Notes under the pieces: model-generated | What the model saw: the letters and a program-made list of their open reading frames with translations, nothing else | What the model was told of the DNA's origin: nothing | Databases searched by the model: none | NCBI GenBank assembly: GCA_963817435.1 | Contig: CAWFNY010000004.1 | Location: forward strand, 22,080-86,079 | From: an uncultured Gemmatimonadales bacterium | GTDB taxonomy: Bacteria > Gemmatimonadota > Gemmatimonadetes > Gemmatimonadales > GWC2-71-9 | Reading direction: 5' to 3' | Length of the DNA stretch: 64,000 bases | In this document: positions 1 through 64,000 of the stretch, piece by piece | Numbering within the stretch: the stretch's first letter is position 1 | Layout: each line of letters starts with the position of its first letter | Translations under genes and position numbers: made by a program

Positions 1-2847
1 ACCCGTTACAGCGTCGGGGACACGGCGACCGTGCTCTTCGCCTCGCCATTCACCGATGCGGAGGCGTGGGTCACCATCGAACGGGAGGGCCTGATCGAGC
101 AGCGGCGGCTCACGCTTACGTCCGGGTCGACCACGATCAAGTTTCCGGTGACGGAAGCCTGGGCGCCGAACGCATTCGTCTCGGTGCTGGTCGCGCGCGG
201 CCGGAGCGCGCCGCCCGGTCCGCTCGACGATCCGGGCCGGCCGACGATCCGGGTCGGCTACGTGGAGCTGCGAGTCACGCCGGAGGTCAAGCGGCTCAGC
301 GTCACGGTTGCGCCGCAGCTCAAGGAGTATCGCCCCGGCGATACCGCCCGGGTGAGCCTCAGCGTGAAGGATCGCGACGGCAAGGGGCAGCGGACCGAGG
401 TGACGCTCTGGGCGGTCGACGAGGGGGTGCTGTCGCTGACCGGCTACAAGACTCCCGATCCGATCGACCTGTTGTACGCCGCCCGGGGACTCGGCCTGCG
501 GCTCGCGAGCAACATGACCACTGTGGCGCCGCAGGTTCCCGAGGGAGAAAAGGGCGGCCGCGCGCCAGGGGGCGGCGGCGGCCGGGGGGAGAGCGACATC
601 CTGCGCTCCCGCTTCAAGACGACGGCGTTCTTCCTCGGCAGCGTGGTCACCGACTCGGCTGGCGTGGCGACGGCGGCCGCAAAGCTGCCTGACAACCTGA
701 CCACCTTCCGCCTCATGGCCGTCGCGGTGACGGCAGGAGACCGGTACGGCAAGGGACAGTCGCCACTGCTCGTGACCCGCCCTCTGCTGGCGCGTCCCGC
801 CCTGCCGCGATTCCTCCGCGAGGGCGACAGGTTCATGGCGGGCGTCGTCGTGAATCAGCGTGCCGGAGGGACACCCACCGTCACCGTGACCGCCGAGTCG
901 AAGGGCACGCAGCTCGCCGGTGAAGGCACGCGGACGACGACGCTGGAGGCCGGACGCGGGCGCGAGGTGCGCTTCGATTTCCGGCAGCCGGGCGCCGGTC
1001 CGTTCGGCAGCGCCGACAGCGCCACCTTCAAGTTCAAGGTCACCGGCGCCGGCGATGCCGACGCGGTGCAGCAGCGGCTGGCGATCAAGCCGGCGTTCCG
1101 GCCCCGCGCCTGGACGGTTGCCGGCGTGCTGGTGGACACCGCCACCGCGGAGTTCGCACTGCCGAATGACATCGATGCGGACCGGTCACGCCTGCAGCTC
1201 ACGCTCGGCAGCTCCCCGCTGAGCGTCATCAAGGGGCTGACCTATCAGCTACGAGTCTACCCCTACTACTGCACCGAACAGGCATCGAGCGCGGCACAGC
1301 CCCTGATCGCGCTCTACCGTGCGCAGAAGGGTCTCAAGAGTGTCAGGCTGCTCACGGGAGACCCGAAGGGCGACATCCAGCTTGCCGTGAGCCTGCTGAG
1401 CCGTCGGCAGCGGCCTGATGGCGGCATCGGCTACTGGAGCAGTGAGGACTGGACCACCCCGTGGCTCTCGGCATACGCGGGCATGACGCTGATCGAGGCG
1501 CGTGCCGCGGGGATCGCGGTTGACGACAGCGTCCTCGCGCGGCTGGGCCGGTATCTGCGCACCTCACTCGACGATCCGCAACCGGTTCGGGCGCCGGTCA
1601 TCGGGTGGTACGACCGGATGCAGGCGAGCCTGAGTGACAAGGTCGCGGCGGCCGATTTCCTCAGCCGGCTGGGCCAGCCGCATGTCGCCGCGGAGAACGA
1701 ACTGCTGCGGAACGCCGCGCAGCTCGCGTGGGAAGACCGGGTGCGCCTTGCGGAGGTGCTGGCGCGACGGAAGGCGTTCCGCGCGGCGCGGGCTCTGCTG
1801 CAGCCGGTATGGAATACGGTGAAGGTCGAGGGTCGCCGCGCCACGATGCCTGAGCAGGCGTACAGCTTCGACCACTACTTCACCTCGAGGGTGCGCCCCG
1901 TCGGCCGGCTGCTCACGGCCACCCTCGCCGTCGATTCCGTCAACCCGCTCCTCGGCCCGCTGGTGGAGACGCTGGTGCAGCAGTCCCGCGCGGGGGCGCT
2001 GTCGCCGTGGAATACCCAGGACTATGCCGCCGTCGTGTCCGCGCTCGCGGCCTTCGACCGGAAGATGCGAGCCGGCGCGGCGCGGCCGTTCACGGTCCGG
2101 GGTGGTGGCAGGGTGCTCTTCGCCTCCGCGGGGATGACGGCAGCCACCTCGCGCCTGGCCATTGGCGATTCCGCCGTGGCGCTGACCGGGATGCTCGGGA
2201 CCGGGGCGCAGGGCAAGAGCGCGCTGCGCCTTTCGCTCGCGGCCCAGGGGGCAGGCTCGCCGATCTACTACTACCTCACCGTCAACGAGGTGCCGAAGCA
2301 GCGGCCGGTGAATCCGGAGGATCAGGGCGTCCGGGTCGAGCGGTGGTACGAGAAGTACGATGCGAAGCAACCCATCATGAGCATCGCGGAGGGAGAACTG
2401 GTCCGGGTCCGATTGCGGATCACGGTGCCCGCGGACCGCCAGTTCCTGATCGTCGACGACGCATTGCCTGCCGGTCTCGAAGCGATCGACCTGAGCCTCC
2501 GGACGGCGAGCCTGACACCGGGTCCCGGTCTCGACGAGAAGAACCGGTACCTCGCTCCGGAGGAAGCGGAGGGACAGGGAGAGGAAGGCGCTCGGCAGGC
2601 GAGCCAGTGGTACTACGGCAGCTGGGACAGCGGCTGGTGGTCCCCCTTCGACCACAAGGAAATACGTGACGACCGGGTGCTCTACTCGGCGACGGTGCTC
2701 TGGAAGGGTACCTACACGATGACCTATCTGGCGCGCGCGACGACTCCCGGCACTTTCATCCGTCCGCCGGCTCACGCAGAGGAGATGTACAACCCGGCGG
2801 TCTATGGCCGCAGTGACGGTGGCATCTTCACGGTGACGCCCAAATGA
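1..2847 (+). CDS. Alpha-2-macroglobulin family protein (5'-truncated by window edge)
   Basis: ORF runs in from the window edge. Thioester motif YPYYCTEQ (CxEQ), LPDNLTTFRLMAVA, C-terminal PPAHAEEMYNP. Stop overlaps pbpC start (ATGA), the classic yfhM-pbpC pair. Confidence 0.93.
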   Translation, partial: TRYSVGDTATVLFASPFTDAEAWVTIEREGLIEQRRLTLTSGSTTIKFPVTEAWAPNAFVSVLVARGRSAPPGPLDDPGRPTIRVGYVELRVTPEVKRLSVTVAPQLKEYRPGDTARVSLSVKDRDGKGQRTEVTLWAVDEGVLSLTGYKTPDPIDLLYAARGLGLRLASNMTTVAPQVPEGEKGGRAPGGGGGRGESDILRSRFKTTAFFLGSVVTDSAGVATAAAKLPDNLTTFRLMAVAVTAGDRYGKGQSPLLVTRPLLARPALPRFLREGDRFMAGVVVNQRAGGTPTVTVTAESKGTQLAGEGTRTTTLEAGRGREVRFDFRQPGAGPFGSADSATFKFKVTGAGDADAVQQRLAIKPAFRPRAWTVAGVLVDTATAEFALPNDIDADRSRLQLTLGSSPLSVIKGLTYQLRVYPYYCTEQASSAAQPLIALYRAQKGLKSVRLLTGDPKGDIQLAVSLLSRRQRPDGGIGYWSSEDWTTPWLSAYAGMTLIEARAAGIAVDDSVLARLGRYLRTSLDDPQPVRAPVIGWYDRMQASLSDKVAAADFLSRLGQPHVAAENELLRNAAQLAWEDRVRLAEVLARRKAFRAARALLQPVWNTVKVEGRRATMPEQAYSFDHYFTSRVRPVGRLLTATLAVDSVNPLLGPLVETLVQQSRAGALSPWNTQDYAAVVSALAAFDRKMRAGAARPFTVRGGGRVLFASAGMTAATSRLAIGDSAVALTGMLGTGAQGKSALRLSLAAQGAGSPIYYYLTVNEVPKQRPVNPEDQGVRVERWYEKYDAKQPIMSIAEGELVRVRLRITVPADRQFLIVDDALPAGLEAIDLSLRTASLTPGPGLDEKNRYLAPEEAEGQGEEGARQASQWYYGSWDSGWWSPFDHKEIRDDRVLYSATVLWKGTYTMTYLARATTPGTFIRPPAHAEEMYNPAVYGRSDGGIFTVTPK

Positions 2848-5145
2848 AGCCGGGCGGTGCGGCGGTCCGCAGGCTCGGCCTCGCGCTGGCGACTGGCGCA
2901 CTCACGCTGGGGGCGTGGGTCGCCTGGCCGCTGCCTGACGCGCTGCTCGCGCCGAACCGGGCCCAGAGTTTCACCATCCAGGATCGGCATGGGGTCACCC
3001 TCCGTGCCACCCGCGCCGGGGACGGCTCGCTCGCCCGCTGGGTACCGCTGACCGCGATGGACCCCGACCTTCCCCGCGCCTTCGTGGCGGTGGAGGACAA
3101 GCGGTTCTACTCGCACCACGGGATCGACCCCCGGGCGACAGTGCGCGCGCTCCGTGATGACATCGCGAGCGGTCGCGTCGTCTCCGGCGCTTCCACCATC
3201 ACCATGCAGCTCGCCCGTCTGCTCCGGCCGATGGGCCGCGGGTTCGGTGACAAGCTGGTGCAGTCGCTCTGGGCGCTCCGCCTCGAGGCTCATCTCACCA
3301 AGCAGCAGATTCTCGAGCAATATCTCAACCGTGTCCCGCTCGGCCAGGGGGCCATCGGGGTCGCCGCCGCCACCCGGCTCTACTTCGGTGCCGCGCCGGA
3401 GCAGGTGAGTCTCGGGCAGGCGGCGATGCTCGCCGCACTCGCGCACGCGCCCTCAAGCCAGAACCCGCTGGTGGCGCCGAGTCGCGCGGCCCACCGGCGT
3501 GAACTGGGGCTCGCCGCGCTCCGTGAGGCGGGCTATGCCACGGCAGATGAGATCGCCCGCGCATTGCGTGAGCCGCTGGTCAATTCCGCGGGGACTCCCC
3601 CGTTTCTCGCGCCCCACTTCACGAGCCGGATTCTTCTCTGGGGGGAGAGGGAGCACCGTGAGCTGGCGGGCATCTGGCGCACCTCGCTCGACCTGGCGCT
3701 GCAGGAGCAACTGGAGAGCGAGGTACGCCACACCGTCGACCAGTTGCGGGATCGCGGAGCCAGTCAGGCGGCCGCCGTCGTGCTCGACAACCGGAGCGGT
3801 GAGATCCTCGCCTGGGTCGGTTCGCCGGACTTCTGGGCGGATACCGCGGGACAGGTGGACATGGTCGTGAGTCCCCGGCAGCCGGGCTCAGCGCTCAAGG
3901 CGTTCCTGTATGCGATGGCGTTCGATCGTGGTGTCACGGCCGCGACCGTGCTCGCCGACATCTCGACGACTTATCAGACGCCCTCGGGTCCGTACCACCC
4001 GCGGAACTACGATCGGCAGTATCACGGCCCCGTCCGGGCCCGCGAGGCGCTGGCCAGTTCATACAATGTCCCCGCCGTCGGGCTCGCCGACCGGATCGGC
4101 TACGCCACGCTGCTGCACGGCCTGCAGCGGGCGGGGTTCGCCTCACTGGATCGTTCGCCGGAGCACTATGGCCTCGGCCTCGCGCTGGGCAACGGCGACG
4201 TGACGCTGCTCGAGCTCGCCAACGGCTACCGGGCGCTCGCCAATCAGGGGGAATGGACCCCGGCACGGTGGCAGGCGAGTCTCGACGGCAGCGGCGCTCC
4301 GGACGGCAGGCGAACCCGGGTCGTCTCGGCGCGAGCCGCCGCACTCGTCCTCGACGTGCTGGCGGATCCGGAGGCACGCGTACCCGGCTTCGGTCTGTCC
4401 ACGCCATTCGACTGGCCCTTCCGGGTCGCGGTGAAGACCGGAACCAGCCGGCACTTCACCGACAACTGGGCGGTGGCGGTGACGGGTGGGTTCACCGTCG
4501 CGGTGTGGGTCGGCAACTTCAGCGGCCGTCCGATGGAGGGCGTGAGCGGCGTGACCGGCGCGGGGCCGCTGCTGCACCGCGCCGTGCTGGTGACGGCGAG
4601 CGCGCTACCCGGCCGGCAGTCTGGTTACCGCGCAGGACCTGGGGCTCGAGTCGCACACCATCTGCCGTGTGTCAGGCATGCTCGCATCACCTGAATGTCC
4701 CACCGCGACGGAGTATTTCATTCCCGGTACTGCGCCGACGCAGCACTGCGACTGGCATGCGGAGGGAACGGTGCACTTCCCCCAGGAATTCGCCGAGTGG
4801 GCCGCCACCGATGCCGGCACGATTGCCGCGCGGCTCGACGCAGCCGCCCTCAGGCGGACGGCAGCCGGTGTTGCCTCTCCGCATGCGGTGGCCATCGTGC
4901 CACACGCGGGGTTTACCATCACGTCGCCGGAGAACGGGGACCATTACCGGATTCCGCCGGGGGTCGACGCGCGGTACGCGACGATCGCCCTGCGGGCGAC
5001 CGGCGCTCCGTCAGGCCACCCCTTGCGGTGGTTCGTCGATGGCCACGCGATCGCCGGGACCCGCTGGGCGATCCAGCCGGGGCGGCATCGGGTCCGGGCG
5101 CAGGCGGGCGCGCTGAGCGACGAAGTCGAGGTGCAGGTTGAATAG
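2844..5145 (+). CDS. pbpC: Penicillin-binding protein 1C with a single-base frameshift near 4600
   Basis: Transglycosylase motifs EDKRFYSHHG and GASTITMQLAR; transpeptidase RQPGSALK, SYNVPAV, KTGT. The C-terminal part (CRVSGMLASPECP...WFVDG) continues in another frame to 5145. Confidence 0.88.
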
Positions 5146-5225
5146 CTGCGCCTTCGGTGCCTTTGCCCAGCAGCGCCGGTCCGTCCCCTCGACATGATGA
5201 CCAAGCAGGCGTTCACCTCGAACTC

Positions 5226-6239
5226 ATGACCATGCCCACGCTCCCCACCCGTTCACTTGGCAGCACCGGACTCTCGATTACGACCGTCGGCTTCGGCGCC
5301 TGGGCGATCGGCGGCGGTGACTGGGCATATGGCTGGGGCCCCCAGGACGATGCCGCTTCGCTCGGCGCGATGCGACGCGCCCTCGACCTCGGCGTCAACT
5401 GGATTGATACCGCGGCGGTCTACGGACTCGGCCACTCGGAAGAGATTGTCGGTCGGCTGCTGCGGGAGCTGGGGCAGGCGCGGCGGCCACTGGTGTTCAC
5501 CAAGGGCGGTCTCCCGTGGGATGAGACGGACCGGATGCGGGAGCCGGTGCAGAATCTTCAGCCCGCATCGATTCGGCGGGAGTGCGAGGCCTCGCTGCGC
5601 CGGCTCGGCGTGGAACGGATCGATCTCTATCAGTTCCACTGGCCCGACATGACCGGCGTGGCGGTGGACGAGTCGTGGGCCGAGATGGGACGGCTGGTCG
5701 ACGAGGGGAAGGTCCGGTTCGGGGGGGTGTCGAACTTCTCCGTCGAGCTGCTCGAGCGATGCGAGCGTCTGCGGCATGTCGCATCCCTGCAGCCGCCCTT
5801 CTCGATGATTCGCCGTAGCGCGGCCGCCGACGTCATTCCCTGGTGCGCCAGGCACGGCACCGGCGTGCTCGTCTACAGCCCGATGCAGACCGGGATCCTG
5901 ACCGACAGCTTCAGCATGGACCGGATCGCGCGGATGGCGCCGGATGACTGGCGCCGAAAGGGGCAGGAGTTCCAGTCCCCGCGCATCGAGCAGAGTCTCG
6001 CGCTTCGGGACGCCCTGCGCCCGATCGCCGCCCGGCATGGCGAGACGGTCGCGGCCATCGCCGTCGCATGGACGCTCGCGTGGCCAGGCGTCACCGGCGC
6101 GATCGTCGGCGCGCGGCTGCCCGCACAGGTGGATGGCTGGATCGGCGGGGCGTCATTGACGCTCACGCCGCAGGATCTCGATGAGATCGCTGCGGCGATC
6201 ACGCGGACGGGCGCGGGGAAGGGGCCGGCGAGGCCCTAG
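5226..6239 (+). CDS. Aldo/keto reductase
   Basis: GFGAWAIGG, GVNWIDTAAVYG, TKGG, LGVERIDLYQFHWPD, GGVSNF, VYSPMQTGIL. Start taken at ATG 5226. Confidence 0.92.
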   Translation: MTMPTLPTRSLGSTGLSITTVGFGAWAIGGGDWAYGWGPQDDAASLGAMRRALDLGVNWIDTAAVYGLGHSEEIVGRLLRELGQARRPLVFTKGGLPWDETDRMREPVQNLQPASIRRECEASLRRLGVERIDLYQFHWPDMTGVAVDESWAEMGRLVDEGKVRFGGVSNFSVELLERCERLRHVASLQPPFSMIRRSAAADVIPWCARHGTGVLVYSPMQTGILTDSFSMDRIARMAPDDWRRKGQEFQSPRIEQSLALRDALRPIAARHGETVAAIAVAWTLAWPGVTGAIVGARLPAQVDGWIGGASLTLTPQDLDEIAAAITRTGAGKGPARP

Positions 6240-9200
6240 GTGGCCGGGGGCGGTGCGCTCACGCGCACGATCGCCCCGGTGGCGGGCGCATTGGTCAGCG
6301 CCGAGAGCATATCGGCATACGCCCCGACCTGTCGCAGGTATTCCGGAGCGGTGGTCACTCCCGCTCCACCCGTCTTCCAGTCGACGACCCGCCACGCCGG
6401 CCCGTCCAGCGACGCGGCATCGATCACGCCCTCCTGCACTTCGAGGCCGGCTTCGCCTCTGATCGCCCGCGCGATGGGGAACTCGAATCGTGCGGTCCGC
6501 CCATCGGCGAGCGCACGCCAGCTGTCCGAGGCGAGCACCTCCGTTGCGATGCGCTCGAGCACCGCGGCACGGTCCGCTGGCAACTGCTCGTCCCGCACGA
6601 CGGCCGTGATGAACGCGGTCAGCCGGGCATCGCGGCGCCCCCGCCCCAGCGCCTCGATGATGCGGTGAACGGCCCTCCCCCACGCTCGATTGCTTCGCTC
6701 CTCGACAGGCGAGGCGGCCGCGTAGTGCCGCTCGTCATCCTTCTCTGCGCGGGCAGACTCAGTCACGATCGTTCTGCGCCACGCCGCCGAAGCGGCCTGC
6801 CGCCGCCATGCTTCGGCCGCGGACCGGGCGGTCGTGATGCTCGCAGGATCCTCGAACGTCCTGCGGCCTTCGGCGATCGTTGCCGGGACCAGAAGCTCCG
6901 GCGCCCCTGCGATCGCGCCGCGAAGCGGACTCCAGGCGGAGTCGTCCTCGCCAGGGTCGGCGGGTGCGGCCGTCCCGCCGTACTGCCCGACGATCAGCTC
7001 AGTCCTTGCGCGAGTCACCGCGACATAGAGCAGCCGGTCCCGTTCGGCCGCGAGGAAGCGCGCTTCCGCTGCAGCGTGCATGGCCCACCCGGGGGGCTGG
7101 GCCACGGTCTCCCTGTCGCCGTCCTCGATGACCATCCACGCTTCAGCGTAGCCATCGCCGTTCCGCGTCACATGGAATGTGGGCGCGTGCACCGCTGGCT
7201 TCGTGGGCGCGGCGAGGATGACGACCTTCGCTTCGAGCCCCTTGGCCTTGTGCAGGTTCATCACCTGGACCGCGTCGCCGCGCCCGGGGCGGAGTGGCGC
7301 ATCCTCGGTGTCACGCCGTTCGAGCAGCGCTTCGAGCCTGGTGACGGCACTCGCGAGATCGTGCACGCCATCCGCGGAACCGGCGCGGAGCTCGTCCCCC
7401 AGCCGCAACAGGGCGCCCGCGCGGGCTTCGCCAAGTGCCTGACTTGCGGCCCAGGGGAGAAGGCCGGTCTCATCGAGCAGGCGGCTGAGCAGGACATCCG
7501 GTGCCAACACCCGCGCATCGAGCCACCAGCGGTGCAACGTTGCGAGCGCGGAGGTCACCTTCCCCGTGCCGGCCGGTGGAGCACTGAGGCGGCAGGCGAT
7601 CCCCTGATCGAGAGCTGCCACCAGCTCTGCGGGGACGAGGCCGAAGAACAGCCCTTCCAGCGCGGCGACGACTTTCACCGGGTCGTCAGGCGCGGCCAGC
7701 GCCCGCAGCAGCGTGATCAGCTCCCGAAGCTCCGTCTCCTGCGGGATCGGCGCGCCCGCCGTCTGGACCGGGACATTGCGCTCGCTCAGCGCGCGGGCGA
7801 TCGCGTCGATGCCTGCCCGGTGCCAGGTAAGCACCATGAAATCGCCGGGGCTGTCACCGCCTGCAGCGTGCACGCGAGTGGCGATCCAGGCTGCGATCTG
7901 GGCAGCGCTCTCCGCCTGGATGGCCGGAGCGTTCCGGGGTGCGCAGGTGCACAGACGGCTGATGCCCTGACCGGCGGGAACGACGGTCTGGCTCTCGAGC
8001 GGGCTGAAGGCTGCCTGGACGTCGGTCGCGGTCTCGGGGAAGACAGCGCCAAAGTGGGAGTTCACCACCTCCGCGATCGCCGTGGTCGAGCGGAAGTTCC
8101 TGGTGAGCGTCAGGACTTCGCCGCCACGCGCCGCGATCTGCCGCTTGACCATGTCGTAGGTCTGAATGTCCGCACGGCGAAAGCGATAGATGCTCTGCTT
8201 GGGGTCGCCGACGACGAAGAGCGCCCCTGGGCGGGGCGTGACCTGTCGCCAGTCCAGTCCCGCCGCGGCGTCGGACGCGAGCAGGAAACAGACCTCGGCC
8301 TGGATCGGGTCGGTGTCCTGGAACTCATCGACGAGCAGATGCCGATACCGGAGTCCGAGGGCGGTGCGCGCTGGCGCCGAGCTGCGGAGCAGGTGGGCAC
8401 AGCGCTCGAGCAGGTCCTCGAAGCCGAGGTGCCCGGTGCGCCGGCGCCAGCCGGCGAACTCCCGGGCGCCGCGCTGCAGGAAGCCGATCACGGGCCCGTA
8501 GCGGTATTCTCGCCAGCTCTGGAGCAGTCGCGCGGCGGCGCCCTCGATATAGGCCAGGAACTCCTCGCCGAGTTGCCTGGCCCGGAGCTTCCCCGCCTTG
8601 TCGTCGCTCCAGCTCTTCTGGGTGACTTTGCAGCTCGCCTTTGTGAGGAGCGTAAGTGCCTCACAGAAGCTGGCGGTGTCCTCCCAGCCGATCGCATGCC
8701 GGCGGTAGCGGAGCTGGCGCACCGTCTTCTGCAGGCGATCCCAGCCGCCTTCCGGCTCCTCCCCGGGCAGCAGCGATTCCGCGTCGTCGAGCAGGGACTC
8801 GAGCATGTTTCGCGAAGCGCGGGTGTCGGGTTCCTCACGTGGCGGCGCCGGGAACGTGGCGTCCGGATGCCCCACGACACGCGCGAAGGCCCCGAGCAGC
8901 GAGTCCGGATCGAGGCCGAGCTGGATCAGCCGGAGGAAGTCCGGGTCCTGCGCGAGGCGGCACTCGTCCAGCCAGCGGGTCCAGAAGGCTTCGACGAGAA
9001 TGGGCCAGCCATGCTCGTCCTCCTCGGTAAACGCCGGATCGAGGCCCGCTTCGAGCGCGTGTTCCCGGAGCAGGCGGCCGCAGAAGGCGTGGATGGTGCC
9101 GACGAAGGCGCGATCCAGGTCGGCCAGCGCGGCCGTGAGCCGGTCCCGCTCCTCCGGCGGCGCTGGCAGGGCCAGCGCGGCTTCCAACCCGAGCTGGAAC

Positions 9201-9394
9201 TTCTCGCGCAGTTCGTTCGCGGCTTTTCGGGTGAAGGTGACCGCGGCCAGCGACTCGACGGTGGTGCCCCGGCGCACATGGGTGAGGAGCCGGCCGACGA
9301 GTGCCGTGGTCTTTCCCGATCCGGCACCGGCCTCGACCAGGAAGTTGGTGTCGAGGTCGTTCAGGATCCGTTCGCGGGCGCGGCGATCGCTCAT
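6236..9394 (-). CDS. addA: AddA-like UvrD-family helicase/nuclease
   Basis: Walker A EAGAGSGKT, TFTRKAANEL, VDEFQDTD, VGDPKQSIYRFRRAD, MNLHKAKGLE, LLYVAVTRAR, and a C-terminal nuclease EGVID...VVDWKTG. ATGA overlap with the upstream addB-like gene. Confidence 0.88.
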   Translation of the reverse strand: MSDRRARERILNDLDTNFLVEAGAGSGKTTALVGRLLTHVRRGTTVESLAAVTFTRKAANELREKFQLGLEAALALPAPPEERDRLTAALADLDRAFVGTIHAFCGRLLREHALEAGLDPAFTEEDEHGWPILVEAFWTRWLDECRLAQDPDFLRLIQLGLDPDSLLGAFARVVGHPDATFPAPPREEPDTRASRNMLESLLDDAESLLPGEEPEGGWDRLQKTVRQLRYRRHAIGWEDTASFCEALTLLTKASCKVTQKSWSDDKAGKLRARQLGEEFLAYIEGAAARLLQSWREYRYGPVIGFLQRGAREFAGWRRRTGHLGFEDLLERCAHLLRSSAPARTALGLRYRHLLVDEFQDTDPIQAEVCFLLASDAAAGLDWRQVTPRPGALFVVGDPKQSIYRFRRADIQTYDMVKRQIAARGGEVLTLTRNFRSTTAIAEVVNSHFGAVFPETATDVQAAFSPLESQTVVPAGQGISRLCTCAPRNAPAIQAESAAQIAAWIATRVHAAGGDSPGDFMVLTWHRAGIDAIARALSERNVPVQTAGAPIPQETELRELITLLRALAAPDDPVKVVAALEGLFFGLVPAELVAALDQGIACRLSAPPAGTGKVTSALATLHRWWLDARVLAPDVLLSRLLDETGLLPWAASQALGEARAGALLRLGDELRAGSADGVHDLASAVTRLEALLERRDTEDAPLRPGRGDAVQVMNLHKAKGLEAKVVILAAPTKPAVHAPTFHVTRNGDGYAEAWMVIEDGDRETVAQPPGWAMHAAAEARFLAAERDRLLYVAVTRARTELIVGQYGGTAAPADPGEDDSAWSPLRGAIAGAPELLVPATIAEGRRTFEDPASITTARSAAEAWRRQAASAAWRRTIVTESARAEKDDERHYAAASPVEERSNRAWGRAVHRIIEALGRGRRDARLTAFITAVVRDEQLPADRAAVLERIATEVLASDSWRALADGRTARFEFPIARAIRGEAGLEVQEGVIDAASLDGPAWRVVDWKTGGAGVTTAPEYLRQVGAYADMLSALTNAPATGAIVRVSAPPPAT

Positions 9395-12384
9395 GCGTCC
9401 TCTCCCCGGCGGTGGCGCATCCGGTCGTACTCCGGGAGGAGTTCGCCATGCTCGGCTGCCCACGCCGCCCGGGGCGAGCCCAGCTTTCCGTACTCCAGCC
9501 GGCGGACCCGGCAGATGCCCTGAAAATCGCAGAAACGGCAGTCGTTGCTGTCGGTGGTCGGAAGGAAGTGACCCGCCCTCACGTCTTCCAGCAGGTCGGA
9601 GACGACCGCAGGCATCCGGGCCAGCTCGGCGGCCTCGAACGCGACCACGCGGTGCTCGCCCTTCTCCGTCGGGAACCGGTACTCGAACCGCGTGACGGGC
9701 CTGCCTAACAGCACGCCGACCGCGTGCGCGTAGAGGCCGGCCTGCAGATGGCGGCCGCCGCCGAAGGGGCCCCGCGTGGGGTCGGGGTCGAACCCGCGCG
9801 AGGAGCCCGTCTTGTAGTCCACGACGACAAGGCCATCGTCAGGGAGCAGGTCCACCCGGTCCACCCGCCCGAACAGGGTGAGGCGGGTGCTGTCAGGAAG
9901 CGCGAGGTTGACGGCGCGCTCCGTTCCACCGAAGCCGAGTTCGAATGCATGCCACCGGCGGCCGGCGGGGAGCTCCCGCTCCATCAGGAGAAAGCCCCGC
10001 AGCACCCGCCGGATGTCTTCCTGCTCGCGCTCGAAGACCGCCTCACTCGGCGGCGGTACCGCCACCCGCCACTCCGCGATCACCCGCTGGCCGTTCGCGA
10101 GCAGCGCCGCGAGTGTCTCCGCGTGATCCAGCGCGTCGCGACGCTCGGCGTATTCCCGGCCGAAGCGCTCGAAGATCGTGTGCAGGAGCGAACCCCGCTC
10201 CGCGGGGTCGAGCCAGCGGTCCCGGTCGAATACCGGTTCGTCCGACGGCGCGATCCGGAGCACGTAGCGATAGAACCAGGCCCGCGGGCACCGGGCGAGC
10301 GTCTCGAGTGAGCTGGCCGACACCGCGACTCCGCTGCGGGCCCGCGGGTCAAAGCGACCCGCGTCAGGCACGAGACCGTGCTGCGGAAGCAGCGCCGCTC
10401 CGTGCCAGGCGGTGGCCGCCTGCAGTCCGGCCGACAGCCCCGGAAACGTCGCCAGCACCGCGGGCGAGCCATCGAGGAGGAGCGCGCCGGCCGTCAGCCC
10501 CTTGAACCAGGCGTCGCGGCCATCGATGGGAACAGCCGTTGGCTCCGGCACCGGGGAGGCGGGGGGGCCGAGGAGCTGGCGCAGCTCCTCGTACGGCAGC
10601 GTGGGCTGCGCGAAGATCTGACGACAGGCGGCGAGCAGGATCGGCGCCGGTGAGGCTTCGCGGCCACCATCGCTCTCGATGGCGTAGGAGAGCGTCACTC
10701 GGCCGTCGAGAGCCGCGAAGGTGCGCGCGAGCAGCTCGCGCCGATCCTCCCGCCGGACGGCGGTGGTCGTGAGCGCACCGCCAAGGCGGGTGCGAAGCTC
10801 ATCCGGCAGGAAGGGGTCCTGCAGCCGCGGACCGGCGGTGCGGTCCGAGTCGAGGCCGAGCACGAAGGTCCGTGCCCGGCCGCTCGCACCGGCGTGCGCA
10901 AGATCGGTGAGGTGCATTCTCCCGCCACTCGACAGCCACGGCTTCCCGGCGGGCCCGAGTTCCGACCACACCCGGAAATCGGCAAGGGCGCTGCGCAGCT
11001 CCGCCATCGCGACCACGAACGGCACAGGCTCGCGACGCACCGCGGCCAGATCATCGAGCCGGGGGCGCAGCCGCGCGAGAGCGTGCTCGTGTGCCTCCGT
11101 GCCGTGCTCCAGGAGCGCGATAAACTCGAGCGCGCAGGCAGCGAGTGTTCCGGCAGAGACCGGAGGCGACTCGGTGCCGCCGGGCTCGGGTACGTCGGGC
11201 GTCGCGTCGAGCAGCGCCTCCAGAAACTCGGCCGTTCGGCCGCACGCGCCGGCCCAGAGGTCAGCCGAGACCGGCGCTTCGTGCTCAGCGGCCCGGGGCC
11301 GCCTGGGAAGCTCACCCGCCAGCAGCCGCGCGAGCGCGGCGGTGTAGCGTCCGCGGCCCCAGCCGATGCCGAGCGCGCGGAAGACGTGAGGAAGCAGCGG
11401 GTCGGTGACGGCGAGATCCCCGGCATCGAGCGCCGCGCTGATGCGCTCCGACGGGAGCCCCGACTCCAGCCAGTCGAACCACCGCTGGAGCGCGCGACCC
11501 AGCCGGCTCCGCTCGAAGGGAACACCGGGGAGCACCGTGACCGGGAGCTCGAGCTGTGCCGCAAGGGCATCGAGCTCGATGGCGTAGCTGTCGGGGTCGG
11601 TGGCGACCAGCTCGACTTCATCCCAGCGGCGGCGCTCGGCACACAGCCGGCGCACGACTTCCCTCAGCTCATCCGCCGGCGACGCTGCGCGGAAGGCGTC
11701 CACCTCTGCCCGTGCCGCGTCGAATGATGCCTGGCCGGGGGCCGGAGGCGCCGACAGGCGGGTGACGCCGCGCTCTTCGAGGCATCCCAGCAGCGCGGCG
11801 GAGAGGCCGCGCGGGGTGAGTCCAGGCGCAAGCACGACGCACCCGGGAAGAACGAAGGGGGACTCCTGCTCGAATTGCTCGAGCGCGATCCTCAGAATCC
11901 CACCGGCATCGATGAGCTGACCCCGCGCAAGACGCGACTCGTAGGATTCCAGCACGGAGGCGAGATCGCGGGCGGGCGAATCGGGTGGGGCGACGGCGGC
12001 GAGCTGCGCCGGCATGATCCCCGCCACCCGGAGCTCGAGCAGCGCATCGCGCACCGCGCCGCGGAAACCGACGCTGCCGGTCAGCCCGGCGAAGCGATGC
12101 TCGGCGCCGCCAGCCGCGGCTATGTCCATGAGTGCCGTATCGGCTACGGCGGCGATCTCGAGGTCGCTCGCGCTGCGGAGTCCCGCCCGCCCGAGGGCGG
12201 TGAACGCCAGCTCGCGGGCGATGGCGCCGATGGTCGTCGGCTCCCAGCCCATCCAGCCCCCGGTGCGCCTGGCCAGCGAAAGCAGCAGCTCCCGGCCGTA
12301 GTTGACGTCCGCGGACAAAAGCAGTTTGTGCTCAGTGGGGTACAGCAGGTTGAGTTCGGCCAGCTGATCGAGGACGGTCGCCAT
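9391..12384 (-). CDS. addB: AddB-like PD-(D/E)xK nuclease with Fe-S cysteines
   Basis: SASSLETLARCPRAWFYRYVL, GRVDRVD, VVDYKTG, LQAGLYA, CRFCDFQGIC. Translationally coupled to the addA-like gene. Confidence 0.8.
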   Translation of the reverse strand: MATVLDQLAELNLLYPTEHKLLLSADVNYGRELLLSLARRTGGWMGWEPTTIGAIARELAFTALGRAGLRSASDLEIAAVADTALMDIAAAGGAEHRFAGLTGSVGFRGAVRDALLELRVAGIMPAQLAAVAPPDSPARDLASVLESYESRLARGQLIDAGGILRIALEQFEQESPFVLPGCVVLAPGLTPRGLSAALLGCLEERGVTRLSAPPAPGQASFDAARAEVDAFRAASPADELREVVRRLCAERRRWDEVELVATDPDSYAIELDALAAQLELPVTVLPGVPFERSRLGRALQRWFDWLESGLPSERISAALDAGDLAVTDPLLPHVFRALGIGWGRGRYTAALARLLAGELPRRPRAAEHEAPVSADLWAGACGRTAEFLEALLDATPDVPEPGGTESPPVSAGTLAACALEFIALLEHGTEAHEHALARLRPRLDDLAAVRREPVPFVVAMAELRSALADFRVWSELGPAGKPWLSSGGRMHLTDLAHAGASGRARTFVLGLDSDRTAGPRLQDPFLPDELRTRLGGALTTTAVRREDRRELLARTFAALDGRVTLSYAIESDGGREASPAPILLAACRQIFAQPTLPYEELRQLLGPPASPVPEPTAVPIDGRDAWFKGLTAGALLLDGSPAVLATFPGLSAGLQAATAWHGAALLPQHGLVPDAGRFDPRARSGVAVSASSLETLARCPRAWFYRYVLRIAPSDEPVFDRDRWLDPAERGSLLHTIFERFGREYAERRDALDHAETLAALLANGQRVIAEWRVAVPPPSEAVFEREQEDIRRVLRGFLLMERELPAGRRWHAFELGFGGTERAVNLALPDSTRLTLFGRVDRVDLLPDDGLVVVDYKTGSSRGFDPDPTRGPFGGGRHLQAGLYAHAVGVLLGRPVTRFEYRFPTEKGEHRVVAFEAAELARMPAVVSDLLEDVRAGHFLPTTDSNDCRFCDFQGICRVRRLEYGKLGSPRAAWAAEHGELLPEYDRMRHRRGEDA

Positions 12385-12466
12385 GGTGGGAGTCTACGCC
12401 TGCCCTGTGACACCCGCCAGCACGCAATGCTGGCGCGTTTCCGGCGCGCGAGTGACTATTGTCGGC

Positions 12467-13429
12467 ATGATCCACTCCTCGGTTGTCTCGCCCGCCCGGC
12501 GGCAGCTCGGCCTGATGATCCTCACGGCGGCACTCGCGGCCGCACCGGTCGGGGCCCAGGCGCCGGCGCTCGATGCGCTCGCCACCCGACTCTCCGCCGT
12601 GACGGCTGTCTCCGGATTCGAAGGGGCCCTGGCCGACTCGCTGCTCGCACTGCTGCCAGGCGCCGCGCGCGATCGCGCGGGTAACGTCGTGCTCACCCTG
12701 GGCAGCGGCGAGCCGAAGTCGCTCATCGCCTGCCCGATCGACGAGCCCGGCTTCGTGGTCGGCGGCATCCGTCCCGACGGCTACCTCACCCTGCGGCGCG
12801 CCGGTCCCACCCCGGGGCCGCTCGCCGACCAGCAGCTCGAGGGACAGCGGGTGACACTCTTCGGACGGCGCGGGCCCGTGCAGGGTGTGGTCGGGGTCCG
12901 CTCCACGCACCTCGCCCGCGGCCGGAATCCTGTCGAGGCACCCTTCACGTTCGATGATGCCTTCGTCGATGTCGGCGCCGACTCCGCCAGTCAGGTCGCT
13001 GCGCTCGGACTCGAGGTGCTCACACCGGTGGCGCGTGCCAAGGCGCCGCAGCGCTACGGTGCAGGCCTTCTGGCCGCGCCGGTCGCCGGCCGCCGGGCGG
13101 CGTGTGCCGCACTCCTCGGCGCGGCAGAAAGCGTTCGGCCGTCGCGCGGCAGCGTGACCATCGCCTTCGTGGTCGAGCAGTCGTTCACCCGACGGGGATT
13201 GCTCACACTCGCACAAACCCAGGGCCCGTTCGCCGCGACGGTGCTGCTCGAGGCGCAGTCCGCTCTGCCTGCGACGAGCCCGCGGTCGCCCGACCCGGAA
13301 AACCTTCAGGGCTACGAGGTCTGGGGCCTGACAGTCCGCTACGCCGGAACACCGGTGGAAACGGTATCACTGACCGATGCCGCCGCGCTCGAGCGCCGGA
13401 TCGCGGCCCGGATCGGAGGTCCAGAGTGA
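12467..13429 (+). CDS. M42-peptidase-like secreted protein with degenerate metal ligands
   Basis: M42 scaffold (SGFE, DRAGNV, DEPGFVVGGI, FVDVGADS). The HxD, DDR and EE ligand sites read CPID, GRR and EQ. N-terminal signal-like segment. Confidence 0.65.
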   Translation: MIHSSVVSPARRQLGLMILTAALAAAPVGAQAPALDALATRLSAVTAVSGFEGALADSLLALLPGAARDRAGNVVLTLGSGEPKSLIACPIDEPGFVVGGIRPDGYLTLRRAGPTPGPLADQQLEGQRVTLFGRRGPVQGVVGVRSTHLARGRNPVEAPFTFDDAFVDVGADSASQVAALGLEVLTPVARAKAPQRYGAGLLAAPVAGRRAACAALLGAAESVRPSRGSVTIAFVVEQSFTRRGLLTLAQTQGPFAATVLLEAQSALPATSPRSPDPENLQGYEVWGLTVRYAGTPVETVSLTDAAALERRIAARIGGPE

Positions 13430-14511
13430 GCACGCGCGCCCTGGGGGCCCTCCTGCTGTCGCTGGCCACAAGCCGTGCCGCCGTCGCACAGCGCCCCATC
13501 ACCGTCCGCGACGCCGAACGGGTGCTCGCTCCGCTCGTCGAGGCATATGGCGTCTCCGGCGCGGAAGCTCCGGTCCGCGAACTCGTGCGGCGCCAGCTCC
13601 CGGCCTGGGCCCGCGCGGAAACCGATACCGCCGGCAATCTCTGGGTGACGGCGGGCCGCGGAGAGCCGCTGGTCGTCTTCGTGGCGCACCTCGACGAGAT
13701 CGGCTTCCGGGTGAGGGGAATTCGTGACGACGGGCAATTGCTGCTGGACACGAAGGGCGGGTTCTTCGCTTCGCTCTATGAGGCGGAGCCGGCGCTGGTG
13801 CACACGCCGGCCGGGATCGTACCCGGCGTCTTTCCGCCTCGGGACTCGGCGATCGTGCGGCGGAACCCGGGTGAACTCAGGGTCGACGTCGGGACCGCGG
13901 ATCGCGCGGGCACCGAGGCCCTGGGCATCGCGCCCGGTGCCACGGTGACCAGCCCCAAGCGCTACGTCAGGCTCGCGAATACCAGGGCCACCGGGCGCTC
14001 CTTCGACGATCGGGTCGGCTGCGCCGCGCTGCTGCTGGCGCTGCAGCGGCTGGACCCGGCGCGGCTCCACCACGCGGTGACGTTCGTGTTCAGCGTGCGG
14101 GAGGAAATCGGGCTGGAGGGAGCCGCGGCGGTCGCGAACGCGCTCGGCCTCAGGCCCGCGCGGGTCCACGCGATCGACACCTTCGTCTCGTCCGATGCGC
14201 CGCTCGAGCCGAAGGCATACGCCTTCGCCGTGCTCGGTCAGGGGCCGGTGATCCGTGCGCTCGACAACAGCGCGGCTGCGCCGCCCCCGCTGGTGGACTC
14301 ATTGCGAGCGCTCGCGAGGGGCCGGCGGATTCCGCTCCAGTACGGCACCACCAGCGGCGGCAACGACGGATCCACCTTCCTGCCGTGGGGTGTTCCCGAT
14401 GTCGCCATCGGCTGGCCGCTCCGCTACTCCCACTCTCCCGTGGAAACGCTCGACCTCCGCGACGTGGCCCATCTCGCGGAGGTCGTGGAGCTGATCGCGG
14501 AGCGCTGGTAG
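13426..14511 (+). CDS. M42 family aminopeptidase with signal peptide
   Basis: GVSGAE, AHLDEIG, SFDDRVG, REEIG, IDT, GGNDG, RYSHSPVE. GTG start overlaps the upstream stop (GTGA). Confidence 0.88.
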   Translation: MSTRALGALLLSLATSRAAVAQRPITVRDAERVLAPLVEAYGVSGAEAPVRELVRRQLPAWARAETDTAGNLWVTAGRGEPLVVFVAHLDEIGFRVRGIRDDGQLLLDTKGGFFASLYEAEPALVHTPAGIVPGVFPPRDSAIVRRNPGELRVDVGTADRAGTEALGIAPGATVTSPKRYVRLANTRATGRSFDDRVGCAALLLALQRLDPARLHHAVTFVFSVREEIGLEGAAAVANALGLRPARVHAIDTFVSSDAPLEPKAYAFAVLGQGPVIRALDNSAAAPPPLVDSLRALARGRRIPLQYGTTSGGNDGSTFLPWGVPDVAIGWPLRYSHSPVETLDLRDVAHLAEVVELIAERW

Positions 14512-14518
14512 CGGGCGA

Positions 14519-14992
14519 CTACTGCACCTCGAAGTCCTTCGAGCCCGCCGCCGAACCGTTGAACGTCACCTCGATCCGGTACTTCCCCTTCGGCCAGGGC
14601 GAGGCCTTGCTGATGTGGAACTCGGTCGAGGCCGGCCCCGATGTGGTGATGGTCTGGGACGACTCATTCACCGGGATCAGGGTGCCGTTCACCTTCACGA
14701 AGCTCCACTTCGCACCGAGTGTCGCGTTGCTGCCGATCCCGGTCGTGCTCACCGAGGCATAGATCGTGTCCTTCACGCCGAAGGTCGTCGTGCCTCCGGT
14801 GACCATCTTCATGGCGTCCACGCCCTTGCCGAGGTCGATGGAGGCGACGGCCAGTGGCGCGGGCGGTGGGGCGGGCTGGGCGGCGGCCGGCGACTCGGCG
14901 GGTTTGGCCGCTTCCTTTTTGCCGCAGCCGGTGGAGGCGAGGATGAGGGCCGCGAGCAGGCACGAGGCGGAACTGCGGATGCGGTATGTCAT
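14519..14992 (-). CDS. Hypothetical lipoprotein
   Basis: Lipobox-like LASTG-C, Ala/Pro linker, beta-rich domain (WPKGKYRIEV). Confidence 0.7.
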   Translation of the reverse strand: MTYRIRSSASCLLAALILASTGCGKKEAAKPAESPAAAQPAPPPAPLAVASIDLGKGVDAMKMVTGGTTTFGVKDTIYASVSTTGIGSNATLGAKWSFVKVNGTLIPVNESSQTITTSGPASTEFHISKASPWPKGKYRIEVTFNGSAAGSKDFEVQ

Positions 14993-15009
14993 GGGTGGAC
15001 TCGCTCGGC

Positions 15010-15243
15010 TCAGGCGTCGGGGATCTTGATGACCTGGCCGGGAAAGATCAGGTCGGGGTTCTTGATGATGTCCTTGTTGGCTTCATGAATCTTCCTCCAC
15101 TGCTTTGCGTCGCCGTAGAACTGCCTGGCGATCTTCGAGAGGCTGTCGCCCTTGGCGATCGTGTAGGTGCGGCCGCCCTTGGCATCGGCGGTCGAGGAAC
15201 TGCCACCGCTCACATCGGAGAAATCGGGATCATCGGGGGCCAT
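15010..15243 (-). CDS. Small LysM-domain protein
   Basis: YTIAKGDSLSKIARQFYG...IHEANKDIIKNPDLIFPGQVIKIP. Confidence 0.92.
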   Translation of the reverse strand: MAPDDPDFSDVSGGSSSTADAKGGRTYTIAKGDSLSKIARQFYGDAKQWRKIHEANKDIIKNPDLIFPGQVIKIPDA

Positions 15244-15382
15244 TGGGTCGCTCCCGGCCGGGACGGTCCGGCCACGCAGGGGTGTGACACGATGCCGGGT
15301 GCGGCCTCCTGCCGCGCCGGCTCGTGGAAGGCAAGACTACCCGTGACGGCGGGCCAGCGGCAACCGCGGGGCGCACTTGCGC

Positions 15383-15406
15383 CTGAAATTGCATAATGCA
15401 TATTTA
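15383..15406 (+). promoter_or_regulatory. Possible ArgR operator (overlapping TGCATA half-sites) upstream of argG
   Basis: AT-rich patch ctgaaattgcataatgcatattta in a GC-rich background. Only half-sites match the ARG box. argR closes the operon. Confidence 0.35.
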
Positions 15407-15412
15407 CCCGCC

Positions 15413-16600
15413 ATGAAGACTCTCGTTCTTGCCTTCTCGGGCGGCCTCGATACCTCCTTCTGCGTCCCGCACCTCGCGGAGCAGGGCTGGTCGGTCCACA
15501 CCGTCTACGTGGACACGGGCGGCGCCACCGCCGCGGAACTCACCGCCATCGCCAGGCAGGCGAAGGCCGTCGGCGCCGTCGAGCACCACACCATCGATGC
15601 GCGGCAGGCGGTGTTCGATCGCTTCGTCCGCTATCTCATCCAGGGCAACGTCCTCCGCGGTGGGGTCTATCCGCTCTCTGTCTCCGCCGAGCGGACCCAG
15701 CAGGCGCTCTCGGTGATCGAGGCGGCCCGCGCCATCGGCGCCACCGCCGTCGCCCACGGCTCCACCGGCGCCGGCAACGATCAGGTGCGCTTCGATATTG
15801 CCTTCCGCGTGCTCGCACCGGAGCTGCTGATCGTCACGCCGATCCGTGATGAGGGGATCACCCGCGAGCAGTCGATGGCCTTCCTCGAGGCGCGCAAGCT
15901 TCCGGTGCCGCCCAAGGCGGGGTCGTACTCGATCAATCGCGGTCTGTGGGGCACCACCTGGGGTGGCGGCTGGACCCACGATACCTGGGCCGGCCCTCCG
16001 CCGGAGCTGCTCGATCCGCCCGCCGAAGCTCCCGCGCCGCGGGAGATCGTGATCGGCTGGACACGGGGTGTGCCGGTCTCGGTCGACGGGGTGGCGCAGA
16101 GCGGCCCCGACCTGATCCGGCTTCTCGGTGATCTCGCCGAGGCCTACGGCTTCGGCCGCAACATCCACGTCGGTGAGACGGCGCTGGGCATCAAGGGACG
16201 GATCGGCTTCGAGGCCGGCGCGGCCCTGCTCCTGATCGCGGCCCATCGCGAGCTCGAGAAGCTGGTGCTCACCAAGTGGCAGGCGTTCTGGAAGGACCAG
16301 CTCGGCACCTTCTACGGCGACCGGCTGCATGAGGGGCATTACTTCGATCCTGCGCTGCGGGACATCGAGGCCTTTCTGGCCAGCAGCCAGCAGCGCGTGA
16401 CCGGCGACACCCGCGTGCTGCTCGCGCCGGGGCGCTTCCAGGTGGTCGGGACGCGGAGTCCCTTCTCGATGATGGACCGGAGTGTCGCCACGTACGGCGA
16501 GGAGAACCGGCTCTGGACCGGTGAGGAGGCGCGGGCGTTCAGCCGCGTCTCGGCGATTCCCGAACTGCTCGCGGCCAAGGTCGCCGCCAAGTCCAAGTAA
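15413..16600 (+). CDS. argG: Argininosuccinate synthase
   Basis: LAFSGGLDTS, AHGSTGAGNDQVRF, YSINRGLWG, GIKGRIGFEA. Confidence 0.95.
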   Translation: MKTLVLAFSGGLDTSFCVPHLAEQGWSVHTVYVDTGGATAAELTAIARQAKAVGAVEHHTIDARQAVFDRFVRYLIQGNVLRGGVYPLSVSAERTQQALSVIEAARAIGATAVAHGSTGAGNDQVRFDIAFRVLAPELLIVTPIRDEGITREQSMAFLEARKLPVPPKAGSYSINRGLWGTTWGGGWTHDTWAGPPPELLDPPAEAPAPREIVIGWTRGVPVSVDGVAQSGPDLIRLLGDLAEAYGFGRNIHVGETALGIKGRIGFEAGAALLLIAAHRELEKLVLTKWQAFWKDQLGTFYGDRLHEGHYFDPALRDIEAFLASSQQRVTGDTRVLLAPGRFQVVGTRSPFSMMDRSVATYGEENRLWTGEEARAFSRVSAIPELLAAKVAAKSK

Positions 16601-16609
16601 GGAGCACCA

Positions 16610-17686
16610 ATGGTCAAGACCACGCGCATTCGTCTGGATCGTATTTCGTCGTCGACCCGAAACGCCCACCTCGCGGCGGAGGTGATCGTCGGCGACGAGA
16701 TCATCGCCGCCGAGGGATACGTCCTCGCGGTGCGGGTCCTGCACGACAAGTCGAGCTACAACACCGTCGAGGACCTGAGCGGACGCATGGTCTCGCTGCG
16801 CGCCGGCGACGTGCTCGCCGGCACGCTCGGCCACCGGCGGGCGCTGCGCGGCTACGCGGGCGTCGTGCCGAGCACCATTGCGGTCGGCGACACGATCGAG
16901 GTGCTCAACCTGGGAGGCATCCTGGGCAAGTGCACCTCCGCGACGCCCGAGAACGGCGCGCCGTTCAAGGCCGAGGTGCTGGGGGCGATCCTGTCGTTCC
17001 CGGCGCTGGGAGACCGGATCGGCCGGCCGGCCCATATCAAGGATCACTCGGTGCCGCTCGCCGACCACCTCGAGGGCAGCGTGCCCGTGGTCTACGTCGC
17101 CGGCACCTGCATGAACGCGGGCAAGACGGTGGCTGCGACCGAGCTGGTGCGGGGACTCACGCGGTCGGGCCTCCGGGTGGCGGCCTGCAAGCTCACCGGT
17201 GTGTCGCTCATGCGGGACTCGCTCTCGATGCTCGACGCCGGCGCCGTCGCCTCGCTGACCTTCAACGACACCGGCATCGCGACCACCCGTGCCGGTCTCA
17301 CCGTCACCGCGGCCAAGGGCATCTTCAACCGCCTGAATGCCTCCAAGCCCGACGTGATCGTCGCCGAGCTGGGCGACGGTATCCTCGGCGAGTACGGCGT
17401 GCAGGACATCCTGCGCGATCCCGAACTCACCGACGTCGGCGCGGCGTACGTGATGGCCGCGCCCGATCCCGTCGGCTGCTGGGGCTCGGTGACGCTCATG
17501 CGCGACCTCTTCGGCCTTCCGGTGACCGTGCTGACCGGCCCCGCGACGGACAATGAAGTGGGCCGCGACTACATCAAGGCGGAGCTGCAGATCCCGGCGC
17601 ACAACGCGCTGCGCGACGCGCAGGGGCTGATCGACGTCGTCCGGGTCGCGCTGGAGAGCCGGCAACCCGAGGTCGCTACCGTCTGA
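16610..17686 (+). CDS. DUF1611/DgcN-like P-loop protein within the arg operon
   Basis: VAGTCMNAGKT P-loop, AACKLTG, DAGA, DVIVAELGDG. 9 bp after argG; stop abuts argC start. Confidence 0.65.
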   Translation: MVKTTRIRLDRISSSTRNAHLAAEVIVGDEIIAAEGYVLAVRVLHDKSSYNTVEDLSGRMVSLRAGDVLAGTLGHRRALRGYAGVVPSTIAVGDTIEVLNLGGILGKCTSATPENGAPFKAEVLGAILSFPALGDRIGRPAHIKDHSVPLADHLEGSVPVVYVAGTCMNAGKTVAATELVRGLTRSGLRVAACKLTGVSLMRDSLSMLDAGAVASLTFNDTGIATTRAGLTVTAAKGIFNRLNASKPDVIVAELGDGILGEYGVQDILRDPELTDVGAAYVMAAPDPVGCWGSVTLMRDLFGLPVTVLTGPATDNEVGRDYIKAELQIPAHNALRDAQGLIDVVRVALESRQPEVATV

Positions 17687-18735
17687 TGCCGCTTCGGGTC
17701 ACGGTGATCGGCGCCGCCGGCTATGCCGGCGGCGAACTGCTTCGGCTGCTGCTCCAGCACCCCGACGTGGGTGATGTCGTGGCCACCAGTCGCAGCCAGG
17801 CCGGGGTGCCCGTCGGCGACGTGCATCCCGCGCTCGCGCCGCTCACCGACGTGCGCTTCTCGGGCGCGTCGCCCGCCGAAGCATCGCGCGGGGCCGATGT
17901 CGTCTTCCTCGCGCTCGAGCATGGCGAGAGCTCGAAGGTGGCGGAGGAAATCTTCGCGGCGAATCCGGGGCTGGTCATCGACCTCGCCGCGGACTTCCGG
18001 GTGAGCGACCTCGAGCTGTACGCGCGGTACTACGGGCAGCATCCCGCCCCGCACCTGGTGCCGAAGTTCACCTACGCCTTGGCCGATGTGCTGGGCACCA
18101 GCCTCCATGGAAAGACGGCGCTCGCCGCCCCCGGCTGCTTCGCGACCGCGGCGCAGCTTGCGCTCTACCCGCTGGCGAAGAGCGGCCTCTCGACGATTCC
18201 CGCGCTCTTCGCCGTGACCGGCTCGAGCGGCAGCGGGGTGCATCCCAAGCCCACGACCCACCACCCGGCGAGGGCCCACAATCTCTTCGCCTATTCGGTC
18301 CTGAATCACCGCCACGAGGCGGAGATCCTCCACAACTGGCGCGCCTGGCGCGGCGATCCAGGGGCCCGGGCCCGCCTGATGACCCACTCGGGACCGTTCG
18401 TGCGCGGGATTCACCTGACCCTGCACGTGGACCTCGGCACGGGCGTCGATGGCCGCACCCAGAGCACCGATGTGGCCGCGCTCTTCAGGAACGCCTACCG
18501 CGACCGGCCCTTCGTCCGCCTGGTGGATCAGGCGCCGGAGCTGACCCATGTGGTCGGCACCAACTACGCCATCATCCAGGCGGCGCAGTCGCCGGACGGG
18601 CGCGAGGCGCAGGTGATGGTCGTGATCGACAACCTGGTCAAGGGTGCCGGTGGCCAGGCGCTTCAGGCGATGAACCTCTCTCTCGGCCTCCCGGAAACGG
18701 CGGGGCTCCGCTTCGCCGGGATGTTCCCATGCTGA
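17686..18735 (+). CDS. argC: N-acetyl-gamma-glutamyl-phosphate reductase
   Basis: IGAAGYAGGELLRLLLQHP, DLAADFR, APGCFAT, IDNLVKGAGGQALQAMN. Confidence 0.95.
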   Translation: MPLRVTVIGAAGYAGGELLRLLLQHPDVGDVVATSRSQAGVPVGDVHPALAPLTDVRFSGASPAEASRGADVVFLALEHGESSKVAEEIFAANPGLVIDLAADFRVSDLELYARYYGQHPAPHLVPKFTYALADVLGTSLHGKTALAAPGCFATAAQLALYPLAKSGLSTIPALFAVTGSSGSGVHPKPTTHHPARAHNLFAYSVLNHRHEAEILHNWRAWRGDPGARARLMTHSGPFVRGIHLTLHVDLGTGVDGRTQSTDVAALFRNAYRDRPFVRLVDQAPELTHVVGTNYAIIQAAQSPDGREAQVMVVIDNLVKGAGGQALQAMNLSLGLPETAGLRFAGMFPC

Positions 18736-19883
18736 AGTCCGACAGCGCACTGCTTCCGGTCTACGCGCAGTTCCCGGTCCGCCCCGTCTCCGGGCGCGGG
18801 TCGTGGCTCATCGACGCCGATGGCAACGAGTGGCTCGATGCCTATGGCGGCCACGCCGTCTCCTCGACCGGACACAGCCATCCTGCGGTCGTCCGCGCGA
18901 TCGCGGAGCAGGCGGAGAAGCTGCTGTTCTATTCGACCGCTGTCCCGCACCCGAATCGCGAGCTGCTCGCCGAGCGGCTGGCGGGGCTCTGTCCCGCGCC
19001 GCTGGGCAAGGTCTTCTTCTGCAACTCGGGCGCTGAAGCGAACGAGAACGCGCTGCATCTCGCGCGGAAAGTCACCGGGCGGAAGGCGATCGTGTCCCTG
19101 GAGGGTGGCTGGCACGGACGCACCGTCGCCTGTCTCGCGGTGACCGATGGCGCCAAGTACGAGGAAGGCGCGCTCCGCGCCGGGATGCCGCTCTCGCGGA
19201 AGATCCCCTTCAATCAACTCGTCGGCCTCGAGCGCGCGATCAATCCCACGGTCGCCGCCGTGATCCTTGAGCCGGTGCAGGGGATGTCCGGTGCCCGGGC
19301 CTGCGACACCGCCTTCCTGCGGCGGGTGCGCGAACTCTGCACCGAACATGGCGTGCTGCTCATTTTCGACGAAGTGCAGTGCGGCGTCGGCCGCTGCGGA
19401 GCCTTCACCGCGGCGGAAGCGTTCGGCGTCGTCCCCGACATCCTGACCATGGCGAAGGGCCTCGGCTCGGGTCTCCCGATCGGCGCGGTCGTGACGACCG
19501 ACGCGGTCTCCGCCACCATACGGACCGGAGACCTTGGCAGCACCTTCGGGGGCGGCCCCGTCCCCTGCGCCGCCGCACTCGCGACGCTCGATGTGATCGA
19601 GGACGAGGGGCTCATCGCCAACGCCCGCGAGATCGGGGAGTACCTCCGCGCGGAGGCGCGTCGCCTTTGCGGCCAGGCCATCACCGGCGTCGAGGGACGC
19701 GGGCTCCTGATCGGGCTGCGGCTCAACCGGCCGGCGGCGGATGTCCAGAAGGCGCTGTTCGCAAAGCGGATCCTCACCGGCACGGCGAGCGATCCCGCGA
19801 TCCTGCGCCTCATTCCTCCGCTCGGCTTCGCCCGCGCCGAAGCGGACCTGCTGCTGACGGCCCTCCAGGAGGTGCTGGCATGA
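18729..19883 (+). CDS. argD: Acetylornithine aminotransferase
   Basis: FFCNSGAEANE, WHGRT, EPVQG, FDEVQCG, TMAKGLGSG (PLP lysine), STFGG. Confidence 0.92.
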   Translation: MLKSDSALLPVYAQFPVRPVSGRGSWLIDADGNEWLDAYGGHAVSSTGHSHPAVVRAIAEQAEKLLFYSTAVPHPNRELLAERLAGLCPAPLGKVFFCNSGAEANENALHLARKVTGRKAIVSLEGGWHGRTVACLAVTDGAKYEEGALRAGMPLSRKIPFNQLVGLERAINPTVAAVILEPVQGMSGARACDTAFLRRVRELCTEHGVLLIFDEVQCGVGRCGAFTAAEAFGVVPDILTMAKGLGSGLPIGAVVTTDAVSATIRTGDLGSTFGGGPVPCAAALATLDVIEDEGLIANAREIGEYLRAEARRLCGQAITGVEGRGLLIGLRLNRPAADVQKALFAKRILTGTASDPAILRLIPPLGFARAEADLLLTALQEVLA

Positions 19884-20896
19884 GCAAGCGCGATTTCCTC
19901 ACCGTCGAGGACTGGACCGGGGAAGAGATCGACGCGCTGCTCGCGCTCGCTGCGAAGATCAAGCGGGGCGAGGTGCTCGGCGGGCTGGAGCGGAAGGTCA
20001 TGGCCATGGTCTTCATGGATCCCAGTCTCCGCACCCGCACCAGCTTCGAGACCGCGATGTTCCTGCATGGCGGGCACGCCGTCGTCCTCGAGCCCGGCAA
20101 GAGCAGCTGGAGCCTGGAGACCGAACCGGGCGCCGTCATGGATGGCACGACGGTCGAGCACATCAAGGATGCGGCGCGGGTCCTCGGCCGCTACGCGGAT
20201 GTCGTCGGGGTGCGCTCGTTCCCGCGGGGGACCGACTGGAACACGGTACGGGAGGACCGGATCGTGCGCGACTTCGCACGGTACTGCGAGAAGCCCGTCA
20301 TCAATATGGAATCCTCGCGCCGGCATCCGTGCCAGCAGCTCGCGGACGCCATGACGCTCCGGGAGAAGCTGGGCGACCCCCGCGGCAAGCGCTTCGTGCT
20401 GTTATGGGGATGGCATCCCAAGTCCCTGCCGACGGCGGTGCCCGCGAGTGCGGCGCTCGCCGCGGCGCACCAGGGAATGGAGATCGTCATCGGGCGCCCG
20501 GACGGCTACGAACTCGACGCGGAGGACACCGCCCTGATCCGGAAGATCGCGCAGGCGCGCGGCGGCGAGTTCGTGCACATCATGAACGACCCGGATGAGG
20601 CGGTCGTCGGCGCGGACGTGGTCTACGTGAAGTCCTGGGGTGCGGTGAAGCACTTCGGGCAGCCCGAGGAAGAGGCCGCCTTCCGCGCCGGGCTGCGCGA
20701 CTGGAGGCTCACGGCGCAGCGGCTCAAGTCCACCCGCGGCGGCCAGGCGACGGTGATGCACTGTCTTCCGGTGCGCCGCAATGTGGAGATCGACGACGCC
20801 GTACTCGACGGACCGACCTCCGCGGTGGTGGACGAGGCGGAGAACCGGCTGCATGTGCAGCGCGCGCTGCTGCTGACGCTGCTTGGCAAGACCTGA
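19880..20896 (+). CDS. argF: N-acetylornithine carbamoyltransferase (ArgF')
   Basis: SLRTRTS rather than STRT, SWSLE, HPCQ, WGWHPKSLPTAV, MHCLPVRRNVE; these are AOTCase-type signatures. Confidence 0.85.
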   Translation: MSKRDFLTVEDWTGEEIDALLALAAKIKRGEVLGGLERKVMAMVFMDPSLRTRTSFETAMFLHGGHAVVLEPGKSSWSLETEPGAVMDGTTVEHIKDAARVLGRYADVVGVRSFPRGTDWNTVREDRIVRDFARYCEKPVINMESSRRHPCQQLADAMTLREKLGDPRGKRFVLLWGWHPKSLPTAVPASAALAAAHQGMEIVIGRPDGYELDAEDTALIRKIAQARGGEFVHIMNDPDEAVVGADVVYVKSWGAVKHFGQPEEEAAFRAGLRDWRLTAQRLKSTRGGQATVMHCLPVRRNVEIDDAVLDGPTSAVVDEAENRLHVQRALLLTLLGKT

Positions 20897-20911
20897 ACCC
20901 ACGACGGACCC

Positions 20912-21847
20912 ATGACCATCGATCCATCCAAGGGCATTACCGGCCTCAAGGGCGCGCTGCGCTACGTGCGCGCCTATCGCGACAACGTCTTCGTCGTCAA
21001 GCTGGGCGGCGACGTCCTCGCGGACACCGAGGCGCTCGACCGGGTGGCGCAGCAGCTCGGGCTGCTCTCGTCGCTGAGCATCCGCATCGTCGTGGTCCAC
21101 GGGGGCGGGCCCCAGGCCACGGCGCTCTCGCGCCGGCTCGGGCAGGAGCCGACCATCGTCGCCGGGCGCCGGGTCACCGACGAGTCCGCGCTCGAAGTGG
21201 CGAAGATGGTGTATGCCGGCTCGCTCAACGTGAACCTGCTCGCCTCGCTCCGCGCCCATGAGGTGCAGGCGGTCGGCCTCTCGGGGGTCGATGCCGATCT
21301 CATCAGCGCGCGCCGCCGCCCGCCGGTGAAAGTCGTGGACGACGCCGGGGTCTCCCGCGAGGTGGACTACGGCCACGTCGGCGATGTCGACCGGGTGGAT
21401 CCCCGGGTGCTGGAGACCCTGCTCTCGACGCGGTTCATGCCGGTGGTCGCGAGTCTCGCCGGCGACAGCGACGGCAACGTCTTCAACGTCAACGCCGATA
21501 CCGTGGCGGAGTCGCTGGCGACCGCGCTCAAGGCGCAGAAGCTCATCTTCCTCACCGGCGCCCCGGGCGTGCTGCGCGATCGCAACGATCCCTCGAGTCT
21601 CGTGACCTTCGCGGACCCGGACGATCTCGCCAACCTCATGTCGAGCGGCTCGATCGCGGGCGGCATGCGCCCGAAGGTGGAGGCCTGCATCCGTGCCGCC
21701 ACGGGCGGCGTGGAGCGTACCCATATCATTGATGGCCGGTTGCCGGATTCCATCCTGCTCGAGGTGTTCACCGGCGCGGGATGCGGAACGATGATCGTCG
21801 GCCGCAAGGAAAAGGCGACCTATCTTGGCGTGGACCTCGCGACCTGA
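20912..21847 (+). CDS. argB: Acetylglutamate kinase (no fused GNAT domain)
   Basis: VVKLGG, VVHGGGPQ, GRRVTD, NVNAD, GGMRPKVEAC, HIIDGR. Confidence 0.93.
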   Translation: MTIDPSKGITGLKGALRYVRAYRDNVFVVKLGGDVLADTEALDRVAQQLGLLSSLSIRIVVVHGGGPQATALSRRLGQEPTIVAGRRVTDESALEVAKMVYAGSLNVNLLASLRAHEVQAVGLSGVDADLISARRRPPVKVVDDAGVSREVDYGHVGDVDRVDPRVLETLLSTRFMPVVASLAGDSDGNVFNVNADTVAESLATALKAQKLIFLTGAPGVLRDRNDPSSLVTFADPDDLANLMSSGSIAGGMRPKVEACIRAATGGVERTHIIDGRLPDSILLEVFTGAGCGTMIVGRKEKATYLGVDLAT

Positions 21848-22901
21848 GATTGCCCTCCTCCGCGACCTCGTCGCGATCCGCTCGGTCAGCGGGACCGAGG
21901 AGACGATCGCCCGGTGGGTGGAGGAGTGGGCGCGCGCGGCCGGGCTGCAGGTAAGCCGGGACGACGCATCGGTGGCCATCACCGTTCCCGGCCGGGCCCC
22001 CGGCCGGACGCTGGCGTTTGTCTCGCATCTCGACACCGTGCCGGCGGGTGAGGGGTGGACCCGGCCCGCGTTCGAGCCGACCATCGACGGCGACCGGATG
22101 TACGGCCGCGGCTCGGGCGACGCCAAGGCGTCGGTCGCCGCCATGCTGATGGCCGCCCGCGACCTGGCCGAGTCAGGCGGGCCGATGGCGGGCAGGCTGC
22201 TGGTCGTGCTCGGCTACGAGGAGGAGACCAAGCTCACCACGATGGGCACCGCGGTGGCGCGGCTCGGACCGATCGACGCCGCCATCGTCGGTGAGCCGAC
22301 CAATCTGGAGTTCGCGATCGCGCAGCGCGGGCTCATGATGGTGGACCTCGTCGCCCGCGGGGTGCAGCGGCACGCCGGATACGCGGCCGACAACCCCGAC
22401 TTCACCAACGCCATCGTCGAACTCGGCCGGAATGTCGCGAAGCTGCCGTCGCTCTTCCGCGACCGCGTTCACCCGATCCTGGGGATCGCCACGGCCACGC
22501 CGACCATGCTGGAGGGCGGCATCAGCCGGAATGTGACGCCGCCGGTCGCCCGCGCCGTCCTCGACGTGCGGAGTACACCGAGCTGGAGTCACGCCGAACT
22601 GGCCAGGGCGCTCACCGAGGCGCTCGATGTCGAGGTGATCGTGACCTCCGACCGGCTGGTGCCATGCGAGACGCCGCCCGGCTCCCGGCTGCTCGACCTC
22701 GCGCGCCAGGCCCGCCCCGAAGGAAGGCCGTTCGGTTCACCTACCTGTTCCGACTGGGTATTTTTGCGCGACCGGGATGCCATCAAGTGCGGGCCCGGGA
22801 CCAGCCGCCGCTCGCACACCCCTGACGAGTACGTCGACCTGCCGGAAGTCTCGGAGGCGCGGCTCTTCTATCGCCAATTAGCCCAGGCCTACCTCGCATG
22901 A
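21825..22901 (+). CDS. argE: M20 deacetylase (ArgE-like; probably N-acetylcitrulline/acetylornithine deacetylase)
   Basis: [25 protein letters not shown]...SH. Lies inside the arg operon. Exact start uncertain (TTG). Confidence 0.8.
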
Positions 22902-24338
22902 GCCGCAAGAAACCCGGAGCCCGCGCCACGACACCGCCGCCGCCGATCCCGCCGGTGATGACCACCCTGTGGGCGTCGAGCAATTCGCTCGACCGCCAGA
23001 TGCTCGACTACACCGCCGCCGAAGACCGGCTGTGGGACGGACGGCTGATCGCGTGGGACATTCTCGGGAGCCTGGGACACATCGAGGGTCTCCGCGCCTC
23101 GAAGCTCCTGAGCCAGACCGAGTACCAGCGGCTCCGCGCGGGCCTCCGCGCGGCATTGCGGGAGGTCGAGGCGGGCCGCCTCGAAGTGACGCCGGAACAT
23201 GAGGACGTGCATACCGCGGTCGAGGACTGGCTGGTCCAGCACGTCGGTCCCGTCGGGGAGCGGCTGCACACCGGGCGCTCGCGCAACGACCAGGTCGCCT
23301 GCGACCTCCGGCTCTACCTCAAGGACCGGCTGCTGCTCCTGAGCGGCGAGGCGCTCGACCTCGCCGAGAGCCTCCTGATCTTCGCGCAGAAGTATCAGCG
23401 GGTCCTGTGGCCCGGCTACACCCACACCCGGCGGGCCATGCCTTCCTCGGCCGGGCTGTGGGCCGCCGCCTTTGCGGAGGGCATCCTGGATACCGTGGAG
23501 GCCGCGCCGGCCGTCTGGGCGAAGGTGGACCGGTCGCCGTTAGGCAGCGCCGCCGGCTACGGGGTGCCGCTGCCGCTCAAGCGCGAGGCGACGGCCAGGG
23601 CGCTGGGCTTCGGCAGCGTGGAGCACAACGTCGGCCTGGTGCAGAACAGCCGGGGCAAGCTCGAGGCCCTCGTGCTGTTCTGGTGCGTGCAGCTCGGCCA
23701 CGAGCTCTCCAAACTCAGCACCGACGTCATCGTGTTCTCGTCGGATGAGTTCGGCTTCCTGGTGCTGCCGCCCGACCTCGCGACCGGCTCCAGCATCATG
23801 CCTCACAAGCGGAACCCCGATCTGTTCGAGCTGACCCGCAGCCGCGCCGCGGCGCTCGAGGGCGACCTCTTCACCGTCTTCCAGATCAAGGGGAAGCTCG
23901 GCAGCGGCTACCACCGTGACTTCCAGCTCATCAAGGAGCCGGTCATGCGCGGCGTGGACCGGCTCGAGGGGATGCTCTCCATGCTCGCCGTCGCGGTGCC
24001 GCGCCTCGGCGTCGACGCGGCCGTGGGCCGCGACATCCTGAGCGGCGGCCCGCTCGCGACCGACGAGGTGATGCGCCGGGTGGAGAGCGGCCGGGCCTTC
24101 CGCTCCGCCTATCGGGAAGTCGCGGCCGCGATCAAGGAAGGCGACTGGTGGCGGGAGCCGGCCACCGAGGAGATCATCGGCCGGCGGCGCAGCACCGGCG
24201 GGCTGGGCAATCTCGGACTGCCGGCCGTGCGTGCCGCGGCTCCGCGCCTGCCGGGCATGGGCCGCGCGGGAGCAGCGCAAGTTCGAAGGCGCGATCGACC
24301 GGCTGGCCGGCCGGGGCGGTTCGCGCGGTGGCCCATGA
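22898..24338 (+). CDS. argH: Argininosuccinate lyase with frameshift near 24235
   Basis: [37 protein letters not shown]. The plausible C-terminus ([25 protein letters not shown]...) is in another frame and ends at TGA 24336-24338, overlapping the argR ATG. Confidence 0.88.
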
Positions 24339-24788
24339 GCGGCGACCGTCGGAAGCGCCACCTCAAGATCCTCGAGCTGATCAGCACCCGGCCGATTCAC
24401 ACGCAGGAGGAGCTGGCCGACGCCCTGTCGGCGGAGGGATGGAAGGTCACCCAGAGCTCCGTCAGCCGCGACATCACCGCGCTCGAAGCTGGTGAAGGTG
24501 GACGGCGCCTATCGGCGTCCCGCACGGATCACCGCCGAGCCCGAGCACCCTGACGAACGGCGCATCGTCGAAGGGGTGCTCACCGCCGAGGCCGCGGGCG
24601 ATGCCCTCTGCGTGCTGCACACGCCCGCCGGCGAAGCCAATCGCGTCGCCGTGGCCATCGACCGGCTGGCATGGGGTGACGTCATCGGCACCATCGCCGG
24701 GGACGACACCATCTTCCTCGCCGTGCGAAACGGGCAGGCGCAGCAGCGCGTCTTGCGACAGCTCAAGCGCCTGGCTGAGGCACGGTAG
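24335..24788 (+). CDS. argR: Arginine repressor with frameshift near 24485
   Basis: TQEEL...[10 protein letters not shown] (winged HTH), then after one extra base KLVKVDGAY...[10 protein letters not shown]. Confidence 0.88.
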
Positions 24789-24813
24789 GTCTCGACCCGT
24801 TCGGGACGAGACC
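24788..24813 (+). terminator. Hairpin after argR
   Basis: ggtctcg-a-ccc gttc ggg-a-cgagacc inverted repeat; no U-tract. Confidence 0.35.
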
Positions 24814-24827
24814 CCGCGAGACCCTCC

Positions 24828-26882
24828 GTGGACGCCCTCGAACACTTCCTCCGCGACCTCGCCGTCGTCCTCGTCAGCGCCGGGGCGACGGCGCTGCTGT
24901 TCCAGCGGCTTCGCTGGCCCGTCGTCGCCGGCTACCTCGTGGCCGGCGTCATTATCGGTCCCAGCGTCCCGCCGTCGTGGGTGAGTGACGAGCACATCAT
25001 CCACCTGCTCTCCGAACTTGGCGTCATCCTCCTGATGTTCAGCATCGGCCTCGAGTTCCGGCTCGACCGATTGCTCAAGACCGGCCCGGCCGCCGGACTC
25101 GCCGCGCTGGTGGAGATCGGGCTCATGCTGGCGCTCGGCTTCGGCGCCGGGCGCGCCTTCGGCTGGAGCCCGCTGGCCAGCGCCTTCCTCGCCGGCGCCG
25201 TGGCGGTCTCCAGCACCATGATCCTCACCAAGGTGCTCGAGGCCCACCCGCTTGGCCCGGAACTCCGGCCGACGGTGTTCAGCCTCACGCTGTTCGAGGA
25301 CGTGGGCGCGATGATCATCATCGCGCTGCTCACCGCCGCTGCGTCGGGGGAGGGGTTGTCAGGTACGGCACTGGCAGGCGTGGTGGGCCGGCTGATCGGC
25401 GTGCTGGCGCTGTTCATGGTGCTCGGGCTCGCGGCCGTGCCCCGTGCCGCGCGCTGGGTGATCGGCCTCCGCAAACCCGAGACGATGCTCATCAGCATGG
25501 TGGGGTTCGCCTTCGGGTTGTCGTTCCTCGCCGGGGCCGCCGGGTTCTCGGTGGCGCTGGGCGCGTTTCTCGCCGGGCTGCTCGTGGCGGAATCGGGCGG
25601 GGGGAAGATCGTGGCGGGAGAGGTGCGCCCGCTGCGCGACGTCTTCGCCGCGATCTTCTTCGTCGCCACCGGCATGCAGCTCGACCTCCGGCTGCTCGCC
25701 GCCGAGTGGCCGCTGGCCCTCGGCGTCCTCACGGTCGTCCTCATCGGCAAGCCGGTCGCCGTGACGCTCGGCGTCTTTCTCTCGGGCCAGAGTCTCCGCT
25801 CGGCGATCCGCGCGGCGCTCAGCGTCGCGCAGATCGGCGAGTTCTCGTTCATCCTGGCCGGGGTCGGTGCAACGCTCGGGGTGGTGCCGCGCGCCTTCGT
25901 TGCCGCCGCGGTCGCGGTTTCGATCGTGACGGCGTTCCTCTCCACCTGGCTCGCGGGGGTGGCGGACGCCGTGGCCGAGCGGGTGGACCGGGCGCTGCCG
26001 CACCGGGTGCAGATGGTGGCGTCGTTGTACGGCGCCTGGGTCGAGGCGCTCCGCACCGCTCCGCGCGAGCGCTCGCCCTGGATGCGGGTGCGCAGCGCCG
26101 CGCGATGGCTCGCGGCGGATGCCCTGGCGATCGCCGGTCTCGTCTTCGCCGGGTCGTATCTCAGGAACAAGCTGGTGGGACTGGTCGAGGGCTACGGCAT
26201 CAGCCCGGAGCTGGCCTCGTGGATGGTGGCACTGCTGACCCTCGCCGCCGTGACACCGTTCCTGATCGGGATCCTGCGTGTCACCCGCGCGCTGGGGGAT
26301 CAACTGGGAGCGATCGTCGTCCCCATGCCGGCAGCGGGAAAGGTGGACAACGGGCGTTCTCCTCGCCGGGTGCTGAGTGTCGCCGTGCAGGTGGCGGCGA
26401 TCCTGGCGACGGGAGGACCGCTGGTCGTGGTGACGCAGCCATTCCTGCCTCCGCTCAGCGGACTCGCGGTGCTGGGGCTGGTGCTTCTGCTCTTCGGCAT
26501 CGTATTCTGGCGACGGGCGACCGATCTCTTCGGTCACTTCCGTGCCGGTGCGGAGCTGATCGTGGCCACGCTCGCCAAGCAGTCGCAGGCGGAGACGCTG
26601 GAGTTCGCGCCGGTGCGGCGCATGCTGCCGGGACTGGGCGACTTCGCGCCTCTCAGGGTGGGGGAGCGGTCGGAGGGGGATGGCCGGTCGCTCGGGGAAC
26701 TCAATCTGCGCGGCCGCACCGGCGCCTCGGTGGTCGCGCTGCTGCGCGGTGATCAGCGGATCGCCTTTCCGGAAGCGGGCGAACGGCTGGCCGCGGGCGA
26801 CCTGGTGGCGCTGACCGGAAGCCACGACGCCATCGCCGCGGCTGCCGCCATTCTTGGTGCACATGAAGCCGCGGGGTCCTAG
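24828..26882 (+). CDS. CPA2 cation:proton antiporter with C-terminal TrkA-C domain
   Basis: LGVILLMFSIGLEF, SSTMI, ALGAFLAGLLVAES, AQIGEFSF; TrkA-C (GRSLGELNLRGRTGASVVAL). Confidence 0.9.
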   Translation: MDALEHFLRDLAVVLVSAGATALLFQRLRWPVVAGYLVAGVIIGPSVPPSWVSDEHIIHLLSELGVILLMFSIGLEFRLDRLLKTGPAAGLAALVEIGLMLALGFGAGRAFGWSPLASAFLAGAVAVSSTMILTKVLEAHPLGPELRPTVFSLTLFEDVGAMIIIALLTAAASGEGLSGTALAGVVGRLIGVLALFMVLGLAAVPRAARWVIGLRKPETMLISMVGFAFGLSFLAGAAGFSVALGAFLAGLLVAESGGGKIVAGEVRPLRDVFAAIFFVATGMQLDLRLLAAEWPLALGVLTVVLIGKPVAVTLGVFLSGQSLRSAIRAALSVAQIGEFSFILAGVGATLGVVPRAFVAAAVAVSIVTAFLSTWLAGVADAVAERVDRALPHRVQMVASLYGAWVEALRTAPRERSPWMRVRSAARWLAADALAIAGLVFAGSYLRNKLVGLVEGYGISPELASWMVALLTLAAVTPFLIGILRVTRALGDQLGAIVVPMPAAGKVDNGRSPRRVLSVAVQVAAILATGGPLVVVTQPFLPPLSGLAVLGLVLLLFGIVFWRRATDLFGHFRAGAELIVATLAKQSQAETLEFAPVRRMLPGLGDFAPLRVGERSEGDGRSLGELNLRGRTGASVVALLRGDQRIAFPEAGERLAAGDLVALTGSHDAIAAAAAILGAHEAAGS

Positions 26883-26925
26883 CCTCCCCGCGCCCGGTAC
26901 TCCACTCCTCACTAGGCATGGCCCC

Positions 26926-27345
26926 ATGCGCCTCTCCCTGACACTCGCGATCCTGGCGATCTGCGCTGCCTGCCACCGGACCACCAGCACGCTGCCCCCG
27001 GATCTCGCCAGCCGGTTCGAGGCGGAATCGATCGTGCACCAGGCCAACGACGAGGTATTCCGCTACACCTACTACTCCCGGAGCACCCGTGGCACTCGTT
27101 GGGAGGATCGCGACGCGTCGATCATCGTCACGAAGTCGAGTGTCTTCATCCACAAGAACGAGAAGGTGGGTCTCGACCTCACCGCCGCGACCCGCAAGGC
27201 GACCGATGTCCGCCGCGAGGGCGACCGGGTGATCATCAGCGCCGGCAGCGGACAGTCGAGGGTCTCGTGGTCGTTCCGGCCGCCGGAGGATGCGGAGGGG
27301 TGGGCGAGGGATATCCGGGCGGTGATCGAGACGTCCTCGCCCTGA
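26926..27345 (+). CDS. Hypothetical lipoprotein with PH-like C-terminal region
   Basis: MRLSLTLAILAICAAC lipobox-like; ends with WSFRPPEDAEGWARDIRAVI. Confidence 0.6.
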   Translation: MRLSLTLAILAICAACHRTTSTLPPDLASRFEAESIVHQANDEVFRYTYYSRSTRGTRWEDRDASIIVTKSSVFIHKNEKVGLDLTAATRKATDVRREGDRVIISAGSGQSRVSWSFRPPEDAEGWARDIRAVIETSSP

Positions 27346-27573
27346 TAGAATCGATGAGCTCGTCGCTGAAGCGACGGGAGAGGGAAAAGCTGGCGAACGA
27401 GATCAGCTCAGGGATGAGCTTCTCCTTGAGGCATCGGTGCGGGCGTGCGAAAAACGGGAGAGAGCCCGCGCAAAATGCTGTGCAGGGCGACGCAGAAACG
27501 ACAGGGAGTACCGAGTGCGAGTGCCGTCAGACACTACCTTGCCGGGCGATGCTCGCGTCCTGGATTCCTCCGC

Positions 27574-27801
27574 ATGACATCGCATCCAGGTGGCTCCACA
27601 CCTTCTCCGCGGGCGAACTGGCCGGTGCGGATCTTCTCGCAAGGACAGGAGCCGGGCGACGATCTCTCGGCGAGCACCACGGCCGAGGAGCGCATCGAGA
27701 TGGTCTGGGAACTGTCCCGGCGCATGTGGGGCCTCACCGGGCGGACCTCGCCGCTCCTCCCCCGCAAGGACCTCCCAGTCCGCGTCATCCGCTCGGCGTG
27801 A
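27574..27801 (+). CDS. Small protein typical of the upstream partner of nucleotidyltransferase genes
   Basis: DDLSASTTAEERIEMVWELSRRMW; stop overlaps the GTG of the downstream nucleotidyltransferase remnant. Confidence 0.5.
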   Translation: MTSHPGGSTPSPRANWPVRIFSQGQEPGDDLSASTTAEERIEMVWELSRRMWGLTGRTSPLLPRKDLPVRVIRSA

Positions 27802-28107
27802 ACGACGACTGGTTCGACGTGCTGCGCGCGCTGCTCCAGTCCGACGCGCGATTCCTCATCACGCGCGCCGACTTCGATCACCCCGGACCGATCATTCAGT
27901 TCGGTCTCCCTCCCAACCGGATCGACCTGCTCACCGCGATCAGCGGGCTCCCCGATTTCACCGCGGCCTGGACGGGCCGGTGCGTCCACGAGGTACGGGG
28001 ACACCCGGTGCCGTTCCTGGGACGGACCGAGTTGATCGTGAACAAGCGGGCGGCGGAAGGATCTCGCCGACCTCGAAGCGGTACGTGAGCTGCCTCCCTG
28101 GCCGTGA
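27798..28107 (+). pseudogene. Nucleotidyltransferase (MNT-like) remnant with internal deletion and 3' frameshift
   Basis: MNDDWFDVLRALLQSDARFL jumps to QFGLPPNRIDLLTAISG, so the catalytic G..A...DLD segment is missing. NKRAA is followed out of frame by KDLADLEAV. Confidence 0.65.
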
Positions 28108-28337
28108 AGAGAAGGCGGGAGGGCGGCGACCGAGCGCCCCGGAGACCATCATGCCACGGCTTCCTGAACCGGATCGGATACTGCCGCTCCTCGCGGCGTA
28201 AACTGACCTTCGACCTGGACCAAACGAAGCAGGCCGGTCAGCGGTGCTCGGCGCGTTGCCGCTCGACCAGGACGCGTCGCTGCGCGGTCTCGAGATGACG
28301 CCCGATATCCGGGGACGAGGATGACCCTTCGGCCGAA

Positions 28338-29114
28338 CTAGTACCCCGCCGTCAACCCGAAATCGAGCGGGATCGCCGCACCCGTGAGCCCGGCCATGCG
28401 GGGAGACGCGATCGTGAGGATGGCATCCGCGACCTCCTCGGCACGCAGGAATCTCGCGCCGGCCCGCTGCGGATACCGGTTGAGCAGTGCTTCGCGGTAG
28501 CCCTGAGGGTTGCCGCCGCCATACCGCTCCGCCTGGCTGGCCAGCATTGGGGTGTCGACATCGGCCGGGCAGATCGCATTCACCCGGATGCCGCGCGGCG
28601 CGAGTTCGAGGGCGAGCGCCCTGGTCAGCAGCACCACTCCGCCCTTCGACGCCGAATAGATCGCCGCGCCCGCATTGCCCACCAGTCCCGCATCGGACGC
28701 CACATTCACGATCACCCCGCCGGTCAGCGCCAGCGCGGGAATCGCGTGGCTGCAGGCGAAGAATGTGCCTTTGAGGTTCACGTCCAGGACCCGGTCCCAG
28801 TCCGCTTCGGTCATCGCCTCGCTCGGGCCTTCCACCCAGACCCCAGCCGAGTTGATCAGCGCGTCGAGCCGGCCAAACCGGTCGAGGGTGATGCTCACCA
28901 TCCGGGCGCAGTCGGCGACACGGCTCACATCGGTCGGCGTGATCGCGACGGCTCCCCGTGAGGCCAGCGCGCCTGCGGTGGCCTCGAGGCGCGCCTGATC
29001 GTGATCGGCGAGCATTACCGATGCACCGGCGTCAAGATACTTCTCCGCCACCGCCCGCCCGATCCCGCTCGCGCCCCCCGTGATGAGCGCAACCCGGTCA
29101 GCCCACTCGGCCAT
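28338..29114 (-). CDS. Short-chain dehydrogenase/reductase
   Basis: TGGASGIG, NSAG, YSASK, IRVNAICP. Confidence 0.92.
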   Translation of the reverse strand: MAEWADRVALITGGASGIGRAVAEKYLDAGASVMLADHDQARLEATAGALASRGAVAITPTDVSRVADCARMVSITLDRFGRLDALINSAGVWVEGPSEAMTEADWDRVLDVNLKGTFFACSHAIPALALTGGVIVNVASDAGLVGNAGAAIYSASKGGVVLLTRALALELAPRGIRVNAICPADVDTPMLASQAERYGGGNPQGYREALLNRYPQRAGARFLRAEEVADAILTIASPRMAGLTGAAIPLDFGLTAGY

Positions 29115-29902
29115 CAGTACCAGCCCTCCGGCGGTCCCTTGTACTCCTGGATGGTGTTGCCGCCATCGACGACCAGCATCTGCCCCGTGACATAACTCGC
29201 CTCGCGCGAGGCGAGAAAGCCGATCATGGCGGCGACTTCATTCGGCGTGCCGGGGCGCCCGGCTGGCGTGTTGGTGCCCGCCGCGAGTTCCTGATCGGAG
29301 GAGGACGCGGTGGCGATCCACCCCGGTGCCACGGCGTTGACGGTGACACCCTTGCGCGCGGTCTCGATCGCCAGCGCTCGCGTCAGGCCGATCATCGCCG
29401 CCTTGGCCGCGGCATACGGAGAGGAGCGGGGATTGGCGACCAGCGGACCGGTGACCGAGGAGACGTTGATGATCCGCCCGAACCCTTCGTCCAGCATGTC
29501 CGGCAGCAGCGCCCGGGTGAGTCCGATCGCCGTGAACAGATTCCGTTCGAGCGTGAGCTCCCAGTCGCTGTCGGTGAGCGTCACGAACTCGCCGTGAATC
29601 TCGGGGCTGCCTACCTGCGCCATGCCGGCGTTGTTCACCAGGATGTCCACCGGCCCGAGGGCGGCGTGCACGCCTTCCACCAGGTGACGCTGATCGGCGG
29701 TGTCGGTGAGGTCGGCGATGAGGCCGCAGGTCTTCCCGCCCAGGTCGGCGAGTTCGGCGACGCGCTCGTGGATCCGCGACGTGGTCGAGGTGATGGCCAC
29801 CGAGGCACCGGACCTGGCCAGCAGCTTTGCCGTGGCGAAGCCGATGCCCGCCGGGCTGCCGGCACCGGTGACGAGCGCGACGAGTCCCTCAAGCGAGAAC
29901 AT
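29114..29902 (-). CDS. Short-chain dehydrogenase/reductase (FabG-like)
   Basis: TGAGSPAGIG, NNAG, YAAAK, VNAVAPGWI, YVTGQMLVVDGG. Confidence 0.92.
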   Translation of the reverse strand: MFSLEGLVALVTGAGSPAGIGFATAKLLARSGASVAITSTTSRIHERVAELADLGGKTCGLIADLTDTADQRHLVEGVHAALGPVDILVNNAGMAQVGSPEIHGEFVTLTDSDWELTLERNLFTAIGLTRALLPDMLDEGFGRIINVSSVTGPLVANPRSSPYAAAKAAMIGLTRALAIETARKGVTVNAVAPGWIATASSSDQELAAGTNTPAGRPGTPNEVAAMIGFLASREASYVTGQMLVVDGGNTIQEYKGPPEGWY

Positions 29903-29960
29903 GATGCTGCGCCTCTCTGGTCACCGAGCTGACCGCTGAGATCGGTTCATCCAACGCGGA

Positions 29961-31622
29961 CTACCTGCTGCCCTGGGCGGCGCCGGATCCCTTGACCACC
30001 CGGCCCGCCGTCGCTCCCGTGTGCTCGCCGTCCCGCACGACCTGCACCCCGTTGACGAACACCTGCCGCATGCCGGTCGCATACTGGTGTGGCTGCTCGA
30101 ACGTGGCGTGGTCGCGGATCTCGTCGGGATCGAATACCGTCACATCCGCATAATAGCCCGGAGTGAGCACCCCGCGCCGGGTGAGGCGCAGGTTGGCGGC
30201 GGGCAGACCCGAGAGGCGGTGGACCGCCTCCGGGAGCGTGAGGATCTTTTCATCCCTCGTGTACTTGCCGAGCACCCGCACAAAGGTGCCATAGGCGCGC
30301 GGGTGCGGGTTCGACTTGAGGAACACTCCCTCCGGCGCGAGTGACGATGCATCGGACGCGAAGCTGACCCACGGGAGCGCGATCTGCTTTCTGAGGTTGT
30401 CCTCGGACATCGTGAAGTAGATGCACTCGATCCGGCTCCGGTCGGCGATGATCAGGTCCATCGCGGCATCCTCGGCGCTCGTCCCGCGGAGCGCGGCGAC
30501 TTCGGACAGCCGCTTGCCGGTATAGTGCTTGAGCGAGTCCTGCTTGAAGCCAGCCAGCAGCACGCCTTCCGGTCCCCCGGGTCCCGCAAACGCTCCGCCG
30601 CGCGCGCGCCACTCCGCCTTGAGGCGCCGCCGCACCGCGGGGTCCTGCAGCCGGGAGCGCCAGGCGTCGAACCCGCCGGCCCGCACCCAGCCAGGCATCA
30701 CCCCATCGAGCCCCGTCGCGCTGGCGGGATAGGTGTACATGTCGGCCGTGATGGCGAGCCCTGCCGCGCGCGCCGCCTCGACCCGGCGAATGACCTCGTC
30801 CAGCTTGCCCCAGTTGGGCCCGCCCGCCGCCTTGAGGTGATAGATCTCCGCGCGGGCGCCGGAGTTCCGCGCGATCGTGAGAAACTCGTCCACCGCGTCC
30901 AGCAGCGAGTCGTTCTCGTTCCTGATGTGCGAGATGTACATCCCGCCTTCGGCCGCGGCCGCCCGCGCGAGCCCGGTGAGCTCCTCGGTCGTCGCGAACA
31001 TGCCCGGCTCGTAGATCAGCGAGGAGCCGACGCCGAGCGCGCCGTCCTTCATGGCCCCGGTAACCAGGCCCTCCATGCGCCGCAGCTCTTCGGCGGTGGG
31101 CGCGCGTGGGTCATGACCCAGGACGTACTGCCGGACCGTCGCCGCGCCGACGAAGCTGGCGACATTGGTCGAGATTCCCCTGGCGACAAGGGTGTCGAGG
31201 TACTGCGCGAGCGTGGTCCAGGTGATGTCGTACTTGATGTCGCCCTGGCTGGCCCGTGCCTCCTGCTTCATGCTGTCGCTGAGCGGCCCCATCGACTCGC
31301 CCTCGCCGAAGACCTCGAGCGTCACCCCCTGGCGGATGTCGCTCTCGGAGCGGCCATCGACCAGCAGCGCCTCGTTCGCCCAGCTCAGCATGTTGATGAA
31401 GCCGGGTGCGACCGCGAGACCCTTCGCCTCGATTTCACTGCGGCCCTGTGCCGCGGACAGATCGCCAATCGCGGCGATGCTGTCGCCCTGGATCGCGACA
31501 TCCGCGGCGATTCCCGGCCCGCCGCGGCCGTCGTAGACGGTGCCGTGGCGGATCACCACGTCGTAGGTGGGCCCGCCGCAGGCCACGAGGCCGAGGAGGC
31601 CGAGCATCAGAGGAAGGCGCAT
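29961..31622 (-). CDS. N-acyl-D-amino-acid deacylase family amidohydrolase (lipoprotein)
   Basis: Lipobox LVAC, APGFIN, SHIRNE, YHLK, SDA, HPRAYGTF, GYYADVTVFDP. Confidence 0.9.
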   Translation of the reverse strand: MRLPLMLGLLGLVACGGPTYDVVIRHGTVYDGRGGPGIAADVAIQGDSIAAIGDLSAAQGRSEIEAKGLAVAPGFINMLSWANEALLVDGRSESDIRQGVTLEVFGEGESMGPLSDSMKQEARASQGDIKYDITWTTLAQYLDTLVARGISTNVASFVGAATVRQYVLGHDPRAPTAEELRRMEGLVTGAMKDGALGVGSSLIYEPGMFATTEELTGLARAAAAEGGMYISHIRNENDSLLDAVDEFLTIARNSGARAEIYHLKAAGGPNWGKLDEVIRRVEAARAAGLAITADMYTYPASATGLDGVMPGWVRAGGFDAWRSRLQDPAVRRRLKAEWRARGGAFAGPGGPEGVLLAGFKQDSLKHYTGKRLSEVAALRGTSAEDAAMDLIIADRSRIECIYFTMSEDNLRKQIALPWVSFASDASSLAPEGVFLKSNPHPRAYGTFVRVLGKYTRDEKILTLPEAVHRLSGLPAANLRLTRRGVLTPGYYADVTVFDPDEIRDHATFEQPHQYATGMRQVFVNGVQVVRDGEHTGATAGRVVKGSGAAQGSR

Positions 31623-31712
31623 GGGTCGGTCACTGGGGGTACAGGTGGTGGCGCGGCCGAGATGGCCATGCCCGTCGAATGCTCTGTCAGGCACTTCCCG
31701 GGGCGGGCAGCC

Positions 31713-33407
31713 TCACGGCGCAAAGAATCGGTAGTAGGCCATCCCGGAGAATGTGGCGCGCAGCGCCTGCCCATCCGCGATGTCGTCGAACCGGAGCGTT
31801 TCCGGCGAGCCCGGCTCGCCAACCCGGAAGCTGCCCGCTCCGGTCGGAGTCAGCGGTTCCTCGTTTCCCTCGGGTCCGATCCACCAGAGACGGCCTTTGC
31901 GGACCACGACCCGGAAATTCGGCTCCCACGGCTGCATGATCCGGTAATGGCCGATGTACGCCTGCCACTCCTTCGGCACGGTGAAACGCCGCGGCCCTCG
32001 GTAGCTCTCCCCGGCAAACCAGTCGCCACCATACCAGGCCTCCGTCACGCCTTTCGGCCCGCGGCCGAACCGGATGGGATAGATCGAGAAGTCCGGCGAT
32101 GGGCCGAGGAAGCTGTCCGTGCCATGGCGAAGAAGCGGCTCTCGACGATCGCCCCGTACCAGCAGCAGGGAGTCACCGCTCGCCACGAACTCCAGCGAGT
32201 CGCCGTCCGGCGATACGAATCGGCCCGCATACGCGGTCGGGTCAGTGACCTGCCAGGGCGGTCGTACCTCTGGCAGCTCGGGAAGGGAATCGCCGCGCGA
32301 TGCGGCGGCGAGCGTCCGGAGCGCGAAGCGCGCGATGTCGCCGGGTTCGCCCGGCCCATTCACGAACGCCACCGCACCGATGCCGAGTGAAGGCACGCCG
32401 ATCAGGTAGCTGGTGTAACCGATCATGCCGCCGCTGTGCCGGAAGACCGGCAGGCTGTCGAGCGTGCCGAGGAACATCCCGTATCCGTAGTGATCGTCGC
32501 CGCGCGCGGTGAGCGCGTATGGCGTCATCAGTGCGGTGTAACCAGCTTCGGAGAGCACTCGCCCGCGCGGGCCCTGGCCCCTGTTGAGCAGCATCGTGAG
32601 GTAGGCACCGAGCTCGGTCGAACTCGCGACGATGGAACCGTCGCCGGAGCCGTACTCGATCCAGGTGCCCTCGACCAGCGGATCGCCGGGACGCGCCGGA
32701 CGATCGTCATAGAGTGGGAGATACCCCACTGCCAGTCGGGGCCGGGTCGCATTGGTGAACTCGGCCTCGGTTCCGGTCATGCCAAGCGGTTCGAGAATCC
32801 GGGTGCGGATGATCTCCGGATACGGCCGGCGCTCCAGTCGTTCGAGCACGGCCCCCATCACCTGGAAGCCGATGTTCGAGTAGGCCCAGCGCTTCCCCGG
32901 TGCCGAGCCGAGGGTGCGCTCGCGCGCGACGTAGGCCTGGGCGCGCGAGGAGGGGATGTCGTCGCGGTCGGCCGGGAGTCCGGCAGTGTGGGTGAGGAGG
33001 TCGTGCCCGGTCACCGGCCGCCACCTGGACGCGGGCGTGAACCAGGGGAGATAGCGCCGGATCGGCTGCGACGGGTCGAAGCGCCCCTCATCGCGGAGCT
33101 GCATGAGCGCGATCGTGGTGAAGGACTTGGAGATCGAGCCGATCTCGAATCGGGTGGCCGGCGTGACAGGGGCTCTCCGCGCGACGTCCGCGTAGCCGTA
33201 GCTCCGGACCGTGATGACACCCTGCTTGTCGACGAGGGCCAGCGAGAGCCCTGGGGTCCCCTCGCTCTGCATCACCTGCTCGGCGTACCGATCGATGAGG
33301 CGGAATGCGGGGCGGAGGCTCAGCGTGTCATGCTGCGCGGCCGCTGGAGTGGCGGAGGCGGCGAGCAGGGTGCCCAGCAGGAGCGCACGTGTCCGTTTCG
33401 GAAGCAT
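31713..33407 (-). CDS. Serine hydrolase, beta-lactamase family, with signal peptide
   Basis: FEIGSISK (SxxK), LLTHTAGL, WAYSN, HSGG. Confidence 0.9.
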   Translation of the reverse strand: MLPKRTRALLLGTLLAASATPAAAQHDTLSLRPAFRLIDRYAEQVMQSEGTPGLSLALVDKQGVITVRSYGYADVARRAPVTPATRFEIGSISKSFTTIALMQLRDEGRFDPSQPIRRYLPWFTPASRWRPVTGHDLLTHTAGLPADRDDIPSSRAQAYVARERTLGSAPGKRWAYSNIGFQVMGAVLERLERRPYPEIIRTRILEPLGMTGTEAEFTNATRPRLAVGYLPLYDDRPARPGDPLVEGTWIEYGSGDGSIVASSTELGAYLTMLLNRGQGPRGRVLSEAGYTALMTPYALTARGDDHYGYGMFLGTLDSLPVFRHSGGMIGYTSYLIGVPSLGIGAVAFVNGPGEPGDIARFALRTLAAASRGDSLPELPEVRPPWQVTDPTAYAGRFVSPDGDSLEFVASGDSLLLVRGDRREPLLRHGTDSFLGPSPDFSIYPIRFGRGPKGVTEAWYGGDWFAGESYRGPRRFTVPKEWQAYIGHYRIMQPWEPNFRVVVRKGRLWWIGPEGNEEPLTPTGAGSFRVGEPGSPETLRFDDIADGQALRATFSGMAYYRFFAP

Positions 33408-34072
33408 CACGGTATCCGGCGAATGTGAGGAACGTCGAGAATTCGGAGCCCCGCCACCGGCTCCTCGACTGCGTGCAGCAGCGCGCGGATCATCTGGCCG
33501 ATGGTGACGAGGCCAAGCCGGCGGGCCGTCTCGCGTGGGCCGGGCAGGAACTCTGCCGCCCAGTAGGCCGGCAGCAGTATCGCCGGCCACCAATGGCCCG
33601 GACCGAGGACATACCAGGGCCGCAGTATCGTTGCCGGCAGGCCGCTTTCCCGGAGCAGGCGTTCTCCCTGCATCCGCGCCGCGACGTACGCATGCATGGC
33701 CGGCGCAGGATGCGCGACACTCACATAGACGAAGTGCCGCACGCCCGCCGTGCTCGCGGCAGCGACCGCGGCCTCCATGGAGGCGAGATCGACGCGGAGG
33801 AACTCGCGGGCCTTGCGGGGGCTCGGGTGCGAGACGCCGACGAGATGCACGAAGGTGTCCACGGGAGCGACCTGCGCGGCATAGGAGAGGCCATGCAGCG
33901 CATCCCCGCGCACCGGGTGAGCCTCTGGCGGGAGCTTCGACTCCGACCCCTGCCTGACGAGGGCGCGCACCACGTGGGTGCGTTCAGTCAGGGCCCGGAT
34001 CAGGCGCCGGCCGAGATAGCCGGTGCCACCGGTAACAAAGACCTGGCGTGCCGGGTGGCTGGACCCTGTCAC
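33407..34072 (-). CDS. NAD(P)-binding atypical SDR/epimerase
   Basis: VFVTGGTGYLG, FVYVS, ATILRPWYVLG. Confidence 0.85.
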   Translation of the reverse strand: MTGSSHPARQVFVTGGTGYLGRRLIRALTERTHVVRALVRQGSESKLPPEAHPVRGDALHGLSYAAQVAPVDTFVHLVGVSHPSPRKAREFLRVDLASMEAAVAAASTAGVRHFVYVSVAHPAPAMHAYVAARMQGERLLRESGLPATILRPWYVLGPGHWWPAILLPAYWAAEFLPGPRETARRLGLVTIGQMIRALLHAVEEPVAGLRILDVPHIRRIP

Positions 34073-35127
34073 GCGGGAGTCAGGGTGCGTCCACTGCCGC
34101 CGTAGCGCGCCATCGTCATCTCGGCCATGATGGCGAGTGCGGTCTCCGCCGGCGAGCGGCCTCCCAGATCGAGACCGATCGGGCCGTGCAGGCGGGCAAG
34201 GTCGGCATCGGTGAAACCCTGCTTCCGCAGCCGCTCGCGCCGGGAGGCCTGGGTCTTCTTCGAACCGATCGCACCGATATACCGCGCCGGCGAGCGGAGC
34301 GCGATATCGAGCGCGGGCTCGTCGAACTTGGGGTCGTGGGAGAGCACGCAGACGAAGGTCGCGCTGTCGAGGCCGGCCTGTTTGAACGCCTCTTCCGGCC
34401 AGGCGAGCAGGAGCTCATCGGCATCGGGGAAGCGTTCCCGGGTCAGAAATGACTGGCGACCGTCGGCGACCACTGTCCGGTAACCCAGCGACCTGGCGAG
34501 AGGCACCAGTGCCATCGCGATATGAACCCCGCCGAAGATCACCAGCCGCGGGCGCCGCGGGTACACCTCCAGAAACACCGACGCTACTCCGCCATGAGGA
34601 CCAGCGACCTGCACCACGGTGCTGGCCTCCTTGCGGAGCGCGGCACGCGCTGCGTCTCCCGCCGCTTTTGCGATCCACTCAGTCTCCGGAGTCGTCTGGG
34701 TGCCACCATCTTCACGGAGCAGGGCAGAGGCGCCGAGCCACTCGGCCGGATCGGCTTCGATCACGGTGGCCACGACCACCCCACCCTCACTGCGCGCCGC
34801 CTCGAGTACCGTCCTGGAGACCGCCGGCTCGACGAACACCTTGATCGTTCCGCCACAAGCGAGGCCGACCTCCCACGCCTTCTCATGGGTCACGCCGTAG
34901 GTCACCAGCTTCGATGCACCAGTCGTGATGGCCGCGGCAATCTCCTGGGCCGTGGCGCTCTCCACGCAGCCGCCGGACACCGAACCGGCGAGCGCACCAT
35001 CCGCGGTAGCGAGCATGCAGGCGCCCTCGGCCCGGGGGGCCGAGCCCCAGACGCTGGTGACGACGGCGCGGCCTACCGGCCGCCCGGGGGCGTGAAGCCG
35101 GTCGTATTCCTGGAGGAGGTCCCGCAT
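34069..35127 (-). CDS. xdhC: XdhC/CoxI family molybdoenzyme accessory protein
   Basis: WGSAPR, GSVSGGCVE, GLACGG, SHDPKFD, YIGAIGS, GPIGLDLGGRSPAETALAI. Confidence 0.92.
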   Translation of the reverse strand: MRDLLQEYDRLHAPGRPVGRAVVTSVWGSAPRAEGACMLATADGALAGSVSGGCVESATAQEIAAAITTGASKLVTYGVTHEKAWEVGLACGGTIKVFVEPAVSRTVLEAARSEGGVVVATVIEADPAEWLGASALLREDGGTQTTPETEWIAKAAGDAARAALRKEASTVVQVAGPHGGVASVFLEVYPRRPRLVIFGGVHIAMALVPLARSLGYRTVVADGRQSFLTRERFPDADELLLAWPEEAFKQAGLDSATFVCVLSHDPKFDEPALDIALRSPARYIGAIGSKKTQASRRERLRKQGFTDADLARLHGPIGLDLGGRSPAETALAIMAEMTMARYGGSGRTLTPA

Positions 35128-35290
35128 GGAGGGTCCTGTGCTGCTGGCTCAGACTGAGGTGGTGGACTCCCAACGATAGTTCAGCCTTCGTACGGTCGTA
35201 AGCCCGCCGCTCGGGCGTGGCCTTGGCACGACCGGCACGACGCCACCACATTTCGGCTCCGCGTTTCCCACCCGAAATCTCGAGGCCCGC

Positions 35291-36121
35291 GTGTCACCCT
35301 TCCGCGCCGCGCTGCTGGTCGCGTTCCCTTCGTTGCTGGCTGCCTGTTCCCCGTCGCCCGAGCAGTTGCGGGCCACGCTCAAGCAGCACCCGGAGATACT
35401 GGCCGAGGTGATTCGCGAGCATCCAGCCGAAATCATGGAAGCGCTGCAGGCGGCCGCGGATTCCTATCAGCACCTCGCCCAGGCGAAGGCGGATAGCGCG
35501 GAGGACGAGCGCATCGGGCGGGAACTCTCGGCGCCGCGCCACCCCGTGATCGGCGCCGGCCGGGCCGTTCGAGGCGCGCCGGACGCGGCGGTCACGATCG
35601 TGGAATACTCCGACTTCCAGTGCCCCTATTGCCGCCGGGATGTCCCGGTGCTGAAAGCGGTGCTTGAGAAGTACCCCGGGCAGGTGCGGCTGGTCTTGAA
35701 GCAGACACCGCTCCCGATCCATGCCCATGCGCACGAGGCGGCGCTGATGTTCGAGGCCGTGCTCCGGCAGGGTCAGGACAAGGCGTGGCGGTACTACGAT
35801 CTCCTGTTCGCGAATCAGGAGCGACTCACTGCCGAGGGCGGTGCGTATCTCGATGCCGCGGCCCACCAGGCGGGGGCCGATGTGGCGCGTGCACGCCGCG
35901 ATGCCCGGAGTCCCGAAGTGGGTGCGATCATCGATGCGGACCTGGCCGAGTTCCAGCAGTTCGGGTTCTCAGGGACACCGGGATTCATCGTGCATGGGGT
36001 GATGCTCGACGGCTCCAAGCCCATTGAGGCGTTCGATCATGTCATTATGCGAGTCCTGGCGGGACAGGCGCCGCCGCCTGCTCTCGCCCGCCCCGGCCGT
36101 GGCGGCGACACCACACCATAG
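35291..36121 (+). CDS. DsbA-family thioredoxin-fold lipoprotein
   Basis: Lipobox LLAAC, EYSDFQCPYC, GTPGF (cis-Pro). Confidence 0.9.
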   Translation: MSPFRAALLVAFPSLLAACSPSPEQLRATLKQHPEILAEVIREHPAEIMEALQAAADSYQHLAQAKADSAEDERIGRELSAPRHPVIGAGRAVRGAPDAAVTIVEYSDFQCPYCRRDVPVLKAVLEKYPGQVRLVLKQTPLPIHAHAHEAALMFEAVLRQGQDKAWRYYDLLFANQERLTAEGGAYLDAAAHQAGADVARARRDARSPEVGAIIDADLAEFQQFGFSGTPGFIVHGVMLDGSKPIEAFDHVIMRVLAGQAPPPALARPGRGGDTTP

Positions 36122-36339
36122 GGGTGGTGATTCACCCCACGTCCCGAAGTCGCTCTTGCGCCAGCGAGAGAATTTCACATTTTGAAACGGGGCCTTGGCC
36201 GAGGCCCCAACGAGCACCTCAGAACAGTTGCAGGTCTTTCCGGGCACTCCCCGCCCGGCCCCCTCGCGCAGCTCGCCCGCACCCGCGGCGCGTTCTGGAC
36301 GGTGCGTGCTGATTCCCTCTACCTCAGGAGTCCCTCCCT

Positions 36340-37230
36340 ATGCTGCGTCCAGGTTTCTTCCGCAGGGCCTTGTGTATGGCCGGTCTCGGCGTGCTCGCCG
36401 CATGCTCGGACCAGATGTCGCCCGCCAACACCACAGCCGGTGGTGTTTCGACGGATGGAGTGAAGGCCGGCCAGCCCATCGGAGCGGTCCTGCATCAGGG
36501 GAGCACCAACGTCACCACCAACGCCGGATCGGTGCAGCTGCTGATCTACCACAAGGGTCCGGTCATCAAGGCCAGCAAGATCCAGGCGATCTTCTGGGGA
36601 CCCCAGTTCACCAACGGCTCGTTCCCGTCGGACGTCGTGACAGGGATCGATCAGTTCTACAACGGGTGGAGTGGCAGCCGCTACAACGGCCTGAACACCG
36701 AGTACGGTGACGCGACCAGCAAGATCACCTCGACCTCCACCTACCTCGGCCACGTCTTCGACGGCACCTCGGCGCCGGGCGGTGCCCTCAGCACCACTCA
36801 GGCGGTCGCCGAGGCCTGCGCCATCTCGGGACAGAATCCTGATCCGAACGCGCTGTACGTGATCTACACGCCGACCTATCCGTCCGGCGTCAACTACTGC
36901 GCGTGGCACACCTGGGGCAACTGCTCCAATGGCAAGCCGGTGCAGGCGGCCTACGAGCCGAACCCGTCCGGCGTTGCCGGCTGCGATCCGACCGACACCC
37001 AGACCGGTCACTCCCAGATGCTCGCGTCGCTCGTGAACACCTCGGCGCACGAACTTGCCGAGACCGAGACCGATCCGCGTGGCTCGGCCTGGTACGACCG
37101 CCGCGGCTACGAGAACGCCGACAAGTGCGCCTGGCAGTTCGGCAGCCTGGTGGTCCTCGCCAACGGCAGCAGCTGGAAGATCCAGAAGAACTGGTCCAAC
37201 GCCGCGAAGGGCTGCCTCACCGGGTCCTGA
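36340..37230 (+). CDS. Secreted PHI-1/EXORDIUM-like protein with HExxE motif
   Basis: Lipobox LAAC, YHKGPVI, IFWG, YCAWH, HELAETETDP, AWY, ENADKCAW. Confidence 0.6.
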   Translation: MLRPGFFRRALCMAGLGVLAACSDQMSPANTTAGGVSTDGVKAGQPIGAVLHQGSTNVTTNAGSVQLLIYHKGPVIKASKIQAIFWGPQFTNGSFPSDVVTGIDQFYNGWSGSRYNGLNTEYGDATSKITSTSTYLGHVFDGTSAPGGALSTTQAVAEACAISGQNPDPNALYVIYTPTYPSGVNYCAWHTWGNCSNGKPVQAAYEPNPSGVAGCDPTDTQTGHSQMLASLVNTSAHELAETETDPRGSAWYDRRGYENADKCAWQFGSLVVLANGSSWKIQKNWSNAAKGCLTGS

Positions 37231-37254
37231 TGGCCTCGCACTGAGCCATGAGTG

Positions 37255-37290
37255 AGGGGCACCGCCACGGCGGTGCCCTTCTTTTTTCTT
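37255..37290 (+). terminator. Intrinsic terminator
   Basis: gggcaccgcc-ac-ggcggtgccc stem followed by ttcttttttctt. Confidence 0.85.
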
Positions 37291-37374
37291 CACGGCCACC
37301 GTGATTAGCTTTCGCCGCCACTGCCTTCCCGCCGCTCGGCGTGACCGTCACCATCCCGAAATGAGGTTGCAGGC

Positions 37375-38658
37375 GTGCCCCAGGAACCTGCGAGTGAACT
37401 GGTAGGCCGGATCGGCCAGGCGGTCGAGGCGGCCCGTGACGCGACGATCCGCCTGCATCAGTCGTTTGTCCGCGCAGCATCGGTGACGGGCGCGGAAGGC
37501 CCCATGAGCGCGGTCGCCGCGGACGCGTTCCGGGCTCGGGGATTGGACGTGGAGACCTGGGCCGCGACCGCCGACGAAATGCGCGGGTACCTGGAGCATG
37601 TGGGCGAGCAGCCCGGTTACGAGGGTCGGCTGAACGTCGTCGGCAAGCGGAAGGGCACCGGTGGCGGCCGCTCCATCCTGCTCAACGCCCACATCGACAC
37701 CGTCCCTGAGGGCGATCATGGCCTCTGGAGCCAGCCCCCATACGCCGCGAAGCTCGTGGATGGCCGGGTCTACGGCCGCGGGAGCTGCGACATGAAGGGC
37801 GGGCTCACCACCCACCTCGCCGCCCTCGCGGCCCTCGATGCCTGCGGTGTCCGCCTCAAGGGCGATGTCACCATCGCCGCGACGGTCGGTGAAGAAGACG
37901 GGGGGATCGGTGCACTCTCGACCGTGCTGCGAGGCTACCGGGCGGACGCGGCGCTGGTCACCGAACCGACCGAACTGGCCCTGGTGACCGCCTGCGAGGG
38001 CTCGCTGGTCTTCCGGCTCACGATCACCGGCCGCTCCGCCCACGCCGCTACCCGTGACGAAGGCGTGTCGGCGCTCGAGAAGTTCCTGCCCATCTACGAC
38101 GAACTCATGGCCTTCGAGCAGGAACGGAACGCGACGCTCCGGCACCCGCTCTACGACTTTTTCGCCAACAAGGTCCCGGTCAATGTGGGCGTGGTGCGGG
38201 CCGGCAACTGGGCCTCGACGGTGCCCGAACTCCTGGATGCTGAAATTCGGGTGGGCTTCCTTCCCGGAGAAGAGCTGGAGTCGTTCAAGCGGCTCGTCGC
38301 CGACCGGATCATGGCGGTGGCGTCACGGGATCCGTGGCTTCGCGAGCATCCGCCCGTCATCACCTATTTCGGCGGCCAGTTCATCCCGGCCGAGACGGCG
38401 TCCGACTCCCCGATCTGCGATGTCCTTCGGCGCGCCCACACCGGTGTCACCGGCCGGCACCTCACCACGGAGGCTGCGACCTACGGCGCCGACATGCGGC
38501 ACTTCATCGCGTTCGGAGGCATGCCGTGCGTGATGTATGGTGCCGGCGACATCAAGCTGGCCCACGCGCCTGACGAATACATCGAAGTCGAGGAACTGCT
38601 GACCGCGGTGAAGGTGATCGCGGTGGCGCTGGCCGAGTGGTGCGGAGTGACGGGGTAG
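37375..38658 (+). CDS. ArgE/DapE-family M20A deacylase
   Basis: LNAHIDTVP, GRGSCDMKGG, GEE, EPT, GRSAHA, AHAPDEYI. Confidence 0.9.
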   Translation: MPQEPASELVGRIGQAVEAARDATIRLHQSFVRAASVTGAEGPMSAVAADAFRARGLDVETWAATADEMRGYLEHVGEQPGYEGRLNVVGKRKGTGGGRSILLNAHIDTVPEGDHGLWSQPPYAAKLVDGRVYGRGSCDMKGGLTTHLAALAALDACGVRLKGDVTIAATVGEEDGGIGALSTVLRGYRADAALVTEPTELALVTACEGSLVFRLTITGRSAHAATRDEGVSALEKFLPIYDELMAFEQERNATLRHPLYDFFANKVPVNVGVVRAGNWASTVPELLDAEIRVGFLPGEELESFKRLVADRIMAVASRDPWLREHPPVITYFGGQFIPAETASDSPICDVLRRAHTGVTGRHLTTEAATYGADMRHFIAFGGMPCVMYGAGDIKLAHAPDEYIEVEELLTAVKVIAVALAEWCGVTG

Positions 38659-38686
38659 GGGCGGAGCACCAGCTCCACCGCGTCGC

Positions 38687-39448
38687 TTACCGGTGCGGAT
38701 CGAGGCAGAGCAGCCGTGCCTCCACGTCGGCCAATGCACTGGCGAGCTGGAGTTCGGCGTCGGAGGCACGCTCCCTTGCATGCCGCTCGTACCCGGTGCG
38801 CGGCGAGATATATGGTGGCCCGTACCAGGCGTTCCACGTCGTCCGGATCGCCTCATTCCCCATATTACGGGTGATCGAGCCCTGGTCCATCGGCACGTTG
38901 CCGGCGAACCAGCGCGGCGGGCTAGGCGACGGCGCAGCGATGGCCGAGGCGGTCCGCAGGAAGAGCTCGGTGCTGTTGCGGTCCCGGGCGCGCACGATGC
39001 CGTTTCGCATCGCGATCAGGGAATCGGTGAGTCGCGCCAGCCCCACGGAGTCCTGCGGCCGGCCGGCCTGAAGGAGTGCGGTGCACGCCCCCGCCAGCGC
39101 GCTGGCCTGGGCCGGCTCCACCCCGGCGAGGCGATCGTACATCGCGTAACTGAGCACGGCTTCCGGGATCTGTCCCAGGCACTCGTGCGCCCGCGCCTTC
39201 ACCAGCGGGATGCGCGGATCCATCCGATCGGGGTGCCGCATTTCCCGATCGAAGGCGGCATTGGCCTGGAGCAGTGCGGCCCCACAATCGTGCCGCTGGT
39301 ACAGGGAGATCTCCGCCTTGTCCCGCATCTCCTGGGACCAGGTGCGTGGCGCCGGCCTGGCCTTCACCGGCACCTGCTGGGCGGTGGCGGAGATGGCTGC
39401 GGTCGTCGAGAGGAGCAGGAAGAAGAGCACCGGCGTCGTGGCTCGCAT
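38687..39448 (-). CDS. Hypothetical secreted helical protein
   Basis: Signal peptide and a TPR-like stretch (KARAHECLGQIPEAVLSYAMY). No family recognised. Confidence 0.55.
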   Translation of the reverse strand: MRATTPVLFFLLLSTTAAISATAQQVPVKARPAPRTWSQEMRDKAEISLYQRHDCGAALLQANAAFDREMRHPDRMDPRIPLVKARAHECLGQIPEAVLSYAMYDRLAGVEPAQASALAGACTALLQAGRPQDSVGLARLTDSLIAMRNGIVRARDRNSTELFLRTASAIAAPSPSPPRWFAGNVPMDQGSITRNMGNEAIRTTWNAWYGPPYISPRTGYERHARERASDAELQLASALADVEARLLCLDPHR

Positions 39449-39630
39449 GGGGTCCTCCGGAGTGGCGTGCCTGACGCTCCTATCTTGCGGCTGTTGTCAG
39501 GCGATGTCAACCTGGCTGAAATCCGGCCGGGGGGTCCGACCGGCGTCCCGGACTCGGGCTCGCAAACCAGACGCGGCGCCCCGCTCGAGTGGCGGGACGC
39601 CGCGCAGTGGCCAGCGGTGACCGATGCCGG

Positions 39631-39789
39631 TCAGAAGATCGTGTAGATGAACGGGGCCAGTACCGATCCCTTGGCGAAGACCAGCAGCGTGCCGACCAGC
39701 AGCATCAGCAGGATGAGTGGCATCAGCCACCACTTCTTGCGGGCCTTCATGAACGACCACAGCTCTCGTACCAGACTCGGTTGCGACAC
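39631..39789 (-). CDS. DUF5989/SxtK-like small membrane protein
   Basis: RELWSFMKARKKWWLMP...APFIYTIF; GTG start. Confidence 0.85.
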   Translation of the reverse strand: MSQPSLVRELWSFMKARKKWWLMPLILLMLLVGTLLVFAKGSVLAPFIYTIF

Positions 39790-39821
39790 GGAACCTCCTG
39801 GGGCGGCGCTCGACGGCGTCG

Positions 39822-40229
39822 TCAGAACTGCCGGGTGAGCGAGTTGGCCTGGTCCGGGTCGGGCTTGCGCACGATCCAGTATCCGGCCGCCTCGGGGCGA
39901 TGGACCATCGGGTTGCGGCCGAAGAGGCGCATGACCAGCCCCATCGGCGTGATCACCAGAAAGTACACCAGGCCCATGAACAGCGGGGTCGTGACTTTCG
40001 ACAGCAGGTGTGAGAGCCCCATCCACGCCCGGTGCACCCCGCTGAGATAGCCCGGGAGCAGCAGGCCGCCGGCGGTCAGCAGGCCACCCAGCGTCCAGAG
40101 CACGAGCGGGGCGATCTCGTGCCCGCGCCAGTGGGAGATGCCCCCCAGCACCAGAAAGGCGATGCCCACGGTGAGGCCGAACTTGCGGCCCTCCCGCGGG
40201 GTCAGTCGAGCTGGAATTCGGTCCGCCAA
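39822..40229 (-). CDS. SxtJ-family membrane protein
   Basis: RKFGL, WMGLSHLL, LVYFLVITPMGLVMRLFGRNPM, YW...RQF. Confidence 0.8.
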   Translation of the reverse strand: MADRIPARLTPREGRKFGLTVGIAFLVLGGISHWRGHEIAPLVLWTLGGLLTAGGLLLPGYLSGVHRAWMGLSHLLSKVTTPLFMGLVYFLVITPMGLVMRLFGRNPMVHRPEAAGYWIVRKPDPDQANSLTRQF

Positions 40230-42037
40230 TCGCCGCTCTCCTTCCATTCGGGCTGGCCGTCCTTGTGCAGCAGGAACGGGTAGAGCACCAGCGCGTCGAT
40301 GTGGGTCCGCATGAAGCAGCGGTAGGCATCGGCCGGGCTGCAGACGATCGGCTCGCCGCGCACGTTGAACGAGGTATTCACCACCACGGCGCATCCGGTC
40401 TGCCGCTCGAACTCCCGGATCAGGTCGTAGTAGTTGGGGCTCGTCTCCGCGGTCACCGTCTGGATGCGGGCCGAGTAGTCGATATGGGTCACCGCCGGAA
40501 TATCCGAACGCACCACGTTCAACTGATCGATGCCCCACAGCTTCCGCTGCTGTTCGGTCATCGGAATCTGCCGTGATTTCTTCACCGGTGCGACCAGCAG
40601 CATGTAGGGCGAGTCGCCGTCGAGTTCGAAATACTCGCCGACCCGTTCCCGGAGCACGCTCGGCGCGAACGGCCGGAACCCCTCCCGGAACTTGATCTTG
40701 ATGTTCATGTCCGCCTGCATCTTCGGGCTGCGGGGATCGCCGAGGATGCTGCGGCCGCCCAGCGCCCGCGGACCGAACTCCATCCGGCCGTCGAACCAGC
40801 CCACGATCTTTTCGCTGGCCAGCAGCCCCGCGGTCTTCTCGAGCAGCGTCGGGCGGTCGAGACGCTCGTAGGGCGCGCCGATGCTCGTGAGATACTGCTC
40901 GATCTGCTCGGGCGTGTAGGAGGGGCCGAGATAGGCGCCGTGCATGCTGTCACGGCCGGACACGACCGTGCGCGGCTGCTTGAGCTGCCGGTGCCATGCC
41001 ATCTGGGCGACGCCCAGCGCGCCGCCCGCATCGCCGGCCGCCGGCTGGATCCAGAGGTGCTTGAACGGTCCCTCGCGAAGCAGCCGGCCATTGCCCACGC
41101 AGTTGAGGGCGACGCCACCGGCGAGACAGAGATTGGGCAGGCCGGTCTCCCGGTGCGCCGTCCGTGCCATGCGGAGCATGATCTCCTCGCACACCACCTG
41201 GACGGAGCGGGCGAGATCCATCTCCTTCTGGGTGAGCTTGGATTCGGGTTCGCGGGGAGGGCCGCCGAACAGCTCGTGAAAGTGCGGGCTCGTCATGGTG
41301 AGCCCGGACAGATAATTGAAGCAGCGCTGATTGAGCCGGAACGAGCCGTCGTCACGCAGATCGAGCAGCTCGCGATAGATCAGGTCCACATAGGTCGGCT
41401 CGCCGTAGGGAGCCAGGCCCATCACCTTGTACTCGCCCGAATTCACCTTGAACCCGGTGTAGTAGGTGAAGGCGGAGTAGAGCAGGCCGAGGGAGTCCGG
41501 CCAGTGCAGTTCCCGGAGCAGGGTGATGTCGTTGCCCCGGCCGACGCCGATCGAAGCGGTCGCCCATTCGCCCACGCCATCCATCGTGAGCACCGCCGCT
41601 TCCTCGAAGGGCGAGGGGAAGAAGGCGCTGGCGGCGTGGGACTCGTGATGCTCCGCGTACAGCAGGGGGCCATCGTAGGCGAGCGCCTCACGAATCTCGC
41701 GATCCATGTACAGCTTGTCCTTGATCCACAGCGGCCCCGCCAGCAGGAACGACCTGAACCCGCGTGGCGCGACCCCGAGGTAAGTCTCGAGAATACGCTC
41801 GAACTTGAGCAGCGGCTTATCGTAGAAGCCGACGGCCGTGAGATCCTTGGTGGTGATGCCCGCCGTGGCCAGGCAGTAATCCACGGCCAGCTTCGGGAAG
41901 GCGGAGTCCCCCTTGACCCGGCTGAGGCGCTCCTCGCTGACGGCCGCAACTATGTCGCCGTCGCGCAACAGGCAGGCGGCGCTGTCGTGGTAAAAGGCGG
42001 AGATGCCGAGTATGTAGGCCGGACGGGTGCCGGGCAT
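40202..42037 (-). CDS. Carbamoyltransferase, NodU/CmcH/SxtI family
   Basis: ILGISAFYHDSAA, EHHESHAASAF, DGVGE, GEYKVMGLAPYG, GGVALNC, EFGPRALG, FRPFAP, NTSFNVRGEPIV. Confidence 0.93.
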   Translation of the reverse strand: MPGTRPAYILGISAFYHDSAACLLRDGDIVAAVSEERLSRVKGDSAFPKLAVDYCLATAGITTKDLTAVGFYDKPLLKFERILETYLGVAPRGFRSFLLAGPLWIKDKLYMDREIREALAYDGPLLYAEHHESHAASAFFPSPFEEAAVLTMDGVGEWATASIGVGRGNDITLLRELHWPDSLGLLYSAFTYYTGFKVNSGEYKVMGLAPYGEPTYVDLIYRELLDLRDDGSFRLNQRCFNYLSGLTMTSPHFHELFGGPPREPESKLTQKEMDLARSVQVVCEEIMLRMARTAHRETGLPNLCLAGGVALNCVGNGRLLREGPFKHLWIQPAAGDAGGALGVAQMAWHRQLKQPRTVVSGRDSMHGAYLGPSYTPEQIEQYLTSIGAPYERLDRPTLLEKTAGLLASEKIVGWFDGRMEFGPRALGGRSILGDPRSPKMQADMNIKIKFREGFRPFAPSVLRERVGEYFELDGDSPYMLLVAPVKKSRQIPMTEQQRKLWGIDQLNVVRSDIPAVTHIDYSARIQTVTAETSPNYYDLIREFERQTGCAVVVNTSFNVRGEPIVCSPADAYRCFMRTHIDALVLYPFLLHKDGQPEWKESGDWRTEFQLD

Positions 42038-42206
42038 CAGGGATTCCTTGGATTTCCTGGGTAGAGGGTGCACGTTTTGGCAAGAAGCAGGCCAATTTCG
42101 GCCTGTCCCGATGGATCTGGCCCTCCTCTTGCCATTGGTCGGCGCGGGCGTGGGTCAGTAACCTAGTCCGTTCGCGTCCGCTCCACCCCTTTTCGATGGA
42201 AACCCC

Positions 42207-43379
42207 ATGAAGTTCGGATCCGCTCTGGCCAGGCTGGGAAGCGCCGTTCGCGACGGCTGGCTGATGCTTGGGCTTACCCTGGTCTTCTTTCTTGCGCTGG
42301 AATTTGGATACCGCGGTATCCACGGACTGCGCGGGCTGGCCGCCGATTCCACCGCCACCGCGGCAGATTCCACCCTGCACCCCTACGCGCACGCCCCCTG
42401 GTGGGGGCCTTTTCAGGGCCGGGAGGGGCTCATGGCCCGGAAGAATCGCTACGATCCCTACCGCGCCTTCTGGGCTTACCCGACTACGTCCAGGTATGTC
42501 AACGTCGATACTGCAGGGCGACGGATCACCCCCCAGCCGCCTGTCACTGGCAGCAGACATCGCCAGCTCTTCATGCTCGGGGGCTCGACCATGTGGGGCT
42601 TTACCGCGCGGGATTCCTTCACCATTCCCGCCCTGACCGCCGTTGCCCTGCGCGAGCGTGGCATCAGCGACGTGGAAGTCGTGAATCTCGCGCAGCAGGC
42701 CTTCAATACCACCCAGGAAGCTGCGACGCTGGTGATAGAACTCGCACGCGGGCATGTGCCAGACGCAGCGGTCTTTCTCGACGGCTACAACGATATCGCC
42801 ACCGGGGTCAAGTACGGCACGCCGGGCCACACCTACGGCGAGGAGGCTACTCAGCAGGATATCGAACTGGGGGTGCGCGGCTTCTGGGCGGAGCTGATCG
42901 GGCTCGGGCGCCACTCAGAACTCATCCAGCGGCTGCAACGGGCCGTGGGAATCTCACGCCCGCCACCGCCGGTGCGGGGTGGGCCCGAGCGGGTGTGCGG
43001 GCGGGTGGCGGGCTATTACCGCAATGTCGCGCTCTCCGTGGAGGCCCTGGGAAAGCAGTGGGGGTTCCCAGCGCTCTATCTGCAGCAGCCGATCCACGCG
43101 ACCACCCACAAGCGCCTGACTCCATGGGAGCACACCCTGTATCAGGGACGCTCCCTCGCGCCTTGCGCCGCATCGCTCGACTCGGCCATGGCCGATCAGG
43201 CGGGGCATACCTACTTCTCACTCGCGGGACTGTTCGACGCGGATACGGTGTCGGTCTACGTGGATGAGCACGCACACATCACCGAGGACGCCAACCGGAA
43301 GGTGGCGGAGCGGATCGCTGACCTGGTGGCGCCGCTGCTGCAGCGCCCGGCTACGGCCAGCCTGCCCGCAGTTCGTTGA
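42207..43379 (+). CDS. Membrane-anchored SGNH/GDSL-fold protein
   Basis: N-terminal TM helix, MLGGSTMWG, DGYND, DEHAH (DxxH). Confidence 0.75.
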   Translation: MKFGSALARLGSAVRDGWLMLGLTLVFFLALEFGYRGIHGLRGLAADSTATAADSTLHPYAHAPWWGPFQGREGLMARKNRYDPYRAFWAYPTTSRYVNVDTAGRRITPQPPVTGSRHRQLFMLGGSTMWGFTARDSFTIPALTAVALRERGISDVEVVNLAQQAFNTTQEAATLVIELARGHVPDAAVFLDGYNDIATGVKYGTPGHTYGEEATQQDIELGVRGFWAELIGLGRHSELIQRLQRAVGISRPPPPVRGGPERVCGRVAGYYRNVALSVEALGKQWGFPALYLQQPIHATTHKRLTPWEHTLYQGRSLAPCAASLDSAMADQAGHTYFSLAGLFDADTVSVYVDEHAHITEDANRKVAERIADLVAPLLQRPATASLPAVR

Positions 43380-43502
43380 GCAGCGTGGCCGCTCCGGACG
43401 GCCTCGCGCAACTCGGTGGCCAGTTGCTCCCCGCCGCCGTGAGTCGGTCATTCTGCCGGCCCGCAGTCTAGCGACTCTCCCGCCCTTTTCCGACTCTCCG
43501 CT

Positions 43503-45353
43503 TCACTGGACCTCGTCCGTGGTGCGGGAGTAGAGGGCCTGGATGGCCTCCTGGTACCGCTGCTCCACCATCCGGCGCTTCACCTTGAATGTCGGAGTCA
43601 GCAGCCCCGTTTCGACCGAGAGTTCCTCCCCCAGGATCGCGATCCGCTTGGGCCGCTCGAACTGGGCGAGGTCGTTCAGCCGGCCCAGCGACTCCGCCTC
43701 GAGCAGCTCGCGCACCAGCTTCTCGTGATAGAGCTGGGTGCGATCGTTGGCCGTGATGCCGTGCTCGATCGCCCATTGCCGGAGCCGCTCGAAGTCGGGC
43801 ACGATCAGCATCGCCGGGTAGGGCCGCCGATCCCCGATCATCACCGCCTGCGCGATGAACGGAGACAGCTGGGTGCGCCCCTCGATCGGTTGCGGGGCCA
43901 CCTTCTTGCCGCCGGCCGTGACGATCAGGTCCTTGATCCGGTCGGTGACGTGCAGGTAGCCGTCGTCGTCGAATGTGCCCACGTCTCCGGTGTGGAACCA
44001 CCCGTCGGCGTCGATCGCCGCTTTCGTTGCCTCAGGCTGGTTCCAATACCCCTGCATGACCGAGGGGCCCCTCGCCTGAATCTCGCCCTCGTCGCCAATC
44101 CGCAACTCGACGCCCGGATAGGGGAGCCCGACACTGCCCAGCCGCCAATTCTCAGGGCGGTTCGCGGCCAGCACCGGTGCGGTCTCCGTCAATCCGTACC
44201 CTTCGTACAGCGGGATCCCGGCCCCGAGGAAGAACCGGCCCACCACGGGGGAGAGGGGCGCTCCGCCACAAATCATGGTGGAGAGACGCCCGCCGAGGCC
44301 GTGGCGGATCTTCCGGAAGACCACGAGGTCCGCCAGTCGGTACTTGAACCTCAGACCCAGGCTCGGGGACTTCCGCGCGGCCCAGCAGTCGACCATCGCT
44401 CCGCCCACCTCGGCGGCCCAGTGCACCAGCTTCCCCTTGAGGCCGCCCGCCGCCATCACCTTGCCGTAGACTTTGTCGAACAGGCGGGGGACCGCGATCA
44501 TGATCTGCGGCCGCACCTCCAGCAGGTTCGCCGGTACCTGCGCGACCGATTCGGCGTAGGCGATCGTGACCCCATTGTCCCAGTAGTAGAAGTCGCCGAT
44601 GCGCTCGAGCACGTGGGAGAGCGGCAGCAGCGAGAGCGCGACCGAACCGGCGCTCGTGGCGAGCGAACCGTGCTGCTTCGAGGCGGCGATCATCGCCGCG
44701 AGGTTGTAATGGGTCAGGACCGCGCCTTTGGGCGTGCCCGTCGTCCCTGACGTATAGATGATGGTCGCGATGCTCGACTCGGAGAGGCTCAGCGCGCGCT
44801 TGCGAAGCTCCCGGCTCCAGATAGCCTGGCTCTCCGGGTTCTCATCCAGCTCCTTGGCGAGCGACTGCTCCGTGGATCCTGGCGGGGCTGGGTCGAACAT
44901 CATTACATGGGCCAGCATCGGGCACTGCTCGCGGATGCCGGCCAGCCGGGTGATCTGGGCCGCAGTGGAGATGAAGAGTGCCTGAGCGCCGCAGTCCCGG
45001 AGGATGTAGGCGACCTGATCGGGAGGGAGCGTCGGGTAGATCGGAACCACGATGAGGCCGAGCGCGAGCGCGGCATAGTCCACCATCGCCCACTCGGGGC
45101 GATTCTCCGAGAGCAGCGCCACCCGGTCGCCGGACTTCAATCCCCACGCGTTGAGGAGCGCGGCCACCTGGGCGACGCGGAGCTCGACATCCCGGTAACT
45201 CAGGCTCAGCCACTGGCCATCCCGCTTGAAGCGGAGCGCATCCTGCGGGCCGAAGCGGTCGATCGCCTCGTAGAAGATGTGGTTGAGCGTGGTGCGCGAA
45301 AACGGTTGCAGTGGAGTGACTGGGGCCGTGAAATGGGGTGCGATCGTGGTCAT
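43503..45353 (-). CDS. Long-chain fatty acid-CoA ligase (FadD15-like)
   Basis: IYTSGTTGTPKG, LPLSHVLE, YEGYGLTE, WFHTGDVG, DRIKDLIVTAGGKKVAPQPIE. Confidence 0.93.
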   Translation of the reverse strand: MTTIAPHFTAPVTPLQPFSRTTLNHIFYEAIDRFGPQDALRFKRDGQWLSLSYRDVELRVAQVAALLNAWGLKSGDRVALLSENRPEWAMVDYAALALGLIVVPIYPTLPPDQVAYILRDCGAQALFISTAAQITRLAGIREQCPMLAHVMMFDPAPPGSTEQSLAKELDENPESQAIWSRELRKRALSLSESSIATIIYTSGTTGTPKGAVLTHYNLAAMIAASKQHGSLATSAGSVALSLLPLSHVLERIGDFYYWDNGVTIAYAESVAQVPANLLEVRPQIMIAVPRLFDKVYGKVMAAGGLKGKLVHWAAEVGGAMVDCWAARKSPSLGLRFKYRLADLVVFRKIRHGLGGRLSTMICGGAPLSPVVGRFFLGAGIPLYEGYGLTETAPVLAANRPENWRLGSVGLPYPGVELRIGDEGEIQARGPSVMQGYWNQPEATKAAIDADGWFHTGDVGTFDDDGYLHVTDRIKDLIVTAGGKKVAPQPIEGRTQLSPFIAQAVMIGDRRPYPAMLIVPDFERLRQWAIEHGITANDRTQLYHEKLVRELLEAESLGRLNDLAQFERPKRIAILGEELSVETGLLTPTFKVKRRMVEQRYQEAIQALYSRTTDEVQ

Positions 45354-45507
45354 CGGGGCCTGCCTTGGGCGGCGCGCGTGGCCTGAACTGGCTCCGTCCG
45401 GAGCCCGCCGGGAGCCGCCCCGGAGGAGGGCGGGGTAGGCGGAGTCAGTCTTGTACAGTTATGGATAGCAGGGAGGGCTTGAAGATCCCGTGAAGGCAGG
45501 CTGTGAC

Positions 45508-47139
45508 TCAGCCTGCCTTTGCCGCCGGGACGCGACTCATGGCATACTCGGCGAGCGCGGTGATCGTCAGACTGGGATTGACCCCGGGGTTGGCGGGCAT
45601 GATCGAGCCGTCGATCACGTACAGCCCCGGGTAGCCGTGCACCTGGCAGTCAGCATCGATCACACCCTCCCCGGCGTTCCGCCCCATCGGACAGCCACCC
45701 AGAATGTGCGCCGTGATCGGGATGTCGAACAGCCCCTCATTGACAGACCCCATCGCGATGCCGTTGGTCCGTTCGGCGAACGTCCGGGTCACCTGGTGCC
45801 CGATCGCGATCTTGGTCGGAATGGTCGCCTCGTTGTCCGGCTGGGAGACGAGATCCCTCCTGAATCCGGTGAAGAGGCTGCGGCCAGGGCGCAGGCGGAT
45901 GCGGTTGTCCTCCCACTGCATTGCCAGCATGATCGTGGTCCGCTCCGCCCAGCCCGGCAGCAGGTGCGTCCGCATGAACTCGCCCGGGTGCCGCACAAGG
46001 TGCAGCGCCGACTGACCGAGGCGCGATGCCAGGCTGCCGGATTCGATCATCGGCCCGCCGAGCAGGCGCATGGCCGAGGAACCTGCGGGGTAACGCACCG
46101 GCTCGATCGTCGTCACCGCATCGGCCCGGAAGATCGAGGTGATCGCGATGCCCTTCGAGTAGTCGATGTCGGCGCTCCGGGCGACGCTGCCGAGCAGCGC
46201 TTCGTTGTTGGTGCGGACCATGTCACCGAGCCGCGGTGAAAGCCCGCGGAGCGAACCGGTGACCTCCCGGCAGCGGAAGAGCAGGCGCAGCGACCCCAGG
46301 GTCCCCGCGGAGACGATGACGTGGCGCGCGCGAATCGGCGCCATGTGGCGGTGCAGCAGGCCCGTCGTGCGCCTGGCGTGCACCTCGTACCGCGCTCCGT
46401 CCTGCTGCGGTCCCGCCAGTGGCCGGATGTCGCGGACGGTCGCCTCCGCGATGATCGTGGCGCCCCACTTCTCGGCGAAGTGCAGATAGTTCTTGGGCAG
46501 CGTGTTCTTCGAGTTAAGCTGGCATCCCACCATGCAGCCGCCGCAGTGAGTACAGGCCCGCCGCGCCGGTCCTTCACCACCGAAGTAGGGATCGGGAACC
46601 TCCACACCCTCCTGCCCCGGCGCGCCGAAGAAGGTCCCGACCGGCACCGGCCGGAAGCTCTCTCCGCGTCCGAGTTCCTCGGCGATCCTGCGCAGTTGCT
46701 GATCGGCGGGCCACAGCCTCGGATTCTCGGCGACGCCCAGCATGCGCTTCGCCGTGGCGTAGTGCGGTTGCAGCTCGCGCTTCCACTCGATCGGTCGCTG
46801 CCACGCCGGCGAGTTGAAGGCCTCGTCGCCCGGCTCCATGAGCACGTTAGCATAGCCGAGGCTCCCGCCACCGACGCCCGCGCCATGCAGCACGAACACG
46901 TTCTTGAACGGGCTGATCTGCAGGATGCCGTAACAGCCGACCGAGGGCGCCCACAGATACCGCGGCAGGTCCCACGTGCTGCGCGCGAAGTCCTGATCGC
47001 GGAATCGCCGGCCGCGCTCCAGCACCAGCACCCGATAGCCCTTCTCCGCCAGCCGCATCGCGGAGACGCTGCCACCGAAGCCGGAGCCGATGATGATGTA
47101 GTCGAATGTCTCGGTCACGACGAACGCTATCCACCTCAT
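45508..47139 (-). CDS. GMC oxidoreductase, cholesterol oxidase (ChoD)-like
   Basis: IIGSGFGGSVSA, GVGGGSLGYAN, CTHCGGCMVGC, KNTLPKNYL, TAHILGG, NPGVNPSLTITALAE. Confidence 0.88.
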   Translation of the reverse strand: MRWIAFVVTETFDYIIIGSGFGGSVSAMRLAEKGYRVLVLERGRRFRDQDFARSTWDLPRYLWAPSVGCYGILQISPFKNVFVLHGAGVGGGSLGYANVLMEPGDEAFNSPAWQRPIEWKRELQPHYATAKRMLGVAENPRLWPADQQLRRIAEELGRGESFRPVPVGTFFGAPGQEGVEVPDPYFGGEGPARRACTHCGGCMVGCQLNSKNTLPKNYLHFAEKWGATIIAEATVRDIRPLAGPQQDGARYEVHARRTTGLLHRHMAPIRARHVIVSAGTLGSLRLLFRCREVTGSLRGLSPRLGDMVRTNNEALLGSVARSADIDYSKGIAITSIFRADAVTTIEPVRYPAGSSAMRLLGGPMIESGSLASRLGQSALHLVRHPGEFMRTHLLPGWAERTTIMLAMQWEDNRIRLRPGRSLFTGFRRDLVSQPDNEATIPTKIAIGHQVTRTFAERTNGIAMGSVNEGLFDIPITAHILGGCPMGRNAGEGVIDADCQVHGYPGLYVIDGSIMPANPGVNPSLTITALAEYAMSRVPAAKAG

Positions 47140-47236
47140 GCGAGTGGCCGCAAGCTCAAACGCAAAGCTTGAACGGCGAGGCCGGCGCGTTCACCTTCAG
47201 GCAGCACGTTGACGGTGCCACTCACTGGAAATCTTC

Positions 47237-48136
47237 ATGAAGCTGCTGGAAGAGCTCGCGCGACGACAGCTCGTGGTCGTCACTGGCAAGGGCGGCGTCG
47301 GCAAGACGACGCTCGCTGCCGCGATCGGGCGTCTGCTTGCCGCGAGTGGCCGCCGGACGCTTCTCCTCGAGGTCGATCCCCGCGAGAGTCTCCATCAGCT
47401 TCTCGGTACGGAGCCGTCCGGCGGCCAGGTGGTGAAGGCCGGAACTCGCCTTGCCTCACAGAATCTGCAGGCCCGCGCGGTCGTGGATGGGCTGGTCCGT
47501 GAGAAGCTTCCCATCGCTGCCCTCGCGAGCAAGGTCATCGCCAGCTCCGTCTTCCAGCATTTCGCGGAGGGAGCACCCGGGCTCAAGGAGATGGCGGTCC
47601 TCGGGTATGCCCTCCGCACCGTCGAGGGTCACAACCGTCACAAGGCGGACGTCGTGGTCCTCGACGCGCCCGCGACCGGGCACAGTGCGTCGATGCTCGC
47701 GGCTCCCCTGGTGCTCTCCGACGCCATCGGCGGCGGCCAGCTCGGCGAGATGGCCAGGGAACTCGCCGGGTTCATCGCCGATCCCAAACGCTGCGGCGTG
47801 GTGCTGACGGCCATCGCCGAAGAGATGCCGGTCCAGGAAGCACTCGAACTGATCGCACTGCTCAGGGAGAAGATCGGCCGTCCGCCCGAGCTGCTCATCG
47901 CGAACGCCCTCTATCCGCCATTCCCGTCAGGCATCCCGGCCGGCCGCGCCTCCAGTGGCGACACGACGGCGGTTCTCGATCTCTGGCGCCAGCGGCGGGC
48001 CGTGAACGAACGGGAACTCAAGCGCCTCCGGGCCGGCTGGGCGGGGCCGATCGCCGAGATCCCGCTCCTCCCGGTCGACCGCGGTCCCGGCCTGCTCGCC
48101 GGGGTCGAATCGGCGCTCGCCGTGGCATTGCGATGA
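47237..48136 (+). CDS. ArsA/Get3-family ATPase, subunit 1
   Basis: TGKGGVGKTT, DAPATGH, EEMPVQEALE. No metal-binding Cys cluster. Confidence 0.88.
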   Translation: MKLLEELARRQLVVVTGKGGVGKTTLAAAIGRLLAASGRRTLLLEVDPRESLHQLLGTEPSGGQVVKAGTRLASQNLQARAVVDGLVREKLPIAALASKVIASSVFQHFAEGAPGLKEMAVLGYALRTVEGHNRHKADVVVLDAPATGHSASMLAAPLVLSDAIGGGQLGEMARELAGFIADPKRCGVVLTAIAEEMPVQEALELIALLREKIGRPPELLIANALYPPFPSGIPAGRASSGDTTAVLDLWRQRRAVNERELKRLRAGWAGPIAEIPLLPVDRGPGLLAGVESALAVALR

Positions 48137-49194
48137 GCCTCGGACCACTGGATCAGCGATTGCTGGTGGTGGTCGGCGCGGGAGGCGTCGGCAAGACCAC
48201 GCTTGCCGCCGCCCTCGGACTCCAGTCCGCCCGGGCCGGCAAGCACACGCTCGTCATGACCTTCGACCCATCCCTTCGGCTCAAGGACGCCCTCGGCGTC
48301 GGAGACGAGGCGAGAGAACGGGCGGTGCGGGTGAAGTCGGGTACCAAAGGCCGCCTCGATGTCGCCCTGCTCGATGCACGCACCACGTTCGACCGGCTGA
48401 TTCGCCGGTACGCTCCCGATGATGCCGCCGCCGAGCGGATCTTCAGCAACCGTTTCTATCGGGATCTCGCCGGGAACCTCGCCGGCATCCTCGAGTATAT
48501 GGCCGTCGAGCGCCTCTTCGAAGTGGCCGCGGACGGCAGCTACGATCGCATCATCCTCGACACCCCACCGACGCGGCAGGCGCTCGACTTCCTCGAGGCG
48601 CCGGACCGGATCGTGAACTTTCTCGACAGCGGGGCGGTGCGCCTCGCATTGAAGCCGTGGTGGGAGAAGGGCGGCGGACTCAAGCGGATGCCGATGCGGA
48701 TCGCGGCCAGGGGCGTCGAGCAGATCGTGGACCGGGTGATCGGCGTCCGGCTGCTGCAGGACATGCTCGAATTCTTCCGCGCCTTCGGTCCACTCTATGA
48801 TGGATTTCGCGGGCGAGCGAGCGACGTACGGGCGCTGCTGCGCGCCCCCGATTCGCTGTTTCTCCTGGTCAGCGGGCCCGGCGTGGATCGCATCCCCGAT
48901 ACGCTGTTCTTCGCCCGAAAGCTCAAGGAGGCGGGGCACCGGGTCGGCCCGATCGTGGTGAACCAGGTCCATCCCGCGGCGCCGTTGGCGAAGGGCGTCT
49001 CGCCGGACCTGGCCGAGGGGCTTTCACTGTTCCATTACCTGGGAGAGCGGGATCGGCACGGCCTGGAGCGGTTGCGCCAGCTGCTTTCCCGCGGCGAGCC
49101 GCTGCTGGCGATTCCGCTGCAGGCATCACCTCCGACCGACCTGGCGGAGTTGGAGGCGCTGGGTCGGGTCATCCGGGCGCAACTCGATCACTGA
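48133..49194 (+). CDS. ArsA/Get3-family ATPase, subunit 2
   Basis: GAGGVGKTT, TFDPSLRLKDALG, DTPPTRQALDFLEAP. ATGA overlap with subunit 1. Confidence 0.88.
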   Translation: MSLGPLDQRLLVVVGAGGVGKTTLAAALGLQSARAGKHTLVMTFDPSLRLKDALGVGDEARERAVRVKSGTKGRLDVALLDARTTFDRLIRRYAPDDAAAERIFSNRFYRDLAGNLAGILEYMAVERLFEVAADGSYDRIILDTPPTRQALDFLEAPDRIVNFLDSGAVRLALKPWWEKGGGLKRMPMRIAARGVEQIVDRVIGVRLLQDMLEFFRAFGPLYDGFRGRASDVRALLRAPDSLFLLVSGPGVDRIPDTLFFARKLKEAGHRVGPIVVNQVHPAAPLAKGVSPDLAEGLSLFHYLGERDRHGLERLRQLLSRGEPLLAIPLQASPPTDLAELEALGRVIRAQLDH

Positions 49195-49220
49195 GCCGGC
49201 CTCTTGCGGGCCGCGCTGCC

Positions 49221-49254
49221 AAGGCCGACACCTCCCCCGCGAGGTGTCGGCCTT
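49221..49254 (+). terminator. 14-bp hairpin after the ArsA pair
   Basis: aaggccgacacctc-ccccgc-gaggtgtcggcctt followed by cttc. Confidence 0.7.
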
Positions 49255-49298
49255 CTTCATGGTCCCGCCGCCGTGGATATCCCACGTGCGGGTGGGGG

Positions 49299-49348
49299 TT
49301 GCCGCAATGCGACATTCTGGGGGTTGCTTTTTTGCCGCAATGCGGTAA
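49299..49348. promoter_or_regulatory. Tandem TGC-rich palindromic operators (putative PhaR-type sites)
   Basis: ttgccgcaatgcg occurs at 49299 and 49332. The second copy is the near-palindrome ttgccgca-a-tgcggtaa. Confidence 0.6.
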
Positions 49349-49377
49349 GTTGGTTTCGTCCACATCGGAGGCGCATC

Positions 49378-49833
49378 ATGATCCGGCTCATCAAGCGGTA
49401 TGGCGGCGGCAGCCGAAAGCTCTACGACACGGAAGAGAGCCGCTATGTCTCGCTCGACGAGATCGCGGTATGGATCCGGGACGGTCAGGAGTTGCAGGTG
49501 GTGGACAGCGCGACCGGGGAGGATGTGACCGGTCAGACTCTGGCGCAAATCATCTATGAAGATCACAAGCGCGGCTATTCATTCCTGCCGAGTGAATTCC
49601 TTCACGACCTGATTCGGCGTGGAGGGCGCGTGATCGCCGATGGTGTCGAACAGCTTCAGACCGGCGTGGATCGCATCGTGAAGGCTTCCGTCGACAAGAT
49701 CAGCCCGGTGGGCGGCATGCAGGATGAACTGGACCTGTTGCGTGAGCGGCTGGCGGAGCTGGAGCAATCGCTGGTGCAGCTTGAGGAGGCGCCGAAGGCC
49801 CGGAAGCCGAGACGCAAGAAAGTCAGGACTTAG
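49378..49833 (+). CDS. PhaR-like regulator with PHA-synthesis-regulator DNA-binding domain
   Basis: IKRYGGGSRKLYDTEESRYVSL...VVDSATGEDVTGQTLAQII; coiled-coil and basic tail. Confidence 0.85.
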   Translation: MIRLIKRYGGGSRKLYDTEESRYVSLDEIAVWIRDGQELQVVDSATGEDVTGQTLAQIIYEDHKRGYSFLPSEFLHDLIRRGGRVIADGVEQLQTGVDRIVKASVDKISPVGGMQDELDLLRERLAELEQSLVQLEEAPKARKPRRKKVRT

Positions 49834-49911
49834 GAATTCGCCCCACGTTTGTTGCACGTGTCACTCATAGCAGCGTCCGGCCCCCGATGGCCGGCAACCC
49901 CGGAGGAAACC

Positions 49912-50331
49912 ATGGCGGCCAAGAAGAATTCCAAGAAGACCCAGGCGCTCCCGATGCTGAAGGAGTCGGCCCACGAGATCTGGCTGGCTGGTCTGGGCGC
50001 GTTCGCGCTCGCCGGCGAAGAGGGCGGCAAGCTCTTCGGTCAGCTCGTGAAGAAGGGTGAAGGCATGGAGAAGATGAACAAGGCGCGGATCAGCAACCTC
50101 GTGAGCCGTGCGGGTGATCTGCAGGGTGATGCGAAGCATGCCGTCGCCCGGCTCACCACGCCGATCGAGGCGGGTATGACCAATGCGATGCATCGCCTCG
50201 GCGTCCCGACCCGCAAGGAGATCGCGACCCTGACCAAGCGGGTCGAGGAACTGACCCGGGTGGTTGCCAAGAAGACCAATGGGCGGAAGGCGACCCGTCG
50301 TGTTCCGAAGGTTGCTCACGCCCGCGCCTGA
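49912..50331 (+). CDS. Phasin family granule-associated protein
   Basis: IWLAGLGAF, LFGQLVKKGE, LGVPTRKEIATLTKRVEEL (PhaF/PhaI-like). Confidence 0.88.
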   Translation: MAAKKNSKKTQALPMLKESAHEIWLAGLGAFALAGEEGGKLFGQLVKKGEGMEKMNKARISNLVSRAGDLQGDAKHAVARLTTPIEAGMTNAMHRLGVPTRKEIATLTKRVEELTRVVAKKTNGRKATRRVPKVAHARA

Positions 50332-50342
50332 GTGAGGTCCAT

Positions 50343-51584
50343 ATGACCACCGCGCGCCGAGGGCGGCGGGGTAGCCGGCTGGGGCTTGCCCTGGCCGGCG
50401 GGGGTCCGGCGGGTGCCGTCTATGAGATTGGCGCCCTCCGGGCCCTCGAGGAAGCGATCGAGGGCCTCGATCTGAACCAATGCGAGGTCTACGTCGGCGT
50501 CAGCGCGGGCGCATTCGTTGCCGCCTCGATGGCCAATGGGCAGACTTCCGAGCAGCTGGTTCGCGGTCTCGTGACCGATGAGCCGGGCGAACACCCCTTT
50601 GATCCAACCAGTTTCTTCAAGCCGGCCTACGGGGAGTGGATCCGCCGCGGGATGCAGCTCCCGGGGCTCATCGCCCATGCGGTGTGGCAAGTCTCCAACG
50701 CGCCACACGAAGAAACGCTGATGAAGTCGCTGGTCCGTGTCTCCCGGGCCCTTCCGCTCGGTCTGTTTGACAACGAACCGATCCGGCGGCACCTCGAACG
50801 GACCTTCGCGATCCGGGGTCGCACCAACGACTTCCGGAAGCTCAAACGGAAGCTCCGCGTGGTCTCGGCGGACCTGGAGGCGGGCACCCCGATCGTCTTC
50901 GGGTCCGAGGGATGGGACCATGTCCCGATCTCCCGTGCCGTTCAGGCGAGCACCGCGGTGCCCGGGCTCTATCCACCGGTCGAGATCGATGACCGCCTGT
51001 GCGTGGATGGCGTGCTGCTCAAGACGCTGCACGCTTCGGTGGCCCTCGAGGCCGGGGCAGACCTCCTGCTTTGCGTGAATCCTCTGGTGCCGGTGAATCT
51101 GTCGGCTGGAGAGATCCGGGGTGAACTTCCGCGTGGCGCCCTGATGCGGCGCGGAATCCCGGCGATCCTCTCTCAGACCTTCCGCACCATGATCCACTCG
51201 CGGATGGTGGTTGGGATGGCTGGCTATCGCAATCGGTATCCCGGTGCGGATGTGGTGCTATTCGAGCCGGAGCGCAGCGAGTACGGTCTCTTCTTCAGCA
51301 ATATCTTCAGCTTCGCCTCTCGCAGGGAAATCTGTCAGATCGGCTATTCCGCCACCCGCCGGGACCTGTGGCGCCGGCGCGCGGAGCTGGAGCCGATGCT
51401 CAAGCGGCATGGCTTCCGGCTGAAGACCGAACTGCTCGAAAATCCGGAGCAGGATATCTGGAAGGCAGTCGGGATTACCAGGAAGGGATACTCCGCGCCG
51501 GTGACAGACCGGCTTTCGACGGTGCTCGAACGTCTGGAGGCCCGGAGCCGTCCCCGCCGTCGTCCTGCACGACGCACCGCGTAG
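50343..51584 (+). CDS. Patatin-like phospholipase/lipase
   Basis: LAGGGPAG, GVSAG, ASTAVPG, DGV. Confidence 0.9.
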   Translation: MTTARRGRRGSRLGLALAGGGPAGAVYEIGALRALEEAIEGLDLNQCEVYVGVSAGAFVAASMANGQTSEQLVRGLVTDEPGEHPFDPTSFFKPAYGEWIRRGMQLPGLIAHAVWQVSNAPHEETLMKSLVRVSRALPLGLFDNEPIRRHLERTFAIRGRTNDFRKLKRKLRVVSADLEAGTPIVFGSEGWDHVPISRAVQASTAVPGLYPPVEIDDRLCVDGVLLKTLHASVALEAGADLLLCVNPLVPVNLSAGEIRGELPRGALMRRGIPAILSQTFRTMIHSRMVVGMAGYRNRYPGADVVLFEPERSEYGLFFSNIFSFASRREICQIGYSATRRDLWRRRAELEPMLKRHGFRLKTELLENPEQDIWKAVGITRKGYSAPVTDRLSTVLERLEARSRPRRRPARRTA

Positions 51585-51607
51585 ACGCGCCCGCCGGGCG
51601 CGTCTAC
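51581..51607. terminator. Bidirectional hairpin spanning the convergent stops of patatin and WS/DGAT
   Basis: gtagacgcgccc-gcc-gggcgcgtctac, a 12-bp stem containing both stop codons. Confidence 0.65.
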
Positions 51608-52893
51608 AGCGTGCGGAGGGCCTCGAGTTCTTCCTCGAACGCGCGCATGAGTACGCGGGCATCCGGCACCAGGACGGTATCCGCCAGGATGCCCACCTGG
51701 ACGTGCCCCGCGAAACTCAGGATTGAAATTCCCACGCCGATATCGGCGCGCTGCGGTACCCAGAACATCAGGCCCCGCACCCGTCGTCCCGCCAGGATCA
51801 GCTCCCGCTGCGGCCCGGGCACGTTGGTCACCACGGCCGTGCACTTGTTGGCGAGGAAGTCGATGAGTCCGCGACTGACCCCCTGCGGCAGCAGGGTCAG
51901 CATCGCGTGCTGGATGCCGTACACCACGATCGGCACCACCGACTGCTTGAGGGCATCCATCTGGACCTTCACCGCCCGGACCCGATCGCCGATATGCTCG
52001 ATGCCGGCCGGCAACTCGAGTGGCACCGCCGCGAACCGATTCTCGAGCCGCAGCGGCTCTTCCGCCGACCGGATATTGACCGGCATCGAGATATGCAGTT
52101 TGCGGATCGTCTGGCCGGCCTGGGTGGCGAGGTAGCGGCTGAACGCACCCGATACGACCGCCATCAGCACGTCGTTGACCGTGGCATCCAGTCGCTGACG
52201 TGCCTGCTTCACGACGGCCAGGTCGAAGGGCGCGGTCCAGGCGACCTGCTTCCGGCCGGAAACCTTCGCGCCGTGCAGTGCATGGCGGTCCGGCTGCCAG
52301 AGCAGCCGCCTGAGGAGGATTCCCGGTGCAGCCAGCGGTACGCGGATCGCCCTCAGGAATCCCTTGCCCAATGCGCCAGCCGCGGGGCGGATCCGGTCTT
52401 TCGCCGGTACCGTCTCATGCTCCGAGGTCATCTCTTCCATCAGTGCGAAGATGACCGCGATCAGCGCGATCCCGTCGCCAATGCTGTGGTGAATCCGCGC
52501 GAGGATCACGCTCGATTCGGTCCCGTAACTCTCGATCACCTGGAACTGCCAGGGCGGGCGATCGGCCGGCAGCGGCGTCGAGGCTTCCTCGCCTAGATAC
52601 CGCTGCAGTTCTTCGATGGTGGCGAGCTCGTTCTCCCGGGCGGGGATCACGTGCCGCCTGATATCGAATTCGGGGTCTCGCTCCCAGTACGGCGCTCCGC
52701 GGACATGGATGACCCGATCGCGAAAGCGCGCGTACTGCGTCCCGCCACCGGCGTCGATCACCCGGCTCTGGAAGGTCTCACGGAAGGTGGCCAGGTCGAT
52801 CTGGTCGGTGATGAAGACCCCGTTGATCACCATCAGATTCGTGGCGGTATCCTGCAGCCACACCGCATCGTGTCCCGAGACTCGTTCGCGCAT
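51604..52893 (-). CDS. Wax ester synthase/diacylglycerol acyltransferase (WS/DGAT)
   Basis: DAVWL, RPPWQ, HHSIGDG (HHxxxDG), TVNDV, MPVNIR, TNVPGP, SFAG. Confidence 0.92.
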   Translation of the reverse strand: MRERVSGHDAVWLQDTATNLMVINGVFITDQIDLATFRETFQSRVIDAGGGTQYARFRDRVIHVRGAPYWERDPEFDIRRHVIPARENELATIEELQRYLGEEASTPLPADRPPWQFQVIESYGTESSVILARIHHSIGDGIALIAVIFALMEEMTSEHETVPAKDRIRPAAGALGKGFLRAIRVPLAAPGILLRRLLWQPDRHALHGAKVSGRKQVAWTAPFDLAVVKQARQRLDATVNDVLMAVVSGAFSRYLATQAGQTIRKLHISMPVNIRSAEEPLRLENRFAAVPLELPAGIEHIGDRVRAVKVQMDALKQSVVPIVVYGIQHAMLTLLPQGVSRGLIDFLANKCTAVVTNVPGPQRELILAGRRVRGLMFWVPQRADIGVGISILSFAGHVQVGILADTVLVPDARVLMRAFEEELEALRTL

Positions 52894-52897
52894 CGAC

Positions 52898-54577
52898 TCA
52901 GCTCCGGCGGATGGCGAGAAAGAAGGCGATGACGAACAGCCCGCTCCAGACCGGCCATGGGGCGGCGAAGCCCATCGCGATGGCCCCCGCCACGAGACAG
53001 GAGCCTGCGATCAGCGTCCCCCGCAAACCCTTGAGGGGATTCTCCGTTGGCTGATGGGCGACTCGCTCGAGCACCCTGAGTCCGTCGGTGACCAGGAGCG
53101 GCATCTTGGCCATGGCGTCGACCATGTCCGGCGCGCCCCGCATGCCCTCGGTCAACAGCCGAAGCGGGCTGAACTGCTGGATGAACAGGGCGCGGATATG
53201 CTTCTTCGACACCTCGGCGACGTCGAAGCCGGGGAGCAGGACATGGCCGACGCCCTCGAAGGTCACCAGTGCCTTGACCATCAGCACCAGTTCGACGGGG
53301 AAGTACATCCCATGCTGCGCGCCGCGGCTCAGCGAGTCGAGGATGAGCTGTCCCAGCGAATATCCCTCGAAGGTCGAGGTGCGCTTCCAGCGGTTGGCGA
53401 TCTCGGCGACCTCACGCCGGAAGGCCGCCGGATTGGCATCCGGGCCCGGCTTGGCGATGGCCGAGAGATAGCGCGCGGAATTGTCGGCGTCCCCCATGAC
53501 CAGCGCGAAGTAGTAGTAGAGCAGCGCCCGCCGCAGATCCTCGTCGAGGCGCCCCACCATGCCGAGATCGATGAAGCCGATCTGCGGGCCGGGAAGGATC
53601 ATCAGGTTGCCCGGGTGCAGGTCGGCGTGGAAGAAGCCGTCGCGGTAGAGCATCCTGATGATCGACTCGGCGCCGCGGTCGGTCAGGTGCCGGCGCTCTT
53701 CCTCTGGGAGGGCCTGGGCCTCCTCGGAATCGGGGCGGATTCCGTCGAAGAACTCCATGGTGAGCACGCTGCGGCCCGAGAGGTCGCGGTAGATCGCGGG
53801 GAAGACCACGTCGGGGGTGTCGGCGAAATTAGCCGCAAAGGTCTCCGCGTTGTCAGCCTCCCGGCGCAGGTCGACCTCGCGCAGGGTGTAATCGGAGAAC
53901 TCGGTGACCAGCTGCTTGGGCTGATAGCGGGGGATGATCAGTTCTGCCAGGCTGCCTAGGAGACCGAGGAGCTTCGCGTCGCGCTGCAGCGTCTCCCGGA
54001 TGCCCGGCTTGACCACCTTGATGACGACCGGGTCGCCATCGTTGGTCGTGGCCCGGTGGGTCTGGCCGATCGAGGCGGATCCGAGCGGGATCGGATCGAT
54101 CTGCAGGAAGAGCTCCGCGACCGGGCGGTGCAGGTCCCTCTCGATAATGGAAGTCAGCACCGGCAGTGGCACCACCGGCAGCTGATTGAGAAGCGACCTG
54201 AGTTCGGTGGTGATGCTCTTCGGGAGCAGGTCTTCCCGGAGACTCAGGATCTGTCCCAGCTTGATGTAGGTGGGCCCGAGCCGCTCGAGCCGGCGGCGGA
54301 ACTGCACCGCGAACGGCTGGGCGCGCAGCTCGCGATCCACGAAGGGCGCGGAGACCGCCGCCACCAGCCGGATCAGCAGGAACTTGAAGCCGCGGCCGGT
54401 GCCCTCCTCCCGTTCGTGCCGGACGTAGGCGGCCAGGCCCCCGAAGAGCAGACCGAGGAAGTGCCGGTAGGTCGCCGCGAAGCGGGTGAGCAGGCCCGGT
54501 GGCCGCGTCACCCGCATGATCTCGAAGCCGTGGGCGCGGAGCAGGTCCTCGTTCGACGGGTCAGCGATTGCGGCCAT
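52898..54577 (-). CDS. ABC1/UbiB/AarF family atypical kinase
   Basis: LGPTYIKLGQILS, LGSASIGQTH, VIKV, GFFHADLHPGN, IDLGMVG. Confidence 0.92.
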   Translation of the reverse strand: MAAIADPSNEDLLRAHGFEIMRVTRPPGLLTRFAATYRHFLGLLFGGLAAYVRHEREEGTGRGFKFLLIRLVAAVSAPFVDRELRAQPFAVQFRRRLERLGPTYIKLGQILSLREDLLPKSITTELRSLLNQLPVVPLPVLTSIIERDLHRPVAELFLQIDPIPLGSASIGQTHRATTNDGDPVVIKVVKPGIRETLQRDAKLLGLLGSLAELIIPRYQPKQLVTEFSDYTLREVDLRREADNAETFAANFADTPDVVFPAIYRDLSGRSVLTMEFFDGIRPDSEEAQALPEEERRHLTDRGAESIIRMLYRDGFFHADLHPGNLMILPGPQIGFIDLGMVGRLDEDLRRALLYYYFALVMGDADNSARYLSAIAKPGPDANPAAFRREVAEIANRWKRTSTFEGYSLGQLILDSLSRGAQHGMYFPVELVLMVKALVTFEGVGHVLLPGFDVAEVSKKHIRALFIQQFSPLRLLTEGMRGAPDMVDAMAKMPLLVTDGLRVLERVAHQPTENPLKGLRGTLIAGSCLVAGAIAMGFAAPWPVWSGLFVIAFFLAIRRS

Positions 54578-56102
54578 ACTCCTCGTGCGACGAGACCCAT
54601 TCCAGCGATGAGATCGCGGCTGCCAGCGAAATCTCGCCCGCCAGCACCACGCCGGCCACGATCTCGGCGAACTTGTTCACCTTTCCCTTGCCGACGCAGC
54701 CGAGCACCCCAAGGCATTCCCGCTGAGTGGGGAGATGGGTGCCGCCGCCGTGGGTTGCGACGATGAGTGATGGAATGGTGATCGACAGATACAGATCCTT
54801 CTCCGCGGTGAGCTCGGTGTAGACGATGCCCGCCGAACCTTCCGCGACGTTGGCGACGTCCTGTCCGGTCGCGATGAACATCGCCGTGATCGCATTGGGC
54901 GAATGGAGGCCGTTGTTGTTGGCGCCCGACAGGATTGCCCCGATATTGGCGACCCCCCAATGGTAATGGAGGCTCTCCGGCTCCACCCGCATCACCTCCA
55001 GCAGGACATCCCGCTTGATCACGCATTCCGCCGTCACCCGCTTGCCGCGGGTGCGCATGAGGTTCACCTGGGAGGCCTTCTTGTCCGTGGCGAGGTTGGA
55101 CTCCAGGTAGAACCGCCGGATGGACTTGTTGTTCTCCAGGATCCAGCTGCTGGCGGCGTAGGTGGCGCGCCCCACCATGTTCTGGCCCGCCGCGTCGCCG
55201 GTGAAATAGTTGAAGCGCAGGAACGCGAACTTGCTCGCCAGATAGGTGTCGATGTACTGCAGCTTGCCGACACGGGTAGTGGCCTCCGCCTCGCGACGGA
55301 TATCGTCCATGTGGGCGTCCACCCAGTCCCGGAAGGCGCGGGCCTCCCGCGCCGTATCGAACACGAAGACCGGCGCCCGCTGCATGTGATCTCCCTGGAT
55401 GGTGCAGACCGCGCCACCGCAGAGGTTGAGCACCTTCATGCCCCGGTTGTAGCTCGCGACGAGTGTGCCCTCTGTCGTGGCCAGCGGGATGACATATTCG
55501 CCGGTGGCGTACTCGCCATTGATCTTGAGCGGACCCGCGAAGCCCAGCGGAACCTGGGCGACGCCGGTGAAGTTCTCGATGTTGCCCCTGGTCTCAAGGG
55601 GGTCGAAGGACTGCTTGTCGACGTGATCGAGCTTGGTGCCGCTGAACTCCTCCACCCAGCGCTGGCGCTTCGAAACGACCTCCCGGGAGTAGTTGTCCTC
55701 CTTGGAGTACGGCACCGCCTTGGGACGGGCCAGCGGGGCGGCGACGTGGTCCTTCACCTTGACGGTGAGCGCGCCGACGCCCTTGACCTCGATCCCGATC
55801 TCGATGTCGACCGTGCCGTCCGGCAGCGTGCGGCCCGGGACGCGCAGGTGGGCCACTCGGCGGAGCGGGAATTCCTCCGGTCGTTCCGGTGTCACCTCAG
55901 TGGCCGGGCGCCAGTGACCGTCGCCCAGGTCTACCTGCAGGTCCTTCGCCAGGATTTCGAGTTCATTGAGTCGCAGGCGCGCGATCCCGATCAGCGTGAC
56001 GTCGCTCAGGCGGTTCTTGAGGCTGAGGCGGCAGCCGTCCGGATCGTTGACGAGCGAGCCGAACGTGTACATCTGGCGCAGGAGCAACTGGGGGATCTTC
56101 AT
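54561..56102 (-). CDS. hmgA: Class I HMG-CoA reductase with an extra ~135-aa N-terminal domain
   Basis: IENFTG, PLATTEGTLVAS, TGDAAGQNM, DKK, TGQDVAN, C-terminal His (SHEEYGRNR). Confidence 0.88.
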   Translation of the reverse strand: MKIPQLLLRQMYTFGSLVNDPDGCRLSLKNRLSDVTLIGIARLRLNELEILAKDLQVDLGDGHWRPATEVTPERPEEFPLRRVAHLRVPGRTLPDGTVDIEIGIEVKGVGALTVKVKDHVAAPLARPKAVPYSKEDNYSREVVSKRQRWVEEFSGTKLDHVDKQSFDPLETRGNIENFTGVAQVPLGFAGPLKINGEYATGEYVIPLATTEGTLVASYNRGMKVLNLCGGAVCTIQGDHMQRAPVFVFDTAREARAFRDWVDAHMDDIRREAEATTRVGKLQYIDTYLASKFAFLRFNYFTGDAAGQNMVGRATYAASSWILENNKSIRRFYLESNLATDKKASQVNLMRTRGKRVTAECVIKRDVLLEVMRVEPESLHYHWGVANIGAILSGANNNGLHSPNAITAMFIATGQDVANVAEGSAGIVYTELTAEKDLYLSITIPSLIVATHGGGTHLPTQRECLGVLGCVGKGKVNKFAEIVAGVVLAGEISLAAAISSLEWVSSHEEYGRNR

Positions 56103-56165
56103 GGATTGGTCCGGAAGATGTGGTCCGAGGCTCTAATGTGTCATACGATGCGACCCACCGCCAAC

Positions 56166-56981
56166 TCAGCCCTCCCAGGGCAGGGTGCCGGTCTCGAGTC
56201 CGCGCAGCAGCGCGGCGACTTCCAAGGGCCGCTCGGTCGGCACGGCGTGGCCCACGCCGGGATAGGAAATCAGCCGTGAGTGGGGCAGCCGGCGGTGCAT
56301 CGCCAGCGACCACCGGGGCCGCAGCACCTTGTCGGCCGAGCCGGAGATGATCAGCGTCGGTGTCTGCAGTTCCCCCAGCTGCTCGAGCAGCGAGGGGCGC
56401 CGGGCGACCGCCCGCAGCGCCTGTACCAGCGCCGGGGCGCGCATGGCGCGGACCACGCTTTCCCAGCGGGTGACCTCGCCTGGATTCCGCTTCCGGAAGG
56501 CCGGGCTGAAGGCGCTGCGCGAGGCCTCGTGAGCGAGGAATTTCGGCGCGCCGGCGATTTCGATGATTTTCGCGAGCGCCTTGATCTCCGCGACCCGCAC
56601 CAGTTCCTCCGCCGCGGCGCTGGTGCCGATCAGCGCGAGTCCGCGCAGCCGGTCACGGTGCCGCAGCGCGAAATCCGCAGCCGCCATGCCGCCCATGCTG
56701 AAGCCCGCGAGGATGAGCTTCGGGAGGCTGAGTTGCTGCACGATCGCGAACAGGTCGTCGGCGAGGTCGGCGATCGTCCAGGGCGTGGCCGGAACGTCGC
56801 TGCGCCCGTGCCCGCGGAGGTCAGGCACCACCACCCGGTGGTCGCGCGCCAGTTCGTCGCGGAGCTTCGCGAACATGCCGGCATCGCACCACATGCCGTG
56901 CGCGAGAAGCACCACCGGCCCCGTGCCGACGTCGTCGACGCAGAGCCGGAGATCTCCGCGCGTGATCCAGCGCTCGGTCAC
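56166..56981 (-). CDS. Alpha/beta hydrolase
   Basis: LAHG, PDLRGHGRS, GFSMGG, GSAD, GVGH. Confidence 0.9.
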   Translation of the reverse strand: MTERWITRGDLRLCVDDVGTGPVVLLAHGMWCDAGMFAKLRDELARDHRVVVPDLRGHGRSDVPATPWTIADLADDLFAIVQQLSLPKLILAGFSMGGMAAADFALRHRDRLRGLALIGTSAAAEELVRVAEIKALAKIIEIAGAPKFLAHEASRSAFSPAFRKRNPGEVTRWESVVRAMRAPALVQALRAVARRPSLLEQLGELQTPTLIISGSADKVLRPRWSLAMHRRLPHSRLISYPGVGHAVPTERPLEVAALLRGLETGTLPWEG

Positions 56982-57036
56982 GCGGACGGCGCCGTCGGGG
57001 CGCCCACTTCGGGGGCGCCAATGAAGCTGAGTCGCA

Positions 57037-57657
57037 TCAGCGGCTGTCCTCAAGGGAATGGAGATCGTCCGGCGTGTCCACGTCGGGATTGGCGCCGGGC
57101 ACATCAACGGTCGTGATCGCCTCGGGGCGGTCACGGACGACCGGACCGAGTCCCGTGTCTCCACGTAGCGAGTCCGCCAGCGGCCAGAGCGAACGGTCGA
57201 GAAGGACCGGATGTCCCGGCGCGTCGCGGTGCAGGGCATACCGCGGCCGCACGCTCAGCCCCGTCTCCCGCCATCGCGCGACGAGCGTGCTGATGGTGCT
57301 GGTACGGAGCAGCGGCTGGTCCGCCAGCACGATCAGCGCGGCATCCGCCCGGGGCTCCACCCCGGAGAGTGCGGCCAGACCACGCCTAAGAGAGGTGGCG
57401 AGGCCGGCGCCGGCGTCCGGATTCTCGACGATCTGGAGTCCTGCCATTTCCAGCGCCCACACGAGCGCAGTTGAGTGTGGCGGCACGACCGCGACTCCTC
57501 CCGCGAGCACGCCACCGAAGATGGCCTCCGCCACCGTGGTCGCGACGTGGGAGATCAGCGCTCGCCCCTGGAATGGCGCGAGCAGCTTGTCGCCGCCGAA
57601 GCGGGAACCGGCCCCTGCGGCCAGGACGACGGCGTACGGAGCCGGCTGGGTCATCAT
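57037..57657 (-). CDS. MocA/MobA-like molybdenum cofactor nucleotidyltransferase
   Basis: VVLAAGAGSRFGGDKLL, GLATSL, LADQP, GHPVL, GDTG, DVDTPDD. Confidence 0.88.
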   Translation of the reverse strand: MMTQPAPYAVVLAAGAGSRFGGDKLLAPFQGRALISHVATTVAEAIFGGVLAGGVAVVPPHSTALVWALEMAGLQIVENPDAGAGLATSLRRGLAALSGVEPRADAALIVLADQPLLRTSTISTLVARWRETGLSVRPRYALHRDAPGHPVLLDRSLWPLADSLRGDTGLGPVVRDRPEAITTVDVPGANPDVDTPDDLHSLEDSR

Positions 57658-57702
57658 CCCGTGCTCAGCCGCGGTGGACGCTGCCGCGCCTCCGCTGTCC
57701 TG

Positions 57703-57804
57703 TCAGGCGCCCGCACGCGCGTCCGCGGTCTCGACGAGTGCGCGAGGCTCCGCGAGCACGGTACGAGGCTGGCCGTTGGTGTGCAGGGTGACGCGGCGTG
57801 GCAT
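57703..57804 (-). pseudogene. 33-aa remnant resembling the N-terminus of a CoxS/XdhA-type (2Fe-2S) subunit
   Basis: MPRRVTLHTNGQPRTVLAEPRALVE...; stops before any Cys; lies just upstream of the mocA-like gene. Confidence 0.45.
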
Positions 57805-58014
57805 GCGTCGGCATCCTCAGGCGGCAGGTTCGACTCGGCGTCGCGGCATGACGCGTGACGGCGGGATGGACGGTGAGAAGCGTGGCGCGCGCGGGGTGGC
57901 TCCCGGGCCGCGTAGGCTACCGCTGGCTGGAAGGGCGGTCAAGGCAGCCGGGACGATTTTGTAAGCCTCCTTCACCCGCGGGAAACTGCCCGGAAATTCT
58001 GCGGGATGCCCCCC

Positions 58015-58043
58015 TTGACCGGAAACTGAGGACCCGGTAGGAT
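58015..58043 (+). promoter_or_regulatory. Sigma70-type promoter
   Basis: TTGACC (58015-58020), 17-nt spacer, TAGGAT (58038-58043). Confidence 0.75.
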
Positions 58044-58053
58044 ATGCGTCCCT

Positions 58054-58125
58054 ATGTATACGCGCCTGAATAGCAATCGCAATCGAAACTCGAACCGCTT
58101 CCTCGGGGAGACGGGTCGGGCGTAG
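58054..58125 (+). CDS. Asn-rich leader peptide MYTRLNSNRNRNSNRFLGETGRA (23 aa)
   Basis: Read directly; five Asn codons at alternating positions. Starts about 4 nt after the inferred transcription start (leaderless). Confidence 0.7.
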   Translation: MYTRLNSNRNRNSNRFLGETGRA

Positions 58126-58189
58126 GCGATTTGCGGATCGCGCTGTGACGCCAGGGACCCGTCGCTCGAGCGGCGGGTCTTCTTGTTTG
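58095..58189 (+). terminator. Attenuator with pause, antiterminator and terminator helices
   Basis: Terminator gacccgtcgc-tcga-gcggcgggtc + ttcttgttt (58157-58189). gacgggtc (58110-58117) is the exact complement of gacccgtc (58157-58164). Confidence 0.75.
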
Positions 58190-58271
58190 TCCGGTCGGTC
58201 GCAGGGCCGGATCGGCAGTTCAGGGAGTGCCAGGGTCGGCCGATACTCAGGCCGGACTGATGGATGCCCCT

Positions 58272-58344
58272 TGGGGTGTAGCTCAACTGGCAGAGCGCCC
58301 GGCTGTTAACCGGGAGGTTGCAGGTTCGACCCCTGCCGCCCCAG
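58272..58344 (+). tRNA. tRNA-Asn (GTT), CCA not encoded
   Basis: Full cloverleaf: acceptor tggggtg/cgcccca, anticodon arm cccgg-ctGTTaa-ccggg, T arm gcagg-ttcgacc-cctgc, G discriminator. Confidence 0.96.
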
Positions 58345-58351
58345 TACCGAC

Positions 58352-58385
58352 CGAAGGGACCACGGCCTGCCGCGTGGTCCCTTCG
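58352..58385. terminator. Hairpin between tRNA-Asn and convergent aceB
   Basis: cgaagggaccacg-N8-cgtggtcccttcg, 13-bp stem. Confidence 0.7.
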
Positions 58386-58390
58386 ACGTT

Positions 58391-59971
58391 TCACCCCAGC
58401 TGCTCGTACGCCGGCAGCGTGAGGAAGTCTTCCGGCGCCGCTCCGAGTACCAGGTGATCCATCAGCGCGGCGGAACTGGCCAGCCGTTCCGTCGATCCAG
58501 GCACGGCCGCAAGCTTGGCGGTCTCCTCCGCCCGGAGCTGCCGATAGAGCTCTGCGGTACAGCGCCGGCCGTCCGCCAGCGTGACGCCCTGACTCACCCA
58601 CTGCCTGAGCTGGGTGCGGGAGATTTCGGCGGTGGCGGAGTCCTCCATCAGATTGGCGATCCCCACCGCGCCCCGCCCGTCCAGCCAGTTCTCGATGTAC
58701 TCGAGCGCGACCCGGATGTTCGTCCGGAGCCCCGATTCACTCACCTGACCGCCGGCAATCCGCACGTTGAGCAGCTGGTCGCGTGTGGTGTGCACCTCTT
58801 CCCGCAGCCGGTCCTTCTGGTTCGGCCGGGTACCGAGCCTGGCGTTGAAGACCTCGAGCACTGCGCCTACCAGGTCGGGATGGGCCACCCAGGAGCCATC
58901 GAAGCCGTCCGCCGCCTCACGCGTCTTGTCTTCGCCGACCCGCATCATCGCCGTGGCGTTGACCTCCGCATCCTTCCGCGAGGGGATGAACGCCGCCATG
59001 CCGCCGATGGCGTGGGCGCCACGGCGATGGCAGGTACGGACCAGCAGCTCGGTGTAGGCCCGCATGAACGGCACCGTCATGGTGACCTGGCTTCGGTCGG
59101 GCAGGACGAATTCGGGCCGGTGGCCGAAGTTCTTCAGGATCGAGAAGATGTAGTCCCACCGGCCGGCGTTGAGTCCGCTGGCATGGTCGCGGATCTCGTA
59201 GAGGATCTCCTCCATCTCGAAGGCGGCGAGAATGGTCTCGATGAGCACCGTCGCCCGGATGGTGCCCTGGGGAATCCCCAGGGCCGACTGGGCGTGCACG
59301 AAGACGTCGTTCCACAGCCTGGCCTCGAGATGGCTCTCCAGCTTGGGAAGGTAGAAGTAGGGTCCGCTGCCCCGGCGGAGCAGTTCGGCGGCGTTATGGA
59401 AAAAGTAGAGCCCGAAATCGAAGAGACTGCCCGACACCGGCGCGCCATCGAGGAGGACATGCTTCTCGTTCAGGTGCCAGCCCCGCGGCCGGACGACCAG
59501 CGTGGCAATCGTCTCGGCCAGCCGGTATTCCCTCCCGTCCGGCGCCCGGAAGGTGATGGTCCGTCGTACCGCGTCCTGGCAGTTCCCCTGTCCCGCAATC
59601 ACGTTCTCCCACGTCGGGGATAGCGCGTCCTCGAAGTCGCCCATGAAGACCTTTGCCCCCGAATTGAAGGCGTTGATCATCATCTTGCGCTCGACCGGCC
59701 CGGTGATCTCCACCCGGCGGTCATCCAGGTCGGCCGGTGCCGGTGCCACCCGCCAGGGGCCCTCCCGGACGCTGATCGTGTCGCGGAGGAAATCGGGGAG
59801 GGCGCCGGCCTGAAAGGTCTGGCGCCGTTCACGCCGTGTCTGCAGCAGGGCCTGGCGTCTCGGCTCGAAGCGCTGGAAGAGATCGGTGATGAAGCCGAGG
59901 GCGTCCGGGGTGAGGACGCGATCGCTGTCTGAGAGTGCCGGGCCGATGATCTTGAGTGGAGCGCGGTTCAT
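58391..59971 (-). CDS. aceB: Malate synthase A
   Basis: [83 protein letters not shown]. Confidence 0.96.
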
Positions 59972-60062
59972 GACGTCGAACTCGTGACGGGAGGCAGGGG
60001 GCGTGGAGTGGGATCTGGCCCTGAATTGTAGCCACCCGCGCCGCGAACGCTGGGTGGCTCGC

Positions 60063-60449
60063 CTATTCGGCGGGCCCTACCCGCGGCGGGCAGGCGTCCA
60101 GCCAGACCTGTTCCGCGGGGTCGAAGACACGCGATCGGGTCAGGAAGCGGACGCCGAGCGGCGCCTCGAGGGAGAAGCCGCCGCCGCGGCCCGGCACCAC
60201 GTCGATCAGGAGCTGGGTGTGGCGCCAGAGGTCGTACTGCTGCCCGCCGATGTAGACCGGCACGCCCGCGACGTCGCCAAGGTGCACGTCCCGCGCGCCC
60301 ACCCGGAATTCCCGCGCCGGGTAGCACATCGGCGAGCTGCCGTCGCAGCAGCCGCCGGACTGGTGAAAGAGCAGCGGACCGTGCTCAGCCACCAGCTGGC
60401 TGAGCACGGCCCGCGCCTCAGGGGTGATGTCGACCCGCTGTACGGTCAC
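60063..60449 (-). CDS. DUF779 family protein
   Basis: [45 protein letters not shown]; typical neighbour of aldB. Confidence 0.92.
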
Positions 60450-60453
60450 CGGC

Positions 60454-62007
60454 TCAGAAGAAGCCGAGCTTCTTCGGGCTGTAGCTCACCAGCATGTTCT
60501 TGGTCTGCTGGTAGTGGTTCATCATCATCTTGTGGTTCTCGCGCCCGATGCCCGACTGCTTGTACCCGCCGAAGGCTGCGTGCGCGGGGTAGGCGTGATA
60601 GCAGTTGGTCCACACCCGTCCTGCCTTGATCGCCCGCCCCATGCGGTAGCAGGTGTTCGCGTCGCGGCTCCAGACGCCCGCCCCGAGTCCGTAGAGGGAG
60701 TCGTTGGCGATGGCGAGCGCGTCATCCTGGGTCTTGAACTTCGTCACCGACACCACCGGGCCGAAGATCTCCTCCTGGAAGATCCGCATCTTGTTGTTGC
60801 CTTCGAAGATCGTCGGCTGGATGTAGTAGCCGTCCTTGAGCTCGCCCGGATGCACCCGGCGGGCGCCGCCGGTCAGGATCTTCGCGCCTTCCTTCTTCCC
60901 GATATCGACGTAGCTCAGGATCTTTTCCATCTGGTCATTGGAGGACTGGGCGCCGATCATGGTGGCCGGGTCGAGCGGACTGCCCTCGATGATCGCCTTG
61001 GTGCGCGCCACGGCCCGCTCCATGAACTTGTCGTAGATCGACTCCTGCACCAGCGCGCGCGAGGGACAGGTGCAGACCTCGCCCTGGTTGAGCGCGAACA
61101 TCGTGAAGCCCTCGAGCGCCTTGTCGAAGAAGTCGTCGTCGGCCTCCATCACGTCGGCGAAGAAGATGTTCGGCGACTTGCCACCGAGCTCGAGGGTGAC
61201 CGGGATCAGGTTCTCGGACGCATACTGCATGATCAGCCGGCCGGTCGTGGTCTCGCCGGTGAAGGCGATCTTGGCGATCCGGGGGCTGGACGCCAGCGGC
61301 TTGCCCGCCTCGACGCCGAAGCCGTTCACCACATTGACCACGCCGCTCGGCAGGATGTCGGCCAGCAGCTCCATCAGCACCAAGATGGACATCGGGGTCT
61401 GCTCGGCCGGCTTGAGCACGACGCAGTTTCCGGCCGCGAGCGCCGGTGCCAGCTTCCAGGTCGCCATCAGCAGCGGGAAATTCCACGGAATGATCTGGCC
61501 CACCACGCCGAGTGGCTCGTGGAAGTGATAGGCGACGGTGTCGTGGTCGATCTCGCCGATGCTCCCCTCCTGCGCCCGCAGCACGCCGGCGAAATAGCGG
61601 AAGTGGTCGACCGCCAGCGGGAGGTCGGCGGCCCGCGTCTCCCGGATCGGCTTGCCGTTGTCGAGCGTCTCGACGAAGGCCAGCGTCTCGAGGTGCTGCT
61701 CCATCCGGTCGGCGATCTTGTTCAGGATGATTGCCCGGAAGGTCGCGGAGGTCTGATTCCAGCTCAGCGCCGCGGCATGGGCGGCATCGAGCGCGCGGTC
61801 CACATCCTCATGCGTGGAACGGGCGACCTCGCACAGCGGCTGCCCCGTCACCGGGGTGATGTTGGTGAAGTACTGCCCCTTTACCGGGGCGCGATACTCG
61901 CCGCCGATCCAGTTGTCGTAGCGGGCGCGAATCGGGATCGAAGTCTTGAAGCCGGCGGCGGCTGATGGCAGCGTGGCGCTGGGGTTTTGCGTGCTGGCAG
62001 TGCCCAT
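60454..62007 (-). CDS. aldB: Acetaldehyde dehydrogenase (AldB/ExaC-like)
   Basis: [57 protein letters not shown]. Confidence 0.93.
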
Positions 62008-62097
62008 GGAGTCCTCCAGGCGGTGATGAAAGGATGAGACTGGTCGAGCGCTGGCGGGCGACTCGGATCGCTCGGGCGGCGCCGACAACTGGACCCG

Positions 62098-62126
62098 ACG
62101 CTAGGAGCCGGCTTCGGGGGGGTCAA
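62098..62126 (-). promoter_or_regulatory. Sigma70-type promoter for aldB
   Basis: Minus strand: TTGACC (62126-62121), 17-nt spacer, TAGCGT (62103-62098). Confidence 0.55.
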
Positions 62127-62133
62127 GCCCAGC

Positions 62134-62204
62134 GCGACAAATGTCCCGCCACTTCTGTCGCCCTTCCCGCATCCGGGAGGTATGTTCCGGGACAGGATTG
62201 TCGC
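62134..62204. promoter_or_regulatory. GACA-Nx-TGTC inverted repeats (putative regulator sites)
   Basis: gcgaca-aa-tgtccc (62134-62147), tgtcgc (62156-62161), gggaca-ggat-tgtcgc (62189-62204). Confidence 0.5.
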
Positions 62205-62247
62205 CTATCGTTCTGCGTCTCTGACCCCGTCGCAGGGGAGCCGCCAG

Positions 62248-63639
62248 ATGGAGCCCTCCGAGACCATCCCGTTCCAGCCTGAAGCCCAGCGTGAGCTGGA
62301 GCGGCACTGGAGTGCGCTCGTCGGGGGACACCGCCATGGCGCGGCGGTGATGCAGGCAAAGGGGATCCGCGGGCTGGTCCGGGAGTCGTGGCACCGGAGT
62401 TCCGATGCCGAGGTCCGGCCGGACCTCGGCAGCGCCCCGGTGGTGCTCGACGACAATCAGGTCCAGGTCGCCGCCGAGCAGTCCGACTGGCTCGATGTCG
62501 CCATGCGCGCCGTCGCGCGGCAGCAGCGGTCCTTCGGCGGCGTCGGCCATATCCTGTCGATTTTCGATCATGAAGCCCGGATGCTCTCCTCCGAGGGCGA
62601 TCCCGCCGCGCTCGAGGGTCTGGCCGAAATCAACTTCCGGCCCGGCGGCCTGTGGACGGAGGAGGCGGTCGGCACCAACGGCCCCGGCACGGCGCTGGTC
62701 ACCGGGGCGGCGACCCACATCGTCGGGGCCGAGCACTTCTGCGAGCGCTGGCACCGCTGGCACTGCGCCGCCGTCCCGATTCGCGATCCCGCCACCGACC
62801 GGATCGCCGGCGTCCTCGACATCAGCGGTTTCCGCGAATACGCCCACCCGCACACCCTGAGCCTCGCCCTCGCGCTGGTGGTCGCCATCGAGCAGACCCT
62901 GGCCGCGCGCGAGGTCGAGCGCCGCTACCTCACCCTCCAGAGCTTCACCGATCTCACCACCCGCTATCCCGGCGATGCCGTGCTCGCGCTGGATCGCGGC
63001 GGACGCATGGTTGGCGCGACACCGTCGCTCTCGCCGGCCCTCACGGACTCGCTGTCGTCGATGATGCGTCACGCCGCGGAAGGACTCCCCAGCGAGACCG
63101 CTTCGCCGGTGGTGATCAACGACCGGTGCACGGCGCTCTGGTTCCCGGTGCTGCAGGGTCGGATAGTCGTGGGTGGATGTCTTGTGCTGGAGGGTGGAGC
63201 CTCGCGGACGGGCAGCGAAGGGATTCCCTTCCGCCCGGGGGACGTGCCCGTGTATGCCCGGCGCTTCTTCGAGGCCGGCGCCCGCGACCTCGGCCGCCTC
63301 GCCGTGGCGGTGGACCCGGAAGTGTACGACGCGCTGCAGGCCTATCACTGGCCGGGCAACGTGCGTGAACTCAAGAACGTGATCCGCCGGGTGCTGCTGG
63401 CGACCGGGCGCCAGGTCCGCCTCACCGATCTTCCCCAGTTCATTCGCGAGGCCCACGCCGGCGGCCGCGCCCTGGCAACTTCGGCCATCGACCGGGAGGA
63501 TGCCGAGCTCAAGCGGGTGGTGCAGGAGTCCCGGACCATGGCCGAGGCCGCCGCCCGGCTCGGGGTGACCCGCAGCACCCTCTATCGGCGCATGGAGCGA
63601 TTCGGGCTGAAGCCGAAGCGGGTCCTGGGGCGGGAATAA
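62248..63639 (+). CDS. AcoR-like GAF + Fis-HTH regulator lacking the AAA+ core
   Basis: GAF (WTEEAVGTNGPGTAL, WHCAAVPIRDP), lid WPGNVRELKNVI, HTH AAARLGVTRSTLYRRM. No Walker A, GAFTGA or Walker B. Confidence 0.82.
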   Translation: MEPSETIPFQPEAQRELERHWSALVGGHRHGAAVMQAKGIRGLVRESWHRSSDAEVRPDLGSAPVVLDDNQVQVAAEQSDWLDVAMRAVARQQRSFGGVGHILSIFDHEARMLSSEGDPAALEGLAEINFRPGGLWTEEAVGTNGPGTALVTGAATHIVGAEHFCERWHRWHCAAVPIRDPATDRIAGVLDISGFREYAHPHTLSLALALVVAIEQTLAAREVERRYLTLQSFTDLTTRYPGDAVLALDRGGRMVGATPSLSPALTDSLSSMMRHAAEGLPSETASPVVINDRCTALWFPVLQGRIVVGGCLVLEGGASRTGSEGIPFRPGDVPVYARRFFEAGARDLGRLAVAVDPEVYDALQAYHWPGNVRELKNVIRRVLLATGRQVRLTDLPQFIREAHAGGRALATSAIDREDAELKRVVQESRTMAEAAARLGVTRSTLYRRMERFGLKPKRVLGRE

Positions 63640-63672
63640 CTCCACCCTACAGGGCGGGGTTACTTTCCGCGC

Positions 63673-64000
63673 GTGACCGAGTCCCCCTCCGAACGGCACG
63701 ATCCCTACGCGGCGCTTCGGGTCGCCGACTTCCGCCGCTTCATCGCCTGCCTGATGGCGCAGACCTTCGGCACGATGATCCAGGCGGTCGTGGTGGGGTG
63801 GCAGCTCTATCAGGTCACGCACGATCCGCTCTCCCTGGGGCTCGTCGGCCTTGCGGAGGCGCTGCCCTTCATCGCGTTCGCGCTGCCCGCCGGCCAGCTC
63901 GCGGACCGGGTCGACCGCCGCCGCGTCTGTCTCGCCGCCCTGCTGGTGCTGTTCGGTTGCGCGGCGGCGCTGTTCGGGTTGACGGTGGCCGGTGCGCTGC
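63673..64000 (+). CDS. MFS transporter (3'-truncated by window edge)
   Basis: GTG start; PYAALRVADFRRF...VGWQLYQVTHDPLSLGLVGLAEALP...GQLADRVDRRR. Confidence 0.85.
   Translation, partial: MTESPSERHDPYAALRVADFRRFIACLMAQTFGTMIQAVVVGWQLYQVTHDPLSLGLVGLAEALPFIAFALPAGQLADRVDRRRVCLAALLVLFGCAAALFGLTVAGAL

What the first reader, a model, noticed from the sequence alone, without database searches (positions are those of the whole stretch)
16610..17686. DUF1611/DgcN-like protein in an arg operon lacking argA and argJ: candidate new N-acetylglutamate synthase
Seen: the operon encodes every step from N-acetylglutamate to arginine plus the repressor, but no ArgA or ArgJ, and neither argB nor argH carries a fused GNAT domain. 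The one unexplained gene is a P-loop protein (GTCMNAGKT) tightly coupled between argG and argC. Established: the acetylornithine-carbamoyltransferase route consumes acetyl groups and needs a de novo NAG source; the DUF1611 family includes DgcN, a D-glutamate N-acetyltransferase. Inference: this protein acetylates L-glutamate and fills the missing first step.
Basis: partly seen in the sequence, partly recalled or inferred. Interest (0 to 1): 0.75.

Follow-up and report, generated by a model that had tools for sequence, protein, structure and literature searches.

The report
Predicted non-GNAT N-succinylglutamate synthase gene
An unnamed, strongly conserved two-domain P-loop protein inside this Gemmatimonadota arginine operon is most likely the missing first enzyme of arginine synthesis. 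It probably attaches succinyl, not acetyl, to glutamate, but a 2024-2026 preprint already predicts this for what looks like the same family and nobody has tested it.

Summary
Window 16610-17686 (+) encodes a 358-aa protein (X) with the P-loop GTCMNAGKT. It is translationally coupled between argG and argC in an operon argG-X-argC-argD-argF'-argB-M20 deacylase-argH-argR. The genome has no ArgJ and no ArgA.

- X is not a DUF1611/DgcN member. Its Pfam score is below cut-off, it gives no DgcN hit, and the genome carries a separate true DUF1611 gene. X belongs to an unmodelled family: a new all-beta N-domain plus a BioD/CobQ-like P-loop domain.
- The operon's carbamoyltransferase has the published succinyl-type signature (V92/P184/E303), as do all 73 X-linked ArgF'. 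The pathway is therefore probably N-succinyl, not N-acetyl.
- The first-step role is well supported by comparative genomics. X sits next to argC in at least three phylum-level lineages. Across 301 Gemmatimonadota genomes, 83 have X, 99 have ArgJ, none has both, and none has ArgA. A natural X-(ArgB/ArgA-like kinase domain) fusion exists. A paralogue always follows a glutamate-carboxypeptidase-like hydrolase.

[quoted passage not shown] No biochemistry exists. Whether the enzyme uses succinyl-CoA or succinate plus ATP is open.

The parts
15390..15402 (+). AT-rich TGCATAATGCATA element 11 nt upstream of the argG start; possible ArgR operator or promoter element
   Evidence: Read directly from the sequence. 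No inverted repeat was found by the repeat finder. Not followed up.
15413..16600 (+). argG, argininosuccinate synthase
   Evidence: PF00764 and PF20979; NCBIfam argininosuccinate synthase models.
16610..17686 (+). Gene X (P0001, 358 aa): predicted first-step enzyme, N-acyl (probably N-succinyl)-L-glutamate synthase
16610..17059 (+). X N-terminal all-beta domain (about residues 1-150), with near-invariant S14, E54, G74, R76, P87, G93, G103 and G106; proposed substrate-binding domain
   Evidence: AF2 secondary structure; conservation in alignment A1; no PDB fold match covers it.
17072..17659 (+). X C-terminal SIMIBI/BioD-like P-loop domain: Walker A G165-T173 (17102-17128), invariant K194 (17189-17191), and the Walker-B-like stretch D248-E253-G255 (E253 at 17366-17368)
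17686..18735 (+). [quoted passage not shown]
   Evidence: TIGR01850, 327.8 bits against a cut-off of 233.6.
18729..19883 (+). argD, N-acylornithine aminotransferase
   Evidence: PF00202; NCBIfam acetylornithine transaminase models.
19880..20896 (+). argF', knotted N-acylornithine carbamoyltransferase with the succinyl-type signature V92 (20153-20155), P184 (20429-20431), E303 (20786-20788)
   Evidence: NF003384, 411 bits. The best PDB match is the E92V mutant of X. campestris AOTCase. Residue mapping; the rule comes from PMC4581275.
20912..21847 (+). argB, N-acylglutamate kinase (311 aa, KLGG and HGGG motifs intact, no GNAT domain)
   Evidence: TIGR00761, 228.8 bits; sequence.
21825..22901 (+). 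M20 ArgE/DapE-family deacylase (predicted N-acylcitrulline or N-acylornithine hydrolase)
   Evidence: PF01546 and PF07687; TIGR01910.
22898..24338 (+). argH, argininosuccinate lyase; apparent frameshift near 24240 in this assembly
   Evidence: TIGR00838; comparison of frames with relatives.
24335..24788 (+). argR, arginine repressor; split by a 1-nt insertion near 24484-24486 relative to relatives
   Evidence: PF01316 in the N-terminal part.

Best explanation
X is the enzyme for the otherwise missing first step of arginine biosynthesis in this organism. It N-acylates the alpha-amino group of L-glutamate, and in this operon the product is most likely N-succinyl-L-glutamate. That product is then carried through ArgB, ArgC and ArgD, the succinyl-type ArgF' and the M20 deacylase to citrulline, and through ArgG and ArgH to arginine. 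X is not a GNAT and is not ArgJ. It has a previously unseen all-beta N-terminal domain, which I infer holds glutamate through the near-invariant R76, E54 and S14. This is joined to a BioD/CobQ-like P-loop domain with an intact GK[T] Walker A, an invariant Lys194 that aligns with the BioD Lys of the CKPVQTG motif, and a Walker-B-like Glu253. Shown here: the gene, its fold class, its operon linkage across phyla, its exclusion with ArgJ and ArgA, the succinyl-type ArgF' signature, and the fusion to an ArgB/ArgA-like domain. Inferred: the reaction itself. Undecided: the acyl donor. I slightly favour ATP-dependent ligation of free succinate through an acyl-phosphate over succinyl-CoA transfer. The reason is that X keeps the Mg-ligand Thr of the P-loop and the BioD-type Lys. 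The genome's own DUF1611 protein, a relative of the protein described as the D-glutamate acetyltransferase DgcN, has GKM and ATGQTG at those places.
For: (1) Every other step is assigned within the operon. No ArgJ or ArgA exists in the 97.7%-complete genome. (2) The order argG-X-argC... is kept in all 80 Gemmatimonadales loci fetched. X also lies beside argC in an Armatimonadetes genome, in two Myxococcota-like MAGs and in another lineage. In other Gemmatimonadota the order is argR-X-argC-argD-argB without argF', so the constant partners are argC, argD and argB. (3) In 301 Gemmatimonadota genomes, 83 have an X orthologue, 99 have ArgJ and none has both (Fisher p = 4e-18, not corrected for phylogeny). 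ArgA is present in 0 of 301. The six family-f1 genomes sampled that have neither X nor ArgJ also lack ArgC. Five X-positive genomes from three lineages lack ArgA, and the three from outside the phylum lack ArgJ. (4) Rosetta stone: one ORF fuses a complete X domain to an amino-acid-kinase domain of ArgB/ArgA type. The sequence is identical on four contigs from four samples, and its AAK domain has lost the KxGG motif, as I recall the non-catalytic AAK domain of ArgA has. (5) A paralogous subfamily always follows an M20 hydrolase whose best named NCBIfam match is glutamate carboxypeptidase (the top hit is an unnamed hydrolase model); this was seen in five loci and ties the family to X-Glu amide bonds. 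(6) ArgF' has V92/P184/E303. All 73 X-linked ArgF' are VPE, VPV or QPE, and none is E-N-K. (7) The fold is BioD/CobQ-like, a group of carboxylate-activating, amide-forming enzymes. (8) The only ArgA-like GNAT in the genome is ArsN2-like. Its distribution does not track X (34 of 83) or ArgJ (26 of 99), and it also occurs in genomes without ArgC. (9) Price et al. reached the same prediction independently.
Against: There is no biochemical or genetic evidence anywhere. X shows no detectable homology to any proven acyltransferase or ligase beyond the generic P-loop domain. Six family-f2 Gemmatimonadota genomes have argC-argB-argD but no X, ArgJ or ArgA. An unrecognised first-step enzyme therefore exists in the phylum and could in principle also serve here. 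The exclusion with ArgJ could reflect the pathway type (linear succinyl versus cyclic acetyl) rather than a one-for-one replacement. The counts are not phylogenetically independent. The fusion is a single protein cluster. The genome also has a canonical stand-alone OTCase, so the flux route after N-acylornithine is uncertain. Fourteen X-positive genomes lack a succinyl-type ArgF' match; a canonical OTCase was confirmed in the six of them sampled. There the acyl group cannot be read.
Confidence: 0.7

Rival explanations
1. X is the N-acetylglutamate synthase proposed by the first reader: a DgcN-like acetyl-CoA:L-glutamate N-acetyltransferase feeding an acetylornithine carbamoyltransferase route.
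For: NCBIfam names the operon's carbamoyltransferase model 'N-acetylornithine carbamoyltransferase'. X gives a weak DUF1611_C hit. The DUF1611 structure 2OBN is at Foldseek rank 14. X-positive genomes that have only a canonical OTCase carry no succinyl marker.
Against: All three published specificity residues of ArgF' are of the succinyl type here and in 73 of 73 X-linked loci. X fails every DUF1611/DgcN membership test, while a true DUF1611 gene sits elsewhere in the genome and occurs in X-positive and ArgJ-positive genomes alike.
Confidence: 0.12
2. X is an accessory NTPase and not the acylating enzyme. For example, it could be a SIMIBI-type chaperone or metal-insertase for the M20 deacylase, or a regulator or scaffold of ArgB/ArgC. 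The true first-step enzyme would then be an unrecognised small GNAT elsewhere.
For: Foldseek matches include HypB and MeaB-type metallochaperone GTPases. The paralogues always sit next to an M20 metallohydrolase. Some relatives with argCBD lack X, ArgJ and ArgA, which shows that hidden first-step enzymes exist. The paralogue module contains its own GNAT-like gene.
Against: X occurs in operons without any M20 gene (L089, L090, L091, L098). X has no Cys/His metal motif: the Cys of GTCM is variable. X has a large, strongly conserved extra domain with Arg, Glu and Ser invariants typical of a substrate site. X is fused to an ArgA/ArgB-like domain, not to M20. No GNAT co-varies with X.
Confidence: 0.1
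3. X catalyses another step. It could be an ArgJ-like recycling transacylase, moving succinyl from N-succinyl-ornithine or N-succinyl-citrulline to glutamate. Alternatively it could be an alternative ATP-dependent kinase acting on a carboxylate of the pathway.
For: The strict exclusion with ArgJ fits a functional replacement of ArgJ. BioD-like enzymes phosphorylate carboxylates or carbamates.
Against: A transacylase needs no nucleotide-binding P-loop. A hydrolytic M20 deacylase is present in the operon, which implies a linear pathway. An apparently competent ArgB with KLGG and HGGG motifs is always present. A de novo source of N-acylglutamate would still be missing.
Confidence: 0.06

Closest known systems
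[quoted passage not shown]
   Same: Both are hypothetical proteins found almost always inside arginine operons with argB, argC, argD, argF', argG, argH and argR, and with argE in only some clusters. Neither co-occurs with ArgA. Both show only remote Foldseek similarity to the DgcN/DUF1611 structure. The neighbouring ArgF' has A/P/S/V, rarely Q, at position 92. All of this was seen here too.
   Different: I could not obtain the Steroidobacter sequence, so direct homology is not shown. The preprint gives no experiment and does not discuss the points added here. Those points are the ArgJ exclusion, the X-AAK fusion, the M20-linked paralogues, the retained BioD-type catalytic residues, and X-positive genomes with only a canonical OTCase.
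DgcN / DUF1611 (PF07755, NF041892; PDB 7XRJ, 2OBN, 2G0T), described as a D-glutamate N-acetyltransferase
   Same: Both are two-domain proteins of about 350 aa with a C-terminal SIMIBI P-loop domain and a GTxxNxGK motif. The substrate is glutamate in both cases (proposed for X). hhalign aligns the C-domains.
   Different: X scores below the Pfam cut-off and gives no DgcN hit. The N-domains are unrelated: all-beta in X, and left unaligned by hhalign, which covers the C-domains only. DUF1611 has GKM and ATGQTG where X has GKT and aaKLTG. The genome has a separate true DUF1611 gene.
Dethiobiotin synthetase BioD and CobQ/CobB-type amidotransferase P-loop domains (AAA_26 / CbiA)
   Same: These are the best sequence-profile hits in the PDB. 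The shared features are GTxxxxGKT, the Lys after strand 2 (X K194 aligns with the Lys of M. tuberculosis BioD CKPVQTG), and a hydrophobic strand ending in Glu followed by G-x-G. From established knowledge, these enzymes activate a carboxylate or carbamate with ATP and form a C-N bond.
   Different: The scores are far below family cut-offs (bioD 14 bits against 83). X has an extra 150-aa beta domain. Its substrate and nucleotide use are unknown.
Classical ArgA and bifunctional NAGS/K (AAK domain + GNAT domain); also the S-, O-, H- and C-NAGS types and ArgJ
   Same: They catalyse the same pathway step (proposed for X). The natural X-AAK fusion mirrors the AAK-plus-catalytic-domain architecture of ArgA and NAGS/K (review PMC4490483).
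   Different: There is no GNAT or ArgJ fold in X. The domain order is reversed in the fusion. The acyl group is probably succinyl.
GNAT-type N-succinylglutamate synthase proposed for Bacteroides (BT3761, a homologue of Cabys_1732; GapMind, PMC7311316)
   Same: It is proposed to make the same product, in an arginine pathway that also uses succinylated intermediates and a SOTCase.
   Different: It has an unrelated fold (GNAT) and uses an acyl-CoA donor.
ArgX/LysX (ATP-grasp ligases that attach glutamate to LysW)
   Same: This is an ATP-dependent, CoA-independent way of protecting the glutamate amino group by amide formation. It is the closest mechanistic precedent for the ligase reading of X.
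   Different: It has a different fold (ATP-grasp) and needs the carrier protein LysW.

Membership tests
DUF1611 / DgcN | Score at or above the Pfam PF07755 gathering cut-off (25 bits) | tested here: not met
   X scores 20.7 bits, E = 3e-4, over only 57 residues around the P-loop. A genome-wide PF07755 search finds one gene, and it is not X.
DUF1611 / DgcN | Match to the NCBIfam DgcN model NF041892 | tested here: not met
   X gives no hit at E <= 0.1. The genome's true DUF1611 protein scores 281 bits.
DUF1611 / DgcN | Homologous N-terminal domain and full-length alignment | tested here: not met
   hhalign gives 42% probability over the C-domain only. BLASTP matches 11 of 30 residues at the P-loop. 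The X N-domain is all-beta. The A1 profile hits no DUF1611 PDB chain at E <= 10, whereas the true DUF1611 hits 2OBN, 7XRJ and 2G0T.
DUF1611 / DgcN | Acetyl-CoA-dependent N-acetylation of glutamate | not testable with these tools
   This needs an enzyme assay.
Predicted alternative N-succinylglutamate synthase (ACG33_RS14135 family) | Encoded inside arginine biosynthesis clusters | tested here: met
Predicted alternative N-succinylglutamate synthase (ACG33_RS14135 family) | Never co-occurs with ArgA | tested here: met
   ArgA is present in 0 of 301 Gemmatimonadota genomes and in 0 of 5 X-positive genomes from three lineages. In addition, 0 of 83 X-positive genomes have ArgJ.
Predicted alternative N-succinylglutamate synthase (ACG33_RS14135 family) | Neighbouring ArgF' has A/P/S/V (rarely Q) at AOTCase position 92 | tested here: met
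   V92 in the window; across linked loci 67 are VPE, 3 VP?, 2 VPV and 1 QPE.
Predicted alternative N-succinylglutamate synthase (ACG33_RS14135 family) | Remote structural similarity to DgcN/DUF1611 | tested here: met
   2OBN at Foldseek rank 14, E = 2.4e-5, rmsd 5.5 A. This is no better than the matches to BioD, FtsY or HypB.
Predicted alternative N-succinylglutamate synthase (ACG33_RS14135 family) | Direct sequence similarity to A0A127FCT3 | not tested
BioD/CobQ-type ATP-dependent carboxylate-activating P-loop enzymes | Walker A GxxxxGK[ST], Lys after strand 2, acidic residue ending the Walker B strand | tested here: met
   G171, K172 and K194 are invariant; T173 and E253 are at least 90% conserved. 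The alignment to M. tuberculosis BioD covers the P-loop and the CKPVQTG Lys.
BioD/CobQ-type ATP-dependent carboxylate-activating P-loop enzymes | Family-model score above cut-off | tested here: not met
   bioD 14.2 bits against a cut-off of 83.3; cobQ 13.4 against 309.9. The CbiA and AAA_26 Pfam hits are all weak.
GNAT-type NAGS (ArgA and the S-, O-, H- and C-NAGS types, BT3761) | GNAT (N-acetyltransferase) domain | tested here: not met
   X shows no GNAT family in the Pfam or NCBIfam scans.

The most novel reading that the evidence does not exclude
X is a CoA-independent, ATP-dependent succinate:L-glutamate ligase. Its BioD-type P-loop domain would phosphorylate free succinate to an acyl-phosphate. 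A previously unseen beta domain would present the glutamate amine. This would be a new enzyme class for amino-acid N-acylation. The succinate released by the operon's M20 desuccinylase would be re-used at the cost of one ATP. The M20-X'-GNAT paralogue module would then be a related amide-ligase system for another N-acyl-glutamate compound.
Probability: 0.3. Interest if true: 0.75.

Novelty: new member of a known kind. Interest (0 to 1): 0.45.

Why it matters
If confirmed, the first committed step of arginine synthesis would have a third, structurally unrelated solution besides GNAT/ArgJ enzymes and the LysW/ArgX system. The family is spread over several phyla that are abundant in soil and water (Gemmatimonadota, Armatimonadota, Myxococcota and, according to the preprint, Gammaproteobacteria). 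Confirmation would close a recurrent gap that makes these organisms look like arginine auxotrophs in metabolic reconstructions. It would correct the automatic 'N-acetylornithine carbamoyltransferase' naming of their ArgF'. It would also assign a function to a family of more than 1400 clusters at 50% identity that has no Pfam or NCBIfam model. The donor question, succinyl-CoA or succinate plus ATP, can be tested directly with one purified protein.

Tried and rejected
- Folding X from its single sequence was useless (pLDDT 32.7). The alignment-based model was excellent.
- phmmer of X against the PDB found nothing.
- Two apparent longer 'fusions', P0235 (X plus ArgC-like) and P0311, are frameshift-ridden read-through translations and not real fusions. 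Only P0248 is a clean single-frame fusion.
- I considered an ArsN2-like 163-aa GNAT (P0313, genome C2:47050-47538) as a hidden short NAGS. I rejected it as the dedicated first-step enzyme because its distribution is unrelated to X, ArgJ or ArgC.
- The 136-aa ORF upstream of argG (14986-15396) has no family hit and overlaps a minus-strand gene that looks like a LysM protein, so I dismissed it.
- I checked whether the large ORFs upstream were carAB. They are AddA/AddB-like helicase-nuclease genes. CarAB presence in the genome was not checked.
- The ORF after argD in genomes lacking X, ArgJ and ArgA looks like a secreted protein (N-terminal signal-like sequence, no family hit) and is not a candidate synthase.
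- The literature searches for 'DUF1611' and 'DgcN' alone were uninformative. The Protein Science 2007 paper on E92 was not held. The rule was taken from the 2015 review and from the preprint.
- The cluster look-up gave no organism names.
Full report
**What is there.** The window comes from a Gemmatimonadota genome (about 70% G+C, 4.1 Mb, 4 contigs, 97.7% complete). On the + strand lies an operon:
- argG (15413-16600)
- X (16610-17686)
- argC (17686-18735)
- argD (18729-19883)
- a knotted N-acylornithine carbamoyltransferase, argF' (19880-20896)
- argB (20912-21847; 311 aa, no GNAT domain)
- an M20 ArgE/DapE-type deacylase (21825-22901)
- argH (22898-24338)
- argR (24335-24788)

These assignments rest. 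X has an AAGGAG just upstream of its ATG, overlapping the argG stop. Its TGA stop overlaps the argC ATG (TGATG). Upstream lie unrelated genes: AddAB-like helicase-nuclease genes, M42 peptidase genes and two small minus-strand genes. Downstream lies a cation/proton antiporter.

**X is real and conserved.** X (P0001, 358 aa) has more than 3600 homologues at E <= 0.001 in the 90%-clustered collection. Among Gemmatimonadales these are 75-98% identical. There are 1400 clusters at 50% identity. An alignment of 60 diverse members (A1) shows G171, K172 and K194 invariant. About 25 further positions are at least 90% conserved. In the N-terminal half these include S14, E54, G74 and R76. In the C-terminal half they include T173, D203, D220, D248, E253, G255, Y262, D286 and G310. 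AlphaFold2 run on this alignment gives mean pLDDT 96.8 and pTM 0.93. The model has an all-beta N-terminal domain (about residues 1-150) followed by an alpha/beta P-loop domain.

**X is not a DUF1611/DgcN member.**
- Pfam DUF1611_C scores 20.7 bits against a cut-off of 25, over 57 residues.
- Other family members hit MobB, CbiA, DUF1611 and AAA_26 about equally weakly.
- The NCBIfam DgcN model (NF041892) gives no hit even at E <= 0.1.
- The A1 profile finds BioD, FtsY and MobB P-loops in the PDB, but no DUF1611 chain.
- Foldseek matches only the P-loop domain (TM normalised to the query <= 0.39). The list is generic for SIMIBI NTPases: FtsY/Ffh, HypB, BioD, ParA, the DUF1611 structure 2OBN at rank 14, and MeaB.
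- The same genome carries a bona fide DUF1611 gene elsewhere (C1:1265064-1265672). It scores 254 bits to PF07755 and 281 bits to DgcN, and it matches 2OBN, 7XRJ and 2G0T. This family occurs in X-positive and ArgJ-positive genomes alike.
- hhalign of A1 against an alignment of these DUF1611 proteins gives 42% probability, over the C-domains only.

X keeps GKT, the Lys after strand 2 (aaKLTG, which aligns with CKPVQTG of M. tuberculosis BioD) and the stretch IVAELGDG. The DUF1611 proteins have GKM, ATGQTG and VEGQGS at the corresponding places. From general knowledge of P-loop enzymes, the Thr or Ser after GK ligates Mg2+. In BioD the second Lys contacts the gamma-phosphate and the substrate oxyanion (my recollection of the literature).

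**The pathway is probably succinyl, not acetyl.** The best PDB match of ArgF' is the E92V mutant of X. campestris AOTCase. [quoted passage not shown] The window's ArgF' has V92, P184 and E303. All 73 ArgF' genes linked to X in the loci I fetched are VPE (67), VP? (3), VPV (2) or QPE (1). None has the acetyl-type signature. The NCBIfam name 'N-acetylornithine carbamoyltransferase' is therefore likely to be wrong for this gene.

**Evidence that X does the first step.**
1. *Context.* All 80 related Gemmatimonadales loci keep argG-X-argC.... The same arrangement occurs in an Armatimonadetes genome, in two Myxococcota-like MAGs where no M20 gene is in the cluster, and in another lineage. In other Gemmatimonadota the order is argR-X-argC-argD-argB (L091) or argR-X-argC-argD-argB-argG-argH (L098). 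Both of those genomes (G063, G046) have a canonical OTCase elsewhere, with STRTR, SMG and HCLP motifs. The constant partners of X are thus argC, argD and argB, the enzymes that act on N-acylated intermediates.
2. *Distribution.* Among 301 Gemmatimonadota genomes:

| Feature | Genomes |
|---|---|
| X orthologue (E < 1e-85) | 83 |
| ArgJ | 99 |
| Both X orthologue and ArgJ | 0 |
| ArgA | 0 |
| Succinyl-type ArgF' match | 70, of which 69 have X and none has ArgJ |

   Fisher's test for the X/ArgJ exclusion gives p = 4e-18, but this is not corrected for phylogeny. The exclusion is seen in at least two families. Of 12 sampled genomes with neither X nor ArgJ, the six from family f1 also lack ArgC and so presumably lack the pathway. 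The six from family f2 have argC-argB-argD with a bona fide ArgB. That is a real caveat: another unrecognised first-step enzyme exists in the phylum. The X-positive genomes from other lineages lack ArgJ and ArgA.
3. *Fusion.* A single open frame (L084 7848-9881) joins a complete X domain to an amino-acid-kinase domain of ArgB/ArgA type. The sequence is identical on four contigs from four JGI samples. This AAK domain reads VVLKIADELL where the window's ArgB has VVKLGGDVL. It has lost the KxGG motif. I infer that it resembles the non-catalytic AAK domain of classical ArgA.
4. *Paralogues.* A subfamily 30-35% identical to X is found in Gemmatimonadota that have ArgJ or neither enzyme. It always follows an M20 hydrolase whose best named NCBIfam match is glutamate carboxypeptidase (the top hit is an unnamed hydrolase model), and it is often followed by a 292-aa GNAT-like gene. 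This was seen in five loci. It links the wider family to amide bonds on glutamate.
5. *Rival GNAT.* The only ArgA-like GNAT in the genome is ArsN2-like (122 bits against a cut-off of 125). It is present in 34 of 83 X-positive genomes and 26 of 99 ArgJ-positive genomes, and also in genomes without ArgC.

**Mechanism.** The reaction is inferred, not shown. The fold and the retained BioD-type residues fit an enzyme that binds Mg-NTP and activates a carboxylate. That leads to the ligase proposal: succinate + ATP + Glu gives N-succinyl-Glu + ADP + Pi. A thioester-dependent transferase that uses the P-loop to hold the ADP moiety of succinyl-CoA is equally compatible with the genomic evidence. The preprint's description of the remote relative DgcN as an acetyltransferase fits this second reading. 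I put the first-step role at about 0.7. Within that, I put the ligase version slightly above the CoA version.

**Comparison with the literature.** Known N-acylglutamate-forming enzymes are ArgA, NAGS/K, ArgJ, the S-, O-, H- and C-NAGS types, the Bacteroides GNAT BT3761, and ArgX with LysW. [quoted passage not shown] It describes ACG33_RS14135 of Steroidobacter denitrificans as follows:
- a hypothetical protein almost always found in arginine operons;
- never found together with ArgA;
- only remote Foldseek similarity to DgcN (7XRJ);
- neighbouring ArgF' with A/P/S/V at position 92, and two exceptions with Q.

I found every one of these features here, including a Q92 case (L088). This is very probably the same family, although I could not compare the sequences directly. 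The prediction is therefore not new, and it remains untested.

This analysis adds the following:
- the ArgJ exclusion within one phylum;
- the X-AAK fusion;
- the M20-linked paralogue module;
- a true DUF1611 gene in the same genome;
- the GKT/K194 versus GKM/T contrast that bears on the acyl donor;
- X-positive genomes that use a canonical OTCase;
- relatives that still lack any candidate first-step enzyme.

Notes from earlier agents of this scan on other genomes reached the same verdict. I read them after forming mine, and they are not independent evidence.

**Verdict.** X is a new member of a predicted but unproven kind.

Noticed in passing
window 24230-24250 and 24480-24490: There are two apparent 1-nt frameshifts relative to close relatives. 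The first is in the 3' end of argH: the conserved C-terminus RLRACR...DRLAGRGG continues in another frame and ends at the TGA at 24336-24338. The second is in argR: the N-terminal DNA-binding domain and the C-terminal domain are in different frames, with an extra base near 24484-24486. These could be assembly indel errors or a decaying repressor. A second ArgR homologue lies at genome C1:1875645-1876049.
   Followed up: partly
genome C1:1265064-1265672 (outside the window): This is a bona fide DUF1611 / DgcN-related gene (PF07755 254 bits; NF041892 281 bits, below the equivalog cut-off of 480). It is unrelated in position to the arg operon and is widespread in the phylum (66 of 101 genomes).
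   Followed up: partly
genome C2:778819-779805 (outside the window): This is a stand-alone canonical OTCase (STRTR, SMG and HCLP motifs) next to a gene resembling gcvT. The genome therefore has both a succinyl-type ArgF' in the operon and an ordinary OTCase. The route from N-acylornithine to citrulline may be dual.
   Followed up: partly
L092 7067-11528; L093 8557-10700; L094 7963-10115; L095 8439-11475; L097 9550-12201: A conserved three-gene module occurs in other Gemmatimonadota: an M20 glutamate-carboxypeptidase-like hydrolase, an X paralogue (30-35% identical to X), and a 292-aa GNAT-like protein. Its function is unknown. It may make or turn over another N-acyl-glutamate or dipeptide compound.
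   Followed up: partly
L084 7848-9881 (also L085-L087): A natural fusion joins a complete X domain to an ArgB/ArgA-like amino-acid-kinase domain that lacks the KxGG motif. It lies divergent from an arginase-family gene in metagenome contigs from four samples. The organism is unknown.
   Followed up: partly
L111 9658-12571; L112 7608-10707; L113 7671-10626: Some family-f2 Gemmatimonadota have argC-argB-argD (with argR, argG and argH nearby) and a canonical OTCase, but no X, ArgJ or ArgA. Their first-step enzyme and their deacylase are unidentified.
   Followed up: partly
window 15390-15402: A TGCATAATGCATA element (tandem TGCATA) lies in an AT-rich patch 11 nt upstream of the argG start. It is a possible ArgR operator or -10 region.
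   Followed up: no
window 12383-14511: Two overlapping M42 peptidase ORFs are present. The first (12383-13429) matches only the first half of the M42 profile, while the second (13102-14511) matches it completely. This may be a tandem pair with another frameshift in the first copy.
   Followed up: no
genome C2:47050-47538 (outside the window): An ArsN2-like GNAT (NF040501, 122 bits against a cut-off of 125) is the only protein in the genome that resembles the acetyltransferase domain of ArgA. It is patchily distributed in the phylum.
   Followed up: yes

What the first reader, a model, noticed from the sequence alone, without database searches (positions are those of the whole stretch)
43503..56981. 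PhaC-less storage-lipid cluster: PHA-granule parts combined with WS/DGAT and lipid-droplet-type accessory genes
Seen: within ~13.5 kb, FadD, ChoD-like oxidase, ArsA/Get3 pair, PhaR-like regulator, phasin, patatin lipase, WS/DGAT, ABC1 kinase, HMG-CoA reductase and an alpha/beta hydrolase, with no phaC/phaA/phaB in the window. Established: PhaR and phasins act on PHA granules; WS/DGAT makes TAG/wax-ester inclusions; patatin lipases (ATGL) and ABC1 kinases are core proteins of eukaryotic lipid droplets and plastoglobules respectively; Get3 ATPases deliver hydrophobic clients. Inference: this is a complete bacterial neutral-lipid body module covering synthesis, coat, lipolysis, targeting and sensing, in which the phasin/PhaR circuit serves a WS/DGAT product instead of PHA.
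Basis: partly seen in the sequence, partly recalled or inferred. Interest (0 to 1): 0.8.

Follow-up and report, generated by a model that had tools for sequence, protein, structure and literature searches.

The report
Wax-ester body cluster with phasin coat
A soil Gemmatimonadota bacterium with no bioplastic (PHA) synthase keeps PHA-type coat and regulator genes inside a gene cluster that most likely makes, coats and breaks down wax-ester fat droplets, and the same link recurs in bacteria of several other major groups.

Summary
The genome (97.7% complete) and 40 relatives have no PhaC. One label needs correcting. The "HMG-CoA reductase" is FcrA, the HMGR-derived fatty acyl-CoA reductase described in 2025. 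It has the Lad N-domain and the S684E and L862W substitutions, and the genome has Dxr but no HMG-CoA synthase. FadD, FcrA and WS/DGAT therefore form a complete wax-ester pathway.

The order ArsA-ArsA-PhaR-phasin-patatin / WS/DGAT-ABC1-FcrA is kept across the genus and in Holophagaceae and Geothrix. Reduced forms occur in Thermoanaerobaculia, Chitinophagales and a delta MAG, all without PhaC. In Betaproteobacteria the same phasin-patatin pair sits beside AcrB, an unrelated wax-ester reductase, in 42 of 65 loci.

phaR has a conserved two-box palindromic operator at a promoter-like site. Metatranscriptome contigs cover only phaR-phasin-patatin, with the greatest depth on phasin. The ArsA pair is BagAB-like.

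Best reading: a wax-ester lipid-body module with a reused phasin/PhaR circuit. The enzymatic part is well supported. The coat, sensing and targeting roles are inferred. This is a new variant of a known kind.

The parts
43503..45353 (-). FadD-type long-chain acyl-CoA synthetase (FadD11-like). It would activate fatty acids.
   Evidence: PF00501 at 271 bits. NCBIfam FadD11 at 323 bits, below its cut-off. Syntenic in only part of the genus.
45508..47139 (-). GMC flavoprotein oxidoreductase, cholesterol-oxidase-like. Proposed fatty-alcohol oxidase or dehydrogenase for mobilisation (inferred).
   Evidence: GMC_oxred_N/C. NF058674 at 549 bits over the full length, below the 850 cut-off. Present in all Gemmatimonadota versions of the cluster and absent from the Acidobacteriota versions.
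47237..48136 (+). BagA-like ArsA/Get3-fold ATPase.
   Evidence: PF02374. Best NCBIfam hit BagA at 85 bits. Best PDB hit 6BS3_A, Rv3679.
48133..49194 (+). BagB-like ArsA/Get3-fold ATPase. Overlaps the first ATPase gene by 4 nt.
   Evidence: Best NCBIfam hit BagB at 227 bits. Best PDB hit 6BS3_B, Rv3680, at 176 bits.
49221..49254 (+). 14-bp G+C-rich hairpin after the second ATPase gene. Likely a transcript boundary.
   Evidence: Fold of 49205-49270: -41.2 kcal/mol, z = -5.65 against shuffles. No clear U-tract follows.
49299..49346 (.). Two operator-like boxes, TTGCCGCAATGCG(A/G), with core palindrome CCGCA-N-TGCGG, 33 bp apart. Box 2 lies between a -35-like TTGCTT and a -10-like TAAGTT.
   Evidence: The 12-mer occurs only at these two sites in the 4.12-Mb genome. 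Conserved upstream of phaR across the genus and in Holophagaceae and Geothrix. Not enriched elsewhere in the genome.
49375..49833 (+). PhaR-like regulator: PHB_acc_N DNA-binding domain, a coiled-coil C-terminal half and a basic tail.
   Evidence: PF07879 at 78 bits. TIGR01848 at 79 bits, below the 109 cut-off. No PF05233 hit at E<=0.01. Single copy in the genome.
49912..50331 (+). PF05597 (PhaF/PhaI-type) phasin-like protein. Net charge +16, invariant IWLAGLGA hydrophobic motif, short basic tail. Proposed coat protein.
   Evidence: PF05597 at 95 bits. TIGR01837 at 78 bits, below 94.7. Alignment A1. Highest metatranscriptome contig depth in the cluster. Charge and hydrophobic moment.
50343..51584 (+). 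Patatin-like lipase/esterase with GGGxxG, GVSAG and DG motifs present. Proposed lipolysis enzyme.
   Evidence: PF01734 at 92 bits. Directly downstream of the phasin in 59 of 70 loci. Lies on the same metatranscriptome contig as phaR-phasin.
51604..52893 (-). WS/DGAT acyltransferase with the HHSIGDG motif. The only copy in the genome.
   Evidence: PF06974 at 123 bits and PF03007 at 69 bits. TIGR02946 at 273 bits, below 310. Single copy.
52898..54577 (-). ABC1/UbiB-family atypical kinase with a hydrophobic C-terminal tail (residues 520-556 of 559). Sits between FcrA and WS/DGAT.
   Evidence: PF03109 at 217 bits. Hydropathy. Overlaps fcrA by 17 nt and ends 4 nt before WS/DGAT. Kept next to the acyltransferase in every non-betaproteobacterial variant that carries an acyltransferase.
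54561..56102 (-). FcrA, an HMGR-class-I-derived fatty acyl-CoA reductase with an N-terminal Lad domain.
   Evidence: PF00368 at 413 bits and PF25653 at 91 bits. Signature residues E in 'LESNLATDKK' and W in 'LEWVSSH' compared with PMC11948995. No HMG-CoA synthase; Dxr present.
56166..56981 (-). Alpha/beta hydrolase with a serine nucleophile (GFSMGG). An esterase-type accessory gene, not a PhaC.
   Evidence: PF00561 at 101 bits. Only sub-threshold NCBIfam hits. Present in most but not all genus members. Start codon uncertain; the ORF runs to 57239.

Best explanation
This is a horizontally mobile gene cluster for wax-ester (possibly also TAG) lipid bodies.

**Synthesis.** FadD activates fatty acids. 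FcrA, mis-called HMG-CoA reductase, reduces acyl-CoA to fatty alcohol. The single WS/DGAT esterifies the alcohol. An ABC1/UbiB-type protein is translationally coupled between the two enzymes and probably handles or regulates the hydrophobic intermediates.

**Coat, control and mobilisation.** A separate operon, phaR-phasin-patatin, is controlled by two palindromic boxes at its own promoter. By analogy with PhaR/PhaP, the PhaR-like repressor would be titrated off its operator by the hydrophobic surface of nascent lipid bodies. This would release expression of the abundant basic phasin-like coat protein and of the patatin esterase that mobilises the store. The GMC oxidoreductase would then oxidise the released fatty alcohol.

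**ATPase pair.** The BagAB-like Get3-fold pair is a co-inherited accessory, possibly a chaperone or insertase for hydrophobic-tailed clients such as the ABC1 protein.

**Shown:** gene identities, FcrA signature residues, absence of PhaC and of the mevalonate route, synteny, phyletic coupling, the operator footprint, and co-transcription of phaR-phasin-patatin.

**Inferred:** the lipid product, phasin localisation, the PhaR sensing mechanism, and the roles of ABC1, GMC and BagAB.
For: 1. FcrA identity. The protein has the HMGR fold plus the Lad domain. It carries S684->E, L862->W and Lys->Ala at the HMG-binding lysine, as defined for FcrA in PMC11948995. The genome has Dxr and no HMG-CoA synthase. 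No AcrB/FarA-type reductase is present.

2. No PhaC. None in the own genome, in 40 relatives, or in 7 other cluster-bearing genomes of other lineages. Three betaproteobacterial controls scored positive.

3. Synteny. Kept across the genus. The full order ArsA-ArsA-PhaR-phasin-patatin/WS-DGAT-ABC1-FcrA is also in Holophagaceae and Geothrix. Reduced cores occur in Thermoanaerobaculia, Chitinophagales and a delta MAG. In some lineages a PF01553 acyltransferase sits in the WS/DGAT position.

4. Two unrelated reductases. In 42 of 65 loci (Betaproteobacteria) the same phasin-patatin pair lies divergent to AcrB. The one copy scanned scored 1007 bits on PRK07201; the other 41 were assigned by tblastn identity to it. 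PRK07201 is the profile used for AcrB in PMC11948995. WS/DGAT and ACBP are often nearby.

5. Phyletic coupling in 41 relatives. Phasin and FcrA: 24 genomes have both, 1 has phasin only (a 73%-complete genome), 16 have neither; Fisher p = 1.6e-10. WS/DGAT tracks them with one exception: G027 has phasin and FcrA but a PF01553 acyltransferase instead of WS/DGAT.

6. Operator. The 12-mer is unique in the genome. The two boxes are conserved across two phyla at a -35/-10-like site.

7. Expression. Soil and sediment metatranscriptome contigs 92-97% identical cover only phaR-phasin-patatin. One 1080-nt contig spans 49379-50458. Depth peaks on the phasin.
Against: - There is no lipid, microscopy or proteomic data for this uncultured lineage.
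- FcrA co-occurs less strictly with WS/DGAT than AcrB does and may serve other pathways (PMC11948995).
- Variants with a PF01553 acyltransferase and no FcrA show that the deepest conserved core is not wax-ester specific.
- The phasin, PhaR, WS/DGAT, ABC1 and BagAB matches all fall below NCBIfam trusted cut-offs.
- The phyletic coupling is partly a trivial consequence of the genes being inherited as one block.
- Box 2 of the operator can also be read as an RNA hairpin.
- Metatranscriptome contig depth is a poor measure of expression, and the contigs come from related strains, not this one.
- Patatin-like proteins and PF05597 phasins do act on PHA granules in other organisms (PhaZh1, cited in PMC6520949), so family membership alone does not point to wax esters.
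Confidence: 0.6

Rival explanations
1. The module remodels membrane or envelope lipids rather than serving storage bodies. The acyltransferase (WS/DGAT or PlsC-type), the patatin phospholipase and ABC1/UbiB would remodel or traffic membrane lipids, possibly fatty-alcohol-derived ether or alkyl lipids. The phasin-like protein would be an amphipathic membrane-stress protein, and PhaR would sense membrane state.
For: The Thermoanaerobaculia, Chitinophagales and family-2 Gemmatimonadaceae variants carry a PF01553 (PlsC-type) acyltransferase instead of WS/DGAT, two of them without FcrA. HSP20, ClpB and DnaJ lie next to the ArsA pair in Acidobacteriota loci. UbiB-family proteins are linked to membrane lipid handling (background knowledge). 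FcrA is said to serve non-wax-ester pathways at times.
Against: This window has a complete FadD-FcrA-WS/DGAT route with an intact HHxxxDG motif. The same phasin-patatin pair sits beside AcrB, which is found in WS/DGAT genomes 94% of the time. ACBP and WS/DGAT are nearby in Ramlibacter.
Confidence: 0.15
2. The enzymes form a wax-ester pathway, but the phaR-phasin-patatin and BagAB genes are merely co-transferred neighbours with unrelated roles, such as a nucleoid-associated basic protein, a general chaperone or a stress response. They would have no physical link to lipid bodies.
For: No direct localisation data exist. The phasin is very basic (+16), as expected for a DNA-binding protein. The PhaR boxes are found only at its own promoter, so there is no regulatory tie to the enzyme operon. 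BagAB in mycobacteria is linked to glycerol and NO stress, not to lipid bodies (PMC10597346).
Against: Linkage of the same phasin-patatin pair to two unrelated fatty acyl-CoA reductases in different phyla is hard to explain by hitch-hiking. Co-loss of phasin, FcrA and WS/DGAT in G004 and G012 fits a single unit. Phasins bind hydrophobic inclusions generically (background knowledge).
Confidence: 0.15
3. The organism makes PHA after all, using an unrecognised synthase, and the phasin, PhaR and patatin serve PHA granules. Patatin would then be a PhaZh1-like depolymerase.
For: PF05597 and PHB_acc_N are PHA-granule families. A patatin-like protein is a PHA depolymerase in Haloferax (cited in PMC6520949). 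An alpha/beta hydrolase lies in the cluster.
Against: No PhaC by three models in a 97.7%-complete genome, and none in 47 other cluster-related genomes, while controls were positive. The cluster hydrolase has a Ser, not Cys, nucleophile (GFSMGG) and gave no TIGR01836 match.
Confidence: 0.03

Closest known systems
FadD-FcrA-WS/DGAT wax-ester pathway (Grossi et al. 2025, ISME J, PMC11948995)
   Same: The HMGR-derived reductase has the Lad domain and the same discriminating residues, lies next to WS/DGAT and fadD, and occurs in a genome without the mevalonate pathway. The paper itself notes a Holophagaceae contig with fcrA beside WS/DGAT.
   Different: The paper does not mention a phasin, PhaR, patatin, ABC1 or ArsA-type genes. 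Here ABC1 is wedged between fcrA and WS/DGAT, and a coat/regulator/lipase operon is attached.
PhaR-PhaP autoregulatory circuit of PHA granules (Cupriavidus, Paracoccus, Rhodobacter)
   Same: A homologous PHB_acc_N regulator sits directly upstream of a phasin gene. Paired operator boxes rich in TGC/GCA half-sites overlap its own promoter. The phasin is the most highly expressed gene.
   Different: There is no PhaC anywhere in the genome. No PHB_acc C-terminal domain was detected. The phasin is PF05597 (PhaF/PhaI type), not PhaP (PF09361). The neighbours are wax-ester genes.
MLDS/MLDSR and TadA of Rhodococcus TAG lipid droplets (PMC5504291)
   Same: The logic is the same: a small abundant droplet protein is encoded next to a regulator that controls it. 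The coat protein is basic and possibly binds DNA.
   Different: The proteins are not homologous. The lineage (Actinomycetota) and the lipid (TAG) differ. No experimental evidence exists for the present system.
BagAB (Rv3679/Rv3680) of Mycobacterium tuberculosis, PDB 6BS3
   Same: Two adjacent Get3/ArsA-fold ATPase genes in A-then-B order. Each has the corresponding Bag subunit as its best PDB and NCBIfam hit.
   Different: Scores are below the equivalog cut-offs. Mycobacterial bagAB is linked to glycerol and NO toxicity and has no known lipid-body context. Here the pair is syntenic with PhaR-phasin in at least three phyla.
Plastoglobule and cyanoglobule ABC1 kinases (PMC12223511)
   Same: An ABC1/UbiB-family protein is associated with a neutral-lipid droplet system that also contains an acyltransferase.
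   Different: Those droplets hold prenyl lipids, and the kinases were shown by proteomics. Here the link is only genomic, and the lipid is fatty-alcohol or ester based.
Burkholderiales WS/DGAT scaffolds with AcrB-type reductase, a 'PHA system protein' and a putative phasin (PLoS One 2023, PMC10351704)
   Same: The same betaproteobacterial arrangement that I found around the phasin-patatin pair.
   Different: There the phasin was mentioned in passing as PHA metabolism. It was not linked to wax-ester bodies or to PhaC-less phyla.

Membership tests
FcrA (HMGR-derived fatty acyl-CoA reductase) | Class-I HMGR catalytic fold with catalytic Glu, Lys, Asp and His retained | tested here: met
   PF00368 at 413 bits. 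ATTEG, DKK, GQD and the C-terminal His all align with solved HMGRs.
FcrA (HMGR-derived fatty acyl-CoA reductase) | N-terminal beta-rich Lad domain | tested here: met
   PF25653 HMG-CoA_red_N at 91 bits, residues 7-120. The domain is lacking in the G027-type ortholog.
FcrA (HMGR-derived fatty acyl-CoA reductase) | Pocket substitutions: Ser684->Glu, Leu862->bulky Trp, and the HMG-binding Lys->small residue | tested here: met
   'LESNLATDKK' and 'LEWVSSH'. Ala aligns with the 'mlKn' lysine of plant HMGR, against the criteria. The paper numbers that lysine 795; I mapped it by alignment only.
FcrA (HMGR-derived fatty acyl-CoA reductase) | Host lacks the mevalonate pathway | tested here: met
   No HMG-CoA synthase; best hit 28 bits against a 360-bit cut-off. 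Dxr is present at 361-404 bits. Other mevalonate-pathway enzymes were not searched.
FcrA (HMGR-derived fatty acyl-CoA reductase) | Reduces long-chain acyl-CoA, not HMG-CoA | not testable with these tools
   Requires an enzyme assay.
WS/DGAT | PF03007 and PF06974 domains with the HHxxxDG motif | tested here: met
   HHSIGDG is visible in the sequence. TIGR02946 scored 273 bits, below the 310 cut-off.
PHA phasin (PF05597, PhaF/PhaI type) | Sequence match above the family threshold | tested here: met
   PF05597 at 95.3 bits against a 28.8 cut-off. NCBIfam TIGR01837 scored 78 bits, below 94.7.
PHA phasin (PF05597, PhaF/PhaI type) | Acts on PHA granules, so the host makes PHA | tested here: not met
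   No PhaC in the genome or its relatives. The protein is a sequence-family member but cannot be a PHA-granule protein here.
PhaR (PHA synthesis repressor) | N-terminal PHB_acc_N DNA-binding domain | tested here: met
   PF07879 at 78 bits.
PhaR (PHA synthesis repressor) | C-terminal PHB_acc domain and full-length equivalog score | tested here: not met
   No PF05233 hit at E<=0.01. TIGR01848 scored 79 bits, below 109, and covers only residues 4-86.
PhaR (PHA synthesis repressor) | Autoregulation through repeated operators at its own or the phasin promoter | tested here: inconclusive
   Two conserved palindromic boxes lie at a promoter-like site. Binding was not tested, and box 2 also folds as a hairpin.
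BagAB (Get3-like ATPase heterodimer) | Two adjacent ArsA-fold genes, each closest to the corresponding Bag subunit | tested here: met
   ArsA1 matches 6BS3_A and ArsA2 matches 6BS3_B as best PDB hits. BagA and BagB are the best NCBIfam hits.
BagAB (Get3-like ATPase heterodimer) | Equivalog-level similarity | tested here: not met
   85 bits against a 400 cut-off, and 227 bits against 521. These are homologs, not demonstrated equivalents.
ABC1/UbiB atypical kinase | ABC1 domain | tested here: met
   PF03109 at 217 bits. TIGR01982 UbiB scored 331 bits, below 487. A second, 32%-identical paralog lies elsewhere in the genome.
Patatin-like lipase | Patatin domain with the oxyanion GGGxxG, GxSxG Ser and DG Asp motifs | tested here: met
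   PF01734 at 92 bits. GGGPAG, GVSAG and VDGV are visible in the sequence. Substrate unknown.
PHA biosynthesis system (classes I-IV) | PhaC synthase present | tested here: not met
   PF07167, TIGR01836 and TIGR01838 were all negative in a 97.7%-complete genome. Positive controls appear.

The most novel reading that the evidence does not exclude
PF05597 phasins, their PhaR-like repressors and the adjacent patatin would form a dedicated coat, sensor and lipase set for wax-ester bodies in Gram-negative bacteria, spread by horizontal transfer across Gemmatimonadota, Acidobacteriota, Bacteroidota and Betaproteobacteria. Within this set, the orphan BagAB-type Get3-fold ATPases would deliver hydrophobic-tailed clients, such as the tail-anchored ABC1/UbiB protein wedged between FcrA and WS/DGAT, to the droplet or membrane. 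This would give BagAB its first client, give the UbiB family a role outside quinone biology, and make the system a prokaryotic counterpart of Get3-dependent targeting to lipid droplets.
Probability: 0.15. Interest if true: 0.85.

Novelty: new variant of a known kind. Interest (0 to 1): 0.62.

Why it matters
No structural coat protein, sensor or dedicated lipase is established for the wax-ester bodies of Gram-negative bacteria, as far as my own knowledge and four full-text searches go. Bacterial lipid-droplet proteins are known mainly from Actinomycetota.

This cluster and its relatives offer concrete, testable candidates:
- a phasin, a PhaR-like repressor with a defined operator, and a patatin lipase;
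- a cellular context for two poorly understood families, BagAB Get3-like ATPases and non-quinone ABC1/UbiB proteins.

It also shows that 'phasin' and 'PhaR' annotations cannot be used as markers of PHA storage in metagenomes. Likewise, 'HMG-CoA reductase' annotations in Gemmatimonadota and Acidobacteriota mostly mark fatty-alcohol synthesis. Both points affect how carbon-storage potential in soil is inferred from genomes.

Tried and rejected
1. HMGR as part of an isoprenoid or sterol-ester storage route: rejected. HMG-CoA synthase is absent, Dxr is present, and the FcrA pocket residues are in place.
2. The cluster alpha/beta hydrolase as a cryptic class III/IV PhaC: rejected. It has a Ser nucleophile and gave no TIGR01836 match.
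3. A wider PhaR regulon found by searching the palindrome genome-wide: nothing. There were 10 exact sites against about 19 expected, and none at other cluster promoters.
4. Consensus sigma-70 promoter scan of the cluster: no hits under the tool's strict rule. The promoter assignment therefore rests on the conservation pattern alone.
5. The search for homologous proteins with the phasin returned only close Gemmatimonadales relatives in its top 120. It was useful for taxonomy only.
6. Literature searches for phasin with WS/DGAT, or for a BagAB link to lipid droplets, found no direct precedent.
7. An AcrB/FarA-type reductase in the own genome: only SDR-domain partial hits.
8. I did not run structure prediction or fold searches. 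The open questions (localisation, clients) cannot be settled by fold.

Full report
**Observation**

- FadD, 43503-45353(-)
- a GMC/cholesterol-oxidase-like flavoprotein, 45508-47139(-)
- two ArsA-fold ATPases overlapping by 4 nt, 47237-48136 and 48133-49194(+)
- a PhaR-like protein with only the PHB_acc_N domain (likely start ATG 49375)
- a PF05597 phasin (likely start ATG 49912)
- a patatin, 50343-51584(+)
- a WS/DGAT with HHSIGDG, 51604-52893(-)
- an ABC1/UbiB protein, 52898-54577(-)
- an HMGR-fold protein, 54561-56102(-)
- an alpha/beta hydrolase, 56166-~56981(-)

I scanned 30 of the best-supported ORFs of the window and found no phaC or thiolase among them. About 15 ORFs, mostly in 14500-27400, were not scanned. 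The organism is an uncultured Gemmatimonadales lineage from soil and wetland.

**No PHA synthase**

PF07167, TIGR01836 and TIGR01838 find nothing in the 4.12-Mb, 97.7%-complete genome. PF07167 finds nothing in 40 relatives of the same order either. The same search is positive in Caulobacter and in three Betaproteobacteria, so the method works. The cluster hydrolase has a serine nucleophile (GFSMGG), not cysteine, and no class-III synthase score.

**The 'HMG-CoA reductase' is FcrA**

Grossi et al. 2025 (PMC11948995) showed that a clade of class-I HMGR homologs reduces long-chain acyl-CoA to fatty alcohol for wax-ester synthesis. The clade often carries an extra N-terminal Lad domain, and its hosts lack the mevalonate pathway. 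Three pocket changes define it: Ser684->Glu, Leu862->Trp, and a conserved Lys->small residue.

The window protein fits on each point:
- It has the N-terminal domain (PF25653).
- It reads 'LESNLATDKK' and 'LEWVSSH', and has Ala at the HMG-binding lysine in alignments to solved HMGRs.
- The genome has Dxr but no HMG-CoA synthase.
- No AcrB/FarA-type reductase is present, and WS/DGAT is single-copy.

FadD, FcrA and WS/DGAT therefore form a complete wax-ester route. The isoprenoid reading is rejected.

**Operon layout**

- fcrA overlaps ABC1 by 17 nt, and ABC1 ends 4 nt before WS/DGAT. ABC1 is thus embedded in the synthesis operon.
- The ArsA pair is followed by a strong hairpin (-41 kcal/mol, z = -5.65).
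- Next come two boxes, TTGCCGCAATGCG(A/G), 33 bp apart. Their 12-mer occurs nowhere else in the genome.
- The boxes (core CCGCA-N-TGCGG) are conserved upstream of phaR throughout the genus and in Holophagaceae and Geothrix. Box 2 lies between a -35-like and a TAnnnT -10-like hexamer.
- The palindrome is not enriched elsewhere, so the predicted regulon is phaR-phasin-patatin itself.
- Caveat: the tool's strict promoter scan finds nothing, and it reads box 2 as a hairpin.

**Expression**

Two public metatranscriptomes (sediment and soil) contain contigs 92-97% identical to the window. These contigs cover only phaR, phasin and patatin. One 1080-nt contig runs from 49379 (4 nt after the phaR ATG) into patatin. 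Depth peaks on the phasin. The ArsA, WS/DGAT, ABC1 and fcrA genes are essentially uncovered. This fits a polycistronic phaR-phasin-patatin transcript with a highly expressed phasin. The contigs come from related strains, and contig depth is a crude measure.

**Conservation**

- Within the genus, the order GMC / ArsA-ArsA-PhaR-phasin-patatin / WS-DGAT-ABC1-FcrA-hydrolase is kept down to about 60% identity.
- A scan of one genome per species with a phasin alignment gave 80 loci.
- The full eight-gene order recurs in Holophagaceae and Geothrix, both Acidobacteriota.
- Thermoanaerobaculia has ArsA-ArsA-PhaR-phasin-patatin / PF01553 acyltransferase-ABC1.
- A Chitinophagales MAG has PhaR-phasin / PF01553 acyltransferase-ABC1.
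- A delta MAG has ArsA-ArsA-PhaR-phasin-phasin-patatin.
- Family-2 Gemmatimonadaceae have GMC-phasin-patatin / PF01553 acyltransferase-ABC1-FcrA.
- All of these genomes lack PhaC_N.
- Patatin follows the phasin in 59 of 70 loci.

**An independent line from Betaproteobacteria**

In 42 of 65 loci, the same phasin-patatin pair lies divergent to a ~662-aa homolog of the Ramlibacter reductase, at 62-82% identity by tblastn. These 42 are nearly all of the Burkholderiales and Rhodocyclales loci. The Ramlibacter copy scores 1007 bits on PRK07201. Grossi et al. used that profile for AcrB, the reductase that occurs in WS/DGAT genomes 94% of the time. WS/DGAT, an acyl-CoA-binding protein and a 'PHA_gran_rgn' gene are often within 5 kb.

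One phasin-patatin pair is therefore tied to two unrelated fatty-alcohol-forming reductases in different phyla. That is difficult to explain unless the pair works with fatty-alcohol or wax-ester metabolism. A 2023 metagenome paper noted the beta arrangement in passing and read the phasin as PHA-related (PMC10351704).

**Phyletic pattern**

Among 41 relatives, phasin and FcrA are gained and lost together. Both are absent in G004 and G012. Both are present in only two of the 16 other-family genomes. The Fisher test gives p = 1.6e-10. WS/DGAT follows the same pattern except in G027, which carries a PF01553 acyltransferase in its place. This shows a single unit of inheritance. Because the genes are linked, it is not independent proof of shared function.

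**ArsA pair**

Each ATPase has the matching subunit of M. tuberculosis BagAB (Rv3679/Rv3680, PDB 6BS3) as its best PDB and NCBIfam hit, though below equivalog cut-offs. BagAB is implicated in glycerol and NO toxicity, and its client is unknown (PMC10597346). Here the pair always travels with PhaR-phasin. The ABC1 protein ends in a 37-residue hydrophobic tail, which makes it a candidate tail-anchored client. That idea is speculation.

**Mechanism proposed**

The enzymatic steps are well supported and the rest is inferred.
1. FadD -> FcrA -> WS/DGAT build wax esters.
2. ABC1 assists or regulates hand-over of the hydrophobic intermediates.
3. The PhaR-like repressor leaves its two-box operator when lipid surfaces appear, which releases the phasin coat and the patatin esterase.
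4. The GMC enzyme oxidises the freed fatty alcohol.
5. BagAB-like ATPases act as chaperones for hydrophobic clients.

**Rivals**

- A membrane-lipid remodelling module, favoured by the PF01553 variants and by neighbouring heat-shock genes.
- Co-transferred but unrelated neighbours.
- Cryptic PHA synthesis, which is nearly excluded.

**Comparison and novelty**

The FcrA-WS/DGAT pathway is published. PhaR/PhaP logic is known for PHA, and MLDS/MLDSR logic for Rhodococcus TAG droplets (PMC5504291). ABC1 kinases are known on cyanoglobules (PMC12223511). What is new is that PHA-family coat and regulator genes, a patatin, an ABC1 protein and BagAB-like ATPases are wired to wax-ester genes in PhaC-less bacteria of several phyla. 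I file it as a new variant of a known kind.

Earlier notes of this scan on other genomes reached similar readings. I treat them as leads, not as evidence.

Noticed in passing
window 58391-62088: Malate synthase (58391-59971), DUF779 (60063-60449) and an aldehyde dehydrogenase (60454-62088) lie just beyond the cluster. Malate synthase also lies 3-4 kb from the phasin-patatin pair in several Betaproteobacteria (L053-L055, L058). This may link lipid mobilisation to the glyoxylate shunt and to fatty-aldehyde oxidation.
   Followed up: partly
L034 11485-12690; L129 11744-12940; L131 10761-11918: A ~390-aa PF01553 (PlsC-type) acyltransferase with no NCBIfam name occupies the WS/DGAT position next to ABC1 in three other lineages. 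It is a possible non-orthologous neutral-lipid acyltransferase.
   Followed up: partly
G019:C3:138021-138447 and G021:C1:74674-76214: In two same-genus genomes the WS/DGAT (G019) and fcrA (G021) matches are split over two frames. These are either frameshift pseudogenes or assembly errors.
   Followed up: no
L036/L046 (G007), about 4 kb upstream of the main phasin; L130 9521-9922: A second, divergent PF05597 phasin paralog (35-39% identity) is present in one genus member, and a tandem phasin pair in the delta MAG.
   Followed up: no
L122 1927-2385; L129 1827-6126: HSP20 (plus ClpB and DnaJ in L129) lies a few kb upstream of the ArsA pair in two Acidobacteriota loci. This recalls the HSP20-like domains fused to some Get3 paralogs.
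   Followed up: no
L133 13608-17614: In one betaproteobacterial MAG, malate synthase and isocitrate lyase appear only as short fragments (112, 244 and 176 aa) near the phasin-patatin pair. These are likely frameshifts or decay.
   Followed up: no
window 40202-43379: A carbamoyltransferase (NodU/CmcH type) and a weak GDSL-like protein flank the cluster. They stay adjacent in the closest relatives but not beyond, so they are probably unrelated to it.
   Followed up: partly
window 57972-58601: The 209-aa ORF here has no family hit and looks spurious. Another reader of this scan places a tRNA-Asn and a leader element at 58015-58344. I did not examine it.
   Followed up: no

What the first reader, a model, noticed from the sequence alone, without database searches (positions are those of the whole stretch)
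51604..56102. Class I HMG-CoA reductase translationally coupled to an ABC1 kinase and WS/DGAT, with no other mevalonate genes nearby
Seen: hmgA overlaps the ABC1 kinase start by 17 bp, and the kinase stop is 4 bp from the WS/DGAT start. The catalytic motifs (TTEG, DKK, GQD, C-terminal His) look intact. Established: HMGR reduces a CoA-thioester to a primary alcohol and normally clusters with mvaS/mvk/pmk/mvd; some WS/DGATs make isoprenoid wax esters; ABC1 kinases handle prenyl-lipids. Inference: either prenyl-ester storage, or a repurposed HMGR that supplies an alcohol acceptor to WS/DGAT.
Basis: partly seen in the sequence, partly recalled or inferred. Interest (0 to 1): 0.62.

Follow-up and report, generated by a model that had tools for sequence, protein, structure and literature searches.

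The report
Wax-ester operon with HMGR-derived reductase
The supposed orphan HMG-CoA reductase is almost certainly an FcrA-type fatty acyl-CoA reductase (a family published in 2025) that makes fatty alcohols for the wax-ester synthase two genes downstream; what has not been reported is the ABC1/UbiB-type kinase-like gene that always sits beside it.

Summary
Three minus-strand genes are tightly coupled: an HMGR-like gene (513 aa), an ABC1/UbiB-like gene (559 aa, 17-nt overlap) and WS/DGAT (429 aa, 4-nt gap).

The genome (Gemmatimonadota, 97.7% complete) has one HMGR homolog. It has no HMG-CoA synthase and no mevalonate, phosphomevalonate or diphosphomevalonate enzymes. It does have Dxr and IspE, so it uses the MEP route.

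The "HMGR" is not a mevalonate enzyme:
- It carries the N-terminal Lad domain (PF25653).
- It keeps the four catalytic residues.
- It has all three FcrA-specific pocket changes: S684E, K735A and L862W.
- It misses the HMGR equivalog cut-off.
- It groups with Promineifilaceae FcrA homologs, away from true HMGRs.

FcrA was shown in 2025 (PMC11948995) to reduce C14+ acyl-CoA to fatty alcohol and not to act on HMG-CoA.

Not in that paper: in 121 Gemmatimonadota genomes the ABC1 ortholog occurs in exactly the 10 that have FcrA, always within 4 kb. The operon lies in a conserved island with patatin, phasin, PhaR, BagAB-like ATPases and a GMC oxidase. The genome has no PHA synthase.

The parts
54561..56102 (-). 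fcrA: HMGR-derived fatty acyl-CoA reductase, 513 aa. Lad domain at residues 7-120; catalytic core at residues 143-511.
   Evidence: Pfam hits PF25653 and PF00368. TIGR00533 scores 343 bits, below its 441.8 cut-off. FcrA signature residues E334, A385, W502 and the motif GDAAGQN are present, and catalytic E211/K341/D415/H506 are kept. The protein falls in the FcrA clade with 97/96 support.
55743..56084 (-). Lad (long-chain alkyl carrier) N-terminal beta domain of FcrA
   Evidence: PF25653 matches positions 1-114 of 115, E 8e-26. The AF2 model shows nine beta strands at pLDDT 80-91, followed by a low-confidence linker at residues 121-139. This fits the description in PMC11948995.
52898..54577 (-). 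ABC1/UbiB-family atypical kinase-like protein, 559 aa, with a C-terminal hydrophobic hairpin. Its start overlaps fcrA by 17 nt.
   Evidence: PF03109. UbiB equivalog TIGR01982 scores 331 bits, below its 487.55 cut-off. Motifs KLGQ106, SASIGQTH167, K187, E234, HADLHPGN317 and D337 are at least 95% conserved in 38 orthologs, and there are TM-like segments at 520-556. It co-occurs with FcrA in 10 of 10 carrier genomes and in 0 of 111 others.
51604..52893 (-). WS/DGAT wax-ester synthase/acyltransferase, 429 aa, HHSIGDG at residues 135-141
   Evidence: PF03007 and PF06974. TIGR02946 scores 273 bits, below its 309.95 cut-off. It is the only copy in the genome. It is conserved directly after ABC1 in the own genus, in Holophagaceae and in Solibacteraceae.
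51581..51607 (-). 12-bp GC-rich hairpin that overlaps the WS/DGAT stop codon, between the convergent WS/DGAT and patatin genes. Probable bidirectional terminator.
   Evidence: Fold energy -35.4 kcal/mol, z -3.05. There is no U-tract, so the role is inferred.
56166..57239 (-). alpha/beta-fold hydrolase (GFSMG at residues 179-183) 63 nt upstream of fcrA. The true start is probably near residue 85. Candidate esterase.
   Evidence: Pfam Abhydrolase_1/6. Conserved upstream of fcrA in Gemmatimonadales loci. The substrate is unknown.
50343..51584 (+). patatin-like lipase (GVSAG at residues 52-56), convergent on the operon
   Evidence: PF01734. It is kept beside the cluster in five Gemmatimonadota genera, in Holophagaceae, and in Bacteroidota/Balneolota loci.
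49849..50331 (+). phasin-family granule-coat protein
   Evidence: PF05597 and TIGR01837. Conserved with the cluster. The genome has no PHA synthase.
49204..49833 (+). PhaR-like granule-associated regulator
   Evidence: PF07879 and TIGR01848 at 78 bits, below its cut-off. Conserved with the cluster.
47237..49194 (+). pair of Get3/ArsA-fold ATPases, BagA-like then BagB-like
   Evidence: PF02374. NF053622 scores 84.6 bits and NF053621 scores 226.8 bits, both below their cut-offs. Conserved in Gemmatimonadales, Holophagaceae and L040.
45508..47139 (-). GMC oxidoreductase (cholesterol-oxidase-like). Candidate long-chain alcohol oxidase.
   Evidence: GMC_oxred_N/C. NF058674 scores 549 bits, below its 850 cut-off. 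It is also next to fcrA in Thermoanaerobaculia and lies 0.3 to 5.7 kb downstream of fcrA in three Calditrichia loci. The function is inferred.

Best explanation
This is a wax-ester biosynthesis operon, not a mevalonate gene.

Gene 1 is FcrA, a class-I-HMGR-derived, probably NADPH-dependent reductase. [quoted passage not shown] Its N-terminal Lad beta domain probably carries the alkyl chain.

Gene 3, WS/DGAT, esterifies that alcohol with a second acyl-CoA to give wax ester (possibly also triacylglycerol). The product is probably stored in lipid bodies. These would be coated and regulated by the phasin and PhaR-like proteins encoded opposite, and mobilised by the patatin lipase and the alpha/beta hydrolase.

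Gene 2 is translationally coupled between the two enzymes. It is a catalytically intact, membrane- or droplet-anchored ABC1/UbiB-family ATPase/kinase that serves the fatty-alcohol pathway. It most likely handles the hydrophobic intermediate at the membrane or droplet surface, or phospho-regulates the enzymes, as ABC1K proteins are thought to do on plastoglobules.

Shown here: gene order, coupling, family signatures, absence of the MVA pathway and of ubiquinone synthesis, and co-occurrence.
Shown by others for a homolog in the same FcrA clade (not retrieved here): the FcrA reaction.
Inferred: the wax ester product in this organism, the droplet association, and the role of ABC1.
For: 1. FcrA identity.
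- Domain architecture is PF25653 plus PF00368.
- In alignment with solved HMGRs 6hr7 and 8ecg, and with a genuine Gemmatimonadota HMGR from an MVA cluster (L098, TIGR00533 442.6 bits, at or above cut-off), the canonical motifs are LSGN, KN, L-x3-H and GDAMGMN. Ours and all 30 other FcrA-type sequences in that alignment have (L/V/I)E(S/A)N, a residue other than Lys with a one-residue deletion, and (G/A)D(A/G)AGQN; 27 of the 30 also have W-x3-H (two have F, one C).
- These are the substitutions Grossi et al. give for FcrA.
- The tree separates the canonical clade (100/99) from the FcrA clade (97/96). The FcrA clade holds ours together with three Promineifilaceae proteins.
- The AF2 model gives a confident all-beta N-terminal domain plus linker.

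2. No mevalonate pathway.
- There is a single PF00368 locus.
- The four GHMP kinases are GalK, IspE, an HddA-like protein and ThrB.
- The only HMGS-like hits are two FabH genes.
- Dxr is present.

3. Biochemistry of the family (PMC11948995). Pb-FcrA reduces C14+ acyl-CoA with NADPH, does not reduce HMG-CoA, and is insensitive to simvastatin. Expressed with WS/DGAT in E. coli, it yields wax esters.

4. Linkage.
- The fcrA-ABC1 pair is directly adjacent in 25 of 26 Gemmatimonadota loci counted as having enough flank (one has none downstream) and in 5 of 8 Acidobacteriota loci.
- In a sample of 121 Gemmatimonadota genomes, the FcrA clade and the ABC1 ortholog occur in the same 10 genomes and in no others, always within 4 kb. 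Fisher p is 8e-15, but the genomes represent only five genera.
- The overlapping start is conserved.

5. ABC1 is intact and is not UbiB proper.
- All kinase-like motifs are at least 95% conserved.
- No UbiG is found above cut-off.

6. Storage context.
- Patatin, phasin and PhaR are conserved around the cluster in several phyla.
- No PHA synthase is found.
Against: - No enzyme from this genome has been assayed, and no lipid data exist for this organism.
- The exact sequence of the characterised Pb-FcrA could not be retrieved. The link therefore runs through Promineifilaceae homologs that are 63-65% identical to ours.
- WS/DGAT scores below the TIGR02946 cut-off, and its acceptor preference (fatty alcohol or diacylglycerol) is unknown.
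- Six of the ten Gemmatimonadota genomes with fcrA-ABC1 carry a PlsC-like acyltransferase in place of WS/DGAT. The conserved core may therefore make a fatty-alcohol lipid other than wax ester in those lineages.
- ABC1 is dispensable for FcrA activity as such. Pb-FcrA works alone in vitro, and the Chloroflexota FcrA genomes have no ABC1 ortholog.
Confidence: 0.85

Rival explanations
1. The gene is a true class I HMG-CoA reductase. It would make mevalonate, or an isoprenoid alcohol that WS/DGAT esterifies (prenyl-ester storage), with the ABC1 kinase acting on prenyl lipids.
For: The fold and all four catalytic residues are those of class I HMGR. Some WS/DGATs are known to accept isoprenoid alcohols, and ABC1 proteins are linked to prenyl-quinone metabolism; both points are general knowledge, not tested here.
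Against: - The genome has no HMGS, MVK, PMK or MVD, while the MEP genes Dxr and IspE are present.
- The HMG-binding residues S684, K735 and L862 are replaced by E, A and W.
- The score is below the TIGR00533 cut-off, which a real Gemmatimonadota HMGR inside an MVA cluster passes.
- The characterised family member does not reduce HMG-CoA.
- No UbiG is found.
Confidence: 0.03
2. FcrA and ABC1 mainly feed a lipid other than storage wax ester, such as alkyl ether lipids or another fatty-alcohol conjugate. Here WS/DGAT would act chiefly as a DGAT making triacylglycerol.
For: - In other Gemmatimonadota genera, and in Bacteroidota and Balneolota loci, the slot after ABC1 holds a PlsC-like acyltransferase (PF01553) rather than WS/DGAT.
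- Grossi et al. note that FcrA often occurs without WS/DGAT and may supply ether-lipid synthesis.
- WS/DGAT occurs in only 4 of the 10 sampled fcrA-ABC1 genomes.
Against: - In this window WS/DGAT is coupled 4 nt after ABC1 and is the only WS/DGAT in the genome.
- The genome has no homolog of the PlsC-like protein.
- Phasin, PhaR and patatin point to a storage body that is coated and then mobilised.
- FcrA plus a WS/DGAT is sufficient for wax esters in E. coli.
Confidence: 0.1
3. The ABC1 gene is an ordinary UbiB-type quinone-biosynthesis factor, or a neutral passenger, that happens to lie between the two lipid genes.
For: The best NCBIfam hit is the UbiB equivalog, and sources name it "ubiquinone biosynthesis protein". 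FcrA works without it in vitro and in Chloroflexota.
Against: - The score is below the UbiB cut-off, and the genome has no UbiG.
- A separate paralog, 32% identical, exists elsewhere in the genome.
- It co-occurs with FcrA in every sampled carrier genome and in none of the other 111 genomes, always within 4 kb, across five genera.
- Linkage persists in Acidobacteriota, Balneolota, Rhodothermota and Bacteroidota even when the neighbouring acyltransferase differs.
- The overlapping start is conserved.
Confidence: 0.05

Closest known systems
FcrA, the HMGR-derived fatty acyl-CoA reductase, acting in the FcrA + WS/DGAT wax-ester pathway (Grossi et al. 2025, ISME J, PMC11948995; Pb-FcrA of Ca. Promineifilum breve, FcrA of Natronomonas pharaonis)
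   Same: - Same two-domain architecture (Lad plus HMGR core).
- Same retained catalytic E/K/D/H.
- Same three pocket substitutions.
- Same absence of the mevalonate pathway in the host.
- Same clade as Promineifilaceae homologs, which are 63-65% identical.
- WS/DGAT lies in the same operon. The paper mentions one Holophagaceae contig with the two genes "next to" each other.
   Different: - The host phylum (Gemmatimonadota) is not mentioned in the paper's main text or in its supplement as held.
- An ABC1/UbiB-family gene is inserted between fcrA and WS/DGAT and overlaps fcrA. The paper does not mention any kinase, ABC1 or UbiB.
- The surrounding island of phasin, PhaR, patatin, BagAB-like ATPases and GMC oxidase is not described there.
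- This protein has not been assayed.
Class I HMG-CoA reductase (human HMGCR 1DQ9; Methanothermococcus thermolithotrophicus 6HR7; Arabidopsis HMGR1 8ECG)
   Same: Same fold and catalytic tetrad, the same predicted four-electron thioester-to-alcohol chemistry, and the C-terminal helix carrying the catalytic His.
   Different: - The HMG-binding residues are replaced (S684E, K735A, L862W).
- DAMGMN becomes DAAGQN.
- There is an extra N-terminal beta domain.
- The score is below the equivalog cut-off.
- No mevalonate pathway partners are present.
- The protein sits on a separate, well-supported branch.
ABC1K atypical kinases of plastoglobules and cyanoglobules (for example Synechocystis slr1919, sll0005 and sll1770; PMC12223511), and the UbiB/COQ8 family generally
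   Same: The ABC1 domain has all family motifs intact. The protein is associated, here by gene linkage, with a neutral-lipid body machinery that includes an acyltransferase. It has a hydrophobic anchor.
   Different: - The lipid context is fatty alcohol and wax ester, not prenyl-quinone.
- Droplet localisation is untested.
- The organism makes no ubiquinone.
- The gene is translationally coupled to a reductase, which has not been reported for any ABC1K.
FarA/AcrB (Maqu_2220, Maqu_2507) and Acr1 fatty acyl-CoA reductases of Marinobacter and Acinetobacter wax-ester pathways
   Same: Same pathway role: supplying fatty alcohol to WS/DGAT.
   Different: The fold is unrelated (SDR/NAD_binding_4). 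This genome gives only weak generic SDR hits to PF07993, the best at 46 bits.

Membership tests
FcrA (HMGR-derived fatty acyl-CoA reductase) | Class I HMGR catalytic core with E559/K691/D767/H866 equivalents retained | tested here: met
   E211, K341, D415 and H506 are present. PF00368 matches at E 1.4e-123.
FcrA (HMGR-derived fatty acyl-CoA reductase) | Pocket substitutions: S684 to Glu, K735 to a small residue, L862 to a bulky aromatic (Trp) | tested here: met
   E334 (LESN), A385 (GVAN, with a one-residue deletion) and W502 (WVSSH). Canonical enzymes have LSGN, KN and L-x3-H. The criteria come; the paper prints Lys795, which by position is K735.
FcrA (HMGR-derived fatty acyl-CoA reductase) | N-terminal Lad beta domain joined by a flexible linker (present in part of the family) | tested here: met
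   PF25653 covers residues 7-120. The AF2 model shows nine strands at pLDDT 80-91 and a linker at 121-139 with low confidence.
FcrA (HMGR-derived fatty acyl-CoA reductase) | Falls in the monophyletic FcrA clade with the characterised Pb-FcrA, apart from mevalonate-forming HMGRs | tested here: met
   The clade has 97/96 support and includes three Promineifilaceae proteins. The canonical clade has 100/99 support. Caveat: the exact Pb-FcrA sequence (CUS01882.1) was not retrieved.
FcrA (HMGR-derived fatty acyl-CoA reductase) | Host lacks the rest of the mevalonate pathway | tested here: met
FcrA (HMGR-derived fatty acyl-CoA reductase) | Reduces C14+ acyl-CoA to alcohol with NADPH, does not reduce HMG-CoA, and is statin-insensitive | not testable with these tools
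   This needs an enzyme assay.
Class I HMG-CoA reductase (mevalonate-forming, TIGR00533) | Score at or above the curated equivalog cut-off | tested here: not met
   343.1 bits against a 441.8 cut-off. The control HMGR from a Gemmatimonadota MVA cluster scores 442.6.
Class I HMG-CoA reductase (mevalonate-forming, TIGR00533) | HMG-binding residues S684, K735 and L862, and the DAMGMN motif | tested here: not met
   All four are changed.
WS/DGAT | HHxxxDG active-site motif and both WS/DGAT domains | tested here: met
   HHSIGDG at residues 135-141. PF03007 and PF06974 both match.
WS/DGAT | Score at or above the TIGR02946 subfamily cut-off | tested here: not met
   273.4 bits against 309.95. This is a divergent member.
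UbiB (ubiquinone biosynthesis regulatory kinase-like protein) | Equivalog-level score, and a ubiquinone pathway in the genome | tested here: not met
   TIGR01982 scores 331 bits against 487.55. The best UbiG hit is 42.6 bits against 102.95.
ABC1/UbiB superfamily | ABC1 domain with KxGQ, the Ala-rich loop, catalytic Lys, HxDxHPxN and DxG | tested here: met
   One search gives the domain; one search shows the motifs and their conservation in 38 orthologs.
Lipid-droplet ABC1K (plastoglobule/cyanoglobule type) | Resides on neutral-lipid droplets | not testable with these tools
   Only gene linkage to the phasin, patatin and WS/DGAT genes, plus a C-terminal hydrophobic hairpin.

The most novel reading that the evidence does not exclude
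The FcrA-linked ABC1/UbiB-family protein is a dedicated, functionally required component of bacterial fatty-alcohol and wax-ester body formation. It would be a non-photosynthetic, non-quinone counterpart of plastoglobule ABC1 kinases.

Its role would be to couple FcrA to the downstream acyltransferase (WS/DGAT or PlsC-like) at the membrane or droplet surface, either by ATP-driven handling of the hydrophobic alcohol or by phosphorylating the enzymes.

Because the pathway has only two enzymes and can be reconstituted in E. coli, it would give an unusually simple assay for what UbiB-family proteins actually do.
Probability: 0.4. Interest if true: 0.65.

Novelty: new member of a known kind. Interest (0 to 1): 0.4.

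Why it matters
It corrects an annotation. Public sources call these genes "hydroxymethylglutaryl-CoA reductase" and "ubiquinone biosynthesis protein", which would wrongly suggest mevalonate and ubiquinone metabolism in Gemmatimonadota.

It extends the 2025 FcrA wax-ester route to soil and wastewater Gemmatimonadota and Acidobacteriota. It also shows a shared, apparently transferable island for making, coating and mobilising neutral lipid in genomes without PHA synthase.

The strict FcrA-ABC1 pairing offers a tractable handle on the biochemical role of UbiB/ABC1 proteins, which remains unsettled.

Tried and rejected
- **Prenyl-ester or true-HMGR reading.** Rejected on the pathway inventory and the pocket residues.
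- **Retrieving the exact Pb-FcrA sequence.** It is not in the paper's supplement. It did not appear by name among the 120 listed relatives of a Promineifilaceae query. Promineifilaceae homologs were used instead.
- **PF07993 search for FarA/AcrB/Acr1-type reductases.** The model hits all 14 control genomes and gave only weak SDR hits here (46 bits or less), so it is only weak evidence that no classical reductase is present.
- **Promoter and terminator consensus scan.** It found nothing above shuffled expectation. Only the hairpin after WS/DGAT stands out.
- **AF2 monomer model.** The N-terminal domain is confident, but the catalytic core is patchy (mean pLDDT 68). I made no claim about pocket shape and ran no fold search.
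- **Plus-strand ORFs across the region** (for example 52616-53959 and 54903-56279). I treated them as shadow frames of a 66% GC sequence and did not test them further.
- **Literature searches linking ABC1/UbiB with FcrA, fatty alcohol or wax esters.** Nothing was found.


Full report
**1. Observation**

The window is 66-70% GC. It is part of a 4.12-Mb, 97.7%-complete genome.

Three ORFs lie head to tail on the minus strand:
- 56102..54561, 513 aa
- 54577..52898, 559 aa
- 52893..51604, 429 aa

The sequence shows the 17-nt overlap (ATGGCCGCAATCGCTGA) and the 4-nt spacer (TGA GTCG ATG) directly.

Pfam assigns PF25653 plus PF00368 to the first gene, PF03109 to the second, and PF03007 plus PF06974 to the third.

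The overlapping ATG arises from the Tyr-Gly codons of the first gene. The frame behind it nevertheless stays open through in-frame indels in Gemmatimonadales and in a Holophagaceae locus. Two loci lack the alternative internal ATG, and one uses TGATG. The coupling is therefore real and conserved.

**2. Pathway inventory**

- The genome has one PF00368 locus.
- Its four GHMP kinases are galactokinase, IspE, an HddA-like sugar kinase and homoserine kinase. None is a mevalonate kinase, phosphomevalonate kinase or diphosphomevalonate decarboxylase.
- The only hits to HMG-CoA synthase are two FabH genes.
- Dxr is present.

The organism therefore uses the MEP route, and the "HMGR" has no pathway to serve.

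**3. What the first gene is**

A full-text search found Grossi et al. 2025 (PMC11948995). They describe FcrA, a class-I-HMGR homolog that often carries an N-terminal beta domain called Lad.

Their purified enzyme from Ca. Promineifilum breve has these properties:
- It reduces C14+ acyl-CoA to alcohol with NADPH.
- It does not reduce HMG-CoA.
- It is not inhibited by simvastatin.
- Expressed with a WS/DGAT in E. coli, it gives wax esters.

Their diagnostic features are: the catalytic tetrad is retained; human S684 becomes Glu; a conserved Lys (K735 by position, although the paper prints Lys795) becomes a small residue; and L862 becomes Trp.

Alignment to solved HMGRs 6hr7 and 8ecg shows all of these in our protein. 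In a 34-sequence alignment the split is largely clean:
- Canonical enzymes have LSGN / KN / L-x3-H / GDAMGMN. This group includes a Gemmatimonadota HMGR that sits in a mevalonate cluster and passes TIGR00533.
- Every FcrA-type protein has a Glu in place of S684, a residue other than Lys (usually small) plus a one-residue deletion at K735, and an AGQN-type motif; 28 of the 31 have W-x3-H (two distant ones have Phe, one has Cys).

Further support:
- Our protein scores 343 bits on TIGR00533, against a cut-off of 441.8.
- A maximum-likelihood tree separates the canonical clade (100/99) from an FcrA clade (97/96). The FcrA clade contains ours and three Promineifilaceae proteins.
- An AF2 model gives a confident nine-strand N-terminal domain followed by a disordered linker.

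I could not retrieve the exact characterised sequence. Homologs from its family are 63-65% identical to ours.

**4. The ABC1 gene**

The gene is intact. KxGQ, the Ala-rich loop, K187, the HADLHPGN loop and D337 are at least 95% conserved in 38 orthologs. The C-terminus forms a hydrophobic hairpin at residues 520-556.

It is not UbiB in the strict sense:
- It scores below the equivalog cut-off.
- The genome has no UbiG.
- A separate paralog, 32% identical, exists elsewhere in the genome.

In 121 evenly drawn Gemmatimonadota genomes, the FcrA clade occurs in 10. The ABC1 ortholog occurs in exactly those 10, adjacent in 8 and 3.6 kb away in 2. WS/DGAT occurs in only 4 of them. A naive Fisher p is 8e-15, but the carriers represent only five genera.

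Across 80 FcrA loci from many phyla:
- The pair is adjacent in 25 of 26 Gemmatimonadota loci counted as having enough flank (one of them has none downstream) and in 5 of 8 Acidobacteriota loci.
- ABC1 lies within 1.5-3.5 kb in Bacteroidota, Balneolota and Rhodothermota loci.
- An ortholog lies elsewhere in the genome in Calditrichia.
- It is absent from all Chloroflexota FcrA genomes.

It is therefore a lineage-restricted accessory, not a requirement of the reductase. The FcrA paper does not mention it, and I found no other paper that links it to FcrA or wax esters.

The nearest precedent is the ABC1K family on plastoglobules and cyanoglobules. In Synechocystis, three of four ABC1Ks are droplet proteins alongside a DGAT2-like enzyme.

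**5. Surroundings**

Convergent on the operon is a plus-strand string: two Get3/ArsA-fold ATPases (BagA- and BagB-like), a PhaR-like regulator, a phasin and a patatin lipase. A GMC (cholesterol-oxidase-like) oxidoreductase lies beyond it.

Upstream on the minus strand lie an alpha/beta hydrolase, a MocA-like transferase, malate synthase A and an ExaC aldehyde dehydrogenase.

This arrangement is conserved in Gemmatimonadales. It appears gene for gene on a 3.5-Mb Holophagaceae contig with independent Pfam calls. The genome has no class I or class III PHA synthase, so the phasin and PhaR-like proteins probably serve the wax-ester bodies.

In five other Gemmatimonadota genomes, and in a Bacteroidota and a Balneolales locus, the slot after ABC1 holds a PlsC-like acyltransferase instead of WS/DGAT. 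The stable core is therefore FcrA, ABC1, an acyltransferase, patatin and phasin.

In the tree, our FcrA is sister to Holophagaceae and Solibacteraceae rather than to other Gemmatimonadota (100/99). This suggests the WS/DGAT version of the island moved between phyla.

**6. Mechanism**

The proposed steps, with their status:
1. FadD-activated acyl-CoA is reduced by FcrA to fatty alcohol. The chemistry was shown for a homolog in the same clade; here it is inferred from the signature.
2. WS/DGAT esterifies the alcohol to wax ester (inferred).
3. Phasin and PhaR coat and regulate the bodies (inferred).
4. Patatin and the hydrolase release alcohol and acid (inferred).
5. The GMC oxidase and an aldehyde dehydrogenase could return the alcohol to the acid pool (inferred).
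6. Malate synthase fits growth on the resulting acetyl-CoA (inferred).

ABC1 most likely acts at the membrane or droplet surface on the alcohol hand-over, or on the enzymes themselves. This is inference.

**7. Verdict**

The prenyl-ester idea is rejected.

The locus is a new member of a known kind. The unreported and testable feature is the strict pairing with an ABC1/UbiB-family protein inside a conserved lipid-body island.

Earlier follow-up notes of this scan reached the same reading in other genomes. I count them as agreement, not as evidence.

Noticed in passing
window 47237-49194 (+): Two adjacent Get3/ArsA-fold ATPases, BagA- and BagB-like (below cut-offs), travel with the lipid island in Gemmatimonadales, Holophagaceae and one Acidobacteriota locus. 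The ABC1 protein is anchored by a C-terminal hairpin, so a role in inserting it, or in positioning droplets, is conceivable but untested.
   Followed up: partly
window 49204-50331 (+): PhaR-like and phasin genes occur in a genome with no detectable class I or class III PHA synthase. They stay linked to fcrA-ABC1 across several phyla. This suggests PHA-type coat and regulator proteins have been reused for wax-ester bodies.
   Followed up: partly
window 45508-47139 (-); also L043, L044, L052, L055, L063: A cholesterol-oxidase-like GMC oxidoreductase lies beside the island. It is also immediately next to fcrA in Thermoanaerobaculia and 0.3 to 5.7 kb downstream of it in Calditrichia, making it a candidate long-chain alcohol oxidase for remobilisation.
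   Followed up: partly
L090-L095 (G051, G081, G054, G016, G074, G102); L067, L075, L084: In these genomes the gene after ABC1 is a roughly 400-aa PlsC-like acyltransferase (PF01553) instead of WS/DGAT. The island appears to have an exchangeable acyltransferase slot. The product in these lineages is unknown.
   Followed up: partly
L092-L095: In four Gemmatimonadota genomes the tblastn match to FcrA begins at residue 60 in one and about 130 to 154 in the other three. They apparently lack most or all of the Lad domain, yet keep ABC1 directly downstream. The gene starts were not examined.
   Followed up: no
L098 (G084:C5:26000-41000): A class-level relative in Gemmatimonadota carries a genuine class I HMGR that passes TIGR00533. 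It sits with mevalonate kinase, type 2 IPP isomerase and a prenyl synthase, so part of the phylum does have mevalonate genes.
   Followed up: partly
L097 (G106:C67), 6890-8755: A distant HMGR-like gene (39% identical, Phe in place of Trp at the L862 position) is followed 3 nt later by an AGPAT-type acyltransferase. The search counted one in-frame TAA inside the match, 45 nt before the ATG of the ORF listed here.
   Followed up: no
window 57037-57657 (-): A MocA-like molybdenum-cofactor cytidylyltransferase lies upstream of the hydrolase and fcrA in most Gemmatimonadales loci. I see no link to lipid metabolism.
   Followed up: no
tree: Our FcrA, together with that of a second Gemmatimonadales genome (L022), is sister to Holophagaceae and Solibacteraceae FcrA (100/99) rather than to FcrA of other Gemmatimonadota genera. 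Together with the gene-for-gene island in Holophagaceae, this points to horizontal transfer between phyla.
   Followed up: partly
window 58391-62088 (-): Malate synthase A and an ExaC-type aldehyde dehydrogenase lie upstream on the same strand. Malate synthase lies upstream in many Gemmatimonadales loci, and an aldehyde dehydrogenase is adjacent to fcrA in Holophagaceae.
   Followed up: no
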